Source of the DNA: Polyangiales bacterium
GTDB lineage: Bacteria > Myxococcota_A > Polyangia > Polyangiales > Ga0077539
Assembly: GCA_044229975.1 (NCBI GenBank)
Contig: JBGARZ010000002.1
Coordinates: 672,001-736,000, forward strand
DNA: 64,000 nucleotides
Direction of reading: 5' to 3'
Below are positions 1-64,000 of this stretch, piece after piece. The first letter of the stretch is position 1, and each line of letters opens with the position of its first letter. Both the position numbers and the translations under genes were made by a program. The notes under the pieces were generated by a model, which saw nothing but the letters and a program-made list of their open reading frames with translations, did no database searches and was not told the DNA's origin.

Positions 1-1486
1 TGACCGTCTCGGTGAGCGTCGGCTGTCCCCACGAGTAGCGCGGGTCGGTGCCGATCCAGAGCTCGGGGTGCAGCTCCCCGGGCGCGGAGATCATCGCGAC
101 GGGGCCCACCTGGAGGTAGGTGACGCGCGAGCGGATCCACGGGTAGTTGCCCACCCCGACGGGGCGCCGCGGGTTGTACCCGATGAGCTCGCGCTCCACC
201 GTGCGCTGGTTGTAGAGGATGCCGTAGAGGGTGTTCTGCGCGCGGCAGTGGATGGGCGCCGTGCGGTAGCTCACCGCCGTCACGCTGGCCTCGACGCCGT
301 CGCTCGCCAGGGCCCGCAGCGCGAGCGCACCGACGTTGCGCCCCGCCGCCATCGCCTTCGGAAGACCCGACTGGGGAATCGGGATGCCGTCCTCGCCGCG
401 CGGCGCGACGCCGCCGCCGGGGCCCACCTGTCCGCCGATGGCACCGTTGTGGAAGACGGTGATGCCGCCGAGGCCGGGGAGGCTGTCGCGCGCGACGCCG
501 GACTCCACGGTCTCGCGCAGCGCGTGCACGTAGTCGGCGGAGAGGAGGTTGTTGCTCGACCCGGTGTACTCGGGGTGCGCCGACCAGTTGACCCACGTGG
601 CGATGGTGCGCGTCGGGTCACCGTCCTCGACGAACTGCGCGATGGTGACCGTCGGGTCGAAGAGCACCGGGTCGCGCGTGTCGTTGACGTACGCGAGCGT
701 CGAGCCCGTCACCGGGTCGACCGTGAGGGTCTGGGCCACGCGCATGCGCGCCGGGCGCAGCGACTCCACCGCCCGGCGAATCGCGATCGCGCCACGCTCT
801 CGGATGCGCGCCATGTACGCGGCGTTGAGGCCCGACACGGCGAGCTGCGGACCCCACAGCCCCACGGTGTCGACACCCTCGTGGACGTGCGTCGAGGCGA
901 GGACGATGCGGTCGACGTCGAGGCCCGCGAGCGACGGCTCCGCGCGCACCGCGTCGAGGTGGTTGATGAACAACCCCACCGTGTCGAACACCGCCAACGC
1001 AACGGTGGTCTCGTTGTAGCGAAACGCGAGGGCCCGCACCTCCAGGTCGTCGTGCGAGCCGATGGCTGCACGGCCGTTGCCGAAGCCGGCGATCCAGGTG
1101 GCGTCGAACACCCCGTTGCCGTTGAGGTCGACGAAGGGTTCACCCGGGTCGAAGTTGTGGTTGCGGTTCGTGTCGGTCCACTCGCGCTCGATGATGTCGG
1201 GGTTGATGAGCTCGCGCGCGGCGCCCACGAGGAGGCGGTTGTCGCCCATCGCGCGACAGTGCTCGCGCCCGGGGCACCAGTCGTCCGGGCCCGCGTAGGG
1301 TGTCGGATCAGGCACCGAAGCATCCGGCGCGACGTCCTCCGTCACGTCGTCGGTGACGTCTGGCGCGACCGCGGCGTCAGCAGCGTCCATCACCGCGGCG
1401 TCGACCGGCGCGGGCCCCGCGTCGTCACAGCCACCGAGCGCGAGGCCCGCGGCGAGGAGCGCGATGGCGCACCGCCGGATCACCAT
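1..1486 (-). CDS. Lipoprotein, neutral/alkaline ceramidase-like hydrolase (3' end runs off the window)
   Basis: Not in the ORF track; translated by hand from ATG at 1486: MVIRRCAIALLAAGLALGGC (lipobox), Asp/Ala-rich linker, EF-hand-like DLNGNGVFD, then IAGFGNGR, HDDLEVRA, STHVHEGVD (cf. ceramidase THTHSGP), WSAHPE, LSADY, APGELHPE. The frame appears open to the window edge. Confidence 0.7.
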   Translation of the reverse strand, partial: MVIRRCAIALLAAGLALGGCDDAGPAPVDAAVMDAADAAVAPDVTDDVTEDVAPDASVPDPTPYAGPDDWCPGREHCRAMGDNRLLVGAARELINPDIIEREWTDTNRNHNFDPGEPFVDLNGNGVFDATWIAGFGNGRAAIGSHDDLEVRALAFRYNETTVALAVFDTVGLFINHLDAVRAEPSLAGLDVDRIVLASTHVHEGVDTVGLWGPQLAVSGLNAAYMARIRERGAIAIRRAVESLRPARMRVAQTLTVDPVTGSTLAYVNDTRDPVLFDPTVTIAQFVEDGDPTRTIATWVNWSAHPEYTGSSNNLLSADYVHALRETVESGVARDSLPGLGGITVFHNGAIGGQVGPGGGVAPRGEDGIPIPQSGLPKAMAAGRNVGALALRALASDGVEASVTAVSYRTAPIHCRAQNTLYGILYNQRTVERELIGYNPRRPVGVGNYPWIRSRVTYLQVGPVAMISAPGELHPELWIGTDPRYSWGQPTLTETV

Positions 1487-1491
1487 CGACG

Positions 1492-3561
1492 TCACCGCGC
1501 CGCGCTGAAGTCGCAGCTTCCCGGCGGGGTGTTCATCGCGCAGTTGCGCGGGAGCACGACCCGCGCGCGCCCCGCCCAGGCCGAGCGCAGGAAGGTCTCG
1601 ATCTGCTCAAGGGCCGCGTCGGTGTGCAGGCCCGAGCGCGCCGCGAAGCCGTGGATGTCCGAGGCGTCGAGGATGTTGGAGGGCCCGCGGTACTGCGTGA
1701 TGGTGGTGCGACCGTCGGCCGCCTCGACGCTCATCACGCCCGCCATCGGGGTGAGCACGGCGCCGACCTGCACCGCGCCGAGCGACGACGCGGCAAACTC
1801 CGTCCCGAGGTTGGGCAGCACCGGGTCGCCCATCGCCTCTTGAATGAGGAGCGGGTGGGGGTTCTCCTGCGCGTCGGCCCAGACGGCGCCGTCGACCTCG
1901 TCCCAGTGGGTCTGGCTCACGGCGAGCTGGAGGAAGATGTCGAGGGTGCTCCCGTAGATGCGCTGGAGACCCGCGCGCACGAGGTCGAAGAGCACCGAGC
2001 GGATGAGGAAGTGCGACCACGCCGACCCCGGCACGTTGGCCACGCCCGCGAGAAACAAGGGCTCGGCGTTGACCATGGTGATGCCCATGGTTCCGCCGAG
2101 GGAGCCGCCCGCCCAGGTGAGCGTATCGGGGTTCGATCGGCGACCCGCGGAGGGGTTCACCATGCCGCCAACCATCGGCGCCGCGAGCACCTCGCGGAGG
2201 TTGGACGCCGCCGGAATCGCCGCCCCGTCGGGCGTCACGCCGCGCATCGAGTGGATCACCGCCATGCCCCCGGCGAGCGCCTGGAGCAGCACGCTGTCGG
2301 CCTGCTCGACGCCGAGGTTCATCCGCGCGAAGCCCAGGAAGGTCGGGGCCATCTCCGTCTCGGTGAGCCCGTCGAAGCGGATGTTGATCTTGGCCGCGCC
2401 CGCGTTGGTGAGGAGGTGGTCGAAGGACGAGTCGGTCACCTCGCCGCCCATGCCATGCCCGAACACCACCGCGGGGTAGTTTCCTGTTCCGCCGCGTGGC
2501 AGCAGCACGCGAAAGGGCGCGTCGTAGGTCATGCCCGCCACGGTGACTGGCAGGCCGGCCTGCCGGGTGAGAAGCCGCTGGTCGTTCACCCAGCGTGGCA
2601 GACCGACGATGTGCCCGTTGACGATGAGCGACGCCGTCGGGTCGGTCGGCGCGCTCACCGAGTCGATGCGAACCGTCGCCGTCCCCGCGCGCAGCGCCTC
2701 GATGGCCCGCTCGCGCATCGTCCGAAGCGCCACCAGCGGCTGGTCGTGCGAGCGCGTGACGAAGCCCCACACCCGTAGGACGTGGGCGGGGTCGATGCCC
2801 GCCCGCATGAGCAGCGTACGGGTCGGAGCGTGCCAGGCGCGAAGGTGCTCCTGGGCAGGCGTTCGCGGCGGTTGCAGGCCAAGCGCAGCGCGGGTCTCGT
2901 CGTTGGCGCGGAGGGTCGCGCCGTCGCTCGAACGGAGGTCGTCGGTGATGACGACGATGTGCTCCGTGGCGGCGGCGAGGAGCGTGCGGGGATAGGCGAT
3001 GAGACCGGTCTCGGGGTCGCGGGTGTCCTGCGGCGCGACCGTGACCGTGCGCACCGGGACGAGCGATCCTCGCATGGGACCATCGGCCACGATGAGTCGC
3101 ACCGCGCCGGTGGTTCCGTCACCGAGAGACTCCGCGGCGAGGTTGGCCGAGAAGGCCGTGATGAGCGGCGTCGCGCGAGAGAACCCGTCAGCGCGGTTGA
3201 GCCCCCCGACGTCGTCGGTGCGCACCACGCCCGCCTGCGGGATGTCGAGTCGCACGCGCGTCGCCTGCACCTCGTCGTCGCGCATGAACGACGTCGACGG
3301 CCACGGCATGAGGCACCGCGCCGGGTCGGTCGGATCACACCCGAGCGCGAGCGCCTGCCGCTCCCCCTCGCGGCGATCGGCCACCGGAACGATCGGCCCG
3401 ACGTCCTCGCCCACGTCAGCACCACCGACGTCGTTCTTCGCGGCGGTGTCGGTCGTGGGCACGTCTGCGACCGAGGCGTCGACGGTCGGCGCGGGGTCGT
3501 CGCATCCGACCAACGGCAAGGCAGAGAAGGCCAGGCCCAGGAGCGCGCGTCGTAGCTTCAC
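1492..3561 (-). CDS. Lipoprotein with alpha/beta-hydrolase (lipase-like) C-terminal domain
   Basis: Lipobox LVGC; VFGHGMGG oxyanion-hole segment; nucleophile elbow GGSLGG; candidate Asp (GDPVLPN) and His (DIHGF). Confidence 0.7.
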   Translation of the reverse strand: MKLRRALLGLAFSALPLVGCDDPAPTVDASVADVPTTDTAAKNDVGGADVGEDVGPIVPVADRREGERQALALGCDPTDPARCLMPWPSTSFMRDDEVQATRVRLDIPQAGVVRTDDVGGLNRADGFSRATPLITAFSANLAAESLGDGTTGAVRLIVADGPMRGSLVPVRTVTVAPQDTRDPETGLIAYPRTLLAAATEHIVVITDDLRSSDGATLRANDETRAALGLQPPRTPAQEHLRAWHAPTRTLLMRAGIDPAHVLRVWGFVTRSHDQPLVALRTMRERAIEALRAGTATVRIDSVSAPTDPTASLIVNGHIVGLPRWVNDQRLLTRQAGLPVTVAGMTYDAPFRVLLPRGGTGNYPAVVFGHGMGGEVTDSSFDHLLTNAGAAKINIRFDGLTETEMAPTFLGFARMNLGVEQADSVLLQALAGGMAVIHSMRGVTPDGAAIPAASNLREVLAAPMVGGMVNPSAGRRSNPDTLTWAGGSLGGTMGITMVNAEPLFLAGVANVPGSAWSHFLIRSVLFDLVRAGLQRIYGSTLDIFLQLAVSQTHWDEVDGAVWADAQENPHPLLIQEAMGDPVLPNLGTEFAASSLGAVQVGAVLTPMAGVMSVEAADGRTTITQYRGPSNILDASDIHGFAARSGLHTDAALEQIETFLRSAWAGRARVVLPRNCAMNTPPGSCDFSAAR

Positions 3562-3606
3562 GGGCGCACGCTAGCGCAGGCCCCGCCGGGCCGCGAAGTG
3601 CGGACA

Positions 3607-4836
3607 TCACGGCGCAGGGAGCGACAGCGGTGGCCCAAGACCGGTGCCGTGCGCGAGCCCGGTCATCACCTTGACCATCAATCGTTCCATGCCGGGAAGC
3701 CTCATTCCCAGCGGGAATCCGAGGTCGCGCACCCACCCCAGGGCCGTGAGATCGCTCTGGAACCACGGCGTCAACCAGCGCGTCGCGAGCGCGTAGAAGC
3801 CGAGGTTGGAGCGGCGCGTGCGGGAGTAGCGGGCGAGCGCGCGCGCCACCTCGTCCTCCGCCGCGAGCGACTCGGACAGCACGAGCGCGTCCATCAACGC
3901 GAGGTTGGCGCCCTGGCCGAGCTGCGGGCTCATCGCATGCGCGGCGTCACCCAGGTACACGACGCGGTCGGTGTTCCACGGGTACATCGCGACGTCCTGG
4001 TAGCGGGTGAAGAGGAGCTGCTCGGGCGCGACGACCTGGTCGAGCACGGCGTCGAGTGCCGGGACGAACTGTCGCAGCTCGCGCTTGCACACGTCGAGGC
4101 CGCGGGCCCGCCACGCCTCGGCGCGGTCGTGCCGCACCGAGTAGAAGACGCTCACCTTGCGCGGCCCCGCGTGGTCACCGGGTCCGAGTCCCGAGGGCAG
4201 CGCGCCGACCATGCGCTTCGTCCCATCGAGCACCTGATGGAGCCCGCGGGTGAAGCGCGCTTCGGGGTCATCGAGCACGCACCAGATGGCGCCCCACGGG
4301 TACGCCCGCACCGACTTGCGGATGCTCGTGTCGTCGCGGAGCTGCGAGCGTGAACCATCCGCGACGACGCACACCTCGTGCGGCCCGAGCCGTTGCCCAC
4401 CCGGCTGCACGAACCACAGCCCGGCGTTGTCTTCGGTCGCCTTGAGATCGGCCACCTCGACGCCCGTGACGAGCGTCGCCGTCGAGGCTCGCACCGCCGC
4501 AAAGAGCCGCTCGAAGAGGGCGCCGCGGTGCAAGCCGTACCCGCGGTGTCCCCCCGGCATCGAGGCGTAGTTCAGCTTGAAGAGCTGGCGCCGTTGGAGG
4601 GTCTCGCAGCGCAGCGACTCCAGCGGCTCGGCCCGCGCGACCACCGCCTCGCGCAGCCCCAGCAGCGAGAGCACCGCCTGCCCCGTCGGTTGCAGCATGA
4701 TCCCTGCGCCAACCGCCTTCGGCTCGGGCACCCGCTCGTACACGGTGACCTTGTGCCCCGCCCTCGACAGGAACAACGCCGCCGCCGCCCCCGCGGTGCC
4801 GCAGCCGATCACCCCGACGTCGAGCGATCGCTTCAC
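3607..4836 (-). CDS. FAD-dependent monooxygenase (class A, FAD_binding_3)
   Basis: VIGCGTAG Rossmann motif, VADGSRS (DG motif), LGDAAHAMSPQLGQGAN (GD motif). Start overlaps the stop of the upstream acyl-CoA dehydrogenase by 4 nt. Confidence 0.88.
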   Translation of the reverse strand: MKRSLDVGVIGCGTAGAAAALFLSRAGHKVTVYERVPEPKAVGAGIMLQPTGQAVLSLLGLREAVVARAEPLESLRCETLQRRQLFKLNYASMPGGHRGYGLHRGALFERLFAAVRASTATLVTGVEVADLKATEDNAGLWFVQPGGQRLGPHEVCVVADGSRSQLRDDTSIRKSVRAYPWGAIWCVLDDPEARFTRGLHQVLDGTKRMVGALPSGLGPGDHAGPRKVSVFYSVRHDRAEAWRARGLDVCKRELRQFVPALDAVLDQVVAPEQLLFTRYQDVAMYPWNTDRVVYLGDAAHAMSPQLGQGANLALMDALVLSESLAAEDEVARALARYSRTRRSNLGFYALATRWLTPWFQSDLTALGWVRDLGFPLGMRLPGMERLMVKVMTGLAHGTGLGPPLSLPAP

Positions 4837-6554
4837 ACCACGTCGAAGCTGTAACCGCCGTCGATGTACGCCTGCGCGGCGACGCCCTTGCGGAGCTCGT
4901 CGTCGTTGTCGTCGAAGGCCGCGAGATTGGCCTGCATGCGCCGCTCGGCCATGTGGGCGAAGGCGGACGTGAGCTCCACCTCGCGTCGCGCGCCTTCTTC
5001 GCCCTTTCGCTCGATCGCCCGCGTGGTGCGTGAGATCACCGCCGTCAGCGCGTAGAGATCCGTCGCGAGGTCGGCCACGCGGCGCTGCGTGTACTGCATC
5101 TCGGCGATGTCCTTGCCGTGCTTGCGCAGCACCTTGTCGACGCTCTTCTGGAAGTGCGTGACGTACTCCTCCACGAGCACGACCTCGCGGCGCAACGCGT
5201 GGTGCGCGCGGTTCATCCGCTCGCGACCGAAGGTCGTACGCGCCCGCTGCATCGCAAACTCGTACATCAGCCCCATGCCCTTGATGGGCTCGCGGATCGC
5301 GCGCACCACCTCGGCCAGCTTGCGACCGGGGCCCTGCATCCCGCTCAGGGCCACGAAGGCGCGCAGCACCTCGTTGGTGCCCTCGAAGATCGGGTTGGCC
5401 CGCGCGTCACGCAGCATGCGCTCGCACGGGTGCGGCTGGGTGTACCCGGCGCCCGCGGCGATCTGCATGGCCTCGTCAGCCACGCGCCACAGCACCTCGC
5501 TGCCAAACACCTTGCAGATCGCGCTCTCCAGCGACCAGTCGGGCACCTTCGCGTCCACCATCCCGGTGGTCAGGAACACCATCGACTCCAGCGCGAAGGT
5601 CTCCGCCATCATGCGGGCGATCTTGTCCTTCATCATCCCGAACTCGCCGATGGGACGACCAAACGCACGACGCTCCTGCGCGCGGTCGACGGACAGCCGG
5701 ATGAGCCGACGGCACATGCCCACCGCCCCCGCGGCCAGCGACAGGCGCCCGCCGTTGAGCACCTCCATCGCCACGCGAAACCCTCGACCGGTCTCACCCA
5801 GAACGTTCTCCGACGGCACCTTGGCGCCCTCGAAGCGCAGCCACGGTGTCGACGTGGCGCGCAGCCCCAGCTTGAGATCGTTGGGTCCGCGAACCATCCC
5901 CTCGCCCGCCTCCACGAGGAAGGCCGTGAGCCGCGGCTTCGATCGCATGTCGAAGGCCGTCGTGCGCGCGAAGACGGTCACCACGTCGGCGTTGGCGCCA
6001 TTGGTGACCCACACCTTGGTGCCGTGCACCGTCCACGCCTCGCCGCCCCGATCGAGGTCGGCCCGCGTCTGGATGCCCGCGGCGTCGCTGCCCGCTCCGG
6101 CCTCGGTGAGCGCGAAGGCCCCGATGCGCTCGCCGCGCGCCATCGCCGGAAGAAACCTCCGCCGCTGGGCCTCGGTGCCGAAGAGCAGGAGCCCCGCGGT
6201 GCCGAGCGTCAGGTGCGCGCCGACCGTGACCGCGAGCGAGGTGTCGTAGCTGGCCAGCTCCTGGATGACGCGGGCGAGCCCCGTGGCGCCGAGGCCCGAG
6301 CCGCCGTACTCGGTGGGGACGCTCAACCCGAAGAGCCCGAGGTCGCGCATGCCCTGGAGGACGGGCGCCGGAATCTCCGCATCGCGATCGAAGGCGGCGG
6401 CGTCGACGTGCTTGCGCGCGAAGGCCCGCACCCCGTCGAGGATGAGCCCGATGTGCTCCCGCTGCTCCCTCCCGGGCTCCGGGTACGGAAACACCATCTC
6501 TTCGGGAATCACCCCGTAGAACACGGACTTGAGGAAGCTCTCCTCCATCGCCAT
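4833..6554 (-). CDS. Acyl-CoA dehydrogenase, ACAD9/VLCAD-like long form
   Basis: FALTEAGAGSD, GTKVWVTNG, ERRAFGRPIGEF, IFEGTNEV catalytic Glu region; C-terminal extension typical of ACAD9/VLCAD (573 aa). Confidence 0.92.
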   Translation of the reverse strand: MAMEESFLKSVFYGVIPEEMVFPYPEPGREQREHIGLILDGVRAFARKHVDAAAFDRDAEIPAPVLQGMRDLGLFGLSVPTEYGGSGLGATGLARVIQELASYDTSLAVTVGAHLTLGTAGLLLFGTEAQRRRFLPAMARGERIGAFALTEAGAGSDAAGIQTRADLDRGGEAWTVHGTKVWVTNGANADVVTVFARTTAFDMRSKPRLTAFLVEAGEGMVRGPNDLKLGLRATSTPWLRFEGAKVPSENVLGETGRGFRVAMEVLNGGRLSLAAGAVGMCRRLIRLSVDRAQERRAFGRPIGEFGMMKDKIARMMAETFALESMVFLTTGMVDAKVPDWSLESAICKVFGSEVLWRVADEAMQIAAGAGYTQPHPCERMLRDARANPIFEGTNEVLRAFVALSGMQGPGRKLAEVVRAIREPIKGMGLMYEFAMQRARTTFGRERMNRAHHALRREVVLVEEYVTHFQKSVDKVLRKHGKDIAEMQYTQRRVADLATDLYALTAVISRTTRAIERKGEEGARREVELTSAFAHMAERRMQANLAAFDDNDDELRKGVAAQAYIDGGYSFDVV

Positions 6555-6664
6555 GGCGTGGAACTACCACGCGATCGCGCCGCGGGTCATCCGTCCCGAA
6601 AAGGCCACCGCGCGGCGTCGAGAGCCCTTCCAAGAACAGCTCCCCCCGTGGTGTCATCCCTCCG

Positions 6665-7171
6665 ATGAACACCTCGGCGTTGGTTCCGTGTGGGGGATGT
6701 CAGCGGCACGTGCGCTCCAATGAGCCCGTGTGTCCGTTCTGCGGGGGGGCGCTCGCCGGCACCTCCGTCGAAGGCATCGTCCCAGAGCCCGCCCAGCGCC
6801 TGAGCCGCGCCGGGATGCTGGCCTTCGCGACGGCCTTTCTGTCGTCGGCCTGCCACCCGAGCGAGCCGCCGACCCCGCCGCCGCCCACGCCCACGGTGGT
6901 CGATGCGGGCTCGGTGATGGCCATCTACGGAGCGCCCGCGCCGCAGACACCGGAGCCGCAAGCGCAGCCGCAGCCCGTCCCGACACCGACGCCGACGCCG
7001 ACGCCCAACGACATGGCCGTGCCCGCCTATGGTGCTCCTCCGCCCACCGTTACGCCGCAGGCGCCGCCCGTGGTGACGCCTCCAGCGCGGCCGACCCCGC
7101 CGCGTCGACCTGGCGGCAGCGTCTCGACCCGCTACGGCGCTCCGCCCCGTCCGTCCGACGATGACCGCTGA
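6665..7171 (+). CDS. Zinc-ribbon, Pro-rich protein with three YGAP repeats (possible RiPP/spliceotide-type precursor or lipoprotein)
   Basis: CGGC...CPFC; internal hydrophobic segment ending LSSAC; IYGAP, AYGAPP and RYGAPP separated by Pro/Thr linkers. Confidence 0.7.
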   Translation: MNTSALVPCGGCQRHVRSNEPVCPFCGGALAGTSVEGIVPEPAQRLSRAGMLAFATAFLSSACHPSEPPTPPPPTPTVVDAGSVMAIYGAPAPQTPEPQAQPQPVPTPTPTPTPNDMAVPAYGAPPPTVTPQAPPVVTPPARPTPPRRPGGSVSTRYGAPPRPSDDDR

Positions 7172-7205
7172 GTCGGTGCACCGCGACCGCTGCCCCTGAG
7201 CGTTG

Positions 7206-8864
7206 ATGGATCGAGTCTCCGACAACTTCGATTCGACCCCCGAGAAGCCACCGCGCTTCATCGGCAAGTACGAGGTCCGCGGAGAGCTCGGTCATGGCGG
7301 GATGGCAGTGGTGTACCGCGCCCACGACCCGACGCTCGACCGCGAGGTGGCCGTCAAGGTGTTGCATCCGCACCTCGCGCAAGACCCCGAGAGTCGCATG
7401 CGCTTCGAGCGCGAGGCGAAGGCCGCCGCGCGACTGCGGCACCCCAACATCGTCGAGGTGTACGAGTTCTCTGAAGGCGGCGACGACGCGTCGTTCATGG
7501 TCACGGAGATGCTGGAGGGGCCGACGCTGCGGCGCTTCCTGGAAGGGCAGCGGGAGATCCCCGCGGAGATCGTGGCCTCCATCGGCGTGGTGCTCTGCGA
7601 CGCGCTCGCCTGCGCGCACGCCCAGGGGGTCGTGCACCGCGACGTGAAGCCCGACAACCTGCTGCTCTCCAAAGGGGCGCTGAAGCTCACCGACTTCGGC
7701 ATCGCCCACGTCGCCGACCAGCGCGAGATGACCGCGACGGGCCAGGTGCTCGGATCGCCCGCCCACATGGCCCCGGAGCAGATCGAGGGCTCCATGGTCG
7801 ACGCGCGCACCGACATCTTCGCGACCGGCACGGTGCTCTACGCGCTCGCCGCGGGTCGACTGCCCTTCGATGGTCCCAACCCGCACAGCCTGCTGCGGAA
7901 GATCCTCGACAACGACTACCCCGACCCGTTGCGGACGGGGCCGAAGATGGGCCACCGCCTCGCGGCCATCATTCGCAAGTGCATGTCCCGCATCGCGGAC
8001 GACCGCTACCCCGACGCGCTCGCGCTGCGTGCGGCGCTGCTGGCCATGCTCGCGGACGTCGGCTGGGACGACCCCGGCAAGGAGCTCGGTCGCTACCTGA
8101 AGGACCCGGACGCGGTCACCGCATCGCTCCACGCGACGCTGGTGACGAAGCTCCCGGCGCTGGGTCTCGCGGCGCGCAACCGCGGCGACCTGCCCGACGC
8201 GATGGGCTACTTCAACCGGGCGCTCGCCATCGATCCGGGCAACACGAAGGTGCTCGCGATGGTGCGCGGCGCGGCGCGGGCGCAGCGACGGAAGCGCGCG
8301 GTGCGGTCGGCGGCCATCGTGGCGGGCGCGGCCGCGGTGTCGGCGGTGCTGGCGGCCATCGTGTTGCCGAAGATGATGCCGCCCAAGCCGAGGCCGATGC
8401 TGGTGGCGCCACCGATGGTTCCGGTGAGGGTGGAGAATCGGGTGTTCGCGCCGCCGATGCACGAGACCCAGACACAGCGACCGGCGCTGGTGGTGGATGC
8501 CGGGTCGGCGACCGATCCCGTGCGGACGGCGGCCCATCTCGCCGCTGCGACCCCGCGCAGGACGGCACCGGCGGCCCTGGCCGCGACGGAGCCGCCGCCC
8601 CGACAATTGCGGGCCGTGCGGATCCGCCCTACCCGCTGGGACTCCTGGTATGGCATCAACGGGGTCCTCCGTGAGTTCAGCAACCGCGACATGCCGCTGC
8701 ACCTCCCCGTCGGTCAGCGGACTCGCATCACCGTGCAGTGGAACGGGTCGGAGACCGTCGTATGGGACGACGTGATCCCCGCAGGCACGGAGGACATGGT
8801 GATCGTTCAGCGGCGCGAGAGCCCGCCAAGCGCGGTCGCCGTGGGGCTCGACGCCTCGCCCTGA
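7206..8864 (+). CDS. Membrane Ser/Thr protein kinase (kinase, TPR-like helix, TM, extracytoplasmic domain)
   Basis: LGHGGMAVVY, VAVK, HRDVKPDN, DFG, GSPAHMAPE; TM AAIVAGAAAVSAVLAAIVL. Confidence 0.93.
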   Translation: MDRVSDNFDSTPEKPPRFIGKYEVRGELGHGGMAVVYRAHDPTLDREVAVKVLHPHLAQDPESRMRFEREAKAAARLRHPNIVEVYEFSEGGDDASFMVTEMLEGPTLRRFLEGQREIPAEIVASIGVVLCDALACAHAQGVVHRDVKPDNLLLSKGALKLTDFGIAHVADQREMTATGQVLGSPAHMAPEQIEGSMVDARTDIFATGTVLYALAAGRLPFDGPNPHSLLRKILDNDYPDPLRTGPKMGHRLAAIIRKCMSRIADDRYPDALALRAALLAMLADVGWDDPGKELGRYLKDPDAVTASLHATLVTKLPALGLAARNRGDLPDAMGYFNRALAIDPGNTKVLAMVRGAARAQRRKRAVRSAAIVAGAAAVSAVLAAIVLPKMMPPKPRPMLVAPPMVPVRVENRVFAPPMHETQTQRPALVVDAGSATDPVRTAAHLAAATPRRTAPAALAATEPPPRQLRAVRIRPTRWDSWYGINGVLREFSNRDMPLHLPVGQRTRITVQWNGSETVVWDDVIPAGTEDMVIVQRRESPPSAVAVGLDASP

Positions 8865-9736
8865 CCGCTGCGCTGCTTTCGCTGACGGCCCTGCCATCCG
8901 TCGCTCTCGCCAACGACGTCGACGACCTCGTCTCCGCGCAGAACGCCTACCTGAACGGCGACTACGATCGCGCCACGCAGGAACTGAACGCCCTCCTCTC
9001 TCGCGGCGACTCCGATGCGATGCGGACCGTTCGACCCACGGCGCGTCGGTACCTCGCGGCGGCGTACTTCGCGTGGGGGCGAGAGATAGACGCCACCCGC
9101 GTCATCGGACAGCTGCTCGAAGAGGATCCCAACGCGCGGCTCACTCCTGGGCAATTCGAGGCGGGCTTCGTGCGCCTCTATGAAAACGTCGTGAGCAGGA
9201 TGCAGCCGATCCTCGCCCGCATCCTCGCCGACCGTGCGCTGGCGCAACAGCGCGCGGAGGTCGACCGCGCCAACCGCCAGGAAGCGGTCAGGTTGCTTCT
9301 CAACACCGAGGCACAGGTGCAGACCGTCCCTCGTTGGCAGATGTTCGTACCCTTCGGCGTCGGCCAGTTTGCCAACCGTCAGTCCGTGGCCGGGGCGTTG
9401 TTTCTCTCGTTCGAGATGCTCTTCATCGGCGGAGGCATCGCATCGATCGTCGCGGACAACGCCGTCGCATCCCCGCTGCAACCCGCCGGTGTCTGGGAGA
9501 ACGTCGGCCTCGACGACCAGCGCGCCACCATCGCGACCACGATGCGCATCCTCAACTGGACGTCCCTCTCTCTCTTCGCGGCGACGACCATCGCCGGGAT
9601 CATCCACGCCAACGTGACCTACGCCCCGACCCACGTTCTCCAGCGGACCCCGCGCCCGATTCCGCCCGCGCTCCGCGGCTTCCAGATCTCGTCCGCCCAG
9701 GGCGGCGCGAGCGCTTCGGTGACCATCACCTTCTGA
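8738..9736 (+). CDS. Secreted TPR-like protein with hydrophobic C-terminal segments and terminal Phe (start uncertain, probably downstream of 8738)
   Basis: Signal-like RRLALTAALLSLTALPSVALA; TPR-like AQNAYLNGDYDRA; PFGVGQFAN followed by hydrophobic helices; ends ASASVTITF. Confidence 0.7.
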   Translation: MERVGDRRMGRRDPRRHGGHGDRSAAREPAKRGRRGARRLALTAALLSLTALPSVALANDVDDLVSAQNAYLNGDYDRATQELNALLSRGDSDAMRTVRPTARRYLAAAYFAWGREIDATRVIGQLLEEDPNARLTPGQFEAGFVRLYENVVSRMQPILARILADRALAQQRAEVDRANRQEAVRLLLNTEAQVQTVPRWQMFVPFGVGQFANRQSVAGALFLSFEMLFIGGGIASIVADNAVASPLQPAGVWENVGLDDQRATIATTMRILNWTSLSLFAATTIAGIIHANVTYAPTHVLQRTPRPIPPALRGFQISSAQGGASASVTITF

Positions 9737-9812
9737 GCGGCGTACGCCCCTCGATGAATCGTCTTGAGGCCCGCGCCGTCATGGGCCCACCATCGCCGCC
9801 AGAAGGTCCACC

Positions 9813-10163
9813 GTGCACAAACCAAAGCTCACCCGTCACCGCGTCGTGCTCACCCTCTCGGCCCTCGGCTCCATCGGGGCCGTCCTCGCCGCCCTCGCCG
9901 CCACCTCGCCGCCCGCCGACGCACAGACGCCCCCGGAGGGCACGGCGCAGTACAACCGCGCGTGCGGCCGCTGCCACACGCAGCCCCACGACGACGACGA
10001 CATCGGCCCCGCCATCGCCAACAAGCGGCTCACCACCGAGGCGATGACCAAGGTGATCCGTGAGGGCACCAAGCGCATGCGCCCCATCGCGCCGACCAAG
10101 CTCTCGGACGCCGACCTCGCACGGGTGATGGCGTTTCTGCGCTCGATCAACGCCGTGCGCTGA
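9813..10163 (+). CDS. Monoheme class I c-type cytochrome
   Basis: Signal peptide ending ADA-Q; CGRCH heme-binding motif; candidate distal Met (KRMRP). Confidence 0.85.
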   Translation: MHKPKLTRHRVVLTLSALGSIGAVLAALAATSPPADAQTPPEGTAQYNRACGRCHTQPHDDDDIGPAIANKRLTTEAMTKVIREGTKRMRPIAPTKLSDADLARVMAFLRSINAVR

Positions 10164-10168
10164 CTACG

Positions 10169-10507
10169 TCACTGGAGCACCAGCGACGCGCCGCGGGTGA
10201 TCCGCGCGCCGCGCAGGATGCTCGACCCCTCGTGCTGGCAGTTCTCGATGCGGATGTCCCAGCTGCCCGGGGGCATCGGCACCACCCGTGACGCCCCGTC
10301 GGCCACCGTGCTGCTGCCGAGGAGATCGTCCGTCCACGAGTCGTCGTTGATGGGCGAGAGGTACAGGTAGCAGATGCTGTCGCGGGTTCGGTTGACCACC
10401 GAGATCGGCACGGTCATCCCGTCCGAGCGAACCCGCGGCGCCGACGCGCACCCCACCACGGCCAACAACAACCCGAAGAGCATGGACAGTCGCACGTCGC
10501 GGAGCAT
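10169..10507 (-). CDS. Small lipoprotein of unknown function
   Basis: C-terminal part of the 10169..12220 ORF: MLRDVRLSMLFGLLLAVVGC lipobox, then a beta-rich domain ICYLYLSP..DSWTDDLLG. Confidence 0.7.
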   Translation of the reverse strand: MLRDVRLSMLFGLLLAVVGCASAPRVRSDGMTVPISVVNRTRDSICYLYLSPINDDSWTDDLLGSSTVADGASRVVPMPPGSWDIRIENCQHEGSSILRGARITRGASLVLQ

Positions 10508-10600
10508 GGACGACCCCCGGCGGCGCGGCCAACTTTCGCGGGGCGCGACACTGACGGCGGAGGAGTATGCTCCGCTCCCGCCGTACAGAAAGGTCACGAG

Positions 10601-12418
<1,818 letters not shown>

Positions 12419-12423
12419 CCCGG

Positions 12424-15400
12424 ATGCCCGCGTGCGTCGGACGGGAGCGCGAGCTCGCGTGGATCACCGCGCGCCTCGACGCGACCAGCGCCAACGGGAC
12501 CGGTGCGGTGGTGGTCTCGGGGCCGTCGGGCATCGGCAAGTCGCGGCTCCTCGACGAGCTGCGCGACCAGGCGCGGAGCGTGTCGTTTCCGGTGCTGGAG
12601 GGGTGGTGCATCCGGCACGCGGCCTTCGCGCCCTTCCTCTCCATCGCGTCGCAAGCGCTGGCGTGGCTGCGCGCGCGCGATGAGCAGCACCTCCTGAGCA
12701 CGGCGCACCTCGAAGCGCTGGCCCCGCTGGTGAGCGCGCGCGTCCCACGTGGGCGCGACGACGTCGACGCCACCGAAGCCGCGGCGGGCTTCACCGAGGC
12801 GGTCACGCGGCTGCTCTCGGCGGTGGGTCGGCAGCGCCCGGTGCTCGTGCTCATCCGCGGAGCGGCGCGCATGGACGAAGCGTCGTCGGCGCTGGTGCGG
12901 GCGCTGCTCGACTCGGCCGGCCCCGCGGGTGAGGCGACCCCCGGTGCCGCTCCTGCGCTGCTTGTGGCATCGACCCGGGAGCGAACGCTCACCGCGGCCT
13001 TCGACCACGCGCGCACCGAGCTGCTCCCGATGCAGGGCCTCGACGCCGACGCCTTCGGACGGCTGCTCACCGATCCCGCGCTCTTGCAGCGATTGCAGGC
13101 CGCGACCGACGGCAATCCCGCGGTGTTGCTGGGGCTCCTCGGTCGGCCGCCGACCTCACGCGGCGACGAGGTGCTGTCACGCATGGAGGAGCTCGGGGAG
13201 GTTCCGCGGCGGGTGGTGGCGACGCTCGCGCTGGCCGACCGCCCGCTGCCCGTGCATGTGCTCGCCGCGGCGATCGGGGTGGACGCGCCGTCGGTGCACC
13301 GGGCCGTGCCTCCGCTCGTCGGGGCCGACCTCGCGCGACGAACCCTCGACCCGGCAGTGGGCGACGTGGTGGTGGGCCTCGCGCGTTACGACGACGGCGC
13401 GCGGGTGCTGGCGGGGTACGCCGACGCGGAGTGCTCGGCGATCAGGGCGCGGCTGGGCGCGGCGCTCGCGGAGTGGGGCCGCGCGACACCCGAGGAGGTG
13501 GTGCGGCACCGGCTCGCGGGTGGCGTGGGCGCCGGGCTGGTGAGCGAGTCGATGGAGGTCGCGCGCTCGCTGCTGCGGCGACATGCGCCGGCGTCGGCGC
13601 TGGCCCTGTTGGAGGCGTGCGCGCAGGTCGCGGACGCGGCGACGCTGAAGGACGTCGCGACGCTCGCGGTGGCGGCGGCGCGAGCGACGGGGGCGGAGAC
13701 CGAGGCACGCGGGCACGTGCTGCGTGCGCGCGAGGCCAACCCCGACGACCCCGAGCTGGCGCGATTGGAGGCCGCCATCGCGCTCGCGGAGGGTGACCTC
13801 GCGCGGGCCGAGCGGGCGCTCGATCACGCCGAGGCGAAGCTCGCCACGGGCGACGACGAGCAGCGGGCGACCGTGTTGCTCACGCGCGCGGAGCTCCGGT
13901 TTCAGCAGGGGCGCTTCGAGGAGTCCGAGCGGCTCGCGATGGACGCCCTGGCGCGCGCCCCGGAGGGACCGCTCGTGGCGCAGGCGCGCAACGTGGTGAC
14001 CAAGGTGCTGCTGGTGCGGCGCGACTTCGACCGCGGCCAGGCGTGGACCGAGCAGTCGCTGGAGCTGGCGCGCGCCCGACGGTCGCAGGACGAGTTGCTG
14101 CGGGGGCTCATTAACCTGGGCGTGGTCGCCATCTGGCGCGACGACCTGGACGAGGCGCAGCGGCGCTTCGTCGAGGCGCGGGCGGTGGCCCAGCGCGGCG
14201 GATCGATGATGCTCCAGGGGGTGCTCCGCGAAAACGAGGCGGTGGTGGCGCACCTCCAGGCTCGCTACGGCGACGCGCTGCGGTCGTACCAGGAGGCGCT
14301 GGAGATTCTTACCCGCGTGGGTAACCACCGCTTCGTGGCACGGGTCGCCAACAACCTGGGCGAGCTCTACGCGCAGGTCGGGGCGAGCGATCGGGCGCGG
14401 CGACTCTTCGAGCACGCGGCGCGGGTCTCGCGCGGCTCGACCGGGACACTGGCCGCGGAGTCGCGGATGCTGCGCGCGCAGGTGGAGCTGGTCGAAGGGC
14501 GCTCGGACGCGGCGGCCGAGGCGGCGCGTGAGGCGGCCCGGCACTTCGCGGCGGCGGGCGACACGGAGCGGCTCGCCGGGGCGCGGCTGCTGCTCATCCG
14601 GGCGGCGCTGATGGACGGCGACGTCGCGCGGGTGGAGCAGTTGTTGGGGGAGGTTCCGGACGACGCCGCGGTGTCGCCGCGGACGCGGGCCGAGCGGGCG
14701 GCCTTCGAGGCGGAGTGGGAGCGGGCGCGTGGGCACGACGGCCTCCCCGCGGCGCGGCGCGCGCTGGAGCGGGCCGAGGCGGTGGCCGATCGGGAGCTGC
14801 AGTTTCGCGCGGAGGTGCTGGTGGCAACGGCTCTCTTGCACCGGGGTGACGTGCTCACGGCGCGGCGTCACGCGGAGCGGGCCTCGTCGCTGCGCGCGGC
14901 CATCCTCGGAGCGGTTCCGGATGCGTTGCGGCCGGGCTTCGGCGCGCAGCTCGAACGCACTGGCATCGCGCAGCTGGAGGCGCGGCTGGAGACCTACGCG
15001 GCGCCCGCGAGCGCGCTGATGACGGTGGGTCGACCGTCGATCACGGCGCCCGCGATGGACGCGACGGGGCTCGTCGGCGAGAGCGCGGCGATGCGCGAGC
15101 TGCGACGGCGCATCCAGCGGGTGGCGCCACAGGACGTGACGGTGCTCATCCAGGGCGAGTCGGGCACCGGGAAGGAGCGCGTCGCCGAGGCGCTGCATCG
15201 CGGGTCTCGACGGCGCGAGGGTCCGCTGGTGAAGGTGAACTGCGCGGCGCTGGCGGAGGGCGTGCTGTTGAGCGAGCTCTTCGGGCACGAGCGCGGGGCG
15301 TTTACCGGGGCCGACCGGCGTCGGCGCGGGCGCTTCGAGATCGCCGACGGCGGGACCATCTTCCTCGACGAGATCGGCGACGTCTCACCGGCCACGCAGG

Positions 15401-16107
15401 CCGCGCTGTTGCGGGTGCTGCAGGAGCGGTCGTTCGAGCGGGTGGGCGGCAACGAGACGCTGCGCGTGGACGTGCGGGTGTTGGCGGCGACCAACCGCGA
15501 CCTCGACGCCATGGTGGCTGCGCGCACCTTCCGTGAAGACCTCTTCTTCCGGCTGAGCTCGCTCACCATCAAGCTGCCTCCGCTGCGCGAGCGGCGTGAT
15601 GACCTCCCGGTGCTGGCGGCCTGGTTTCTGGAGCGCGCGGCGGCCGAGTCGGGCACCCGACCGCGGAGGCTGACGACGGCCGCGCTGCGACGCCTCGGCG
15701 AGCACGGATGGCCGGGCAACGTGCGCGAACTGGAGAACGTGTTGCGCGCGAGCGCGCTGCTGGCAGAGACTGACGACCTCTCTCCCGAAGACCTCCAGGG
15801 CCTGCCCGACCTCAACCGTCCGTCCCCACCCGGCGCGTATCAGAGCATTCCGCCGCCGCCCCCGTCGGGCGCTTCGGCCAACGAGGTCGACCTCGTCTAT
15901 CAGCGCATCCGTCACGGCGGCGTGGCCCTCTTCGACATGCGCCGCGAGATCGAGCGGGGCTGCATCGCGCAGGCTCTGGACGAGGCGGGCGGCAACATCA
16001 CCCGGGCGGCGACCCTGCTGGGCATGAAGCGACCCAGGCTGTCGCAGCTTGTCCGGGAGTACGGGCTTGCCAAGGGTGGGACACCCGAGGACAATGCCGA
16101 GTCATGA
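12424..16107 (+). CDS. Large sigma54 activator: N-terminal P-loop (AAA_16/STAND-like), TPR array, AAA+ bEBP domain, HTH
   Basis: VGRERE and GPSGIGKS at the N-terminus; helical repeats (NNLGELY); GESGTGKE, SELFGHERGAFTGA, FLDEIGD, WPGNVRELEN; HTH GNITRAATLLGM. Confidence 0.9.
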   Translation: MPACVGRERELAWITARLDATSANGTGAVVVSGPSGIGKSRLLDELRDQARSVSFPVLEGWCIRHAAFAPFLSIASQALAWLRARDEQHLLSTAHLEALAPLVSARVPRGRDDVDATEAAAGFTEAVTRLLSAVGRQRPVLVLIRGAARMDEASSALVRALLDSAGPAGEATPGAAPALLVASTRERTLTAAFDHARTELLPMQGLDADAFGRLLTDPALLQRLQAATDGNPAVLLGLLGRPPTSRGDEVLSRMEELGEVPRRVVATLALADRPLPVHVLAAAIGVDAPSVHRAVPPLVGADLARRTLDPAVGDVVVGLARYDDGARVLAGYADAECSAIRARLGAALAEWGRATPEEVVRHRLAGGVGAGLVSESMEVARSLLRRHAPASALALLEACAQVADAATLKDVATLAVAAARATGAETEARGHVLRAREANPDDPELARLEAAIALAEGDLARAERALDHAEAKLATGDDEQRATVLLTRAELRFQQGRFEESERLAMDALARAPEGPLVAQARNVVTKVLLVRRDFDRGQAWTEQSLELARARRSQDELLRGLINLGVVAIWRDDLDEAQRRFVEARAVAQRGGSMMLQGVLRENEAVVAHLQARYGDALRSYQEALEILTRVGNHRFVARVANNLGELYAQVGASDRARRLFEHAARVSRGSTGTLAAESRMLRAQVELVEGRSDAAAEAAREAARHFAAAGDTERLAGARLLLIRAALMDGDVARVEQLLGEVPDDAAVSPRTRAERAAFEAEWERARGHDGLPAARRALERAEAVADRELQFRAEVLVATALLHRGDVLTARRHAERASSLRAAILGAVPDALRPGFGAQLERTGIAQLEARLETYAAPASALMTVGRPSITAPAMDATGLVGESAAMRELRRRIQRVAPQDVTVLIQGESGTGKERVAEALHRGSRRREGPLVKVNCAALAEGVLLSELFGHERGAFTGADRRRRGRFEIADGGTIFLDEIGDVSPATQAALLRVLQERSFERVGGNETLRVDVRVLAATNRDLDAMVAARTFREDLFFRLSSLTIKLPPLRERRDDLPVLAAWFLERAAAESGTRPRRLTTAALRRLGEHGWPGNVRELENVLRASALLAETDDLSPEDLQGLPDLNRPSPPGAYQSIPPPPPSGASANEVDLVYQRIRHGGVALFDMRREIERGCIAQALDEAGGNITRAATLLGMKRPRLSQLVREYGLAKGGTPEDNAES

Positions 16108-16430
16108 AGCTCCCCCACGCTCTCGCGGTGCTCGTCGCGTCATCGTGCCTCGTCGCGGGTTGCGCCACCACCGGCTCTTCCCACAACGGAGGCGTCGGCG
16201 TCGTGCGCGGAGCCAACGGGGGACTCAGCGTCGTCGCGACCTCCGTCGCCGCGCGCAACCTCGCCGATGAGCACGTCGGCGGTTCAGTCTCTGGTGCGAC
16301 GATGCACGACGAGATGCACGGCAACGAGGCCGCTGCGTTCTCCGGTCGCGACCCTCAGTTTGCCGGCCCGACGCCGCAGGTGCCCATCCCCCGCGACGGC
16401 CGCAACGGCGACCCCAGCAGCAACTGGTAG
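16104..16430 (+). CDS. Small lipoprotein of unknown function
   Basis: MKLPHALAVLVASSCLVAGC lipobox; ATGA overlap with the activator stop. Confidence 0.6.
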   Translation: MKLPHALAVLVASSCLVAGCATTGSSHNGGVGVVRGANGGLSVVATSVAARNLADEHVGGSVSGATMHDEMHGNEAAAFSGRDPQFAGPTPQVPIPRDGRNGDPSSNW

Positions 16431-16437
16431 TCGCTCG

Positions 16438-17091
16438 CTACTCTGCGTCGGTCGAGCCTCCCGCCACCTGCGGGAGGTTGTGGTTCATCCGAACCTGCTT
16501 GGTGTGCAGATAGCCCCGCGAGTGGACGTTGGGAGCGATGAGCACCGGCACACGCTCGGTCACCGTCACGCCCAGCGCGCGTAGCGCCGAGACCTTCTCG
16601 GGGTTGTTGGTGAGCAGCCGCACCGAATGCACCCCGAGGTACGAGAGCATCGCCGCGGCGCCGTCGTAGCGGCGCGTGTCGTCGGGCAACCCGAGGCGAC
16701 GGTTGGCGTCCACGGTGTCGACGCCCTGCGCCTGGAGGGCGTACGCGCGGATCTTGTTGCCCAGACCGATGCCGCGACCTTCCTGGCGAAGGTAGAGCAC
16801 CACGCCCGGTGCCTGGTGCGCGATGTAGCCGAGGGCGAACTCGAGCTGCTCGCGGCAGTCGCACTTGAGGGAGCCGAGCACCTCGCTGGTGAGGCACTCC
16901 GAGTGGACGCGCACGGGCACGTCCGTCGCGCCGCGGAGGGAGCCGGAGACGATGGCGACGTGTTCCTTGTCGGGCTCGTCGTCGTAGCGGAAGACGTAGA
17001 CCTCGAAGGTTCCGTGGCGGGTGGGGAGCGGAGACTGAGCCTCGACGTGAAGCCGACGGGAATCTGCGCCGGCAATGGGGGAGTCGCTCAT
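16438..17091 (-). CDS. ribA: GTP cyclohydrolase II
   Basis: PVRVHSECLT..LGSLKCDC Zn ligands, YLRQEGRGIGL.NKI.AY, LLTNNPEK; SD-like AGGAAAGGA upstream. Confidence 0.96.
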   Translation of the reverse strand: MSDSPIAGADSRRLHVEAQSPLPTRHGTFEVYVFRYDDEPDKEHVAIVSGSLRGATDVPVRVHSECLTSEVLGSLKCDCREQLEFALGYIAHQAPGVVLYLRQEGRGIGLGNKIRAYALQAQGVDTVDANRRLGLPDDTRRYDGAAAMLSYLGVHSVRLLTNNPEKVSALRALGVTVTERVPVLIAPNVHSRGYLHTKQVRMNHNLPQVAGGSTDAE

Positions 17092-17272
17092 GTCGTCCTT
17101 TCCTGGTCCGGGAGTCGCGCAGGTATATCACCTGAACAAAGGGTGAGATGCACCGGGCACCCCGCGTGGCGCGCGATCATGCGGCCTCGTTCACGCGAGG
17201 CAAGGGAACGATTGCCGTCCCACCGCCGGGGCCCTTAGGGTGCCGCGCCGTGAGCCCCGCCGGAGCGATACG

Positions 17273-18382
17273 TTGAAGCACGATGTGATCGTCGTCGGCG
17301 GCGGGCTGGTGGGCAGCCTCATCGCGCTGCGCCTCCACGAAGCTGGGATGCGGGTGCGGCTCTACGACTACGCGTGGCCGGGCGGCGAAGCGTCCGGCGC
17401 GGCGGCGGGCATCCTCGCGGCGCAGGTGGAGGCGACCACGGCGGGGACGTTGTTCGAGCTGGGCATGGAGAGTCGTGGGCTGCACGCCACACTCGATGAC
17501 GAGCTGCGCGAGCACGGCTGCCCGTCCTACCGCGCCAACGGCACCCTCGAAGCGACGACGGAGAACGACCACCCGGCGCTGCTTGCGCGCTCCCTCTGGC
17601 AGCGCGAGCTGGGGTTGCGGGTGGAGTCCCTGGACGAGCGCTCGCTTCGCACGATCGCACCGGGTCTACACCCACGATTCAACGGCGGTGTCTTCTTCCC
17701 AGACGACGCATCGGTCGACCCGCGCGCACTCATGAGGAGCGTCGCCTTGCGCGTGGAGAACCACGGCATCGAGGTCGACTCACACGTCGAGGTGTCAGGC
17801 GTTTCGACGGCGGGCGGTCGTGTCACCGGCATCTCCCTCCGGCGCAACTCACCCGCGGCGGCACCGATCGTGGTGCTGTGCGCAGGCTCGTGGAGCGGCC
17901 TCATCGGCGGTGTCCCCCAGGCGAGCGCCATCGTCCCGGCGCGCGGACAGCTCACCGAGTTCGCCCTCGACCCGGTGCCCTTTGGCCCGGTGGTCTACGC
18001 GGGCGGCGGCTACCTCGTCCCCCGCGTCGACGGTCGCGTCTGCGCGGGCAGCACGTTGGAGATGGTGGGCTACCAGCGCGGCACCACCGAGGAGGGCCTC
18101 GCGCTCGTCCGCGACCGCGCCATCGCGACCGTGCCCGCCCTCGCCCACGCCACGGTGAACCGCTCGTGGTCCAGCTTTCGACCGCGCACGCCCGATGGAC
18201 TGCCGCTGGTCGGTGCGCTCCACGCGTCGGGCCTCTACGTCGCCGCGGGTCACCATCGCAGCGGCATCCTCCTCGCGCCCGTCACGGCGGAGATCGTTCG
18301 CGACCTCATCGTCCACGGTCGACGGCACCGGCACCTCGACGCCCTGGACCCCTACCGCTTCGAGAAGAACCCTCCCGCATGA
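17273..18382 (+). CDS. thiO: Glycine oxidase ThiO / D-amino-acid oxidase family flavoprotein
   Basis: VVGGGLVG, ASGAAAGIL, PARGQ, YLVPR.DG, FRPRTPDGLP, GHHRSGILLAP.TA. Start taken at TTG 17273; the ORF track starts at 17240. Confidence 0.75.
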   Translation: MKHDVIVVGGGLVGSLIALRLHEAGMRVRLYDYAWPGGEASGAAAGILAAQVEATTAGTLFELGMESRGLHATLDDELREHGCPSYRANGTLEATTENDHPALLARSLWQRELGLRVESLDERSLRTIAPGLHPRFNGGVFFPDDASVDPRALMRSVALRVENHGIEVDSHVEVSGVSTAGGRVTGISLRRNSPAAAPIVVLCAGSWSGLIGGVPQASAIVPARGQLTEFALDPVPFGPVVYAGGGYLVPRVDGRVCAGSTLEMVGYQRGTTEEGLALVRDRAIATVPALAHATVNRSWSSFRPRTPDGLPLVGALHASGLYVAAGHHRSGILLAPVTAEIVRDLIVHGRRHRHLDALDPYRFEKNPPA

Positions 18383-19242
18383 CCTCTCTCGTCGACCGCT
18401 TCGTCGTCGCCAACGGCCTGCGCCAGCACCTCGTCGAGCACCCCGGCAGCGGCCGCGGAACCCTCGTTCTCCTTCACGGCTACCTCGACCTCGCGCGCTC
18501 CTTCGACGAGGTCATCACGGCCCTCGGTGACGCTGGCTACCGCGTGATCGCCCCGGATTTCCGAGGCCACGGCGAGACCGACCCCACGCCGCCCGGCTCC
18601 TACTACTACGCGATGGACTACGTCGCCGACCTCGACGCGCTCCTCGACGCGCTCGCCCTCGACCGCGTCCACCTCGTCGCCCACTCCATGGGCGGAACCG
18701 TCGCCACCCGCTACGCCGGCACCCGCCCCGCGCGCATCGCGTCGCTCGCGCTCATCGAAGGTGTCGGCCCTCCATCGATGCCCGCTGACGTCTCGCCCGA
18801 CCGCACCCTCGCCTGGCTCGACGGCGTGAAGAAGGTCCGCGCCCGACCCGCGCGCGTGCTGCGATCGCTCGACGAGGTCGTCGCCCGCATGCGCCTGTCG
18901 CACCCGTCGGTCGCGCTGGAGATCCTGCGCGTGATGGGCGAGCGCGCCACCGCCCCGACGCCCGATGGAGGCCGCGCGTTTCGCTTCGACCCGCTGCACA
19001 TGACCACCTCGCCGCAGCGCTACGACGCCGAAGCCTTCGAGGCCTACGTCGCGCGCATCGCGTGCCCCGTGCTCAGCGTCGACGGCGGTGACCTCGCCGC
19101 GTGGCCCGAGCTCGCCGACCGCGCCACCCGCTACCCCAACGTGCGCTCGGTGAGCATCCCCAACGCGGGCCACATGATCCACTGGACGGCGCCCGAGGCG
19201 CTCGTCGCGGCGCTGCTCGCGTTTCTCGCCGATCAGCCCTGA
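18379..19242 (+). CDS. Alpha/beta hydrolase (Abhydrolase_1)
   Basis: ATG at 18379 overlaps the thiO stop; LLHGYLD, APDFRGHG, AHSMGG nucleophile elbow, AGHMIH. Confidence 0.9.
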   Translation: MTSLVDRFVVANGLRQHLVEHPGSGRGTLVLLHGYLDLARSFDEVITALGDAGYRVIAPDFRGHGETDPTPPGSYYYAMDYVADLDALLDALALDRVHLVAHSMGGTVATRYAGTRPARIASLALIEGVGPPSMPADVSPDRTLAWLDGVKKVRARPARVLRSLDEVVARMRLSHPSVALEILRVMGERATAPTPDGGRAFRFDPLHMTTSPQRYDAEAFEAYVARIACPVLSVDGGDLAAWPELADRATRYPNVRSVSIPNAGHMIHWTAPEALVAALLAFLADQP

Positions 19243-20096
19243 GGGCGCTTCGGCTTCTGGCCGCCGCCCTTGCGCTTGTCCCAAGCCGCCGCCCAGCCGG
19301 TCTCCTTCGTGGTGGGCAGCGTCGCGAAGAGCTCGGCGTCGTGCGAGACCACCACGCGCGCCTCCATCGTCGACTCGGCCGCACGCAGCAGGCCGTAGGT
19401 GCGTCGCTGCTCGGGGAGGTTCCAGCTCATGCAGCGGGTGTAGAGGCTCGGCGGCGCAGCGTCGTCCGCGCGGTACTCGCCCGTGCGCTGCGCGGCGTCG
19501 CCCGCGTGGAGCATCCACCCGTCCTGCATCTTCACCGCGACCACCGTCGACCCGGCGGTGTGACCGCGCCCGTCGAGGAGCAGCACGGTGCCATCACCGA
19601 AGAGGTCTTTGGAGAAGGGGAAGCCCAGCATCGGCGGGCCGTCGAGGCTGTGTCGCTCGACGTTGGCGAAGGTGTTGAGGTCGACCGAGTAGCCGCCGCG
19701 CAGTCCGCTCGCCGCGGCGTCGCACTCGCGGGTGTTCACATGAAACTGCGCGCGGTCGAAGTCGACGGCGCCGCCGATGTGATCGGAGTGGAGGTGCGTC
19801 GCGATGACGTGGCGGACGTCCGTCGGCGCGTAACCGAGCGAGATGAGCTGCGAGGCGAGCGCGTCTTCGGGCTTCACCGACAGGCCGAGAAACAGGCGCT
19901 GCGCGAGGCCGGGGTCGTCGTCGGGGAAGGCGCAGGTGCGGCGGCTCCAGCCCGTGTCGATCAGCACAAGACCGTCGGGCCGCTCGATGATCGCCACGGC
20001 CACGGGCATGGTGAGGTAACGCAGCGAGCGCGAGCCCGGGCGCAGGAAGAACTCGGGTCCCGCCACGGTCCCGGTCGTTCGGAAGAACACCGTCAT
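19233..20096 (-). CDS. Metallo-beta-lactamase-fold hydrolase, N-acyl-homoserine-lactone lactonase-like subfamily
   Basis: LIDTG, THLHSDHIGG (HxHxDH), DLFGDG, GHTAG, AGDA, SHD. Confidence 0.82.
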   Translation of the reverse strand: MTVFFRTTGTVAGPEFFLRPGSRSLRYLTMPVAVAIIERPDGLVLIDTGWSRRTCAFPDDDPGLAQRLFLGLSVKPEDALASQLISLGYAPTDVRHVIATHLHSDHIGGAVDFDRAQFHVNTRECDAAASGLRGGYSVDLNTFANVERHSLDGPPMLGFPFSKDLFGDGTVLLLDGRGHTAGSTVVAVKMQDGWMLHAGDAAQRTGEYRADDAAPPSLYTRCMSWNLPEQRRTYGLLRAAESTMEARVVVSHDAELFATLPTTKETGWAAAWDKRKGGGQKPKRPQG

Positions 20097-20126
20097 GGCG
20101 ACACGACTATCACGATCGCGTGAGGG

Positions 20127-22136
20127 TCAGTACTCCGCGCGCAGCCCGAGGTTGGGCGTGATGGGCAGACCCGTCACGTAGCTGCTGCGACGACGATCCC
20201 ACGCGTAGAGCCGCGACTCGGCGTTGGCCTGGTTGGTCGTGTTGAGCACCTCGGCGATGAACTGCATCCGCAGCGGCCCCCATCGAAACCGCTTCGCTGC
20301 CCGCAGATCGAGCGACCATGTATCGGGCAAGCGACCGTCCCTCCGCGGGTCGACCCACGTCAGCGCCACGTCGTGATCGCTGTCGACGAGCGCGCCCGTC
20401 ACCACCGGCTCGGGCAGGCCAGACGCCCACCGCAGCCGCGCGCCCACCTCCCAGCCGCGCGGCAGCACCGCCCCCAGGATCAACGACAGGAGGTGCGGCT
20501 GATCCCACGTCGACGGCCGCCACGCGAGGCCCAGCGCGTCGCGTCGCTCGGCCCGCTGGTACGTGTACGAGAGCCACCCGTAGAGCGGCAGACGGCCCGC
20601 GCGCAGCCGCAGCCACCACTCGCCGCCGACCACCCGCGCCGACCCGATGTTGGCGAAGCGCTCCGGCGTCTCCACCCCGTCGCGAAGCACCGTGCGCGAC
20701 GTCGGCGCGGCCACGTCGTCGCCCCACTTCACGAACGCATCGGCCGTCAGCTCAAGCGCACCCGGCACGACGTCGATCTGCATGCCGATCGTCCCGTGCC
20801 ACCAGCGCTCGGGGCCGAGGTCGGGGTTGCCGAAGCCCGGGATCACCCGGTAGCCGCGCGGAATGGAGCTGTACGAGCCGAACGCGCCGCGCACCCCGAG
20901 TCGTGGATGGGCCCGCCAGAGACCCGACACGCGCGGGTCGACCGTGAGCGCATCGGCGCGAGAGAAGTGATCGACGCGAACGCCCAGCAGCGCACGCCAC
21001 CGACGCTGATCGTCGAGCTCGATCTCGACGTGCCCCGCCGGGTTGAAGAAGCCGCGCGTGCCCTGGTAGCGCGCGAGCCCGGTGGCTCCCGTCGGGTCGG
21101 TGATGCCGTCGGCGCTGAGCGGCGGCGCGGCGAGCGTGGCGTCGGTCTCGCCCAGGAGGACATCGACGCCCGCGAAGAGGCGCGCCCAGCGACCGAGGCG
21201 CACCTCCGCTTCATCACGCAACGAGAGCTGCCGCGTCGTGATGAGGTAGCGGATGGTGCTGCCCGCCGAGACATCGGAGTCCGTCATCGAGGCCGCGAAG
21301 GAGAGGGAGTGTTGTGTTCCGCCCGCCCATCGATGGCGCCAGCGGGCCTGCGCGCCGTGGAACGAGATGGCGCTCCCCGACGACCCGCGCACGTTGGGGT
21401 CGTTGGCGTCGGGCGCGTCGAAGGACACCCCCAGCGCATCGTCGCTACCCGACACCACGAGGCGGATGCTGTCCGCCTCGGTGGGGTCGGCGTCATACAC
21501 GGCCTGGTAATCCCAGTAGCGCGGGAGCTGGGTGAAGCCGGCGCCGAGATCGACGAGCCCGAGCCACGCGTCGACGTAGCTGCGGCGCACCCCGATGGCG
21601 AGCGAGCTGCGGCGGCCGATGGGCACGGACGCGTAGGCCCCGGCGTCGATGAGGTCGACGTCGACGGTGACGTGAGGATGGTCACGCGCCGGAGCGCGGA
21701 GCGTGACGTTGACCACACCGCCCGCGACGCGACCCCAGCGGGCGGAGAAGTTGCCGGGCAGCACCTCGATGCGGTCGATGAGGTCGGTCGCGAGCGTGGT
21801 GGCGAGGCCGTAGAAGTGAAACGGCAGGCCGAAGGGCTGCGACTCCAACGTGACGAGAGAGTCCTCCGGGTCCGACGCGCGGAGGATGAACGCACCGAGG
21901 CCGAAGGAGGGTCGACCGACGCCGGGGAGGTTCTGCACCGCGAGGAGCGCGTCGCCGCGGGTGCCGGGCATGCGCTGCATCTCGGCGGTGTCGAGCTCGC
22001 GGCGGTGGATCTCCCGCGCGCGCGCCCTCGACCGCACCGTCGCCTCGGGCGGGTCGTCGTTGGTGGGGGTTCGCTCCTGGGCCGCGGCGGGAGCAGCGAC
22101 CAGGAGTGTAGCGAGCGCGACCCTCAGCCGTCCCAC
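20127..22136 (-). CDS. TonB-dependent outer-membrane receptor (myxobacterial type)
   Basis: Signal peptide; plug MPGTRGD.L.AVQNLPGV, PGNFSARWGR; barrel motifs GNPDLGPE, DQPH.L; C-terminal LGLRAEY. Confidence 0.85.
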   Translation of the reverse strand: MGRLRVALATLLVAAPAAAQERTPTNDDPPEATVRSRARAREIHRRELDTAEMQRMPGTRGDALLAVQNLPGVGRPSFGLGAFILRASDPEDSLVTLESQPFGLPFHFYGLATTLATDLIDRIEVLPGNFSARWGRVAGGVVNVTLRAPARDHPHVTVDVDLIDAGAYASVPIGRRSSLAIGVRRSYVDAWLGLVDLGAGFTQLPRYWDYQAVYDADPTEADSIRLVVSGSDDALGVSFDAPDANDPNVRGSSGSAISFHGAQARWRHRWAGGTQHSLSFAASMTDSDVSAGSTIRYLITTRQLSLRDEAEVRLGRWARLFAGVDVLLGETDATLAAPPLSADGITDPTGATGLARYQGTRGFFNPAGHVEIELDDQRRWRALLGVRVDHFSRADALTVDPRVSGLWRAHPRLGVRGAFGSYSSIPRGYRVIPGFGNPDLGPERWWHGTIGMQIDVVPGALELTADAFVKWGDDVAAPTSRTVLRDGVETPERFANIGSARVVGGEWWLRLRAGRLPLYGWLSYTYQRAERRDALGLAWRPSTWDQPHLLSLILGAVLPRGWEVGARLRWASGLPEPVVTGALVDSDHDVALTWVDPRRDGRLPDTWSLDLRAAKRFRWGPLRMQFIAEVLNTTNQANAESRLYAWDRRRSSYVTGLPITPNLGLRAEY

Positions 22137-22831
22137 GGAGACCGCTCGGCGCGCGCGATCGATCCCTCACGATCGACCCTCCACCACGATGCGCCGTCGA
22201 CCCTGATCCAGAGGTTGTCCTGGTAGGTGGTCATCACCGGCATCGCGGCGCGCGCTCGCTCGGCGATGGTGCGGACGGAGGTTCCGCCGTCGGCCGACAC
22301 CTGCACCATGCCGCGAACGCTCGACCACGCGACCACCCGTCCGAGCACGGCCACGTCGACGAGCATGTCGCCCACGTCGCGTCGGGTGCGCCAGGTCTGC
22401 CCGCGGTCGTTGGAAGTCCAGACCGTTCCGTTGGTGCCGACCGTCGCGCCGAAGCCGCTCGCGTCGTCGAAGGCCATGGCACGCGGCGACTGCGAGCCGT
22501 CCCACCGCGCCGCCGACCAGTGCCCGCCGCGGTCGTCGGTAAACACCAGCCCGCTGTCGATGGCCGCGAAGACGCGCTCACCGAGGTTGGCGAAGTTGTG
22601 GATCTGCGTCGTGCCGAAATCCACCGGCGGCGCCATGCCGTGCAGGCTCCAGGTCACCTGCGACAGGCGCTGCGGAACGCCGACCAACGCGAACAGCGGC
22701 GACGGCTCGCGGTGCGCCGAGATGCCCTGACCGAGCGCGACGTCGGCGGGCGTCGTGCCCCAGCCGATGGCCCACGCGGTCGTCCCACCGAGCAAGCACG
22801 CGCCCATCACCGCCCAGGCCATGGTCTTCAT
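22124..22831 (-). CDS. Secreted BNR/Asp-box repeat protein
   Basis: Start MKTMAWAVMGACLL at 22831; Asp-box repeats TDDRGGHW, SNDRGQTW, SADGGTS. Confidence 0.75.
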   Translation of the reverse strand: MKTMAWAVMGACLLGGTTAWAIGWGTTPADVALGQGISAHREPSPLFALVGVPQRLSQVTWSLHGMAPPVDFGTTQIHNFANLGERVFAAIDSGLVFTDDRGGHWSAARWDGSQSPRAMAFDDASGFGATVGTNGTVWTSNDRGQTWRTRRDVGDMLVDVAVLGRVVAWSSVRGMVQVSADGGTSVRTIAERARAAMPVMTTYQDNLWIRVDGASWWRVDREGSIARAERSPWDG

Positions 22832-22865
22832 GATCGCTGACGGTAGCGCCGCAGCGGTCCTGTCG

Positions 22866-24287
22866 TCACGGCGCGGACGACGGCTTGACCCACGCGGCGT
22901 CGACCGCCAGCGCGGGCATCGGCACGGGCACCGGCGGCGCGGGCATCGCAGGCACGACGGGCACGGCGATCGACGGCGCGGGCAGCACGGTCGGCTCAGA
23001 CCGACGTCGATGCGACCGCGGTGAGTCGTCCTCGACGTCGAAGTAGCCTCCGATGGCGGCGAGCACGACCAGGGCACCGAGCACCACCAGGGCCGGAACC
23101 GCCGCCATCCACCAGCGCGGTCGGGAGCTCGGCGCGGGCGCAGGCGGCCGCTGCGAGTACGCCAACGGAACCGCGGGCTGACCCGTGATGGTGATGGGCC
23201 CCATCGGCGCGCGGGGCGCGTGGAGGACGTCCTGCGTGGGCGTCGACGCCATCGGGGAGACAGGCACCTGCGGCAGCGGCAACGTGCTGGGGCTGCCCGT
23301 CGGCGCGAGCGCGGGCCGCGTCTCCGGACCGTGACCGGGTGCGGTGACGGCAGGCGGGATCGAGCTGCGCGGGAAGAGGGACGAGAACGCCGACGCGAGC
23401 GCCGCACCGAGCTCGGCACCGCTCTGGAAGCGGGCGGCCGGGTCGCGCACGATGCACCGCGAGAGCCACGGGTCGAGCGCCAACGGGATGTCATCGGCGA
23501 CACCCAGCTCGCGCGCGCGCTCCGAGGCGGGCGGGAGGCGCTCGCGTTCGAGCTCGGCGAGCAGCATCGCCATGTCGAGCTCACGACCGCTCGCGCCGCG
23601 CCAGTAGAAGCGCCCCGTGAGGAGGCGGAAGGCGATGAGCCCGACGGCCCACACGTCCGTCGCGGGCGTGAGTTCGGCGGTGGTGTTCTGCTCGGGCGCC
23701 ATCCAGAGGGGTGTGCCGATGGCCGTGGTGACGTTTTGCGACGACTGCGAGGGGTTGAGGAGCTTCGCGATGCCGAAGTCGAGCACCTTCAGCGTGAAGC
23801 CCGACGAGCCGTCCGCATGGGGAATGAGGAACAGGTTCTCGGGCTTCAGGTCGCGGTGCACCACGTTGCGCGCATGCGCCGCGGCGAGCGCGCTACAGAG
23901 CTGGCGCAGCACCTCGTGGGCGTCCGACGGCGCGAGCCCCCTGCCCCGCCCGATGCGCGTGAGGCGCGCGGCGACGGTCTCGCCTTCCAGCAGCTCCATG
24001 GCGAGGTAGGGGATGCCCCGCTCCTCGTCGACGCCCGCGTCGTAGACCTCGACGATGTGCTCGCTCGCGATCATCGAGCCCAGCCGCGCCTCCTGCGCGA
24101 AGCGACCGCGGCTCTTGGCGTCGGCGACGTAGCGCGGGTGCATCACCTTGAGCGCCATGCGTCGCCCGGTGCCCTCGTGCAGCACGACGTAGAGCGCGCC
24201 CATCCCGCCCTGCGCGAGCTTGCGCTCGACGCGGTAGCGCCCCCCGATGAGGCTGCCGTCCGGGATCTGGTACGCGCTGACGGTCAC
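22866..24287 (-). CDS. Membrane Ser/Thr protein kinase with Pro-rich tail
   Basis: GTG at 24287 overlaps the xth stop (GTGA); LAQGGMGALY, MALK, HRDLKPEN, DFG, GTPLWMAPE; TM WWMAAVPALVVLGALVVLAAIG. Confidence 0.92.
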   Translation of the reverse strand: MTVSAYQIPDGSLIGGRYRVERKLAQGGMGALYVVLHEGTGRRMALKVMHPRYVADAKSRGRFAQEARLGSMIASEHIVEVYDAGVDEERGIPYLAMELLEGETVAARLTRIGRGRGLAPSDAHEVLRQLCSALAAAHARNVVHRDLKPENLFLIPHADGSSGFTLKVLDFGIAKLLNPSQSSQNVTTAIGTPLWMAPEQNTTAELTPATDVWAVGLIAFRLLTGRFYWRGASGRELDMAMLLAELERERLPPASERARELGVADDIPLALDPWLSRCIVRDPAARFQSGAELGAALASAFSSLFPRSSIPPAVTAPGHGPETRPALAPTGSPSTLPLPQVPVSPMASTPTQDVLHAPRAPMGPITITGQPAVPLAYSQRPPAPAPSSRPRWWMAAVPALVVLGALVVLAAIGGYFDVEDDSPRSHRRRSEPTVLPAPSIAVPVVPAMPAPPVPVPMPALAVDAAWVKPSSAP

Positions 24288-25063
24288 AGGTCGAGCTCGA
24301 GCGAGACCGGGCAGTGGTCGCTGCCCTTCTGGTCGGGGTGGATCTGCGCGTCCTTCACCTTCGAGACGAAGCCTTCGCTCACGAGGAAGATGTCGATGCG
24401 CCAGCCGACGTTCTTGGCGCGCGCCGCGCCGCGCTGCGACCACCAGGTGTAGAGCGACTTCTCGCCGGGGTGACGGTCGCGGAAGACGTCCCTCATCCCG
24501 GCCGCGAGGTAGCCCTGGAAGTCTTCGCGCTCCTCGTTGGTAAACCCCGGATTGGTGCGGTTGGTCTTCGGGTTGGCGAGGTCGATCTCCTCGGGCGCGA
24601 CGTTCATGTCGCCGACCACCACGACGTTCTCCCCGCGGGCGATGCGGGCCTTCATGTTGGCGGCGAGGTCCTGCGCGAAGGCCCGCTTGTAGGGCATGCG
24701 AACGAGCCCCGTCGACGCGTTGGGGAAGTACCCCGCGATGAACGTGAACCCCATGCCCTCGCTGACGATGAGCCGCCCCTCGACGTCGTACGCCTCCGTA
24801 CCAACCCCCTGGGTGTGCTTGAAGCCGAGGCCCTTGCGGGTGAGCGTGGCCGAGCCCGAGTAGCCCTTCTTCGAGCGCGCCGGAAACCAGCTCACGTCGT
24901 GCTTGCGGGTGAGCTCGTCGCGCGTGGCGAAGTCGAGCTCCTCCCACTCCACGCGAATCTCCTGGAGCGAGAGCACGTCGGGCTTCGTCGCGTCGAACCA
25001 ATCGAGAAACCCCGACTTGAGCGACGAGCGGAAGCCGTTGACGTTCCAACTGACGATCTTCAT
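24284..25063 (-). CDS. xth: Exodeoxyribonuclease III (AP endonuclease)
   Basis: [47 protein letters not shown]. Confidence 0.96.
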
Positions 25064-25095
25064 GGGCGCGGACGATAGCGGTAGGCTGCCGCCCC
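25064..25095. promoter_or_regulatory. Back-to-back putative -10 elements for divergent leaderless transcripts (xth / monooxygenase-reductase)
   Basis: TATCGT on the minus strand (25077-25072) and TAGGCT on the plus strand (25082-25087), each exactly 8 nt from its start codon; no SD. Confidence 0.5.
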
Positions 25096-27351
25096 GTGAA
25101 GGTCATCAGCATCGGCGCCGGGCCCGCGGGCCTCTACTTCAGCATCCTGGCCCGACAACGATTCCCGTCGTGGGACATCACCCTCCTCGAACGCAACGCC
25201 ACCGGCGACACCTTCGGCTGGGGCGTGGTGTTCTCCGACGAGACGCTCGCGCACCTGCTCGACGCCGACCCGCCCACGCACGCGAAGATCACCGACAGCT
25301 TCGCCCACTGGGACGCCATCGACGTGCACGCCCGCGGTGAGAGCTTTCGCTCCGCGGGCCATGGCTTCTCGGGCATCGCGCGCCGTCGCCTGCTCGACAT
25401 CCTCGAAGCGCGCGCCATCGAGCTCGGCGTGAAGATCGAGCACGGCGTCGACCTCTCCAGCCTCGATCGGGTGCGCGAGCTCGCGGGCGAGTGCGACCTG
25501 CTGCTCGGCGCCGACGGCCTGCGCTCCATCGTGCGCTCGGCGTGGCGCGACGACTTCCGCCCGAGCTTCGACGTCCGCAAGTGCCGCTATCTCTGGCTCG
25601 GCACCCCGAAGATCTTCGACGCCTTCACCTTCGCCTTCGCCGACAACGAACACGGGATGTTCCAGGCGCACGCGTACCGCTTCGACGACGGGATGAGCAC
25701 CTTCATCGCCGAGTGCGACGAGGAGACCTTCGCGCGCTCGGGCCTCGGCGACGCGCCCATCGAGGAGACCGTGGCGTACCTCCAGCGGCTCTTCGCGCCG
25801 TGGCTCGATGGTCAACCGCTGCTGGTCAACCGCTCGCAGTGGATCCAGTTCGTGACGGTGCGCAACGAGCACTGGCACCGCGACAACGTCGTGCTCCTCG
25901 GCGACGCCGCGCACACGGCGCACTTCTCCATCGGGTCGGGCACCAAGCTCGCCATCGAAGACTCCATCGCCCTCGTCGACGCCTTCGCGCGATCGGCCTC
26001 ACCCGCCGAGGCGCTCGCCCGCTACGAGCGCGAGCGGCGCCCCATCGTCGAACGCACCCAGAAGGCCGCTCAGGACTCGCTCGTTTGGTTCGAGCAGGCG
26101 CGTCGCTACCGGGCGCTGCCGCCGTGGCAGTTCGCGTTCAGCCTGCTCACGCGCTCCAAGCGCATCACCTTCGAGAGCCTCGGGGTGCGCGACCCCGCCT
26201 TCGCCGACGACATCGCCCGCCGCTTCGCCGCGGATGCCCGCGTCTCCGTCGCGCCCGAGCAGCGACCGCCGCCGCCGATGTTCACGCCCTTCAGGCTGCG
26301 CGAGATGACGCTCGCCAACCGCGTCGTGGTGTCGCCCATGTGCATGTACTCGGCGGTCGACGGAACGCCCACGGACTTCCACCTCGTTCACTACGGCTCG
26401 CTCGCCCAGGGCGGCGCCGGGCTCGTGATGACCGAGATGACCGACGTCTCCGCCGAGGGCCGCATCACCCACGGCTGCGCGGGCATCTACACCGACGCCC
26501 ACACCGCGGCGTGGAAGCGCATCGTCGAGTTCGCGCATGGGGGCAGCGACGCGCGCGTCGGGTTGCAGCTCGGTCACGCCGGCCGCAAGGGCGCGACGAA
26601 GCTGATGTGGGAGGGCATCGATGAGCCGCTGACCGATGGCGGTTGGGAGCTCCTGGCCCCGAGCGCGCTGCCGTACTTCCCGCACAGCCAGACACCGCGA
26701 CCGATGGATCGCGCGGACATGGACCGTGTGATCGCGCAGTACGTCGCGGCGACCAGGCGGGCGGTCGAGGCGGGCTTCGACTTCATCGAGCTGCACCTCG
26801 CGCACGGCTACCTGCTCGCGAGCTTCCTGTCGCCGCTCACCAACCTGCGAACGGACGGCTACGGCGGGTCCATCGAGGCGCGGGCGCGCTTCCCGCTGGA
26901 GGTGTTCGACGCGGTGCGGAGCGCGTGGCCCGAGGCGCGACCGATGGGCGTGCGCGTGTCGGCGACGGACTGGCATCCGCACGGCATCACCGACGACGAC
27001 CTGCGGGCGCTCGCGTCGATGTTGAAGGCCCGCGGCTGCGACATCATCGACGTGTCGAGCGGGCAGACGGTGCCGGAGGGAAAGCCGGTGTTCGGTCGGA
27101 TGTTCCAGACACCGTGGAGCGACCTGGTGCGCAACGAGGTCGGCATCGCGACCATGGCGGTGGGCAACATCCAGGGCGCCGACCAGGTGAACAGCATCCT
27201 CGCATCGGGGCGCGCGGACCTCTGCGTGCTCGCTCGGCCGCACCTCGCCGACCCCTTCTGGACGCTGCACGCCGCGGCGTCACAGGGATGGGACGCGCAG
27301 CGCTGGCCGGTGCAGTACCTCGCCGGTCGAAGCGCCCTGCCCCGCCCGTGA
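25096..27351 (+). CDS. Bifunctional salicylyl-CoA 5-hydroxylase / 2-aminobenzoyl-CoA monooxygenase-reductase type (FAD monooxygenase fused to an Old Yellow Enzyme domain)
   Basis: [40 protein letters not shown] domain [53 protein letters not shown]. Confidence 0.92.
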
Positions 27352-27409
27352 CAGAACACGAACCCCCTGTGTTAGCGTTGCTCCGAACCACCCATCGGAG
27401 GGACCGTCC

Positions 27410-27667
27410 ATGCCATCGAACCAAAAGACCTGGGAAAAGATCACGCGCTCCGAGCTCGACGTCCTGAAGTCCAACCTTCGGAGCAAGGGCCTCGTGCCCC
27501 CGACGAGCGACAAGTCCACGCTGCGCGGCCGTGGCGTGACGGCCGACGTCGAGTACGACGAGAAGGCCCAGACCCTCTCGGTCACCATCAAGGAGACCCC
27601 GCCCTTCGTGAGCTACGGGTACGTGTTCGGTCTGCTCGACGAAGAGATCAAGAAGGTCGATCGCTGA
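27410..27667 (+). CDS. Small hypothetical protein (85 aa)
   Basis: SD GGAGG upstream; Lys-rich, C/G-ending codons; fills the gap between two genes. Confidence 0.7.
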   Translation: MPSNQKTWEKITRSELDVLKSNLRSKGLVPPTSDKSTLRGRGVTADVEYDEKAQTLSVTIKETPPFVSYGYVFGLLDEEIKKVDR

Positions 27668-27724
27668 CCTCGATCTCCCCGCCGTCGACTCTCCTCCCCC
27701 GACTCCCCCCGACCAGCGCCCCGA

Positions 27725-30256
27725 TCAGTTGAAGATTCGACCCTGGGCGAAGGGGTTGAAGCGAAACTCCATGAGCCCGTTGAGCGCCGAGTCGACGACG
27801 TAGAGGCGGTCGACCCCGCGCAGGTGTCGCACCGCGACGGGTAGCGACCCAGCCGGCGTGAAGACGGGCTCGTACGCGTTGGCCAGCGTGAACGCGATCT
27901 GCGTCCCTCGATCGACGGCCAACGCCGCGACCGTGTTCTCCATCGGAAGGGTCGTCAGCGCCGGGAAGATCTGCGTGCACAGGAACGGGTTGGCGAAGAG
28001 CGGCGCGAGCTCACGGCGCAGGGCGCTCTCGCCGGGGACCAACGTCCCCGTGCAGGCGCGCCCGACGGGACAACGCCGCGCGAGCTGCGCGTCGACGTCG
28101 GTCGCCGGCCTGGTGCGGGTGAGCAGGCACTGGCGCGCGTAGCCCTCGACCTCGGCCTCCTTCACGGGGTCGATCTCGCACTCGCGGCCCGCGCCCACGC
28201 GCACCGAGTGCGCGAAGCCCGTCGACAGACCCACGGCGATCCATTGTTGCCCGGCGCGCACGGCGAACTGCACGGCCTGGGGGAAGCACCGCAGCACCGC
28301 GGCGCCGTCGACCACGCCACCCGACGCGCGCAGCACGAGGTGATCTTCGAAGGCCCGATCGATGACGAAGTCGCGGTTGGTGGGCGTCGTCCCCGAACCG
28401 AAGGTCATGGCGCAACCATCGCGATCGGCCGCGAGGGGCGTGGGGTCGCTCACCAGCGTCAGCCAGTCGCGCGCGCGGTCGTTGGCGAGCGCGCCCCGCG
28501 TGCAGAAGAACCCACCGGGCGCGTCGAGGCGGAGCGCACCGGACGCGTCCATGGCGAGCGCGCCGCCCGACTGTTCGAGGCCGGGGATCACGCCTTCGTA
28601 CACGAAGGCCCACGCGTCGTTGCGCGACGTGTACGGATCGGCGGGAACGTCCACGCCGCCCGTCCCGCCGCTCACTTCACGGCGCGGGAGCTCGACGCCG
28701 TAGTTGTTGGTCGCGGTGCACATCGATGTCCCATCGAGCATCCGGGTGTCGGCGCAGGCGAAGGCGGGGGCGCGCGTCGCTTCGAGCGCCTGGCCGGGGA
28801 CGGTCCCGATGAGGGCGGTGACCGCGGGGGCATCCTTCAGCGCGGGCGCCTGCGCGAACGGCCGATCGGTGTTGATGGTGTTGGCCGCGTGGGGAGCGTG
28901 ACGAACGAACCGATATGCCCCGGTGTCACGGCCGCCCGCGGCGGCGCGGCACTGGGCCTCCCAGTTGTCGACGTTGTAGTCGTCGACGTCGATGACCGCG
29001 AGCTGCCCCGTGCGAAGAACGACCCCGACGTAGACCCCGGCGTAGACCCCCTGGCCGGGCGACTGATAGCCCGACGTGCAGCTCGCCGGGACCGTGGGGT
29101 CCGACGAATCGGGGACCTGCGTCGCCGTGTCGTCGTAGGTGGCGGTGTTGATGGCGACGAGCGCCGTCGCCGGGGCGCTGAGCGCGACGCGATCGACGGC
29201 GAGGCCAGGGTTGATGCGGCTCTCCCGCGCGTTGGGCAGCGGGAGGAGATTGGGGCGCACGCGCGCACCACGCGTGAGGTCCCACACGATGACGGCGCCC
29301 TCGTCGGCCGTGGTGAGATAGAGGTAGCGGGTGCGGGCGCAGTGATCGGGGTCTGTCGCCACGTCGCAGGCGTGGGCCCGCTGGCGCGCGATGCCCGTCA
29401 CCACGGCGACGCGGGTGCGGGCACCCACCGCGAGGGGCTCGACCTCAGCGCGTGACGCGACGTCGATGGCGTGGACCCGGTCGAGCGCATCGTCGGTCAC
29501 GTAGACGCGACCGGCTGCGTCGTCGACCGCGAGCGACACCGGATGCGCGGGGACCGCGGCGCCCGCGTCACCCACCACCGCGCCGCCTTGCAGCGTGATG
29601 ACCTGCGGAGCGCCCGGTGCGGCCGCGTCGGTCACGTCGACGAAGGACACGGCCCGCGCCTCGGGCAGCGTGGCGACGAGCAGCCGACGGGTACCCGCTC
29701 GGACGATGACGAGGTCGCGCGGGATTCCGCCGACGGGGATCTCCTGGCGACGCGCCGTGAAGTCGGCTCGCCGGGGGTCGCCGCGAAGGGCCGCGGCGTC
29801 GACCCGCAGCACCCGGTCGCTTCGGCCACTGGCGACGTAGAGGTAGCCGGTGTTCGCTCCCGTGATGGAGTCGCCGATGTCGGCGGTGATGGAGACCGGA
29901 AACTCCCCGACGGGGAGGAAGCTGTAACCCGGCGTCGCGGGGCTGTTGTCGACGAGCGCGACGCCCGACGTGGTGGCGAGGTCGACCACCGCGAGCTCGC
30001 CGCGGTCGAACTGCGGAACCACCGCGTGCAGGTGAAGGGTCGAGTTGGCGCCCGGGCCGTTGTCGGTGTCCGACAGGACGCAGCGCGCCGTCGGGCGCGG
30101 GATGATTCCGGTGGGAGCGAGCTCAAGGCACACCAGCTCGACGTCGGTCGCGCGGACGATGTTGTTGGTATTGCTGATCGCGGGCGTGCTCGCGCAGGCC
30201 GAGGCGATGAGGGAGGCGACGCCGAGGCACGCCGCGCGGAAGGAAGGGTGTCGCAC
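27725..30256 (-). CDS. Large Cys-rich lipoprotein, YncE/beta-propeller-like
   Basis: Lipobox ASAC; propeller-type strands (GELAVVDL, YLYVASG, RVYVTDD, LYVVDS); many Cys. Confidence 0.72.
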   Translation of the reverse strand: MRHPSFRAACLGVASLIASACASTPAISNTNNIVRATDVELVCLELAPTGIIPRPTARCVLSDTDNGPGANSTLHLHAVVPQFDRGELAVVDLATTSGVALVDNSPATPGYSFLPVGEFPVSITADIGDSITGANTGYLYVASGRSDRVLRVDAAALRGDPRRADFTARRQEIPVGGIPRDLVIVRAGTRRLLVATLPEARAVSFVDVTDAAAPGAPQVITLQGGAVVGDAGAAVPAHPVSLAVDDAAGRVYVTDDALDRVHAIDVASRAEVEPLAVGARTRVAVVTGIARQRAHACDVATDPDHCARTRYLYLTTADEGAVIVWDLTRGARVRPNLLPLPNARESRINPGLAVDRVALSAPATALVAINTATYDDTATQVPDSSDPTVPASCTSGYQSPGQGVYAGVYVGVVLRTGQLAVIDVDDYNVDNWEAQCRAAAGGRDTGAYRFVRHAPHAANTINTDRPFAQAPALKDAPAVTALIGTVPGQALEATRAPAFACADTRMLDGTSMCTATNNYGVELPRREVSGGTGGVDVPADPYTSRNDAWAFVYEGVIPGLEQSGGALAMDASGALRLDAPGGFFCTRGALANDRARDWLTLVSDPTPLAADRDGCAMTFGSGTTPTNRDFVIDRAFEDHLVLRASGGVVDGAAVLRCFPQAVQFAVRAGQQWIAVGLSTGFAHSVRVGAGRECEIDPVKEAEVEGYARQCLLTRTRPATDVDAQLARRCPVGRACTGTLVPGESALRRELAPLFANPFLCTQIFPALTTLPMENTVAALAVDRGTQIAFTLANAYEPVFTPAGSLPVAVRHLRGVDRLYVVDSALNGLMEFRFNPFAQGRIFN

Positions 30257-30262
30257 CGGGCG

Positions 30263-31669
30263 TTACTCCTGCGGGAGCTGCGGGGCCAGCGTGAGGACGC
30301 GGCGCAGATAGGTGCCGGGCGATGCGGGGTCGGCCGGCGGACGGAGGTCGATGACCTCGAGCGCGCCGTCGAGGAAGTCGACGACGTACAGAAACGGTTG
30401 ACCCGGCGACGGGTCGAGAATCGCTTGATGCGGCCCGCGACGGGTGACCACCTGACCGACGACCCGGCGCTCGTCGGGGTCGATGATGGTCACGCGGCGA
30501 GCGTCGAAGGACACCACGAGCACCTGGGTGCGACCGTTGACGGTGCGCACCGCGAGGCGCGACGGACCTTGCGGCACGGGGATGGCGTCGATGACGTTGG
30601 CCGCCGTGGGGTTGGCGGGGTCGAGGCTCACCGTGAGCAGCGCCTCGGGGGCGCGCGAGGCCACGAAGGCACGCCGCTTCGTCGGGTCGGGGTCGAGCGC
30701 GATGGCGCGGCTGTCGCCGCCGCCCGCGAGCCCGCGAACCTGGATGAGGGCGCTGCGGTAGAGGAAGGGGCTGGCGTCGCGGAGGACTTCGTTGCCCGCG
30801 TACGCCTGGATGAACGTAAACGTCGCCTCGGCGCGGCTCGTCAGCATCCACGTCGAGCGCTCGGCGCTGCCATCCGCTCGCGGGAGCAGCACCGCGCCGC
30901 TGAGGCCGGGCGAGAGGCTGTTGAGCACGCTGAGCAGCACCGGCGCGCCGCCCCCGCCGTTGACGGCGCTGTCGCGGAGGAGCGACGCGCGCGGCACGCC
31001 GGCCTCGTTGGTCTGGTGGGCGACGAACACCCAGCCCCGCGCGGGGTCGAGCGAGATGGACGACGGGTCGGGCGGCAGGCGCGCCGCGGTGGGGCTCTGC
31101 GACGTGTCCGACCCGGCGCGATGGTCATCGCCGCACAGCGCGAGCGGACCAGCGGCGCCGCAGTCGAGGCCGCCCTGGTCGTCGAGGTCGAACCAGGTGA
31201 TCGACCCGTCGCCGCGCACGGCGACGTAGAGGCGCGTGCGGTCGGGGTAGCGCGCGACGGCGCTGTCGACGGCGTAGGGGCTGATGCGACGCACCTGATC
31301 GCCCCGGATGAAGGCGCGCGCCTCGCACACCGACGCGCCAGGCTGGTCGCGGTCCGCCACGCAGCGGATGGCAGGCGCCGCGGGCAGCGCCGCGCAGCGG
31401 GAGTGCGCCGGGTCGGTGATGCGCGTGCGGAGGCAGGTCAGGTCGAGCGGCGCGACGGTGCCGCCGTTGTAGCGGAGGTCGAAGTCCGAGCTGGTGACGT
31501 AGAGCCAGTTGCCGGACGGAGAAGCCGCCGCGCTCACCGGGTAGAAGAACACGTCGCCGGGCGGGTCGATGCCGATGTTGGACGGGCAGCCGACACTCGC
31601 CAGACCGAGCGCGAGACACGTCGAGCGGAGCGCGCGGCGCAGGGTGGAGGCAGTGGGGCGGGCGCTCAT
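30263..31669 (-). CDS. Beta-propeller lipoprotein (YncE/YVTN-like)
   Basis: Lipobox SVGC; SPSGNWLYVTSSDFDLRYNGG, RLYVAVR, WVFVAH, RAFVASR, FLYVVDF blades. Confidence 0.75.
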   Translation of the reverse strand: MSARPTASTLRRALRSTCLALGLASVGCPSNIGIDPPGDVFFYPVSAAASPSGNWLYVTSSDFDLRYNGGTVAPLDLTCLRTRITDPAHSRCAALPAAPAIRCVADRDQPGASVCEARAFIRGDQVRRISPYAVDSAVARYPDRTRLYVAVRGDGSITWFDLDDQGGLDCGAAGPLALCGDDHRAGSDTSQSPTAARLPPDPSSISLDPARGWVFVAHQTNEAGVPRASLLRDSAVNGGGGAPVLLSVLNSLSPGLSGAVLLPRADGSAERSTWMLTSRAEATFTFIQAYAGNEVLRDASPFLYRSALIQVRGLAGGGDSRAIALDPDPTKRRAFVASRAPEALLTVSLDPANPTAANVIDAIPVPQGPSRLAVRTVNGRTQVLVVSFDARRVTIIDPDERRVVGQVVTRRGPHQAILDPSPGQPFLYVVDFLDGALEVIDLRPPADPASPGTYLRRVLTLAPQLPQE

Positions 31670-31719
31670 CGGGCGCGCAAGCTAGTGGAGCAAACCCACG
31701 AATTCAAGCGATGCCGCCA

Positions 31720-33579
31720 TCAGTTCCAGGGATCGCGCAGGCCGTCGGAGTGGGCGGGCGGGTGCGGAGCGGCGACCGGAGGCTCGGGCGTGGCCGTCGG
31801 CGGTCGCACGCGGGGGTCGGGGTGATCGCCCGCGTGCGGTCGGTGACGTCGCGCCGACTCGTTGAGCGGCACGAGCACCACCGGAGGATCGCCCTCGTGG
31901 AGCTCGACGACGGCGGGATCGTAGCCCTCGACCTCGATGCGGTACGCCTGCGCCGCACCGCGGGGGCGCGGCAACACCAGCGGCTGCGGGTTGATCTCTC
32001 CGACGAGCTCACCGCCCACGCGGCCCCGCATCACCCGGCCGCGCTCGGTGGCGCTCGTGCGAAGCTGGATCGTCACGTTGACGGGGGCCATCGGCGGCAC
32101 CACCGGCACCGTCGGGCCGACCCCAGGCGCCGGCACGACCGGCGGCGGTGTCGTCAGCGGGCGAACGATGGGCGGGACGGTGGATGGATCGTCGGCGGGC
32201 ACTGGTGCGGGACCCACCAACGCATAGCCGCCGACGCCGAGCATGACGCCCGCGCTCACCACGGCGCCCGCGAGCACCCACCCCCAGCGACGACTGGTCG
32301 CGGGCAGCGGCTGCGGGGGCGGAACAACGCTGACCCCAGGCGCCGTGTCGGCGGGCGGGCGCTGCGACGGCGGCCCCATCGTGGGCTGCGACGAGCGATC
32401 GACCGAGCTGGTCGATGCGATGGGGGACGGGCGGATCCATGTTCCGTCGTCGAGGGCCGGGGGGATGGTCTCGGGCCCCGGCCGACGCAGCCTGAACTCC
32501 GCGCGCGTCGCGCCATCGAGTGACTGCAACGCCGGGAGCATTCCGCGGCTGAACTGCGCCGTCGCCTGGTCGGAGTCGTCGAGCGCGCGCGGCACCTCCC
32601 CCGCGCGACACCGTTCAAGGTCTTCGCGCACGTCGTCGAGGGAGTCGTAGCGAGCGTCCTTCGTCTTCGCGAGGCACCGCAGGATGACGGCCTCGAACGC
32701 GGGCGTCATGCGCTCGCACTCGGGGTAGACGCGGGGCGAGACGGGCGTGTGATAGAGGTGCGCCGTCAGGATGCCCATGAGGTTGTCGGCGTCGAAGGGC
32801 ACCTTGCCGGTGGCCATCTCGTACATGAGCACGCCGAGCCCGTAGATGTCCGTCTTGTGATCGATGTTGCGATCGCCCGACGCCTGCTCCGGGGACATGT
32901 AGTGGGGCGTCCCAAACACCGAGCCGGTGCGCGTCTTCTGGGCCTTCGAGTTCTGCACCTTGGCGATGCCGAAATCGAGGATCTTCACGAAGTACGGCTC
33001 GTCGGCCTTCCGCACGATGTGGAAGTTGTCGGGCTTGATGTCGCGGTGCACGACGCCGATGGCGTGCGCGGCGCCGAGGCCCTCGCAGATCTGCGTCGCG
33101 AGGTGGATGGTGAACTCCTCGGACATCGGCTGCCGACGGTCACTGCCCGCGGGCTTGGGCATGCGCGCGAGCACGTCGCCGAGCGATCGCCCCTCCAGGT
33201 ACTCCATCACGAAGAAGCGCGAGTTGTCGGGCAGCGACCCCCAGTCGTAGATCTCGACGATGTGCGGGTTGTTGATCGACGCCGCGGCGCGCGCCTCCTG
33301 CTCGAAGCGCACCACGAGGTCTTCCTCGGCGCTGTACTCCGCGCGCAGCACCTTCACTGCGTAGCGGATGCCGCTCTGGATGTCGCGCGCGCTGTAGACC
33401 ACCCCCATGCCGCCGTCGCCGAGCACGCCGTCGACCGCGTAGCGGTTGAGGATCGTCGTGCCCACCAGCCGCTCGCGCTCGGACGCCACCACCAGGAGGT
33501 CGAGCACCGCGCCGTCGACGTCGCAGATACGCGCGTTCGATTCGAGAAAGCGCTTACCGCATTTGGGACACTGTCGCAT
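31720..33579 (-). CDS. Membrane Ser/Thr protein kinase with N-terminal Cys knuckle and PEGA-like C-terminus
   Basis: MRQCPKCG...CDVDG; LGDGGMGVVY, YAVK, HRDIKPDN, DFG, GTPHYMSPE; TM WGWVLAGAVVSAGVMLGVGGYALV; YRIEVEGYDP. Confidence 0.93.
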   Translation of the reverse strand: MRQCPKCGKRFLESNARICDVDGAVLDLLVVASERERLVGTTILNRYAVDGVLGDGGMGVVYSARDIQSGIRYAVKVLRAEYSAEEDLVVRFEQEARAAASINNPHIVEIYDWGSLPDNSRFFVMEYLEGRSLGDVLARMPKPAGSDRRQPMSEEFTIHLATQICEGLGAAHAIGVVHRDIKPDNFHIVRKADEPYFVKILDFGIAKVQNSKAQKTRTGSVFGTPHYMSPEQASGDRNIDHKTDIYGLGVLMYEMATGKVPFDADNLMGILTAHLYHTPVSPRVYPECERMTPAFEAVILRCLAKTKDARYDSLDDVREDLERCRAGEVPRALDDSDQATAQFSRGMLPALQSLDGATRAEFRLRRPGPETIPPALDDGTWIRPSPIASTSSVDRSSQPTMGPPSQRPPADTAPGVSVVPPPQPLPATSRRWGWVLAGAVVSAGVMLGVGGYALVGPAPVPADDPSTVPPIVRPLTTPPPVVPAPGVGPTVPVVPPMAPVNVTIQLRTSATERGRVMRGRVGGELVGEINPQPLVLPRPRGAAQAYRIEVEGYDPAVVELHEGDPPVVLVPLNESARRHRPHAGDHPDPRVRPPTATPEPPVAAPHPPAHSDGLRDPWN

Positions 33580-33689
33580 CGCCCTCTCGTCGCGCGGTGG
33601 GGACAGTGCCCTCCGGTGCCGCCGACCGTCGGTGACAGGTAGCGCTTTCGCCGCCCCGAAACAAGCGCGCAACGCCGCCAGCGGTCAGC

Positions 33690-34700
33690 TCAATGGCGCC
33701 GGCGCATCTCCGTCACCCGCGCCAGGGCCGCCGCCGCGCGGTCATGCAGCGCCGGGTCGGTCGCGCCCGCCGCCACCGCACGAAGGCCCGCCTCGGCGCC
33801 CGCGAGGTCACCCCGCTCGGCCAGCATGAGCGCGAGCACGTACCGATAGGTGAAGTCCTGCGGCGCATCACGAACGGCCTGCGTCGCCTGGGCGACCCCG
33901 CCGTCGAGGTCGCGATTGGCCCAGAGCGCCTGCGCGAGCTCGACCCGCAGCGCCGGGGTCGGCGCCGTCCGCACGGCCCGCTGGAGCGCCTCGACCGCCA
34001 GGCGCGCCTCACCGAGCCGACGGAGTGCAGGCCCGGCCAGACCGTGGACCGACGCGTCCGACGGAGCCCGACGCATGGCCTCGCGGAGCATGCCGACCGC
34101 CTCGACCCGCGCCGTCGGGTCGGCGACGCGCGACGGGTCGGCGAGCAACAGCCCAAGGCTCAACGGGGCCCGCGCGTCGGAGTGAAGCCGCGCCGCGGCC
34201 GCGCGAAACGCCGCCGTCGCACCTGGGATGTCGCCCAGCTCTTCCAGGCAGAAGCCCAGGTCGAGCTGCGCCTCGCCGAGCAGCGGCGCCCGCTGCAACG
34301 CCTGCCTCAGCGACGTGACCGCGTCGCGCGGACGCCCCAGCTCACGCAAGGCCACCGCGCGCTGCACCATCGCCTCGACCAGCGTCGCGTCCATGCCCAC
34401 GGCCTCCGCGTACCGGGCCTCGGCGGCGGCCCACTGCGACCGCGTCCGCGCCACCTCGCCCAGGTAGAACACCGGCCGCGCATCGCGCGGATCGAGCCGC
34501 CGCGCCGCCTCGAAGCGGGCCTCGGCCCCGGCGACGTCGCCGCCCCGCAGCAGCACCTCTCCCGCCGTGTACTCGCGCTCCGCCGGCGTCGGATCGGTCG
34601 TCATCCCGCGGATGGGAAACGGCAGCCGCGGCCGCTGGGCGGAGGCCGTCGTCGAGGCCACCAGGCCCGCCATCACCAGCGCGCAAAACCCTCGTCTCAT
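33690..34700 (-). CDS. Secreted tetratricopeptide-repeat protein
   Basis: Signal ending ASA-Q; successive TPR units (AEARFEAARRLDP, FYLGEV, LGFCLEELGD, YVLALMLAERGD). Confidence 0.85.
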   Translation of the reverse strand: MRRGFCALVMAGLVASTTASAQRPRLPFPIRGMTTDPTPAEREYTAGEVLLRGGDVAGAEARFEAARRLDPRDARPVFYLGEVARTRSQWAAAEARYAEAVGMDATLVEAMVQRAVALRELGRPRDAVTSLRQALQRAPLLGEAQLDLGFCLEELGDIPGATAAFRAAAARLHSDARAPLSLGLLLADPSRVADPTARVEAVGMLREAMRRAPSDASVHGLAGPALRRLGEARLAVEALQRAVRTAPTPALRVELAQALWANRDLDGGVAQATQAVRDAPQDFTYRYVLALMLAERGDLAGAEAGLRAVAAGATDPALHDRAAAALARVTEMRRRH

Positions 34701-37429
34701 GTCGCCTCCACAGCTTGCAGCAGCGCCGCCTGCACGTCGCCGAAGCGGGCCTCCGGGACCTTCGCTCCGTCGCTCGCGGTTACGTAGAAGACGTCCGCCG
34801 CGCGCCGACCTTCGGTGTTCACCTTCGCCAACCTGATCTCCAATCCGAGCCGATGGTGCGCCCGCGCCACCGTGTGCAGGAAGCCCGGCCGGTCGCGGCC
34901 GAACACCTCGATCACCGTCGCCGCTTCGCTCGCGTCGTTGTGCAGGAGCACCCGCGCCTCCACCGACGGCTCGCGCCGCGCCATGCCCGCCCTCCCCCGC
35001 ATCATCGCGACCACCGAGTCTCCGTCGAGGCGCCCGGCGACCACCGCGTCGAGCTGCTGCGCGAGCCGCTGCTCCAGGCCCACGAGCTCGCGCGACGTCG
35101 GGTCGGGGTGTCGCACCACGAACACATCGACCACGTCGGCGCCCACCGAATGGATCTCCGCCCGCTGGATATCCAGGCGATGCGCGAACAGGAGCCCGGT
35201 CAGATCGGACAGCAGCCCCGGGCGGTCGGGGGCGTGCACGAGCACCTCGTAGAGCCCGGCACCGACCGCGTCGTCGACCGGCTGCAGCCGCAGCCTCGCC
35301 TCGCCCGGCGCCACGTCGTGGAGCGCCCGCGCGTGGCGCATCACCTCCCTCGGCGAGGCGGCCTGGAGGTATCTCGTCGGCATCGAGCGCACCCAGCGAA
35401 CGACGGCGTCGTCCGTCGTTCCATTCAGCCCGAGCGCGCGACCCACGATCGACTCGCGCTGCCGTTCGGCGCCGACGCCCTCCTCGCGGAGCGCCTCCTC
35501 GGCGCGCTGGTAGAGCTCATCGAGCAGGCGCGCCTTCCACGCCGTCATCGCCGTCGGCGAGGTGGTGGACAGGTCGGCCACCGTGAGGAGGAAGAGCGCC
35601 TGCAAGCGCCACGGCTCACCCACTAGCGCCGTGACCTGCGCGAGCGTCGACGGGTCGGAAAGATCGCGCCGGGTGGCAAGGTGGTAGAGCGTGAGGTGCT
35701 CCCGCACGAGCCACGCGACGGTCGCCGCGTCGTCGGCGTCGAGGCCCAGGCGCAGCGCGATGGGCGGCGCCATCTCCGCGCCGACCTTGCTGTGTGCGCG
35801 ACCGTGACTCTTGCCGATGTCGTGCAGGAGCGTCGCGAGCAGCAGCACCACCCGCCGATCGACCGTCGCCATGAGCCGCGCCGAGAGCGCGAAGTCACCC
35901 GAGAGCTCACCGCGGCTGAGCGCGTGCAGCCGGTCGACCGCCGCCACCGAGTGAACGTCCACCGTGTACACGTGATAGACGTCGTGCTGAACGCGGGCGG
36001 TGACGGCGCCAAACTCGGGGATGAGCGCGAGCATGAGCCCGAGGTCGTGCAGGTCGACGAGCACGCTCTGGGTGTTGTCGGGCGTCCCCGAGACGCCTGC
36101 GCCCTCAGCGCTCGGCGCCACCCGATGGGCGCTGTCGAGCAGGCGCAGGAAGCAGCTCGACGCCTCGGGAGTGGCCCTCAATCGCTCGCACCACGCGGGG
36201 TCGCCGGCCGCGCTCGCGACGCTCGAACGCGACGACGACGCCACCGGGAGCTGATGCAACAGCGCCGTCTCGATGAGCCGCAAGGCGACCGACGGATCGC
36301 GCTGGAGCTCATCAGCCGAGGCGAGGCAGACGTGGCCGTCGAAGCGCGCGACCCCGTCGGCCAGCGGGTGCGCACGTCGGGCGTGGTCGGGCGCGCGCCC
36401 CGCTCGACTGCGGGCGAGCACGTGGGAGAGGTGCGACGCGACGCCCCGCGCGTGGCGGTAGTACTCGGACATCAAGCGCTCTGCCGCGGCGGCCACGGCG
36501 CGCGTCGCGTCACCGCCCGCGTCGGCACCTTCGAAGAACCCCAACGCCGCGGCGCACTCCTCCTGTGCGTCGAAGGTGACCCGATCGTTGCGGCGGGCCG
36601 ACCGGGCGTGGAGGGCGGCGCGGAGCTGGAGGTGAAACTCCCGCGCGGCGGTGAGCGCGTCGTGTTCGGTCTGTGACAACGCACCGATGCCGAGAGCCTC
36701 TGCGAAGTCCGGCGCACGCATGCGAGCGCGCAGCGTCCAGCGGATGATGTCGAGGTCACGCAATCCCCCCCGGCCGAGCTTCACGTCGGGCTCCAGGAGG
36801 TACACGGTGGCGCCGAAGCGCTCGTGGCGCAGACGGAGTTCGTCGCGGAGGGCGTCGATGAAGTTCGCCAGCTCGCGCTCCCCGCGCAGGCCCGCGGAGC
36901 GCTCGCGCAGCGCGTCGGCGAGCCCGCGATCACCCGCCAGGAAGCGCAGGTCGAGGAGCATCGTTCGGGTTCGCAGGTCGTCCCTCGCCTCGCTCACGAT
37001 GCCGTCGACGTCGTGCACCGCGTGACCGACGCTGACCTTCGCGTCCCACAGCGGATAGAGCATCGCCTCGGCGAGCTCACGCACCGGCGGCGACTCGGGC
37101 TTCTCGGCGAGCAGTACGAGGTCGAGGTCGCTGCCGGGCGAGAGCTGTCGACGGCCGTACCCACCCACGGCCATCAGCGCGATGCGGCCACGGCCCCGGG
37201 ACTTCGGCCAGCGCGCGAGGCAGTCCGCGACGTGCTCCCCCACGAGCGCGTCGTAGGCGTCGGAGATGCGGCCCGCGTGCTCGGAGCCGCCGCGCCCGGC
37301 GAGGGCTTCAGCACGCAGGGCGTCCATGCTCGCGCGAAAGGCCGCGAAGGCCGCGTCGGGCAGCGGGTGGCGGGTGGCGTGCGCGCTCACGGGCGCCGGA
37401 GGATGCACGGCCCCAACCCCGCGCGACAA
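34697..37429 (-). CDS. glnD: [Protein-PII] uridylyltransferase / uridylyl-removing enzyme
   Basis: AVGGYGR..LSPGSDLDL (NTase), EPDVK.G.GGLRD, YHVYTVD.HS and LLHDIGK (HD domain), two ACT domains (DRPGLL, DRPGFL...DVFYV). Exact start uncertain. Confidence 0.93.
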   Translation of the reverse strand: MSRGVGAVHPPAPVSAHATRHPLPDAAFAAFRASMDALRAEALAGRGGSEHAGRISDAYDALVGEHVADCLARWPKSRGRGRIALMAVGGYGRRQLSPGSDLDLVLLAEKPESPPVRELAEAMLYPLWDAKVSVGHAVHDVDGIVSEARDDLRTRTMLLDLRFLAGDRGLADALRERSAGLRGERELANFIDALRDELRLRHERFGATVYLLEPDVKLGRGGLRDLDIIRWTLRARMRAPDFAEALGIGALSQTEHDALTAAREFHLQLRAALHARSARRNDRVTFDAQEECAAALGFFEGADAGGDATRAVAAAAERLMSEYYRHARGVASHLSHVLARSRAGRAPDHARRAHPLADGVARFDGHVCLASADELQRDPSVALRLIETALLHQLPVASSSRSSVASAAGDPAWCERLRATPEASSCFLRLLDSAHRVAPSAEGAGVSGTPDNTQSVLVDLHDLGLMLALIPEFGAVTARVQHDVYHVYTVDVHSVAAVDRLHALSRGELSGDFALSARLMATVDRRVVLLLATLLHDIGKSHGRAHSKVGAEMAPPIALRLGLDADDAATVAWLVREHLTLYHLATRRDLSDPSTLAQVTALVGEPWRLQALFLLTVADLSTTSPTAMTAWKARLLDELYQRAEEALREEGVGAERQRESIVGRALGLNGTTDDAVVRWVRSMPTRYLQAASPREVMRHARALHDVAPGEARLRLQPVDDAVGAGLYEVLVHAPDRPGLLSDLTGLLFAHRLDIQRAEIHSVGADVVDVFVVRHPDPTSRELVGLEQRLAQQLDAVVAGRLDGDSVVAMMRGRAGMARREPSVEARVLLHNDASEAATVIEVFGRDRPGFLHTVARAHHRLGLEIRLAKVNTEGRRAADVFYVTASDGAKVPEARFGDVQAALLQAVEAT

Positions 37430-37432
37430 CCC

Positions 37433-38629
37433 TCAGCCGCCGGGGATGTGCTCGTCGATGGCGCGCGCGATGGAGCCCGCGAGCAGGTCTCGATACGCCT
37501 CCGAGCGCAGCCGTTGCTCCTCGGTGAGGTTGGAGATGAACGACAGCTCCACGAGCACCGCGGGCATGCGCGTCGTCACGAGCACATGGAAGCGCGCCGG
37601 GTGCACGCCCATGTCCTCGACCTGGGGATAGAGCAGCCGCGCGTCGTGCAGCATCGCGCGCTGGATCGACGACGCGAAGCCAACGGAGTCCCTGCCGTGC
37701 CGAGACAGGCTGAGATCGGCGAGGATGCGCGAGACATCCCAGGTGCCCGCCGTCTCGCCGTCGACGAGCTCGCCCTCGCGGGCGGTCAGCCGCGCCGCGA
37801 CGCGCGGGCTCTCCTCCAGCGCGAAGGTCGAGATGCCGCGGGCCTCGCGGTTGTTGGCGGCGTTGCAGTGGATGGAGACGAAGAGGTCGGCCGTGGTCCC
37901 GTTGGCGTGCGCCGCGCGCTGCTCCAACGGAACGAACACGTCGCGATCACGCGTCAGCGCGACCTGGAATCCGTAACGAAGCGCGAGGCGATCGGCGAGG
38001 CGTCGCGCGACGTCGAGGGTGACCTCGGCCTCCTTGAGTCCGGTCGGGCCGATGGCTCCGGGGTCGGTTCCTCCGTGGCCGGCGTCGATGACGACACGAC
38101 GATGTCGCGCCTCCTGCGTTCGCGGGCTCGCCGGGTGGGCCTGCGCGGTCGCTCCGGTGCAGCGCGCGAGCGACGTCTGCAACGCCGCCTGCGCTCGTGC
38201 CCGCTCCCCGACGCGGTCGAGCAGCGACGCGAGCGAGCGAACGTCTTCGCACTCCGTGAGCGCGCCCGTCGCAGGCAGCGCGGCGAGCAGGAAGTCCCTC
38301 GCACGCGATCGGTCGCGGAGGTTGTGCTGCCGGTCGGCGCGTTCGAGCAGCAGCGCGCCCGCGAGTCTCATGGCCGCCCCGCGCTGTCGCGCGTCGTCCG
38401 AGCCCGCGAGCGACAGCCGCTGCACGAGGTCATCGACGCCCGGAACGGTGCGCCCCGCGCGGAGCGCCTCCACCTTCGCGCGCGCTTCACTGAAGACGTC
38501 TTTCGAGGCAGGGAGATCGGGCACCGACTCCAACGAGTCGGCCCTCGTCGGCGACGCGCCCGCGTTGCCGCACGACGAGGTCGACCCGCTCAGCAACACC
38601 CACGACACGACGGCGACCGACCAGCGCAC
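37433..38629 (-). CDS. N-acetylmuramoyl-L-alanine amidase (Amidase_3), probable lipoprotein
   Basis: VIDAGHGG.DPGAIG, EAEVTL, LTRD.D, FVSIHCN, PAVLVELSFISN; N-terminal hydrophobic stretch ending SSC. Start taken at GTG 38629. Confidence 0.9.
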   Translation of the reverse strand: MRWSVAVVSWVLLSGSTSSCGNAGASPTRADSLESVPDLPASKDVFSEARAKVEALRAGRTVPGVDDLVQRLSLAGSDDARQRGAAMRLAGALLLERADRQHNLRDRSRARDFLLAALPATGALTECEDVRSLASLLDRVGERARAQAALQTSLARCTGATAQAHPASPRTQEARHRRVVIDAGHGGTDPGAIGPTGLKEAEVTLDVARRLADRLALRYGFQVALTRDRDVFVPLEQRAAHANGTTADLFVSIHCNAANNREARGISTFALEESPRVAARLTAREGELVDGETAGTWDVSRILADLSLSRHGRDSVGFASSIQRAMLHDARLLYPQVEDMGVHPARFHVLVTTRMPAVLVELSFISNLTEEQRLRSEAYRDLLAGSIARAIDEHIPGG

Positions 38630-38733
38630 AGCCCCGTCGGGGTAGCAGGGAGCCAACGATCGCCCGCAATTTCCTGCAACCCCTTGTCCGTCACGGGTGA
38701 CGCCTCACAGACCGCCGCCCTATCATCTGCCCC

Positions 38734-39774
38734 GTGACACCACGCCTGCTCCAGGTCGACAACTTCACCCCCACGAGCCGGACGCCCTGGGGCGGCACAC
38801 GCATCGCCGCCGAGCTCAAGCACGACCTCGCGGCCCTGCCCCCCGGACTCGTGGTCGGGGAGAGCTGGGAGTTCTCCGTCGAGCCCGACTTCCCGAGCCG
38901 CGTGCACGGCACCACCACCACCCTCGCCGAGTGGATCGCCTCCGACCCGACCGCGATCCTCGGCCGCGAGGCTGACGGCCGCGGCGGCACCGCCCTGCTG
39001 GTGAAGCTCCTCGATGCGGCCGACGAGCTCTCGGTGCAGATCCATCCGTCGGACGGCGACCCGCTCCTTCGTGTGGGCGAATCCGGCAAGCCCGAGTGCT
39101 GGTACGCGGTGGCCGCCGACGCGGGCGCGGGCGTCTACCTCGGACTCGCGGACGGCGTCTCTCGTGAGGCGCTCGGTGACGCGCTCCGCTCGGGCGCAGA
39201 CGTCTCGCGCATGCTGGCCTTCGTGCCCGTCGAGGTCGGCGACTTCCTGCTCATCGAGGCCGGGACAGCGCACGCCATCGGCCGCGGCCTCACGCTCGTC
39301 GAGCCCCAACGCGTACTCCCCGGCTGCCGCGGTCTCACCTACCGCTACTGGGACTGGAACCGTCGCTACGACTCCACCGGACGCACCACCCCGGCGGGTC
39401 AGGCGCGCGCCCTCCACGTCGACGAGGCGCTCGCCGTGACCCGTTGGGATGCCCCACGTGGCGAAGCCCTCCTCGCCACCTGTCGGGTGCGCGCCGGTCG
39501 CCCCGACCTCGCCGCCGCCGCGCGATACACCGACCTCGCCGGACGAAGCGCCGGTCTACGCAGCGGCCATCTCCAGGTGGCGCGCATCGCGGGCACCGGC
39601 GACGTCGACCTGCCCGACTGGAACGCCCTCCGCGCGCTCACGGTCGTCGACGGCGCGGTCACCATCGACGGCGTCACGGTCTCGCGCGGTCAGTCCGCGG
39701 CCGTGCCTGCGAGCGGCGGTGTACGTCGCGCCTCCCTGCGGGGCGCACACGCCATCATCTCAGCCGTGTATTGA
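38734..39774 (+). CDS. manA: Mannose-6-phosphate isomerase, class I (cupin)
   Basis: PWGG, GESWE, LLVKLLDA...LSVQIHP, GKPECWY, AGTAHAIG, TYRYWDWNR. Confidence 0.85.
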   Translation: MTPRLLQVDNFTPTSRTPWGGTRIAAELKHDLAALPPGLVVGESWEFSVEPDFPSRVHGTTTTLAEWIASDPTAILGREADGRGGTALLVKLLDAADELSVQIHPSDGDPLLRVGESGKPECWYAVAADAGAGVYLGLADGVSREALGDALRSGADVSRMLAFVPVEVGDFLLIEAGTAHAIGRGLTLVEPQRVLPGCRGLTYRYWDWNRRYDSTGRTTPAGQARALHVDEALAVTRWDAPRGEALLATCRVRAGRPDLAAAARYTDLAGRSAGLRSGHLQVARIAGTGDVDLPDWNALRALTVVDGAVTIDGVTVSRGQSAAVPASGGVRRASLRGAHAIISAVY

Positions 39775-39802
39775 AAGAAGGGTAGCGAGAGACCGACGAC
39801 GC

Positions 39803-41011
39803 TCAGGCGCCGGCGGTGCTCTCGGACGAGGCGGGCGGGGTCGGCGCGGTCGGGGTGACCGTGATGCCGCCATCGTGGAAGAAGCGCGAGTCGATCCACT
39901 CGGTGAGCGGGGCCGCCACGTAGATGGAGCTGTACGTCCCAGCCAGCACGCCGACGATCATCGCCCAGGCGAAGTCGCGGATGACGCCGGTGCCGATGAA
40001 CACGAAGGCCGACACCGACAGCACCACCGTCACGGAGGTGAGGATGGTGCGCGAGAGCATCTCGCTCACCGACAGGTTGATGATGTCGAGCATCCGCGCG
40101 TTGCGCTTCTTGGCGAGGTTCTCTCGGATACGGTCGTACACGATGATGGTGTCGTTCATCGAGTAGCCCACCACGGTGAGAATCGCGGCCACCGTGGAGA
40201 TGGTGACCTCCTTGCGGGTGATGACGAAGAACCCGAGCGTCACCACCGAGTCGTGGAAGAGCGCGAGGATGCCGCCCGGCGCGAACCGCAGATCGAAGCG
40301 GAACGCCACGTAGATCATGATGAAGACGATGGAGTAGAGCACCGCGCGGAGGGCCGCGTACCGGAGCTCGGCGCCTGCCTTCGGCGAGACCCACACGCTA
40401 GCGTTGAGCCGACCGTTGACGCCGACGCCGTCGGAGGCGACGAGCCCGCGGAAGATCTCGTCGCCGATGCCCACGAGCGGCACCTGCCAGCGATGCTCCT
40501 CGGTGGCGCCCATCTGGAGCGCCACTTCGCCGCGCACGTTGGCGCCCGCGGAGCGGACGAGCTCGGCCACCCGCTGGCCCGAGAGGGTGCTCTCGTTGAG
40601 CTGCACCACGATGTGATCGCCGCCCGGCGAGAGGCGGAAGTCACCGAGGGTGCCCGCGCCCTCGACGCCCGCGAGGCTCTGCGACAGCGCGCGGCGGATC
40701 TCCCCGCTGCGGGCCGTGCTGATGGGCGAGCTCTTCTCCACGCGGATGAGAAACTCGTTGGGGCGCTGCGTGGGCACCACCTCGGAGTGGTCGTGGCCCA
40801 TGCGTTCGAGCACCCCGCGCACACGCCCGGCGTCGACGCTGCCGTCGAACTGCACGGTGAGCTCGGTGCCTCCGAGGAAGTCGATGCCGTACTTGGGGCC
40901 CGGCTTGAAGACCAGGATCGTCGAGATGATGGTCAAGAAGATCGAGAAGCTGATCCAGTACTTCCGGACCGACATGAAGTCGTAGACGCGGTGGCTTCTA
41001 TTGAATTCCAT
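39803..41011 (-). CDS. secF: Protein translocase subunit SecF
   Basis: Start MEFNRSHR at 41011; GIDFLGG, YVAFRF, ALFHD, GYSMNDTIIVYDRIREN, GTYSSIYVA. Confidence 0.96.
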   Translation of the reverse strand: MEFNRSHRVYDFMSVRKYWISFSIFLTIISTILVFKPGPKYGIDFLGGTELTVQFDGSVDAGRVRGVLERMGHDHSEVVPTQRPNEFLIRVEKSSPISTARSGEIRRALSQSLAGVEGAGTLGDFRLSPGGDHIVVQLNESTLSGQRVAELVRSAGANVRGEVALQMGATEEHRWQVPLVGIGDEIFRGLVASDGVGVNGRLNASVWVSPKAGAELRYAALRAVLYSIVFIMIYVAFRFDLRFAPGGILALFHDSVVTLGFFVITRKEVTISTVAAILTVVGYSMNDTIIVYDRIRENLAKKRNARMLDIINLSVSEMLSRTILTSVTVVLSVSAFVFIGTGVIRDFAWAMIVGVLAGTYSSIYVAAPLTEWIDSRFFHDGGITVTPTAPTPPASSESTAGA

Positions 41012-41019
41012 GACGGTTC

Positions 41020-42891
41020 CTACTTCGCCCCGAGGAGGGTCTTGACCTTCAGGCCGCGCACCAGCCAGTCGAAGACCACGCGCGTCGCAAACACACCCGT
41101 GAACAGGTTGGCGAGCACGCCGATGAGCAGCGTGACCGCGAAGCCCTTCACCGGCCCAGTGCCGTACTGGAGCAGCACCACGCCCGAGATGAGCGTCGTG
41201 ACGTGCCCGTCGAAGATGGCGGTAAACGCGTGGCTGTACCCGGCGTCGACCGCCGCGCGCAGCGTCTTGCCGCCGCGCAGCTCCTCGCGGATGCGCTCGT
41301 TGATCAGCACGTTGTTGTCGACGCTCATGCCCACCGTGAGCGCGAAGCCCACGAGGCCCGGCAGCGTGATGGTCGCGCCGAGAAACACCAGGATCGCGAG
41401 CTGGATGGCGAGGTTGACGAGCACCGCGCCGTTGGCGATCCACCCGGCCGCGCCGTAGTAGACGGCCATGAAGAGCAGCACCAGCGAGATGCACACGAGC
41501 ATCGCGTTGCGCGCGTGGCGGATGGTGTCCGAGCCGAGCGTCGGACCCACGTAGTCCTGCTTGCCCTCGGAGAGCGGCGCTGGGAGGGCGCCCGCGCGAA
41601 GCACCACCACGAGGTCATTCGCCTCGCGCATGATCTGCTGGTAGTCGCTGTCGCTACCGAGAGTGATGCGGGCCTGACCGCCGCCGATGCGCTGCTGGAT
41701 CTGCGGCGCCGAGCTCACCCGGTCGTCGAGGACGATGGCGAAGCGCTTCTTGACGTTCTCCTCCGTGACGCGCGCGAAGACCTCGCCGCCGCGGCGGTTG
41801 AAGGTCAGCGAGACGAAGGGACGGTTCTCCTGCGGGTCGACCGAGACGCGGGCGTCGTCGATCATCGAGCCGTCGACCTGGGCGACGCTGAAGACCGTGT
41901 ACGTGCGCCAGATCTCGCCCGCCGCCGCGTTGGCCGCCTCGCCGCGCTCGGCCTTCCCCATGAGAATCTGCCGACCCTCGGGGATCACCGACCGGATGGA
42001 CTCCAGGTAGTCCTGGAGCTGCTGCCGGGCGTTGGGGCCCGTCGAGCGGAGGTACGGCGACGGCGCCTGACGACCGGGCCCGATGGGGGCCATCTCGCTC
42101 TCCTGCGTGATGCCCGACGGGAGAGGATGAGCCACCGGCGCCGGAGCACCCTCGACCGGCGTGACGCCGGGAATGGCGTTGCCCGCGATGATGGCCGGGA
42201 GCGCCTGGCTCTCGTCGTCGAGGATCTTGAAGTCCAGCCGCGCCGTGCGACGGATGATGTCGCGGATCTGCTGGAAGTAGTTCTGATCTTGCCCGGGCAC
42301 CTCGACGACGATGGTCTCGCCGCGCGCCGTGATGGACGTCTCCTTGATGGCGAGCTCGTCGATGCGATTGGAGATCGTCTGGATCGCCTGCTGCACCGCG
42401 CTGTCTTCGAGCGCCGTGACCTCGCGGGGATCAAGACCCAGCGTGAGGTTGTTGCCGCTCGTGCCGAGACGGCGCAGGCCCTGGTTGGTCACCGTGCGAT
42501 CGGTGACGCGCGCGAGGTCGGCCGCCGTGCGGAAGCGCGCGATGAAGTCGCGGTTGGTCGACCCGGCCACCACCGTCACGCGCTGGGCGAGGCGGGTGAT
42601 CTCGTCGGGCGTCAGCCGCCCTTCACCGTGGTGGATGCCAAAGTCACTCGCGAGCTGACCGCGGAAGCTCTCCATGGAGCGCGCGCGTCGGTCGGCGATC
42701 GCCTGCCCGATCTGCACGTCATACGAGAGGCGCGCGCCCCCGCGGATGTCGAGACCCTCGTTGAGTCGAAACGGGATGTGCGCCCGGACCCACGGCGTCG
42801 ACAGCTTTGGGATGCTCGGCCAGAGCACCACGAACGCCCCGACGATGACAAAGAGCACCGTCCCCAACCGCCAGTACCAACCGCGATTCAT
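41020..42891 (-). CDS. secD: Protein translocase subunit SecD
   Basis: GLDIRGG, NRIDELA, AIVLDD, LRAGALPAP, GPTLG, TLPGL.G..LTVGMSVDNNVLINERIREE, GTGPVKGFAVTL. Confidence 0.96.
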   Translation of the reverse strand: MNRGWYWRLGTVLFVIVGAFVVLWPSIPKLSTPWVRAHIPFRLNEGLDIRGGARLSYDVQIGQAIADRRARSMESFRGQLASDFGIHHGEGRLTPDEITRLAQRVTVVAGSTNRDFIARFRTAADLARVTDRTVTNQGLRRLGTSGNNLTLGLDPREVTALEDSAVQQAIQTISNRIDELAIKETSITARGETIVVEVPGQDQNYFQQIRDIIRRTARLDFKILDDESQALPAIIAGNAIPGVTPVEGAPAPVAHPLPSGITQESEMAPIGPGRQAPSPYLRSTGPNARQQLQDYLESIRSVIPEGRQILMGKAERGEAANAAAGEIWRTYTVFSVAQVDGSMIDDARVSVDPQENRPFVSLTFNRRGGEVFARVTEENVKKRFAIVLDDRVSSAPQIQQRIGGGQARITLGSDSDYQQIMREANDLVVVLRAGALPAPLSEGKQDYVGPTLGSDTIRHARNAMLVCISLVLLFMAVYYGAAGWIANGAVLVNLAIQLAILVFLGATITLPGLVGFALTVGMSVDNNVLINERIREELRGGKTLRAAVDAGYSHAFTAIFDGHVTTLISGVVLLQYGTGPVKGFAVTLLIGVLANLFTGVFATRVVFDWLVRGLKVKTLLGAK

Positions 42892-42911
42892 GCCTCAGAG
42901 CCTCCGCTGCG

Positions 42912-43358
42912 TCACTTCTTGTCGGCGTCGGCGGGCTTCGCGTCCGCGGTCGGCGTCTCGTACTTCTTGGTCACGCTGTCTCGCGTGAAGCGCACCCGAA
43001 CCCTGTCGGCCAGCTCGATGACGATCTCCTTCTCGAAGACCTCGTGCACGGTGCCGATCATCCCTGCGTTGGTGACCACGCGGTCGCCCTTGGAGAGCCC
43101 CTTCTGAAGCGTCTCCTGCTCCTTCTGCTGCTGCCGCATCGGGCGCAGCATGAAGAACCACACGAACAAAAAGATCGCGGGGAGCATCAAGGTCTGCATC
43201 CACGACCCGGCGCCCCCACCGCCGCCACCTGTGGCACTGCGAGCGGCACCACCGCCGCCGCCCCCACTGCCCGGGGTGAGCGTCGGCTGAAACGCCAGCA
43301 GCGCCGCGATGCCGCGGTAGGAGAGGGAGACGAGGGAGTCGATCGCCGTGGGTGTCAT
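42912..43358 (-). CDS. yajC: Preprotein translocase subunit YajC (Gly-rich N-terminal extension)
   Basis: FFMLRPMRQQQK, LSKGDRVVTNAGMIGTV; directly upstream of secD. Confidence 0.92.
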   Translation of the reverse strand: MTPTAIDSLVSLSYRGIAALLAFQPTLTPGSGGGGGGAARSATGGGGGGAGSWMQTLMLPAIFLFVWFFMLRPMRQQQKEQETLQKGLSKGDRVVTNAGMIGTVHEVFEKEIVIELADRVRVRFTRDSVTKKYETPTADAKPADADKK

Positions 43359-43535
43359 CGGGTCACTCTTTCGAAGCCCTTCGAGGCGCGTCGCGACGGC
43401 TCTCGTCGGACGGCGTGCGGAGACCATCCATGGAAGGTCGGCGCGGGGCGGAGGGCGCTGCTAACACGCACCCCGACGCGGGGTCAACCGCGCATGGCCC
43501 GGTGCCGAACCCGCATCGTGATAGCCTCGGCGCCT

Positions 43536-44069
43536 GTGAACCCGGCCCGCCGCTCCCTTCTTCCCGCCCTCGTTCTGGGCTTCGCGGCGATGACCTCGCA
43601 CGGCTGCGCCTCGCCGCCGACGACCTCCGACGCGGCGACAGACGACCGGCTCTCCGTCGTCGATCCTTCGCTGGAGGTCGGCACGGGACAGTCGTCGTGG
43701 GAGTCGCTGACGGACGGAGCGCCGGTGGAGCTCATCCACGGCCCGCAGGGTGGCTACCACCTCTTCGCCCGCATCCGCGAGCAGCGCCTCGGAGGCGACG
43801 TGCAGGTGACCTTCCGCGTGACGCCCGTGGAAGGCGGCGAACCCGTCAACGACCCCGCCGACCGCATCCGCCTCCTGGAGGGCCGCGGCCTCCTGCGCAC
43901 CACCGCGGGCTGGGAGTCGTCGAGCGCGTTACTGGTCATCCTGACGCGCATCCGAGGCCCCGCCGAGGTCGTCGGACGTCGCTTCATCCTCGAAGCCAAC
44001 GTCGCCTCCACGGGCTCATCGACGATCTCCACCGTCCGACGAACGATCGCCATCGTCGACGAGACATGA
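43536..44069 (+). CDS. Lipoprotein of unknown function
   Basis: GTG start; hydrophobic signal ending HGC; LEVGTG, VELIHGPQGGYHL. Confidence 0.7.
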   Translation: MNPARRSLLPALVLGFAAMTSHGCASPPTTSDAATDDRLSVVDPSLEVGTGQSSWESLTDGAPVELIHGPQGGYHLFARIREQRLGGDVQVTFRVTPVEGGEPVNDPADRIRLLEGRGLLRTTAGWESSSALLVILTRIRGPAEVVGRRFILEANVASTGSSTISTVRRTIAIVDET

Positions 44070-44126
44070 ATCAGCCGCACGGGGGTTGTGGCCGTCGGTC
44101 GGCGGTCGGTGGTAGGGTTTCCGACC

Positions 44127-46265
44127 GTGACGGCGAACCCCTACCGACCCCGTTCCACGATTCTGCGCGCGCCTGGTGTTGAGCCCGTCGGGGCACCACC
44201 GGTGCCACCCACCCCGCCGCCTCCAGCGTCGACGGGCCCCGCGCGATCGCTCTCGCCCGGTTCCGTGGTGCTTGGCCGCTACACCATCCAGAAGGTCATC
44301 GGCCGCGGCGGTATGGCGACCGTCTACCTCGCAAAAAACCAGGAGACCGAGCGCCTCGTCGCGCTCAAGATCCTCGACCCGGAGATCTCCAGCGACCCGA
44401 GCTACGTCGAGCGCTTCCGCCGCGAGGCCCGCGCCGCGGGACGTATTCGCAGCGACCATGTCGTGGCGATCTACGACCTCGGCACCGACGTCAACGGCAC
44501 CCTCGTCCTGGTGATGGAGTACCTCGAAGGGCAGACGGTTCAGCAGGCGCTGCGCAACGGCCGTCTTCCCATTCCGCGCATCGGCCATCTCGGGCGTCAC
44601 CTCTGTGAGGGCCTCGCGGCGGCCCACGAGTGCGGCGTCATCCACCGCGACCTCAAGCCGGCCAACCTCTTCATCGAGCGCATGCCCGCGGGCGCCGAGA
44701 AGCTGAAGATCCTCGACTTCGGCATCTCCAAGCTGGCTGAGGCGTCATCCCAGGAGCTGACGCGGGCCGGGCAGACCCTCGGCACGCTCGCGTACATGGC
44801 CCCGGAGCAGATTCGCGGAACGGTGAAGGGCAACGACCCCCGCATCGACCTGTACGCCGCGGGCGTGTCGATCTTCCTCATGCTGACGGCGAAGCGGCCC
44901 ATCGACGCCGAAGACACCGTGCAGCTCCTCCAAGCCGTGTTGGAGAAGCCGCCGCTCACGCTCGCGCAAGCATCGGGCGTGGAGTTTCCCCACGCGCTCG
45001 AAGCCTTCGTCGCGCGGGCCCTCCAGAAGGAGTCGGCGCGCCGCTTCCAAAACGCCATCGAGATGCGCGACGCCCTCCTGTCGGCGGTGAGCGCCCCGGT
45101 GTCTCTCGGTAGCGTCGAAGAGGTGCCCGAGGTCTCGTCCACGATCATCTCCGAGGCGCCGCGCTTCGACGGCCCGCTGCCGATGTCAACGCCTTCGGGC
45201 GTGGTCGCGCGGGGCGGTCACGACGTGGCGCCACCAGGCCCGGTGATGCTCCCGTCGTTTGATGACGACGAGGAAGAAGGCAAGACCGTCGTGCGGGCGC
45301 CGCAGTCCGCGCCCAACGAGTCGCCCGCGGTACTCCCCGCGGCCGGTCGTCGCATGGGCATGGCCCCCGACTACGGCGCTCCGCCTCCGGGCCCGTCGCC
45401 CATGCGCGCCGCGACCATTGCCCCGACCGGCCTGTCGGGCAACGGCCCCCCGATGTACGCGCCACCGCCTACCGAATCGACGATGCTCGCCGACCCGGCC
45501 GCATCCAGTCCTTTCGGAGCCTTCAACGGTCCGGGCATGCACCCGCCGATGGGACAGGGAAACCCCGCGATGGGCGCCGCGGTCGGGCCTCCGATGCCCT
45601 CCAACAACCCCTTTGGTCCGCTCGGTGGAGGGTCCCCCTTCGCGCCTCCGCCCTACGTCGCCCCGGCGCCCGCGCCCGCTCCTGCTGCACCCGCCAGGCG
45701 CTCGCCCATGGTCTTCGTGCTCGGTGCCGCAGCCCTCGTCGCGGTCGCGCTCGTGGGTCTCGCGGGCAAGGTCGCGGTCGATAGCCGCGCAGCCAACAAC
45801 GCCGCCGCGCGCATCGAGCGACCGCGCCCCGCCGTTGCGCCAACCCCGACTGCTGCACCGACCGTCGAAGCCGTGGTCCCGGTCGCGCAGCCCATCGTCG
45901 CGCAACCCATCGCGGCGCCTGCACCCATCGCGGAAGCGCAGCCCCTCGCGCCCGCTGCGCCTGTCGCCGCCGCAGCCCCGGCCCCGGAGCCCGCGCCCGA
46001 ACCCGCCGCTGCCCCCCCTGCCCCGACGCCGGCACCGGCTGAGCCCGCTCCCGCGGCTCCCCCCGAGCCGGCGGTCGCGCACACTCGCCATGCGCCGCGA
46101 GCGCCCCGCCCCGCCACGACGGCAGCGGCCGCCCCCGCTGCTGCGCACACCGCCCCGACGCCTCGCGTGGTCCGTCCCACTCCGGCACCTGCGGCGCCGC
46201 CCGCTCCGCGAGCACCGCGCCCTCGACGTGGTGGTCGCGGCGTCATCACCGACCTGCCGTTCTAG
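44127..46265 (+). CDS. Membrane Ser/Thr protein kinase with long Pro/Ala-rich regions
   Basis: IGRGGMATVY, VALK, HRDLKPAN, DFG, GTLAYMAPE; TM MVFVLGAAALVAVALVGLA; ends GVITDLPF. Start placed at GTG 44127 behind a TAGGGT hexamer. Confidence 0.93.
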   Translation: MTANPYRPRSTILRAPGVEPVGAPPVPPTPPPPASTGPARSLSPGSVVLGRYTIQKVIGRGGMATVYLAKNQETERLVALKILDPEISSDPSYVERFRREARAAGRIRSDHVVAIYDLGTDVNGTLVLVMEYLEGQTVQQALRNGRLPIPRIGHLGRHLCEGLAAAHECGVIHRDLKPANLFIERMPAGAEKLKILDFGISKLAEASSQELTRAGQTLGTLAYMAPEQIRGTVKGNDPRIDLYAAGVSIFLMLTAKRPIDAEDTVQLLQAVLEKPPLTLAQASGVEFPHALEAFVARALQKESARRFQNAIEMRDALLSAVSAPVSLGSVEEVPEVSSTIISEAPRFDGPLPMSTPSGVVARGGHDVAPPGPVMLPSFDDDEEEGKTVVRAPQSAPNESPAVLPAAGRRMGMAPDYGAPPPGPSPMRAATIAPTGLSGNGPPMYAPPPTESTMLADPAASSPFGAFNGPGMHPPMGQGNPAMGAAVGPPMPSNNPFGPLGGGSPFAPPPYVAPAPAPAPAAPARRSPMVFVLGAAALVAVALVGLAGKVAVDSRAANNAAARIERPRPAVAPTPTAAPTVEAVVPVAQPIVAQPIAAPAPIAEAQPLAPAAPVAAAAPAPEPAPEPAAAPPAPTPAPAEPAPAAPPEPAVAHTRHAPRAPRPATTAAAAPAAAHTAPTPRVVRPTPAPAAPPAPRAPRPRRGGRGVITDLPF

Positions 46266-46328
46266 GACCGTCGGCGCGGCGCACTGTCGGCTTGACGCTC
46301 GGGTCGGCGCGGGACGAACATCCCCGCC

Positions 46329-47141
46329 GTGTTGAGACCCGCGACCCTCTCCCTCTCTCTCTCCCTGGTCCTGCTGTCATCGCAGGCCTTTGCGCAACAG
46401 GCGACCACCGACGAGTCCCGACTCGAAGACGCACGCAACCAGTATCGGGCCGGCGTGCAGGCCTTCCAGCGTGGGCGCTTCGGCGAGGCGACGGTGGCGT
46501 TCGAGCGCTCGTTTCGCGCGCGCCCGCACCCCGCGACGCTCTACAACGCCGCCGAGGCTCGCATGCGAGCTGGCGACAACGAGGGCGCCCTTGCGCAGCT
46601 CCGAGAGCTCCTCGCGATGACGACGCCCGCGCCCGATGCCGACCTCGCGGGCCGTGCGCGCAACCTGGCCCTCCAGATGAACGAGCGTGACCTCCAGCCG
46701 GCCGTGGCACGGGTCGAGAGCGCCCCCTGCCCGACCTGTCCGACCTGCCGAACGGAGACGCCATCGTGTCCCCCGGCGCCCGAGCCCGAGGTGGTCACCA
46801 CGCGCATTGGCGGCGGGGCCTACGCGTTGGGCGCCGGTGCCCTGGTGTTGACCGCCGTGGGCTCGGGCTTCCTGGCGGTGGCGATCAACAACGCTTCGGT
46901 CTTCACGGACATCGGCGCGATGTCCAACCGCGCTGGTCTTCGCGAGGTGCAAGACCAGTTGCAGGACCAGGGCGAGACCTACCGCACGGTCGGCATCATC
47001 GGCCTCGCGCTCGGAGTCGGCGCGGCCGTGGGCTCCATCTGGATGTTCACGCACCCGCAAGAGCGCCGCTCGCAAGCGCCCACGGCCGGCCTCAACTTCG
47101 GCATCTCTCCCGGCGGCATGGCGCTGTCGGGTCGCTTCTAG
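46329..47141 (+). CDS. Secreted TPR protein with two hydrophobic helices and terminal GxF-type strand
   Basis: Signal ending AFA-Q; ARNQYRAGVQAFQRGRFGEA, TLYNAAEA; CPTCPTC linker; ends GMALSGRF. Confidence 0.78.
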   Translation: MLRPATLSLSLSLVLLSSQAFAQQATTDESRLEDARNQYRAGVQAFQRGRFGEATVAFERSFRARPHPATLYNAAEARMRAGDNEGALAQLRELLAMTTPAPDADLAGRARNLALQMNERDLQPAVARVESAPCPTCPTCRTETPSCPPAPEPEVVTTRIGGGAYALGAGALVLTAVGSGFLAVAINNASVFTDIGAMSNRAGLREVQDQLQDQGETYRTVGIIGLALGVGAAVGSIWMFTHPQERRSQAPTAGLNFGISPGGMALSGRF

Positions 47142-47200
47142 CCCCGCGGCGCTCTGCCACGGGAGCCCCTCTCTGCCCGACAGGTCACGTCATCCCCACG

Positions 47201-48583
47201 ATGCCCAACGTCACGCCCTCCGTCACTCCTCCTTCGCCCGTCACCAACCTTCTTCAGCGCCTCAACCGAAGCGCCGATCGCCACTCGCGAATCACGGCGG
47301 GCCCGGTGCACGTCGGCTTCCCGGGTGGCGCGGTAGAGACCTACCACCTCGGCAACGGCCTGCGGGTGCTGCTCCAGATCGATCGACGCGCTCCGGTGCT
47401 CTCGTATCAGGTCTGGTTCAACGTCGGTTCGCGCCACGAACGCGAGGGCAAGACGGGCCTCGCACACCTCTTCGAACACCTGATGTTCAACGAGACGAAG
47501 ACCCTGCGGGCCGGTCGCTTCGACGCGTTGATGGAGCGCGCGGGCGCGGAGACCAACGCCGCAACCTGGACGGACTGGACCTACTACCACGAGAACATTC
47601 CCGCCGATCAGCTGCCGCTGGTGGTGCGGCTCGAAGCTGACCGCATGCGCAACCTCGTGCTCCATCCGAAGCTCGTCGCGAGCGAGAAGGAGGTCGTCGC
47701 CAACGAGCGCCGCTTCAGCGTCGTCGACAGCGTCGACGGCATGCTCGCGGAGACGCTCTGGTCGCTCGCGTTCAACACGCACCCGTACCACCACCCGACC
47801 ATCGGTTGGATGAGCGACATCGAGGGCTTCACGCCGGCCGACTGCCGGGCGTTTTACAAGACCTGGTACGCCCCCAACAACGCGACGGTGGTGGTCGTCG
47901 GTGACACCGACCGCGCGCGGGCGCTGCGGCTCATCCAGCGCCACTACGGTGCGATGCGACCGGCGACGATCCCCGACCTGACGATCCCCGACGAGCCCGC
48001 CCAGACCGACGACCGCCTCGCGGTGCTCGAGCTGCCGACGCCCACCGCCAAGGTCGCCATCGGGTTCAAGTGCCCCGCGTTCGCGCACCGCGATCACGCC
48101 GCGCTCTCCGTCCTCGTCGAGGCGCTCACCGGAGGTCGCTCGGCGCGCCTCTTCCAGAGCCTCGTGACCGAACGCGAGATCGCCACCGACGTCTCCGGGT
48201 GGGTCTCGCCGTTTCGCGACCCCGGGCTTCTCGACATCAGCGCCGTCGGACGCGGTGCGGTCACGCCAGAGGCGTTGCGTGAGGCGGTGGAGCTCGGCAT
48301 CGCGTCGGTGGGTGACATCCCCATCACCGAAGACGAGCGCGATCGCGCGATCGCGCGCATGGAGTTCGGCTTCCTTCGCGGCCTGGAGACCGTCGGCGGG
48401 CGCGCCGAGCTCCTCGGCAACAACGCCCTCGTGCTGGGCAACCCTGTCGGGAGCCTCACGCGCGTGGAGACGATGCGCTCCCTCACCGCCGCCGACCTCC
48501 AAGACGTCGCGCGCCGCTACCTGCTGGGCCAGGCCCGCTCGGTGGTCCTGGTGCGCTCCAACCTCGCCGCAGGGGTCGCGTGA
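47201..48583 (+). CDS. M16B zinc peptidase, catalytic subunit
   Basis: LGNGLRV, VGSRHE..GKTGLAHLFEHLMF (HxxEH), NAAT..D.T.Y, EKEVVANER, YAPNNATVVVVGD. Confidence 0.93.
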   Translation: MPNVTPSVTPPSPVTNLLQRLNRSADRHSRITAGPVHVGFPGGAVETYHLGNGLRVLLQIDRRAPVLSYQVWFNVGSRHEREGKTGLAHLFEHLMFNETKTLRAGRFDALMERAGAETNAATWTDWTYYHENIPADQLPLVVRLEADRMRNLVLHPKLVASEKEVVANERRFSVVDSVDGMLAETLWSLAFNTHPYHHPTIGWMSDIEGFTPADCRAFYKTWYAPNNATVVVVGDTDRARALRLIQRHYGAMRPATIPDLTIPDEPAQTDDRLAVLELPTPTAKVAIGFKCPAFAHRDHAALSVLVEALTGGRSARLFQSLVTEREIATDVSGWVSPFRDPGLLDISAVGRGAVTPEALREAVELGIASVGDIPITEDERDRAIARMEFGFLRGLETVGGRAELLGNNALVLGNPVGSLTRVETMRSLTAADLQDVARRYLLGQARSVVLVRSNLAAGVA

Positions 48584-49869
48584 TGCCCCCGACCACCCTG
48601 TACTGCGAGTCCGCCCACGACCTCCCGCTCGTCGACCTGCAGCTCGTCGCACGCACCGGCGCGCAGCACGATCCGGCGGGCAAGGAGGGCGCGCTCAACC
48701 TCGCGCTCCGAACGCTCCGCCGCGGCACCCGCGCCCGCAACTCGCGGGAGATCGACGCGCTCATCGACCGGCTCGGTGGCGAGTTCGGCGCCTCGGCCGA
48801 CGTGAGCTCCGCGACGCTGCACGCCGCGGTCATCCGTCGCAACCTCCCGGCCTTCCTCGACCTGTTCGAGGAGTTCGTCACCGGCGCCACGCTGCCCGAG
48901 GCCGAGGTCGCCCAGGTGCGCCGCGAGATGCAGGCCGACATCGTCGAGAGCCGCGACGACGACCGCACGCTCGCAGGTCGCCACTTCCGCCGCACGCTCT
49001 TCGCGGGCCACCCCTACGGTCGCCCCACGCAGGGCACCGTCGCGGGCCTCGACGCGGTGACGGGTGACGACGCCCTCGCGGCCTTCCGGCGCACCTTCAG
49101 CCGCGACAACGTGTTCTTCGCGGCGGCGGGCGACGTCTCCCTCGCCGAGCTGGCGGCTTTCTCCGATCGCATCAACCCGGGGCTGGCTTCGGGGCCGTCG
49201 CCCACCACGACGATCGAAGCGCCGAAGCCCATCCGCGGTCGCCGCCTCGTGATCGTCGACAAGCCCGAACGGTCACAGACCCAGATCTACATCGGCAACC
49301 TCGGATCGCAGCCGCGCGACCGCGACCAGCTCGCGCTCTTCGTGGGCAACACCATCTTCGGCGGAACCTTCACCGCTCGCCTCATGCGCGAGATCCGCTC
49401 CAAGCGCGGCCTGTCCTACGGTGCCTCGTCGCGGCTCGGTCGCGACCGCGCGCGCAGCAGCTGGTCCATGTCGACCTTCCCTGCCGCCACCGACGCAGCG
49501 CGCTGCATCAGCATCCAGCTGTCGATGTTGGAGGGGCTGTTGGAGAAGGGCGTCACGGCGCGCGAGGTGTCGTCTGCGCGCGCGTTCATCACGCGTGGCT
49601 ACGCGTTCGAGCGCGACACCGCCGCGAAGCGTCTCGGACAGTTGATCGAGATCGACCTCCTCGACCTGCCGAAGTCCTACTTCGACGACTACATCGAGCG
49701 CATCAACGCCGTGACCGTGGACGACGTCAACGCCGCCCTCCGCAAGCGCCTCTCCGCGGACAACCTCCTCGTCACCGTCGTGGCCACCGCGGACACCCTC
49801 CGCGGGCCGCTGGAGAGCTGCATCCCCGGGCTCGTCGACACGCGCGTCGTGCCCTTCGACCGCGACTGA
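48583..49869 (+). CDS. M16B peptidase, non-catalytic partner subunit
   Basis: No HxxEH; HPYGRP, FGG.FT.RLM.EIR.KRGLSYG (R/Y pair); TGATG overlap with the catalytic subunit. Confidence 0.9.
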   Translation: MPPTTLYCESAHDLPLVDLQLVARTGAQHDPAGKEGALNLALRTLRRGTRARNSREIDALIDRLGGEFGASADVSSATLHAAVIRRNLPAFLDLFEEFVTGATLPEAEVAQVRREMQADIVESRDDDRTLAGRHFRRTLFAGHPYGRPTQGTVAGLDAVTGDDALAAFRRTFSRDNVFFAAAGDVSLAELAAFSDRINPGLASGPSPTTTIEAPKPIRGRRLVIVDKPERSQTQIYIGNLGSQPRDRDQLALFVGNTIFGGTFTARLMREIRSKRGLSYGASSRLGRDRARSSWSMSTFPAATDAARCISIQLSMLEGLLEKGVTAREVSSARAFITRGYAFERDTAAKRLGQLIEIDLLDLPKSYFDDYIERINAVTVDDVNAALRKRLSADNLLVTVVATADTLRGPLESCIPGLVDTRVVPFDRD

Positions 49870-49890
49870 CCCGGCGGTATCGTCCCGCTC

Positions 49891-51456
49891 GTGGACGAAC
49901 TCCCCTCGGGCACCCTCTACGCCGGACGCTACGCCGTCGTCCGCCTCCTCGGACGCGGCTCGGTGAAGCAGGTCTACCTGGCCTACGACCGGCTCACGCA
50001 GACCCAGGTCGCCCTCGCGCGCCTCGCCGAGCGCCACGGCAGCGACGCCACCGTCGGCGCGAGGTTCTCGCGGGAGGCGCGCGCCGCTGCGGCACTGACC
50101 TCACCGTTCACGGTGCGGGTATTCGACGCGGGCAAGACCGCCGACGGTGAGCGCTACCTCGTGAGCGAGGCCGTGTTGGGTCGCGGCCTCGACGACGCCG
50201 TCGCGGCCGGACCGCTGCCCCCGCGCTTCGCCGCGACGTGGACCATCGAGGTGTTGAGCGCGCTCGCCGAGGCGCACGCGAAGGGGCTCGTGCACCGAGA
50301 CGTGAAGCCGGAAAACGTGATGCTCGCGCCGAGCGACGGCGACGCGATCGGCGAGGTCGCGCGGCTGACGGACTTCGGCCTCGCGAAGGTGCTCGACGAG
50401 CGGATGGAGGGCTCGGTGGTCGTCCGCACCGCCGCCGGCGTCGCGATGGGAACGCCCGACTACATGTCCCCCGAGCAGTGGTCGGGCGGCGCCGTCGACC
50501 TGCGCTCCGACCTCTACTCGGTGGGCGTGATGCTCTACGAGATGCTCCTCGGGCGGGTGCCCTTCGAGGGGCCCTCCCTCATGGCGCTGGCCGCGGCTCA
50601 TCACGTCGCGGAGGTCCCTGCCTTCCCCGACGACGCCCCGCCCGCGGTGCGCGCCCTCGAATCCGTCGTTCGACGAGCGCTGGCCAAGCGCACCGACGCG
50701 CGTTGGGCCTCCGCCGACGCGATGCGCGTTGCCATCGAGGCTGCAGCGGGTGTGCGCCTCCCGACGCCGCCCACGGTGCGGGCGCTCATCCCCGATGACG
50801 AGGTGCTCGACGACGTCGCCCACGTCGAGCTGATGAGCGACGCGGGCATCGGCCCCATCCAGGTGCTCGCAACACCGCGCTTGTTCCTGGGACGAACGGG
50901 GCACGTCGTGGCGCGCTGCCTTCCGCAGTCTGAAGACAACGACCGCCGCTCGCGATCGGTCTCTCGTCGCCACGCGCGCATCGAGTGGCGCGGCGGCCAC
51001 GCCTCTCTCGCCGACGCCCGCAGCGCGTCGGGCACCTCCCTCAACGGCCGCGCCGTGCTGCCCGATCGCGACCCGATCCGCCTCGAACACGGCGACGAGA
51101 TCGGCCTCGGCCCCCACGTCCGCTTCCTGTTCGAGCACGCCCGCGCGCCTGCTGGAGAGCTTCCGTCGTGGGCCCGCCTGACGCGCCTCGACCGCCACGG
51201 CGAAGGCATCGTGCACGTGCTGGTGCTCATCGAAGCGATCGTCTCCACATCGCCCGACGCCGCCGTCGTCGCGCCGACGAGCGCCCGCGACGCGACGCTG
51301 ATCCTTCGCGCGCGCAACGGTCGCATGGTGGCGTTGCGCGACGAGTCCGAGATGCCCGTCGAGCTCTTCGACGGCCAGCGCTGGCGCCTCGGCGACACGA
51401 CGTGGACCGTCGCCGTGCACGACCGCCGCGGCAGCTTCCCGACCCCCGATCGCTGA
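49891..51456 (+). CDS. Cytoplasmic Ser/Thr kinase with C-terminal FHA domain; atypical WNK-like Lys placement
   Basis: LGRGSVKQVY, VALARL (no beta3 Lys), FSREA, HRDVKPEN, DFG, GTPDYMSPE; FHA LGR...VSRRHA...SASGTSLNG; no TM seen. Confidence 0.9.
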   Translation: MDELPSGTLYAGRYAVVRLLGRGSVKQVYLAYDRLTQTQVALARLAERHGSDATVGARFSREARAAAALTSPFTVRVFDAGKTADGERYLVSEAVLGRGLDDAVAAGPLPPRFAATWTIEVLSALAEAHAKGLVHRDVKPENVMLAPSDGDAIGEVARLTDFGLAKVLDERMEGSVVVRTAAGVAMGTPDYMSPEQWSGGAVDLRSDLYSVGVMLYEMLLGRVPFEGPSLMALAAAHHVAEVPAFPDDAPPAVRALESVVRRALAKRTDARWASADAMRVAIEAAAGVRLPTPPTVRALIPDDEVLDDVAHVELMSDAGIGPIQVLATPRLFLGRTGHVVARCLPQSEDNDRRSRSVSRRHARIEWRGGHASLADARSASGTSLNGRAVLPDRDPIRLEHGDEIGLGPHVRFLFEHARAPAGELPSWARLTRLDRHGEGIVHVLVLIEAIVSTSPDAAVVAPTSARDATLILRARNGRMVALRDESEMPVELFDGQRWRLGDTTWTVAVHDRRGSFPTPDR

Positions 51457-51460
51457 CGCG

Positions 51461-52996
51461 TCAGTCGAGCGGAGGCAGCGGGCGATCGCGCATCCGCCAC
51501 GCGGTGCGGGTGGCCACGGTCATGATGGAGAGCTGCGGGTTTACACCGAGGCTGGTGGGCAGAACGCTGCCGTCCGCGATGTAGAGCTCCTGCGTGTCCC
51601 ACACGCGCCCGTCGGGGTCGACCACCGAGTTCTCGCGCGAGCAACCCATGCGAGCGCTGCCGAGCGGGTGCTGCGACGCGCACTCGATGCGCGACGACGG
51701 AAACTTCGTCAGATCGGTTCGGCGAAAGGCGTCGGCGTCGAGCCCGCGCAGCCCGAGCACCGGGATGAACACCTCCTCCGCCCCCGCCGCGAAGAAGGTC
51801 TCCGCGAGCAGCGTGATGACCCGCGGAATCTTCGCGCGATCCTCCGGCGCCATCCGGTAGGTGACCACCGGCTCGCGACCCGGCCCGCGGTGCACCGTGC
51901 CCCCGCCCGCGTCGTGGATGATCCCGCCGAACATCGCGAGGTGGTCGATGTTGCGCGCCGCCGCCACGTGCTCCGGCCCGACCCCCGGCATCGTCGCGCC
52001 GAGCACGCCGTTGGGGACGAACAGCCCCATCAGCGTGATGCCCTCATGCTCGAACGCGTCGGTGTACGCGCTCTGCAACGCGCCCTGCCAGCCGCGCACC
52101 GGCCGCGCGAAGCGCGCCAACACCCTGAACCCCGGGTGCAACGTCATCCCCTGCCCGACCCAGCGCGGGTGCCCGACGCCGCTCCGTCGCAGCAGCAGCG
52201 GCGTGTGCCAGGCCCCCGCAGCCACGACGACCCGTCGTGCGCGCACCCGCAACCGATCGCCCGGCGAGGCCCCATCGCGGTTGAGCAGACGCCCCACGAC
52301 ACCCACCGCACGCCCGTTGCGAGTGACGACGCGATCGACCAGCGCGTGTGACCAGACCTGCACGCCCTGTTCGACGGCACGCGGCAGGTAGCTGAGGTCG
52401 ACGCTCATCTTGGCGCCGTGGGGGCAGCCGAAATTGCAGCGACCGCAGCCATTACAACCCTTGGTATTCCGCCGGATGGGCTTGATCGGCAGGCCCAGCC
52501 GCTCGGCCCCTTCGACGAAGAGCGAGGTCGAGCGGGAGCGCATCCCCACGGGCACCTCCTCGACGTGGATCGCCCGCTCCACGTGGCTGACGTAGGGTTC
52601 GAGCGCCGCCTCCGAGTACTCCTCCAGTCCCAGCTCGCGCTGCCACTCGTCGAGCACCGCGCCTGGGATACGGAAGCAGACGCCGCCGGTGAGCACCGAG
52701 GAGCCTCCCACGCACCTTCCCATGGTGACGTTGATGGCCGGGCTGTCGCCGACCCCCAACGCCGCGACGAAGGCCCCGTCGCGCCACGCGGGGCGCATCG
52801 ACTCGCTCGGACGCATCTGGCCGTGCTGCGGCCCCTCGATGCGTGGCCCCTCCTCCAACACGATCACCCGCAGCCCGCTCTGGGCGAGCTCCGTCGCGAC
52901 CACCGAACCTCCGGCCCCGGAGCCGACCACCACGACGTCGCAGTCGAGTTCCAGCGGACCGCGGTGATCGCGCGCCGAGAAGTACCCGCCGTTCAC
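51461..52996 (-). CDS. GMC-family FAD oxidoreductase
   Basis: GTG at 52996 overlaps the upstream stop; VVGSGAGG, GRCVGGSSV, CNGCGRCNFGC, LHP, HPLGSARMG, DGSVLPTSLGVNPQ. Confidence 0.9.
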   Translation of the reverse strand: MNGGYFSARDHRGPLELDCDVVVVGSGAGGSVVATELAQSGLRVIVLEEGPRIEGPQHGQMRPSESMRPAWRDGAFVAALGVGDSPAINVTMGRCVGGSSVLTGGVCFRIPGAVLDEWQRELGLEEYSEAALEPYVSHVERAIHVEEVPVGMRSRSTSLFVEGAERLGLPIKPIRRNTKGCNGCGRCNFGCPHGAKMSVDLSYLPRAVEQGVQVWSHALVDRVVTRNGRAVGVVGRLLNRDGASPGDRLRVRARRVVVAAGAWHTPLLLRRSGVGHPRWVGQGMTLHPGFRVLARFARPVRGWQGALQSAYTDAFEHEGITLMGLFVPNGVLGATMPGVGPEHVAAARNIDHLAMFGGIIHDAGGGTVHRGPGREPVVTYRMAPEDRAKIPRVITLLAETFFAAGAEEVFIPVLGLRGLDADAFRRTDLTKFPSSRIECASQHPLGSARMGCSRENSVVDPDGRVWDTQELYIADGSVLPTSLGVNPQLSIMTVATRTAWRMRDRPLPPLD

Positions 52997-53433
52997 GAGG
53001 GCCTCTTCAGGCAGAGCCCGTCGTAGCCAACCTCGCGCGCCGCCGCGGGGTGCTCGTACCAGACGATGCAGAGCGCCGCCTTCGCACCAAAAAACGCCAG
53101 CGCGAGCGGGCTCTCCTCGAAGCGGGTGAGCGCGACCGCACGCGCCTCGGGAGGGAGCGCAGAGAAGCGCCCGAAGCGACCGATGAGGAGCGGCGCCAAC
53201 AGGTCGAGCACCGTGATGCAAAGCAGGAAGACCGAGCGAGAGCGGGTGCCAGCATGGGCGAAGAAGTGGTCGAGGTCATCGCCGAGCCATGTGAGGCGGT
53301 CGACCGGCGGCGCGCCCTCGTCCCGGGCGAACAACGTCCCAGCAATCGCCACTGCCACGCGACGAGCGTCGTCGGAGAGGCCGTCCCCACCACGCACGCC
53401 ATCCGGCACCTCGACACGCAATCCGTCCGACAT
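52993..53433 (-). CDS. Small helical partner of the GMC enzyme (gluconate-2-dehydrogenase subunit 3-like)
   Basis: RFSALPPEAR...L, K.....VWYEHP....VGYDG; translationally coupled to the GMC gene. Confidence 0.65.
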   Translation of the reverse strand: MSDGLRVEVPDGVRGGDGLSDDARRVAVAIAGTLFARDEGAPPVDRLTWLGDDLDHFFAHAGTRSRSVFLLCITVLDLLAPLLIGRFGRFSALPPEARAVALTRFEESPLALAFFGAKAALCIVWYEHPAAAREVGYDGLCLKRPS

Positions 53434-53472
53434 GGACAGATCATCGCATAGAGGCGCGGAACAACGACGAGA

Positions 53473-54015
53473 CTAGCGGTTGTACTCGGGGGCGTACTGC
53501 CCGGTGGCGGGATCGATTCCGACCGCGCGCAGGCCGTCGTCGAGGGAGCGCGGAGTTGCGTCGGCGGCGACGGGGGCAGGCGTGCGGTTCCAGACGGTGA
53601 CCAGGGTGCGGTCGCCCTCGTCACGCACGCCAACGTCGACGACGAAGTTCGATTGCACGTTGCGGACGATGCCACGGTGGATCAGCGCCGCGAGCGGATG
53701 GATGTCCGCATCGCGCATCTCCAGGCGCTGCTCCAGATAGCGCATCACGCGCGGCATCGGCGCCTCGACCCTGAACGTCTTCATGCTGTCGGTGGCGAGG
53801 TGCTCCCGAGACACGGTCGGCATCGCGAGCCCGAACGCGCTCAGACTCCCAGGGAGCAGATCGTCGTTGGAGGGAGGAGCGTCGTCGAGCGACTGCTCCT
53901 GTACCACCGCAGCCGCAACAGGCGCCGCGGAGGCGGAGGGCGTGGCTCGTGGCCGACGGTGGCAGGCCACCACCGCCGACAACAAGAGGAGAATGCTACC
54001 GAGCCGGGTGCCCAT
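53473..54015 (-). CDS. Lipoprotein of unknown function coupled to pilY1
   Basis: MGTRLGSILLLLSAVVAC lipobox; TGATG overlap with the pilY1 stop. Confidence 0.75.
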   Translation of the reverse strand: MGTRLGSILLLLSAVVACHRRPRATPSASAAPVAAAVVQEQSLDDAPPSNDDLLPGSLSAFGLAMPTVSREHLATDSMKTFRVEAPMPRVMRYLEQRLEMRDADIHPLAALIHRGIVRNVQSNFVVDVGVRDEGDRTLVTVWNRTPAPVAADATPRSLDDGLRAVGIDPATGQYAPEYNR

Positions 54016-57000
54016 CACTCAAAGACAGCGGCGACCGAGTCGATGCGCGAGGGGATGATCGGCGAGGGCAACGAGCGGGAGAACACAGCGGTGGTCGTCC
54101 CGCCCACCATCCCGGTCTGCGCGATCTGCAACACGAGGCGGTACTCGCCGCCCGTGGTGGAGCTCACGAAGGTGCGAGGCGAACCGGTGATCGGGTCGAT
54201 CACATCGGCGCTCACGTTGCAGTTCGGGCGGCGGGCGACCGCGACGCCGAAGAGCAGGCTGTTGGCGTCGTCGAGGTCGCTGCCGTTGTTGTTGAGGTCA
54301 CGCGTGACCCGCACGACGTCCGCCGTGGTCATCGGGTCGCCATCGCGATCGAGACGGCCCTGCGGGTACGTCGAGCCCGTTGGATCGTTGCGGCTCAGGT
54401 CAACACCCCAGAGGCGGGCCGCGCCCATCTGGCAAGGATCGGTGCCCGTCTGCGGCGCAAAGGTGCCGAAGTAGAGGACGTTGTTGAAGAGCGTCATGGA
54501 GCCCGTCAGGCGCTCGCCGGCGAGGAGATCGCGGTCCGTGGTCTGCGACCCCGGGCGAATACCCCAGTTCTCCTCGATGTTGATCGCGACCGAGGTGCCC
54601 GCGGCGTCCGTGGTCGTCGACTCCATGATGGACTCGATCCGGTTCTCCTGGGTGCCCGAGAGGTCTTCGGTGTCGCCCGATCCGAATGCGATGATCGTGC
54701 GGCCGAGGTCATCGATGCTGGTCACCGGGCGCTCGATGATGGGCTGACCGCTCTGATAGCCCCGATCCCAGAAGAGATCGAACTCGGTCGCCATCCACCA
54801 CTGGGCGGGGTTGGGGTTGGTCAGGTCGACACGCCAGAGCATGCCGTCCGCGTCGCCGACGTAGGCGCGCGTGGTGACGACACCAGCGAGGCCGTTGTAG
54901 AGGGCCGGCGCACCAACGATGGGGGAATGCGTTGGCGTGGGGCTCGTCGTCGTCGGCATCGCGGGGTCGTAGGGGACGGCCGACGGAGCAGCGCCGATCT
55001 TCCGGATCAGCTCACCCGTCTGGAGGTTGACCACGTAGAAGAACCGACCGTGGTTGCTGTTCCAGCAGCGGACGAAGGGACGCTGCGCGCCGCGACCACC
55101 GGACCAACCTGTCATGAGACCATTGGGCCGGGTGCTGCTCGGTGCCGAGGTCGGGGAGCAGCTCGCGGCCTGCTCACCGGTGCCGCCCGGAATGAACGCG
55201 ACCGCTCGCTCCACCGAGGGCCCGCCGTTCGGCGAATAGAACACCGTACCGATCGCCGGCGTGCCCGACGAGACGGTCAGGTCGGGGTCGGTGAACTGCC
55301 ACAGGAAGCGAGGGTTGTAGGGGTCCGTCACGTCCATGCCGATGTACGCGCCGCCGCCACCGCGGAGTCCCACCACGAGCACGGTGCGCCAGCTGCTGTC
55401 GTCCTGCAGTGAGCCCGTCGAGCGCTCGTAGTAGATCTCCTTGACCACCGGCGAGCCGTCGACACCCAGGGTACGGGTTGTCGGGTACCCGCTGCGAAGG
55501 TTGGGCACGAGGTACGGAGGGACAAACCCCCACACTTCCTCGCCCGAGTCCGTGTTGAAGGCGTGGAGCACGCCGTCGTTGCTGCCGACGTAGACAATGG
55601 GCTCACGCGTTCCGACGGTCACCGCGGTGCGACGACGGCCAGTGAGCGGCAACGTTCGCTGGCGAAAGGCGAGGAAGGTCTGGTCGGGGAGATTGATACG
55701 CGGCGCCGAGACATAGGTCGGCGTCGAGCGGAAGATGTCACCGAGCGGACGATCCTGCCGGATGGTGCCGACATCGCCACGAAGCCAGGCGAGCAGGTCA
55801 GAGACCTCCGTCGTCGTGGTGTAGTTGAACAGCGCCGGCGACATGGAGGGCGAGAGTTCGACCGCGGTACCCGCACCGGCCGTCAAGCCGTTGATCATCG
55901 TTTGGCGGAGGTCCGCAGAAGTGGTGGCGGTCGTGGGCACGAAGGTCCACAGGTAGCGACCACCCCAGCCACGGCTGTCGCGAATCGGGCGACGGAGATT
56001 GTAGGCAAAGTCATCGCCCGCAGCCTGATCCGGCGCCACTGGGGTCGGCACCGGAGGAGCACCCGACGACGGAGCCTGACAGACCGTTCGCGTGCGCGTG
56101 AGCAACCCGGACCACGGACGCCCGGGCGTCACGTTGAAGGCTGCATTGAACTGGTACTGGGAAGTTCCGCTTGCGGCCGTCGTGCCTGCCTCGCCAAACA
56201 CCGGCGGCGTGCGCGTCGAGGTCTGCGAGGTGATGGTATCGATGATGGCCGAGAGTGCGGCCGAGAACGTCGGCCGGTCGTTGGCGTAGTAGACGCGCGT
56301 CGTGTTGCCCGCCATCGCGATGGGCTCAAGCGCGCTGACCGCGTCGGGATCGCTGGCGTTGAACGCGAGCACGTAGGTCTTCACGTTGGGGGCACCGCCG
56401 CCTGCCATCGCCATTGCAAAGGCGGTCGCCGCAGGCTCCAGATACGGGCAGGTGCCACCCACGCACGCCGGGCGGAAGTCTGTCGGCGCGCCATCCGTGA
56501 TGAGGATGTTCGCGCGGGTTCGGCAGTTGAAGTAGGGGTCACCCGCGCCGCCGGACGAGCCGTCGGTGACGTCGGTGTTGTTACGCCAGTAATAAAGGGC
56601 GTCTTCCAACATGCCGGCGATGGGAGTGGCCCCGAACGGGCGCACACCAGGCATCTCCGTGACCATCGTCATCGGGTTGGCCACGCGACCCGCGAGGCTC
56701 TCCTGCACCTGGCGGTTGATGAGCGCGAGGGCCGCCGTGTCCGCGCTGGCTGGACCAACCGAGATGAGGCCGCCCGGCACCACATCGGCGACGTTGCCGT
56801 CCGTCGAGGCGCGCTTCGCTCCGACGTTGACCGTCAGCGGGGTCGTGCACATCGGCGGGCTGAAGATGCGGTCGCCGTTCGAGCCCGGACCCGTGGGGTA
56901 CGAGAACATCCCGTCGTTGGCGAGAGTGCCCGTGCGGTTGTCGTTGTCGAAGGTCATCAACCCGAAGCGCACGCGGTCGGCGTACACGTCGAGGATGCCG

Positions 57001-57440
57001 TCGTTCGCCTGGCGCGCGGCAGGGTCGTGCAGCGGCACGTTATGGGACAAGGGCTGGTGGTGCGAATACGCGTAAAGGTAATCGTAGTTGAAGTTGGCGG
57101 TGGTGCGCGCCGACTCCACACACGAGAATGCCTCGATGGTGCCAGTGAGCACCTCCAACGCAGTCGTCCAGCGGTTGCGCTGCTCGTCCGCGGGACATGC
57201 CGATGAGCACATCGACGCGCCGTTCGAGCACACGTTGCAGACGCCGCCCGACGCTCCCCGGCACAGGTTGTTGGGGACGTTGGTCCTGAACTCCATCGAG
57301 CCCGACGTGTCGTCGAGCACCATGATGTTCGGTCGAATCAACCGCACATCTGCGGGCTGAGCGCCCGCGATACGCGGGGCTGAAAGCCAGCCCAACACCA
57401 TGATGGAGAGGGCTCCGAGTCGCTTGCGGTTCAGTTGCAT
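54015..57440 (-). CDS. pilY1: Type IV pilus tip adhesin PilY1/PilC
   Basis: Signal peptide; vWA MIDAS-like PNIMVLDDTSGSM, ATPIAG.L.DA, ILITDG; C-terminal propeller LGDIFRSTP, YVGSNDGVLHAF, GVDGSP, AYVGD.DG.LWRVDL; Ca-loop-like DRDGD and DLNNNG. Confidence 0.9.
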   Translation of the reverse strand: MQLNRKRLGALSIMVLGWLSAPRIAGAQPADVRLIRPNIMVLDDTSGSMEFRTNVPNNLCRGASGGVCNVCSNGASMCSSACPADEQRNRWTTALEVLTGTIEAFSCVESARTTANFNYDYLYAYSHHQPLSHNVPLHDPAARQANDGILDVYADRVRFGLMTFDNDNRTGTLANDGMFSYPTGPGSNGDRIFSPPMCTTPLTVNVGAKRASTDGNVADVVPGGLISVGPASADTAALALINRQVQESLAGRVANPMTMVTEMPGVRPFGATPIAGMLEDALYYWRNNTDVTDGSSGGAGDPYFNCRTRANILITDGAPTDFRPACVGGTCPYLEPAATAFAMAMAGGGAPNVKTYVLAFNASDPDAVSALEPIAMAGNTTRVYYANDRPTFSAALSAIIDTITSQTSTRTPPVFGEAGTTAASGTSQYQFNAAFNVTPGRPWSGLLTRTRTVCQAPSSGAPPVPTPVAPDQAAGDDFAYNLRRPIRDSRGWGGRYLWTFVPTTATTSADLRQTMINGLTAGAGTAVELSPSMSPALFNYTTTTEVSDLLAWLRGDVGTIRQDRPLGDIFRSTPTYVSAPRINLPDQTFLAFRQRTLPLTGRRRTAVTVGTREPIVYVGSNDGVLHAFNTDSGEEVWGFVPPYLVPNLRSGYPTTRTLGVDGSPVVKEIYYERSTGSLQDDSSWRTVLVVGLRGGGGAYIGMDVTDPYNPRFLWQFTDPDLTVSSGTPAIGTVFYSPNGGPSVERAVAFIPGGTGEQAASCSPTSAPSSTRPNGLMTGWSGGRGAQRPFVRCWNSNHGRFFYVVNLQTGELIRKIGAAPSAVPYDPAMPTTTSPTPTHSPIVGAPALYNGLAGVVTTRAYVGDADGMLWRVDLTNPNPAQWWMATEFDLFWDRGYQSGQPIIERPVTSIDDLGRTIIAFGSGDTEDLSGTQENRIESIMESTTTDAAGTSVAINIEENWGIRPGSQTTDRDLLAGERLTGSMTLFNNVLYFGTFAPQTGTDPCQMGAARLWGVDLSRNDPTGSTYPQGRLDRDGDPMTTADVVRVTRDLNNNGSDLDDANSLLFGVAVARRPNCNVSADVIDPITGSPRTFVSSTTGGEYRLVLQIAQTGMVGGTTTAVFSRSLPSPIIPSRIDSVAAVFE

Positions 57441-58105
57441 GGAATCACCGTGATGGCGCGGAGCGATTCCGTCCCGCGCGCGATGTTGGTGGGGTCAGTG
57501 CCGTAAAGGCTGGAAGCAAGTTCGGTCGTACCTTCGGACTCGACCAGGAGACGCACCGGGAGCACCGTGAGGCTCGGATCGCTCACATCGGTTCCCCGCT
57601 GAGGCGATGTGTCAGCACCAAGTTCGGTGACGCGGACCTGGAAGCGCGGCGTGAGACCGCCCGCGCCGAACGACCCCGCGGTGCGAGAAATGCCCGTACC
57701 CGTGGCGTCGGTGAACACCCTCTGAGGCGTCGTGATCACGTCGAAGTCGCCCAGGTAGAAGGTGTAGCAGGGAGGCGTGATGGGCCCGCGCGACGTCGTG
57801 ATGGTCGGACACCCCGGGATCCCCCCGGTCGTCAGCGCACGCACCCGGAGGTTGGAGCTGAAGTACGCGGCGCAGGCGGTGCGCAACCGGGTCATCACCG
57901 CCGACGCGCCGGCCTCAGCGACGTAGTGGGTCTGCGCCGACTGCCGGACGTAGCCCGACGAACGAATCTCGAGGGCCGACGAGCGCGTCACGAAGACCCC
58001 CGCAGCGCTCACCATCATGAGGAGCATCATCACGACAAACATCGCGACGCCGCGCTGTCCGCGCCGTGTCCTGTGCCGCCTCTTGCTGGTCGCTACACGT
58101 GTCAT
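57431..58105 (-). CDS. pilX: Minor pilin PilX-like
   Basis: Class III signal QRG|VAMFVVMMLL lacking Glu+5 (a PilX hallmark); AEAG; AGGAGG just upstream of ATG 58105 (alternative start 58120). Confidence 0.8.
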   Translation of the reverse strand: MTRVATSKRRHRTRRGQRGVAMFVVMMLLMMVSAAGVFVTRSSALEIRSSGYVRQSAQTHYVAEAGASAVMTRLRTACAAYFSSNLRVRALTTGGIPGCPTITTSRGPITPPCYTFYLGDFDVITTPQRVFTDATGTGISRTAGSFGAGGLTPRFQVRVTELGADTSPQRGTDVSDPSLTVLPVRLLVESEGTTELASSLYGTDPTNIARGTESLRAITVIPCN

Positions 58106-58125
58106 CGTCCTCCTGGGCATTCCGT

Positions 58126-59340
58126 TCAACGAAGGTTGCGAATCGCGAGATTGGGCACCGCGATCTCGGTGACGAGCGAGCGCACACGGGCTGCGCCGAT
58201 GCGGTTGTTGAACACGCGGAAGCGCGTCAGAGCCGACGTGGCGCCGCGAGGAACCCAACCAAACCCAGGCTCCTGATCGCGGTCGCGGATCGACAGCCGC
58301 ACGATGACCGACCGGATCTGCTGCGGGCGCGCGGTGGTCCCGCCGCTCGCCACCGAACCAGCCAAGGTCGTGATGGCGCTATCACCGAAGGCGAGCGTGC
58401 GCATCGAGGGTTGGGCCACGATGGTGTTGGCCGGATTGCCGAGGTCGTAGGCAATCGAGGCATCGAAGTCGACCGCGTACTCGCCGACGAGACGGGCCGC
58501 CGAGGTGATCTCGGTCGGGCTCGGGCGCAGGTCGTACTCGCGACGAATGAGGTCCGTCTTCGCCGCCCGTACGACCAGGTCGGTTGGGTAGAGTTCGCCG
58601 AGCCGCGACGCCAGGCTGCCGATCTCGTACTCGACCATCATCATCGGGGCGACGGTCGCGCCAACGCCGAGGCCCGCGAGACCGCAACCCGCCCCCGCGG
58701 AGCTCGCGCTCGCCCCCGCCCCCTGCACGAGCGGGCTCGACGCCAGGAGCAGCGACGAGAGGCCCGTGGAGTTGGAAGCCACCCAGGTACCGCCCATCGA
58801 GACCGCGAACTGCATCTGCCCGGTGGTGCTCATGATGCGCAGGAGGCGAGGCGACATCGCCGTGCCGAAGATGCGATCGAACTCGACCTGGCTTTGGATG
58901 CGCGTCCACTGCGGTGACTGGTTTTGCAGCGCGAGCGTTGAGCCCGACACGCCAGCGACGGTGTACTCGTCGGCAGAGGCGTAGTTGCCGGTCAGACGCA
59001 TCACGATGGGATTGATGTGCGCGTTGTCCGCAGGCAGCAGCGTGGGGTTGGGGCTGGAGCGCGCGATCTCGATGCCCTGATACCCCGTCGTCGGACGAGG
59101 GCAGACCCTCGGGTCAAGCACGCTGTTGGGCGTACCCATATAACCCGCGCGAGAGACGTCGGCGCGAATCTGCTCCATCGCAAAGCGCAGTCGGAGCTGC
59201 ATCTCCGCAGTGCGCTGCTGCTGATTGAAGGTCTCCGTGGCCGAGCTCGACACCGCGTACAGCGCCGACACGACGATGGACGTGAGGAGGATCGCGATGA
59301 GCAGCTCGACGAGCGTATAGCCGGGGTTCGAGCGCCTCAT
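58126..59340 (-). CDS. pilW: Minor pilin PilW-like
   Basis: NPG|YTLVELLIAILL with Glu+5; LRFAMEQIRADVSRAGY; IRSVIVRL near the C-terminus. Confidence 0.85.
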   Translation of the reverse strand: MRRSNPGYTLVELLIAILLTSIVVSALYAVSSSATETFNQQQRTAEMQLRLRFAMEQIRADVSRAGYMGTPNSVLDPRVCPRPTTGYQGIEIARSSPNPTLLPADNAHINPIVMRLTGNYASADEYTVAGVSGSTLALQNQSPQWTRIQSQVEFDRIFGTAMSPRLLRIMSTTGQMQFAVSMGGTWVASNSTGLSSLLLASSPLVQGAGASASSAGAGCGLAGLGVGATVAPMMMVEYEIGSLASRLGELYPTDLVVRAAKTDLIRREYDLRPSPTEITSAARLVGEYAVDFDASIAYDLGNPANTIVAQPSMRTLAFGDSAITTLAGSVASGGTTARPQQIRSVIVRLSIRDRDQEPGFGWVPRGATSALTRFRVFNNRIGAARVRSLVTEIAVPNLAIRNLR

Positions 59341-59933
59341 GAGTCATGCCTCTGGAGGGTCTGGCTCACGTAGATCGAGCGGATGTTGGTCGTGTCGGTG
59401 CTCACCGTGGAGGTCGCCGAGCGCGCGCAGTCGGAGTAGGCCGCCGGCCGAATTCCTCCCTGACGGAACCACCAGACCCGCACCTCAGCGCGGATGAGCT
59501 GGTTGGGGATGAGCGCCGTCAGCCGGACGTGCGTGCAGTAGTACGCGCGGAAGTCGGTGGTCGCGATGTCGTTGCCGAAGTAGTCGAACGCCGCGGTCTC
59601 GGTCAGCGCCGCAACGCTCGATGCGGGCGAGTCGGGGACATACCAATCGGTCGTCACCGTGCCGCCCAGCCGGGACAGGTACCAGGTGCCCGAGATGTTG
59701 CTCACCGGGTTGGTCTGCGAGGGCTGGGTCCACTGGTAGGAGTCGCGACGCAGACGATCCTGCCAGCGACGCGCGAGATTGGTCGCCATGGTGACCTCCT
59801 GGGCGCGCTGGTTCGCCCCCACGGCGGCGGTCTGCATCCCGACGATGCCGAGGATGCCCGTGGCGAGCACGCCCATCGCGGCGAGGACCTCGACCATCGT
59901 GTACCCGGCTTGCGATCGACGAGAGCGGCTCAT
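59337..59933 (-). CDS. pilV: Minor pilin PilV-like
   Basis: QAG|YTMVEVLAAMGVLATGILGIVGMQ; AEVRVWW; ATGA overlaps on both sides. Confidence 0.85.
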   Translation of the reverse strand: MSRSRRSQAGYTMVEVLAAMGVLATGILGIVGMQTAAVGANQRAQEVTMATNLARRWQDRLRRDSYQWTQPSQTNPVSNISGTWYLSRLGGTVTTDWYVPDSPASSVAALTETAAFDYFGNDIATTDFRAYYCTHVRLTALIPNQLIRAEVRVWWFRQGGIRPAAYSDCARSATSTVSTDTTNIRSIYVSQTLQRHDS

Positions 59934-60523
59934 GTGCGCATCCTCGGCATTCCCCCGAGGGGGATCAGGATGCGACGCGTCGCACCACCGGTCGTCTGGA
60001 ACACGTTGATCTGGAAGACGCCACCCGTGCCAAGAACGCTGCTGTCGTTGCTCCACGCCTGGCTCGTCGTGATGATCGGGTTGGTCGAGAAGAACGCTGC
60101 GCCCAGCGGCGTGTAGCAGATCTGAAGGTAGGTGGTGCCTGAGGGCACCGAAATGGTCGCCCCGAGGTTGTCGCGAGAAAAGCGCGCTTCGCTGAGGTCG
60201 AGGTTGGCGACCCGCTGCATCGGATCGAGCACGCCCGTCCCGAAGTTGGACAACCGGCACGAAGGCGACGACCCCTCGTAGGCATCGAGCCGGAGGGCGG
60301 CTCCAGCCTGCGACACGATGAGCGTCTGCGCCCGCCCGCGGTACATCGCCCTCGTGCGCACCTCACGAGCGACGTCGAGCACCGTCGTCGCCGCCTGCTG
60401 GATGCGGCGCTCACGAGACGCCTGACCCATGCCGGGCAGCGCGAGCGCCGTCACCACCCCGATGATGACGACGACGATCATCAACTCGAGGAGGGAGAAC
60501 CCGGCCTGTCGTGAGGTTGCCAT
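59930..60523 (-). CDS. fimU: Minor pilin FimU/FimT-like
   Basis: QAG|FSLLELMIVVVIIGVVTALALP; AR..A helix; ends RRILIPLGGMPRM. Confidence 0.8.
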   Translation of the reverse strand: MATSRQAGFSLLELMIVVVIIGVVTALALPGMGQASRERRIQQAATTVLDVAREVRTRAMYRGRAQTLIVSQAGAALRLDAYEGSSPSCRLSNFGTGVLDPMQRVANLDLSEARFSRDNLGATISVPSGTTYLQICYTPLGAAFFSTNPIITTSQAWSNDSSVLGTGGVFQINVFQTTGGATRRILIPLGGMPRMRT

Positions 60524-60539
60524 CGCGGATCGAGACTTC

Positions 60540-60554
60540 TGCAATGCACATGCC
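60540..60554 (-). promoter_or_regulatory. Putative sigma54 (-24/-12) promoter of the minor pilin operon
   Basis: Minus strand reads GGCATGTGCATTGCA = GG-N10-GC, one mismatch to GGCACG-N4-TTGCA; lies 17-31 nt upstream of the fimU ATG. Confidence 0.55.
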
Positions 60555-60619
60555 CCTCCCCCCTCAGGCTGGAAAAGACAGCAGAATTCTTGCCCCCCCT
60601 CCCCCTCCCTCGACGGCAT

Positions 60620-60643
60620 TTGCGTAACCGCGCAATCATTGCG
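60620..60643. promoter_or_regulatory. Overlapping inverted repeats, candidate upstream activator sequence
   Basis: TTGCG-TAACCG-CGCAA (60620-60635) and CGCAAT-C-ATTGCG (60631-60643), about 90-115 nt upstream of the inferred sigma54 start site. Confidence 0.4.
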
Positions 60644-60760
60644 GACCCCACTCAGAGGCCACCACAACGGCGCGAATGACGGCCTGGGTAGGCGTTTCGA
60701 CGACCATGGACGACCGGGCGCTTGCAGGCTCATCGCCTCGCACCGTATCACCCCGGCCCG

Positions 60761-61804
60761 ATGAACCGTACCCCCCTCTTGGTGATCTTTTCCCTGTTTG
60801 CAGCGTGTCGCAGGGAAGCGCCTCCACACCCGCCAGCGCCCCCGAGCGCCCCTCCGGCCCGGGCCCCGACGCCTGCGCCGACGCCCGGGGTCCCTCCGGC
60901 CGCCTCGGTCGACCCCCCGGCCGGGGCTGAGGCGTTTCGGGAGAGCGGTCGGTTTCTCCCCCAAGGTGTCGCTGCGCCGGGGTGGAGTCAGAGCGGGGCC
61001 GTGCGCCTCGTCAACGGACAAGAGCTCTTCCAGGTCATCGACGGCGCAGGGGCGAAGTACATCGAATACGGCTTCCGGCAGATGGCCCGTACCGACTACC
61101 GCAAGGCCGGTACGCAGCTGGTGGTGACCGCGGAGGTCTACGACATGGGCTCGGCGCTCGGGGCATTCGGGCAGTATTCTCTGCAGCTCAGCGACTCGCG
61201 CGATCCTGCTTCCATGCAACCGCGTGCCGTAGCGCACGGAGGAGGAGGATTTCTTGGCACCAGTCAGCTCGTGTTCTGGCGTGGCCAGTACTTCGTTGTC
61301 CTCAATCTCGCGGATGACTCGGGCGAGCAGGATGAGGCAGCTCTTGCCACAACCGCGCGCGAGGTGCTCCCTGCATTGGCGACAACGATGGCCGCGGCGA
61401 TTCCGGGAGAGACGTCGCCCCCCGCGCCGCCCGCTGGGATGCCGACCGACTCTCTGGTCTGGGGTGGCCTGACCTATCTCGCGAGCAACGTCCTGGGCAT
61501 CGAGCAGAGCGGTGCGGGCTGGGTCGGCCACTATCAGGTCGCGGGGGGCGCGCGCTATCGGATCGCAATCCTGTCCCGACCGTCGCCAGAGGAGGCTCGA
61601 CGGGTCCTCCTGCGGGTGCGCGAAGCGAGCGCAACGGGGCTCACGGGCATCGGCGACGAGGCCTTCGCCGGCCCCAACGTCGTCGCGGCTCGGAAGGGCA
61701 GCACCGTGATCGCGGTGGCGGGGCCCGTCCCCGAGAGCCTCACGGCGCTCCCCCGAGAAGCGCGCATCGAGCGCCTTCGGGCCGTCGTCGGGGCGCTACC
61801 CTGA
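60761..61804 (+). CDS. Lipoprotein, DUF6599-like
   Basis: MNRTPLLVIFSLFAAC lipobox, Pro-rich linker, ELFQVIDGAGAKYIEYGF, EVYDMGSALGAFGQYS, FWRGQYFV. Family assignment is from memory of the motif and its usual DUF362 neighbour. Confidence 0.7.
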   Translation: MNRTPLLVIFSLFAACRREAPPHPPAPPSAPPARAPTPAPTPGVPPAASVDPPAGAEAFRESGRFLPQGVAAPGWSQSGAVRLVNGQELFQVIDGAGAKYIEYGFRQMARTDYRKAGTQLVVTAEVYDMGSALGAFGQYSLQLSDSRDPASMQPRAVAHGGGGFLGTSQLVFWRGQYFVVLNLADDSGEQDEAALATTAREVLPALATTMAAAIPGETSPPAPPAGMPTDSLVWGGLTYLASNVLGIEQSGAGWVGHYQVAGGARYRIAILSRPSPEEARRVLLRVREASATGLTGIGDEAFAGPNVVAARKGSTVIAVAGPVPESLTALPREARIERLRAVVGALP

Positions 61805-61879
61805 CCGCGCGTAATCGGCCGCCATCGGGACGGCGAGTTGCCGCGAGGCGACCCGGACAGGTAGATTGCTCGACACGCC

Positions 61880-62977
61880 ATGAGTGCTGACCCCAGACCG
61901 ACCCGTCGAGAGCTCTTGGTGCGCGGAGGCAAGGCGCTGGGCGTCCTCGGCGCCGCGGGCCTGTCGGCCAAGATGGCCTACGACCGGGGAGGCTGGAACC
62001 TCGCGGCCGCTGCTGGTGTGCGCGAGGTTCGCGACTACCACCGCGCTGACCGCGGTGGCCCCAGCGACTTCGCCGTGGCCCGAGGCACCGCGTCGACCGC
62101 CCCGACGTCACTGGTCGAGCAGGCGCTCGCGGCCTTGGGTGGCATGGGCCGCTTCATCAGCCGCGGCGACATCGTCGTGGTGAAGCCCAACATCGGGTGG
62201 GATCGAACACCCCTCCAGGCAGCCAACACCAATCCCGAGGTGGTCGCTGCCGTCGTGCACATGGCGCTCGACGCCGGTGCGCGGAAGGTCATCGTCACCG
62301 ACGCGAGCTGCAACGACCCGGGGCGCTGCTTTCAACGAAGCGGCATCTGGGCGCGGGCGCACCGCGTCGGCGCCGAGGTGGTGCTGCCGGCGGAGCACAG
62401 GTTTCGCTCGATGCGGCTTGGCGGTGAGGTGCTCGATGACTGGCCCGTCTACCGAACGCTCATCGAGGCGGACAAGGTCATCAACTGCCCGGTGGCGAAG
62501 CACCACAACCTCGCGCGGTACACCGCGGCCATGAAGAATTGGTACGGAGTCCTCGGCGGGCGGCGCAATCGCCTCCACCAATCCATCGACGTCTCCATCG
62601 CCGATCTCGCGACCTTCATGCGGCCGTCGTTGACGGTCGTCGACGGGGTGCGGGTCATGATGCGCAACGGCCCGCAGGGCGGAAACGTCGACGACACCCA
62701 GCGCATGAACACCGTCATCGCGAGCATCGATCAGGTCGCCGCCGATGCGTTTGGCTGCACGCTCATCGGGCAGCGCCCCGAAAACCTCGCGTACCTCCGC
62801 ATGGGCGAGGAGCGACGACTCGGCACCACCCGCTGGCAGACGCTGCGCCCACGAGAGATCGCTCTGCATGACGACGGGCGCATCGAGCGGCGCGCGATCC
62901 ATGTGCCCGATGGGGTCGATCCTGCGGCGGTCGCCTTCGCGCTCAACCACGCCGATCGCGCGCTGGTGATCGTGTGA
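61880..62977 (+). CDS. DUF362 domain protein with Tat-like signal
   Basis: TRRELL twin-arginine motif; ALGGMGRFI..GD.VVVKPNIGWDR, NTNPEVV, IN.PVAKHH, AMKNWYG, DQVAADA. Confidence 0.85.
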   Translation: MSADPRPTRRELLVRGGKALGVLGAAGLSAKMAYDRGGWNLAAAAGVREVRDYHRADRGGPSDFAVARGTASTAPTSLVEQALAALGGMGRFISRGDIVVVKPNIGWDRTPLQAANTNPEVVAAVVHMALDAGARKVIVTDASCNDPGRCFQRSGIWARAHRVGAEVVLPAEHRFRSMRLGGEVLDDWPVYRTLIEADKVINCPVAKHHNLARYTAAMKNWYGVLGGRRNRLHQSIDVSIADLATFMRPSLTVVDGVRVMMRNGPQGGNVDDTQRMNTVIASIDQVAADAFGCTLIGQRPENLAYLRMGEERRLGTTRWQTLRPREIALHDDGRIERRAIHVPDGVDPAAVAFALNHADRALVIV

Positions 62978-64000
62978 GCGGAGGAGACCTCCCCCTGCCC
63001 ATCCCGTGGCTGGGCGTCATCGGTGAGGTGCCCTCGCTCGACGGCGTCGCCGCGCCCGCGCCCGTCGTCATCGCGAAGGATCTCGTCGCACCAATGGCGG
63101 CGGTCGCCGCATCCCCAGGTGTCGCCGCAACGCCCCCGGCGCCGGGTCTCGTCGACCGGGTGCGCGGCTGGTGGCGCGCGAAGTTCAAGCCCAAGAAGCG
63201 ACCCGGTTCGGGGCTGCCCGCGCGCAAGATCATCGTCGCCCTCCGCAACACGCGGCGGGTGTCGCAGTTCGCGTTCTTCTTCCTGTTCATGTTCCTGCTG
63301 GTGCGGACAGAGTTTCGCGGGGGCTTCGCGGGCGGCGCGACCGTTCGTATGCCGTACCCCGTCGAGGCCTTCCTGCTCGCCGACCCCTTCGTCTCGCTGA
63401 TGACCTTCCTGTCGTCGCACACGGTCTACCGCGCCCTCTGGTGGAGCGTGGGGATGGTCGCGATCACGGTCGTCTTCGGCCGCGTCTTCTGCGGCTGGAT
63501 CTGCCCCTTCGGCACCCTGCACCACTTCTTTGCGTGGCTGTTTCCCAACTCCAAGAGCGGGACGGGCGGCATCCGCCGGGTGCGGGCCAACATGACCCAC
63601 CCCTACCAGAACGCGAAGTACTACCTCCTCGGCGCGTTTCTCGTGGCAGCGGTGTGCGGCAGCGCCATCGGCGGGCTCTTCGACCCGATCTGCATCTGCG
63701 TGCGCGCCATCGGTCTCGCCGTGCTCCCGGCCGTCAGCTACATCGCGGGCCGCGGCCTCGATCATGTCTCGCAGACCAACCTGCACGTGCTGCAGCATGG
63801 CAGCGACGTCACCCGCGACGCCCTCGTCGCGACCGTGCTCCAGCCACGGCAGTACTTCTTCCACCAGACCTGGGTCATCGGCGGACTGCTCTTCGCGGTG
63901 CTGCTCGCCAACCGCTGGATTCCGCGCTTCTGGTGCCGTGCGCTGTGTCCGCTCGGCGCCACGCTCGGGCTCATCGCCCGCAACGCGCTCTTCGGCATGG
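62974..64000 (+). CDS. Polytopic membrane 4Fe-4S binding protein (NapH/MauN-like); 3' end runs off the window
   Basis: Not in the ORF track; hand translation from GTG 62974 (GTGA overlap): RRVSQFAFFFLF, GRVFCGWICPFGTL, KYYLL, RFWCRALCPLGA. Confidence 0.85.
   Translation, partial: MSGGDLPLPIPWLGVIGEVPSLDGVAAPAPVVIAKDLVAPMAAVAASPGVAATPPAPGLVDRVRGWWRAKFKPKKRPGSGLPARKIIVALRNTRRVSQFAFFFLFMFLLVRTEFRGGFAGGATVRMPYPVEAFLLADPFVSLMTFLSSHTVYRALWWSVGMVAITVVFGRVFCGWICPFGTLHHFFAWLFPNSKSGTGGIRRVRANMTHPYQNAKYYLLGAFLVAAVCGSAIGGLFDPICICVRAIGLAVLPAVSYIAGRGLDHVSQTNLHVLQHGSDVTRDALVATVLQPRQYFFHQTWVIGGLLFAVLLANRWIPRFWCRALCPLGATLGLIARNALFGM

Follow-up and report, generated by a model that had tools for sequence, protein, structure and literature searches.

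The gene on the forward strand at positions 49891..51456 of the window, as the whole stretch of 64,000 nucleotides analysed here is called, most likely encodes an active cytoplasmic, FHA-coupled Ser/Thr kinase in which Lys26 of the Gly-rich loop replaces the missing lysine of strand beta3. Judging from the sequence, we assign this reading a probability of roughly 75%. The relocation of the lysine is a fixed trait of the whole protein family to which this kinase belongs. With both changes coupled and fixed, the catalytic machinery intact and Arg44 excluded as a substitute, the data are best read as an active, WNK-like kinase.

According to the list of open reading frames, the gene codes for 521 amino acids, comprising a kinase domain, an FHA domain and a C-terminal beta-rich domain. 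The sequence-only reading had placed the end of the gene at position 50760; the open reading frame actually reaches 51456, which adds the latter two domains. The FHA domain had been overlooked, as had the other bacterial clades with the same exchange of lysine. Pfam analysis of the 521-aa protein yielded Pkinase (residues 14-229, E 7e-37) and FHA (residues 354-407, E 5e-12), and the AlphaFold2 model of the full protein reached a mean pLDDT of 86 and a pTM of 0.82. No membrane helix was predicted in the 521-aa protein; the highest hydropathy over 19 residues was 1.78 and lay within predicted strands. The kinase domain (residues 12-286; 49924..50748, +) possesses a PknB-type fold.

The Gly-rich loop GRGSVK (49951..49968, +), which in its context reads LGRGSVKQVY, carries Lys26 (AAG, 49966-49968) at the third Gly position and at the predicted start of strand beta2, where it is the first residue of the predicted strand (DSSP E26-33). 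At the position of the canonical beta3 lysine (VAxK), the motif VALARL contains Ala43 (GCG, 50017..50019, +). Both motifs had been claimed before and were confirmed in the sequence, together with FSREA, HRDVKPEN, DFG and SPE. In the alignment to the solved StkP, Lys26 corresponds to the alanine of GRGGMA and Ala43 to the lysine of VAVK, and WNK3 shows GRGAFKTVY and VAWCEL at the same two positions. Comparison of the open reading frames in the window likewise bore out that the four other kinases have a normal beta3 lysine, with VAVK (7200-8861, +), MALK (22869-25133, -), YAVK (31723-33684, -) and VALK (44070-46262, +), and glycine or alanine as the third Gly-loop residue.

Lys26 was present in 54 of 55 homologues and in all 26 orthologues from other genomes (codons AAG 22, AAA 4). 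Position 43 was occupied by a residue other than lysine in 26/26 genomic orthologues, with six different codons, and a beta3 lysine occurred in none of 56 homologues (Ala 35, Cys 10, Ser 6, Gly 4, Val 1). The reverse pattern was observed in the 61 homology matches ranked next after the family (Lys26 0/61, beta3 Lys 61/61). The co-occurrence of GxGxxK with the loss of the VAxK lysine, proposed earlier as a check, was thereby examined on homologues, and the two changes proved to be coupled and fixed family-wide; the same counts contradict a normal VAxK in close homologues and a poorly conserved Lys26, two findings that had been named as speaking against the proposal. A set of 1060 kinase domains, enriched for Lys26 by design, contained 1045 with a residue at both sites: both lysines occurred in 0, only Lys26 in 112, only the beta3 lysine in 907 and neither in 26. 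The 112 domains belong to four clades, and the coupling counts rest on at most four clades. A two-lysine intermediate was sought among the 1045 domains and none was found. When only the pattern of the Gly loop was used for scanning, 115 kinases with a Gly-loop lysine were detected, and the beta3 lysine was present in 0 of the 110 that reach beta3. A profile of the N-lobe was searched against 1.84 billion representatives, with a ranking biased toward multi-domain proteins, and contributed 325 of the 1045 domains; Lys26 occurred in four of these 325, all of them family members.

By its fold, its motifs and its closest sequences, the kinase domain of the family is of the bacterial PknB type and not a member of WNK. 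The kinase model matched PknB of M. tuberculosis with a Z of 34.1 and an rmsd of 1.6 A over 259 residues, and the best PDB sequence matches were StkP (155 bits) and PknB (145 bits). The RF motif of helix alphaC (Arg58-Phe59, together with Glu62 at 50062..50076, +) is present in 60 of 61 family members and is described as a hallmark of bacterial STKs (bioRxiv 10.1101/2025.01.12.632604). The RD catalytic loop and GTxxYMxPEQ are also shared with PknB and StkP. Unlike these two kinases, the family has no beta3 lysine, bears a lysine at the third Gly position and has lost the methionines of the Gly loop (4/61 vs 722/914 canonical domains) and of the gatekeeper position (0/61 vs 752/914); moreover, the query possesses neither a membrane helix nor PASTA domains and scored 246 with NF033483 (cut-off 450 bits). 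With the beta3 lysine being present in 0/56 homologues, the family is a variant and not a canonical member of the Hanks type. In the ESM Atlas, only generic kinase clusters were found.

Two other bacterial clades showed the same exchange of lysine and intact catalytic residues, namely clade B (zinc ribbon, kinase and AAA_16 ATPase, unlike the kinase plus FHA of the query) and clade C (GGGMK, YRD). Their maximum identities to the query were 44% and 35%, respectively, and the family, clade B and clade C formed separate, fully supported clades with different architectures. Clade B was detected in 9 other genomes of the phylum sample of 401 genomes. We lean slightly towards the view that the exchange in the family was an event of its own among the bacterial kinases; similarity and the free trees favour such a separate origin. 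A smaller, still considerable chance is given to the explanation that the family inherited the exchange from a bacterial ancestor common with clade B and gained the FHA domain later. A grouping of the family with clade B was not rejected in three AU tests (quick search, p 0.53 and 0.60; careful search, p 0.25), and neither was a grouping of all four clades as one (AU p 0.40). In the quick-search tests the constrained trees outscored the free tree; for the family plus clade B, the sign of this difference was inverted once the search was done carefully. The median identity to clade B of 38.7% (trait columns removed) lies at the level of the closest 5% of the canonical kinases of this genome, and both groups have in common the Ser/Thr gatekeeper (51/61 in the family, 30/44 in clade B) and, in many cases, a basic residue directly following the Gly-loop lysine. 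However, all four free trees separated the family from clade B, and the careful tree favoured this separation by 13.5 log-likelihood units. Only two other rare residues (Ala157 and Asp169) are in common, the RF motif, almost constant in the family, was found in 1 of 44 clade B members, and the query scored up to 210 bits with canonical bacterial kinases versus 158 with clade B. Lys26 was also absent from the 255 domains of the best long-protein relatives, which are likewise among the 1045 domains without a two-lysine intermediate. For every tree, the two trait positions were masked by removing seven columns around them; the large tree was calculated without domains having fewer than 200 of the 274 columns, and the 48-row tree without WNK, clade C, two divergent rows of clade B and long random rows.

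The catalytic residues Glu62, Asp137, Asn142 and Asp161 were all intact in 60/60 family members, 44/44 members of clade B, 7/7 of clade C and 2/2 WNKs, and the same four residues were intact in 9 of 29 domains lacking both the beta3 lysine and Lys26 (1/13 in this genome). Across the family, Glu62, Asp137, Lys139, Asn142 and Asp161 are invariant. In the catalytic loop HRDVKPEN (50293..50316, +), His135, Arg136, Asp137, Lys139 and Asn142 were each conserved in 57/57 sequences. Such invariance would also fit ATP binding with a very slow turnover. The DFG motif (50371..50379, +) shows Phe where WNK has Leu. Small or non-basic residues (Ala, Cys, Ser, Gly or Val) occupy the beta3 position throughout, and the small gatekeeper Ser92 (50164..50166, +) has Ser or Thr as its counterpart in 51/61 family members, compared to 27/914 canonical kinases. 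The activation segment (50413..50475, +) ends in SPE and contains the candidate phospho-acceptors Ser175, Thr180 and Thr188, with a column conservation of 0.98, 0.96 and 1.0, respectively, among 53 aligned members; these residues are presumably phosphorylated. The two changes and the preserved catalytic machinery, noted earlier for this kinase, extend to the whole family.

By analogy to WNK1 and POMK, Lys26, where beta2 begins, would project into the room left by Ala43, where it would grip ATP's alpha and beta phosphates and pair with Glu62; Asp137 would act as base, and Mg would be bound by Asn142 and Asp161. In both WNK1 and POMK, the beta2 lysine is needed for activity (PMC10211241; PMC1821047). 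As in bacterial kinases of the RD type, phosphorylation of the activation loop (Thr180, Ser175), read by Arg136 and Arg58, might turn the kinase on, and the FHA domain might dock a phosphothreonine, either its own or that of a partner.

Alternatively, the protein might be an ATP-binding pseudokinase or a near-silent kinase, which serves as an FHA-bearing scaffold or switch and in which Lys26 aids nucleotide binding and the active shape while phosphotransfer is negligible. This is rather unlikely. The lack of the canonical beta3 lysine corresponds to the definition of a pseudokinase by sequence (PMC12599244), 207 domains with a beta3 lysine in the same genome could supply activity, and the stem branch of the family is long, with 13 fixed private residues, several of them near the hinge. 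However, Asp137, Lys139, Asn142, Asp161 and Glu62 are invariant, unlike in 20 of the 29 other domains without beta3 lysine, the activation loop's Ser/Thr residues as well as the P+1 Thr are retained, and the same layout of the active site is catalytic in WNK and POMK.

A function of the active kinase as WNK-like chloride or osmotic sensor, in which an anion in the cavity (no beta3 lysine, small gatekeeper) blocks autophosphorylation, is improbable. In WNK1, the relocated lysine frees room for chloride (PMC13686953; PMC7606576), and the small beta3 residue and small gatekeeper of the family resemble WNK3. However, the chloride pocket of WNK1 includes Leu369 of DLG; the exchange of Leu369 to Phe raises autophosphorylation and relieves the inhibition by chloride, and the L369F/L371F mutant is chloride-insensitive (PMC7606576). 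DFG was found in 60/61 and DLG in 0/61 family members. Since this DFG corresponds to the chloride-insensitive state of WNK1, chloride sensing, which had been left open in the sequence-only reading, is disfavoured by this analogy and appears unlikely. In addition, no ion-transport gene was found among the identified neighbours.

Like WNK (WNK1 Lys233/Cys250; WNK3 PDB 5o2c), the family has its lysine at the third Gly-loop position and a small beta3 residue, and it keeps the alphaC Glu, HRD, the Mg ligands and a Thr-type gatekeeper. Unlike WNK, it shows DFG instead of DLG, HRDVKPEN instead of HRDLKCDN, the bacterial RF motif and the kinase-FHA architecture. With high probability, the family is not derived from WNK, and a descent of the relocated lysine common to the family and the eukaryotic WNKs, with gene transfer in either direction, is highly improbable, even if the position of the lysine is identical and 10 of 56 members have a cysteine at beta3 as in WNK. 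The identity to WNK amounts to 24-25% with 55-58 bits, the lowest among the groups compared, whereas WNK reached 107-112 bits with the eukaryotic MEKK2, PAK and ASK1, and its next PDB relatives are eukaryotic STE kinases. WNK was not among the 60 best PDB sequences for the kinase domain of the family. It is also absent from the listings of the fold search, which excludes nothing. That the WNK arrangement was reached independently, as had been claimed, is therefore backed by similarity (55 bits for WNK vs 155 for StkP and up to 210 for canonical bacterial kinases). In the proposed tree with WNKs, the family and WNK stand apart when the search is free, but the AU test did not reject a shared origin of the family and WNK (p-AU 0.69, from a quick search only, with the constrained tree 10.8 above a short free search). 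WNK was represented in this tree by just two sequences, both long-branched and unusual in composition, and canonical eukaryotic kinases were absent from it. A scan of viral contigs for eukaryotic-type kinases, by which WNK might be anchored, yielded none, which left the tree comparison with WNK weak.

The probability that the exchange is a private mutation, an assembly error or rescued by Arg44 is negligible, even if the genome is a 39-contig assembly and the homologue P0033 lacks Lys26, as the exchange agrees in all genomic orthologues and P0033 starts a few residues before the loop, with an EREA that matches another reading frame of the loop in two orthologues (QREA, frame 3) and thus indicates a local frameshift in the P0033 record. 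Arg44 was rejected as a substitute; arginine occurs at this position in 9 and leucine in 41 of 56 homologues.

Independent moves of a positive charge from beta3 to the Gly loop or beta2 are also known from POMK (SgK196) and CAK-chloro (PMC10211241; PMC1821047). Unlike the family, which retains all other protein-kinase motifs, POMK phosphorylates a sugar, carries MCD/DLD motifs and lacks the alphaC Glu, and in CAK-chloro Arg55/Met72 are found and Phe takes the place of Glu91. The beta3 lysine is likewise missing in some or all members of the bacterial pseudokinase families ActPs1-3, GLW, CP1, DYD and DLHK, for which the available portions of the sources describe no Gly-loop lysine (bioRxiv 10.1101/2025.01.12.632604; PMC12599244). 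According to these descriptions, the beta3 lysine is replaced there by Arg or a bulky residue and the Asp of HRD or DFG is mostly lost, whereas our family keeps both Asp residues and a small beta3 residue. The seven pseudokinase families of the bacterial kinase atlas include, in its available part, none of the Gly-loop-Lys type (bioRxiv 10.1101/2025.01.12.632604). No description of this kinase-FHA family was found in the literature searched.

WNKs were described as the sole functional family of eukaryotic-type protein kinases without the beta3 lysine (PMC1821047), and the chloride site is the usual explanation for the odd place of their lysine (PMC7606576; PMC13686953). A bacterial lysine move in combination with DFG separates both traits and is a natural test of the move alone. 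By standard sequence rules, such kinases would be filed as dead pseudokinases. Tentatively, at somewhat less than even chance, the WNK layout might be a repeatedly invented, working design, with the family as one of three separate bacterial inventions, in each of which a Gly-loop lysine was gained as the beta3 lysine was lost, all with DFG and two with a small gatekeeper like WNK; the lysine move would then be the prior state, later used by WNK, and a sizeable set of bacterial 'pseudokinases' would be active, with an enlarged back pocket. If this is true, chloride sensing is not what the lysine was relocated for, and WNK exploited an earlier state. As a small, soluble, single-copy protein, the kinase is an easy subject for swapping back the relocated lysine, as already performed with POMK (PMC10211241).

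The FHA domain (residues ~310-416; 50818..51138, +) with its GR and SxxH motifs matched Pfam PF00498 above the cut-off, and Gly334, Arg335, Ser358 and His361 were each conserved in 53/53 aligned family members. The Asn of SxNGT is the usual conserved residue of FHA domains; at this position, Ser was found in 27 and Thr in 21 of 53 family members. Binding of phosphothreonine by the FHA domain of the family may therefore perhaps be altered. The C-terminal beta-rich domain (residues ~427-509; 51169..51417, +) showed confident strands in the AlphaFold2 model and corresponds to no Pfam family. It is possibly a degenerate second FHA-like unit; it matched the FHA profile weakly (hhalign probability 21% over 16 columns), and folding of this part from the single sequence gave a pLDDT of 33. 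The fold searches with the full model are informative for the kinase domain only, not for the C-terminal domain.

One copy of the gene was present in 27 of the 31 genomes of one family of uncultured myxobacteria, in 19/20 high-quality genomes and in 10/10 genera, and its behaviour is that of a signalling gene which is near-core and single-copy in this family. Orthologues outside of it were not found in the survey of 401 genomes of the phylum, in which three candidates per genome were scored and absence means not found in those searched; a motif scan of the same genomes concurred. A pattern search of named genome contigs yielded one family member in 80 loci, the rest being mostly canonical kinases. 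A 164-base contig from a run that was only guessed to be RNA matched the gene with 147 bases and is no evidence on expression. The neighbouring genes vary between the genera. In many relatives, HEAT-repeat and vWA-like proteins are encoded just upstream, and these might be the first candidates for partners of the kinase.

The gene at 49891-51456 (+) encodes a protein of 521 amino acids whose kinase domain is followed by an FHA and then another beta-rich domain; the end at 50760 assumed in the sequence-only reading has to be corrected. Its glycine loop reads LGRGSVKQVY with Lys26 (codon AAG, 49966-49968) at the third position, and beta3 reads VALARL with Ala43 (GCG, 50017-50019) in the place of the canonical VAxK lysine, while FSREA, HRDVKPEN, DFG and SPE are all present. 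The other four kinases in the window possess VAVK, MALK, YAVK and VALK at beta3 and Gly or Ala at the third loop position. This reading agrees with the register set by StkP, in which Lys26 lies opposite the Ala of GRGGMA and Ala43 opposite the Lys of VAVK, and with WNK3, which has GRGAFKTVY and VAWCEL at the corresponding places. Among the 228 kinase domains of the host genome (G000), this is the sole domain with Lys26. Judged by sequence, the relocated lysine is a real and conserved feature.

A homologue search yielded 59 proteins including the query, mostly with the kinase-FHA architecture and down to about 46% identity, below which the matches dropped abruptly to kinases aligned over the kinase domain only. 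The source labels were Polyangiales, Myxococcaceae and Deltaproteobacteria metagenome bins. Lys26 was found in 54 of the 55 family proteins with a residue at that place, and none of 56 has Lys at beta3 (Ala 35, Cys 10, Ser 6, Gly 4, Val 1). In the 61 matches ranked directly below them the pattern was inverse (beta3 Lys 61/61, Lys26 0/61), so that GxGxxK and loss of the VAxK lysine co-occur in this family. The only exception, P0033, looks like a protein locally frameshifted in the glycine loop, since its EREA corresponds to another frame of the orthologous loop. In another homologue, P0127, DCG replaces DFG. Within the host taxonomic family, 27 of 31 genomes (19/20 of those of high quality) carry the gene as a single copy, with all 10 genera represented; outside this family it was not found in a sample of 401 genomes of the phylum. 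Neither a normal VAxK nor a residue other than Lys at position 26 occurred in the orthologues from other genomes (swap kept in 26/26), which use two Lys codons at 26 and six codons at 43.

All four catalytic residues (Glu62, Asp137, Asn142, Asp161) are intact in 60/60 family members; among domains with neither lysine they are complete in 9/29, and within the host genome in 1/13. Lys139 and the Arg of the RD motif are invariant, and Ser175, Thr180 and Thr188 show conservation of 0.96-1.0. In the AlphaFold2 model, which has high confidence (pLDDT 86), strand beta2 begins with Lys26, and PknB is the closest structural match (Z 34.1, rmsd 1.6 A over 259 residues). According to the available text of two reports, the beta2 lysine is needed for activity in WNK1 and POMK (PMC10211241; PMC1821047), and in POMK a shift of the lysine back to beta3 led to higher activity (PMC10211241). 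Because the catalytic residues are intact, the model is PknB-like and WNK1 and POMK require this lysine, the protein is probably an active kinase using Lys26 (probability about 0.75), as the sequence-only reading had suggested. The main rival, an ATP-binding scaffold, appears rather improbable next to these observations. Arg44 is present in just 9/56 members and is therefore no general substitute for the beta3 lysine. Beside this gene, the host genome encodes 13 other kinase domains without the beta3 lysine, 12 of which show further catalytic losses and are candidate pseudokinases. At C29:117481-118812 of the same genome, the beta3 lysine is replaced by Arg and the other catalytic residues are intact.

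A motif scan that fixed only the glycine loop and left beta3 free was run on the 401 phylum genomes and metagenome stretches. The motif was detected in 12/401 genomes (three of the host taxonomic family, nine others) and in at least 122 metagenome stretches. Among the matches listed were 115 kinases with the glycine-loop lysine; in the 110 that extend to beta3, this place is never Lys (Ala 93, Ser 9, Asn 5, Gly 3). These matches comprise clade B (bacterial; zinc ribbon, kinase and AAA_16), clade C (bacterial; GGGMK/YRD) and eukaryotic WNK-type kinases with DLG, all of which keep the four catalytic residues; for one of the latter, L149, 15/15 PDB matches were WNK1/3. Both lysines together occurred in 0/1045 kinase domains, a count which represents at most four independent events.

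Clade B (L113-L122, L124-L244) is large, has GEGGKK-type loops without the beta3 lysine and is present in nine genomes of other taxonomic families of the host phylum. It was the top bacterial group tested against the WNK-type domain (median 75, maximum 90 bits; canonical median 40-50), and in both a Gly precedes the DFG/DLG Asp. Clade C (L130, L133, L167, L176, L182, L185, L186 and shorter matches) has a GGGMK loop, CALA at beta3, a YRD catalytic loop, a Met gatekeeper and, in L133, a C-terminal zinc ribbon. The WNK-type sequences in metagenome contigs (L149, L155, L184, L203, L236) carry Asn, not Cys, at beta3.

By sequence similarity, the kinase-FHA family is bacterial and not a WNK member; it represents a variant within the bacterial PknB-type kinases. 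In the PDB it is most similar to StkP (155 bits) and PknB (145 bits), with no WNK in the best 60 matches, and the query scored up to 210 bits with canonical bacterial kinases, 158 with clade B and 55 with WNK. It formed one fully supported clade in every tree, apart from clades B, C and WNK and adjoining canonical kinases, with weak support for the deep branches (82; 34/87). On balance, the swap would be a separate event in this family. A common origin with clade B is a possible, more doubtful explanation: their union was not rejected in three AU tests (p 0.53 and 0.60 in quick searches, 0.25 in a careful one), clade B belongs to the closer kinases (median identity 38.7%) and a small gatekeeper is common to both. 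However, in the careful search the free tree with separate clades was better by 13.5, just two other rare residues are shared and the RF motif is not. The union of all four clades was likewise not rejected (p 0.40). The independence from eukaryotic WNK proposed from the sequence alone is borne out by similarity and left undecided by the AU test (family with WNK, p 0.69), which is weak because it contained two long-branched WNK rows and no canonical eukaryotic kinase; descent from WNK is very improbable, as WNK reaches 107-112 bits against MEKK2, PAK and ASK1 and no more than 58 against the kinase-FHA family.

The gatekeeper (Ser92 in the query) is Ser/Thr in 51/61 members in comparison to 27/914 canonical domains, and together with the small beta3 residue it would create a larger back pocket. 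Of the hallmarks of bacterial kinases named in the available text of a kinase atlas preprint (bioRxiv 10.1101/2025.01.12.632604), the glycine-loop Met and the gatekeeper Met are lost and the RF motif is kept in 60/61 members. DFG occurs in 60/61 and DLG in 0/61. The chloride site of WNK1 is Leu369-Gly370-Leu371, and L369F increases autophosphorylation (PMC7606576, available text); chloride inhibition of the WNK type is therefore unlikely, and the family is probably not a chloride sensor. By analogy, the action at the active site is predicted to be WNK-like. The FHA domain retains GR and SxxH in 53/53 members each. FHA motifs usually carry Asn at one conserved place, where most members of this family have Ser/Thr. 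No clear membrane helix was found in the AlphaFold2 model or the sequence.

According to Kannan et al. 2007, WNK is the single ePK family that lacks Lys72 and is still functional; for CAK-chloro, a family of small-molecule kinases, they reported a similar relocation of charge (Arg55/Met72) (PMC1821047, available text). A bacterial Hanks-type kinase with a glycine-loop lysine was not described in the parts of the literature searched. In their accessible portions, the kinase atlas preprint lists seven bacterial pseudokinase families and cites WNK merely as a eukaryotic example, a 2025 review (PMC12599244) does likewise, and in a 2026 WNK review (PMC13686953) 'bacteria' and 'prokaryot' do not occur. 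A bacterial kinase-FHA family that has the WNK active-site layout and is probably active would be a surprise for kinase specialists.

Directly upstream of the kinase gene (gap 21 bases) lies a two-gene M16 peptidase pair (47177-49869, +), of which the first possesses the HxxEH zinc motif and the second seemingly does not. Among 26 loci of relatives, some ending at contig ends, this pair was found upstream in six, all of the own genus, and is linked to the kinase in that genus only. A GMC oxidoreductase gene faces the kinase gene in the window. A PilY1 gene (Pfam; 54015-57440, -) and a small uncharacterised gene beside it (53473-54018, -) belong to a region (53473-60260) with pilin-like genes upstream of PilY1, which are putative and were read from N-terminal sequences; PilY1 and the small gene adjoin the kinase downstream on the facing strand in 13/26 loci. 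Furthermore, two genes are located upstream of the kinase gene and share its strand, one for a HEAT-repeat protein (596 amino acids) in 12/26 loci and one for a 497-amino-acid protein with a vWA-like lead in 11/26 (e.g. L088:8679-11966, plus 10-11 others). This otherwise uncharacterised pair occurs in several genera and might be a candidate for partners of the kinase; in the host genome it lies apart from the kinase on other contigs (G000:C32:792625-794397 and G000:C23:524414-525853). No neighbour is common to all 26 loci. In one genus, 4/4 loci (L092, L093, L094, L103) have a gene for a fatty-acid desaturase that is oriented towards the kinase gene.
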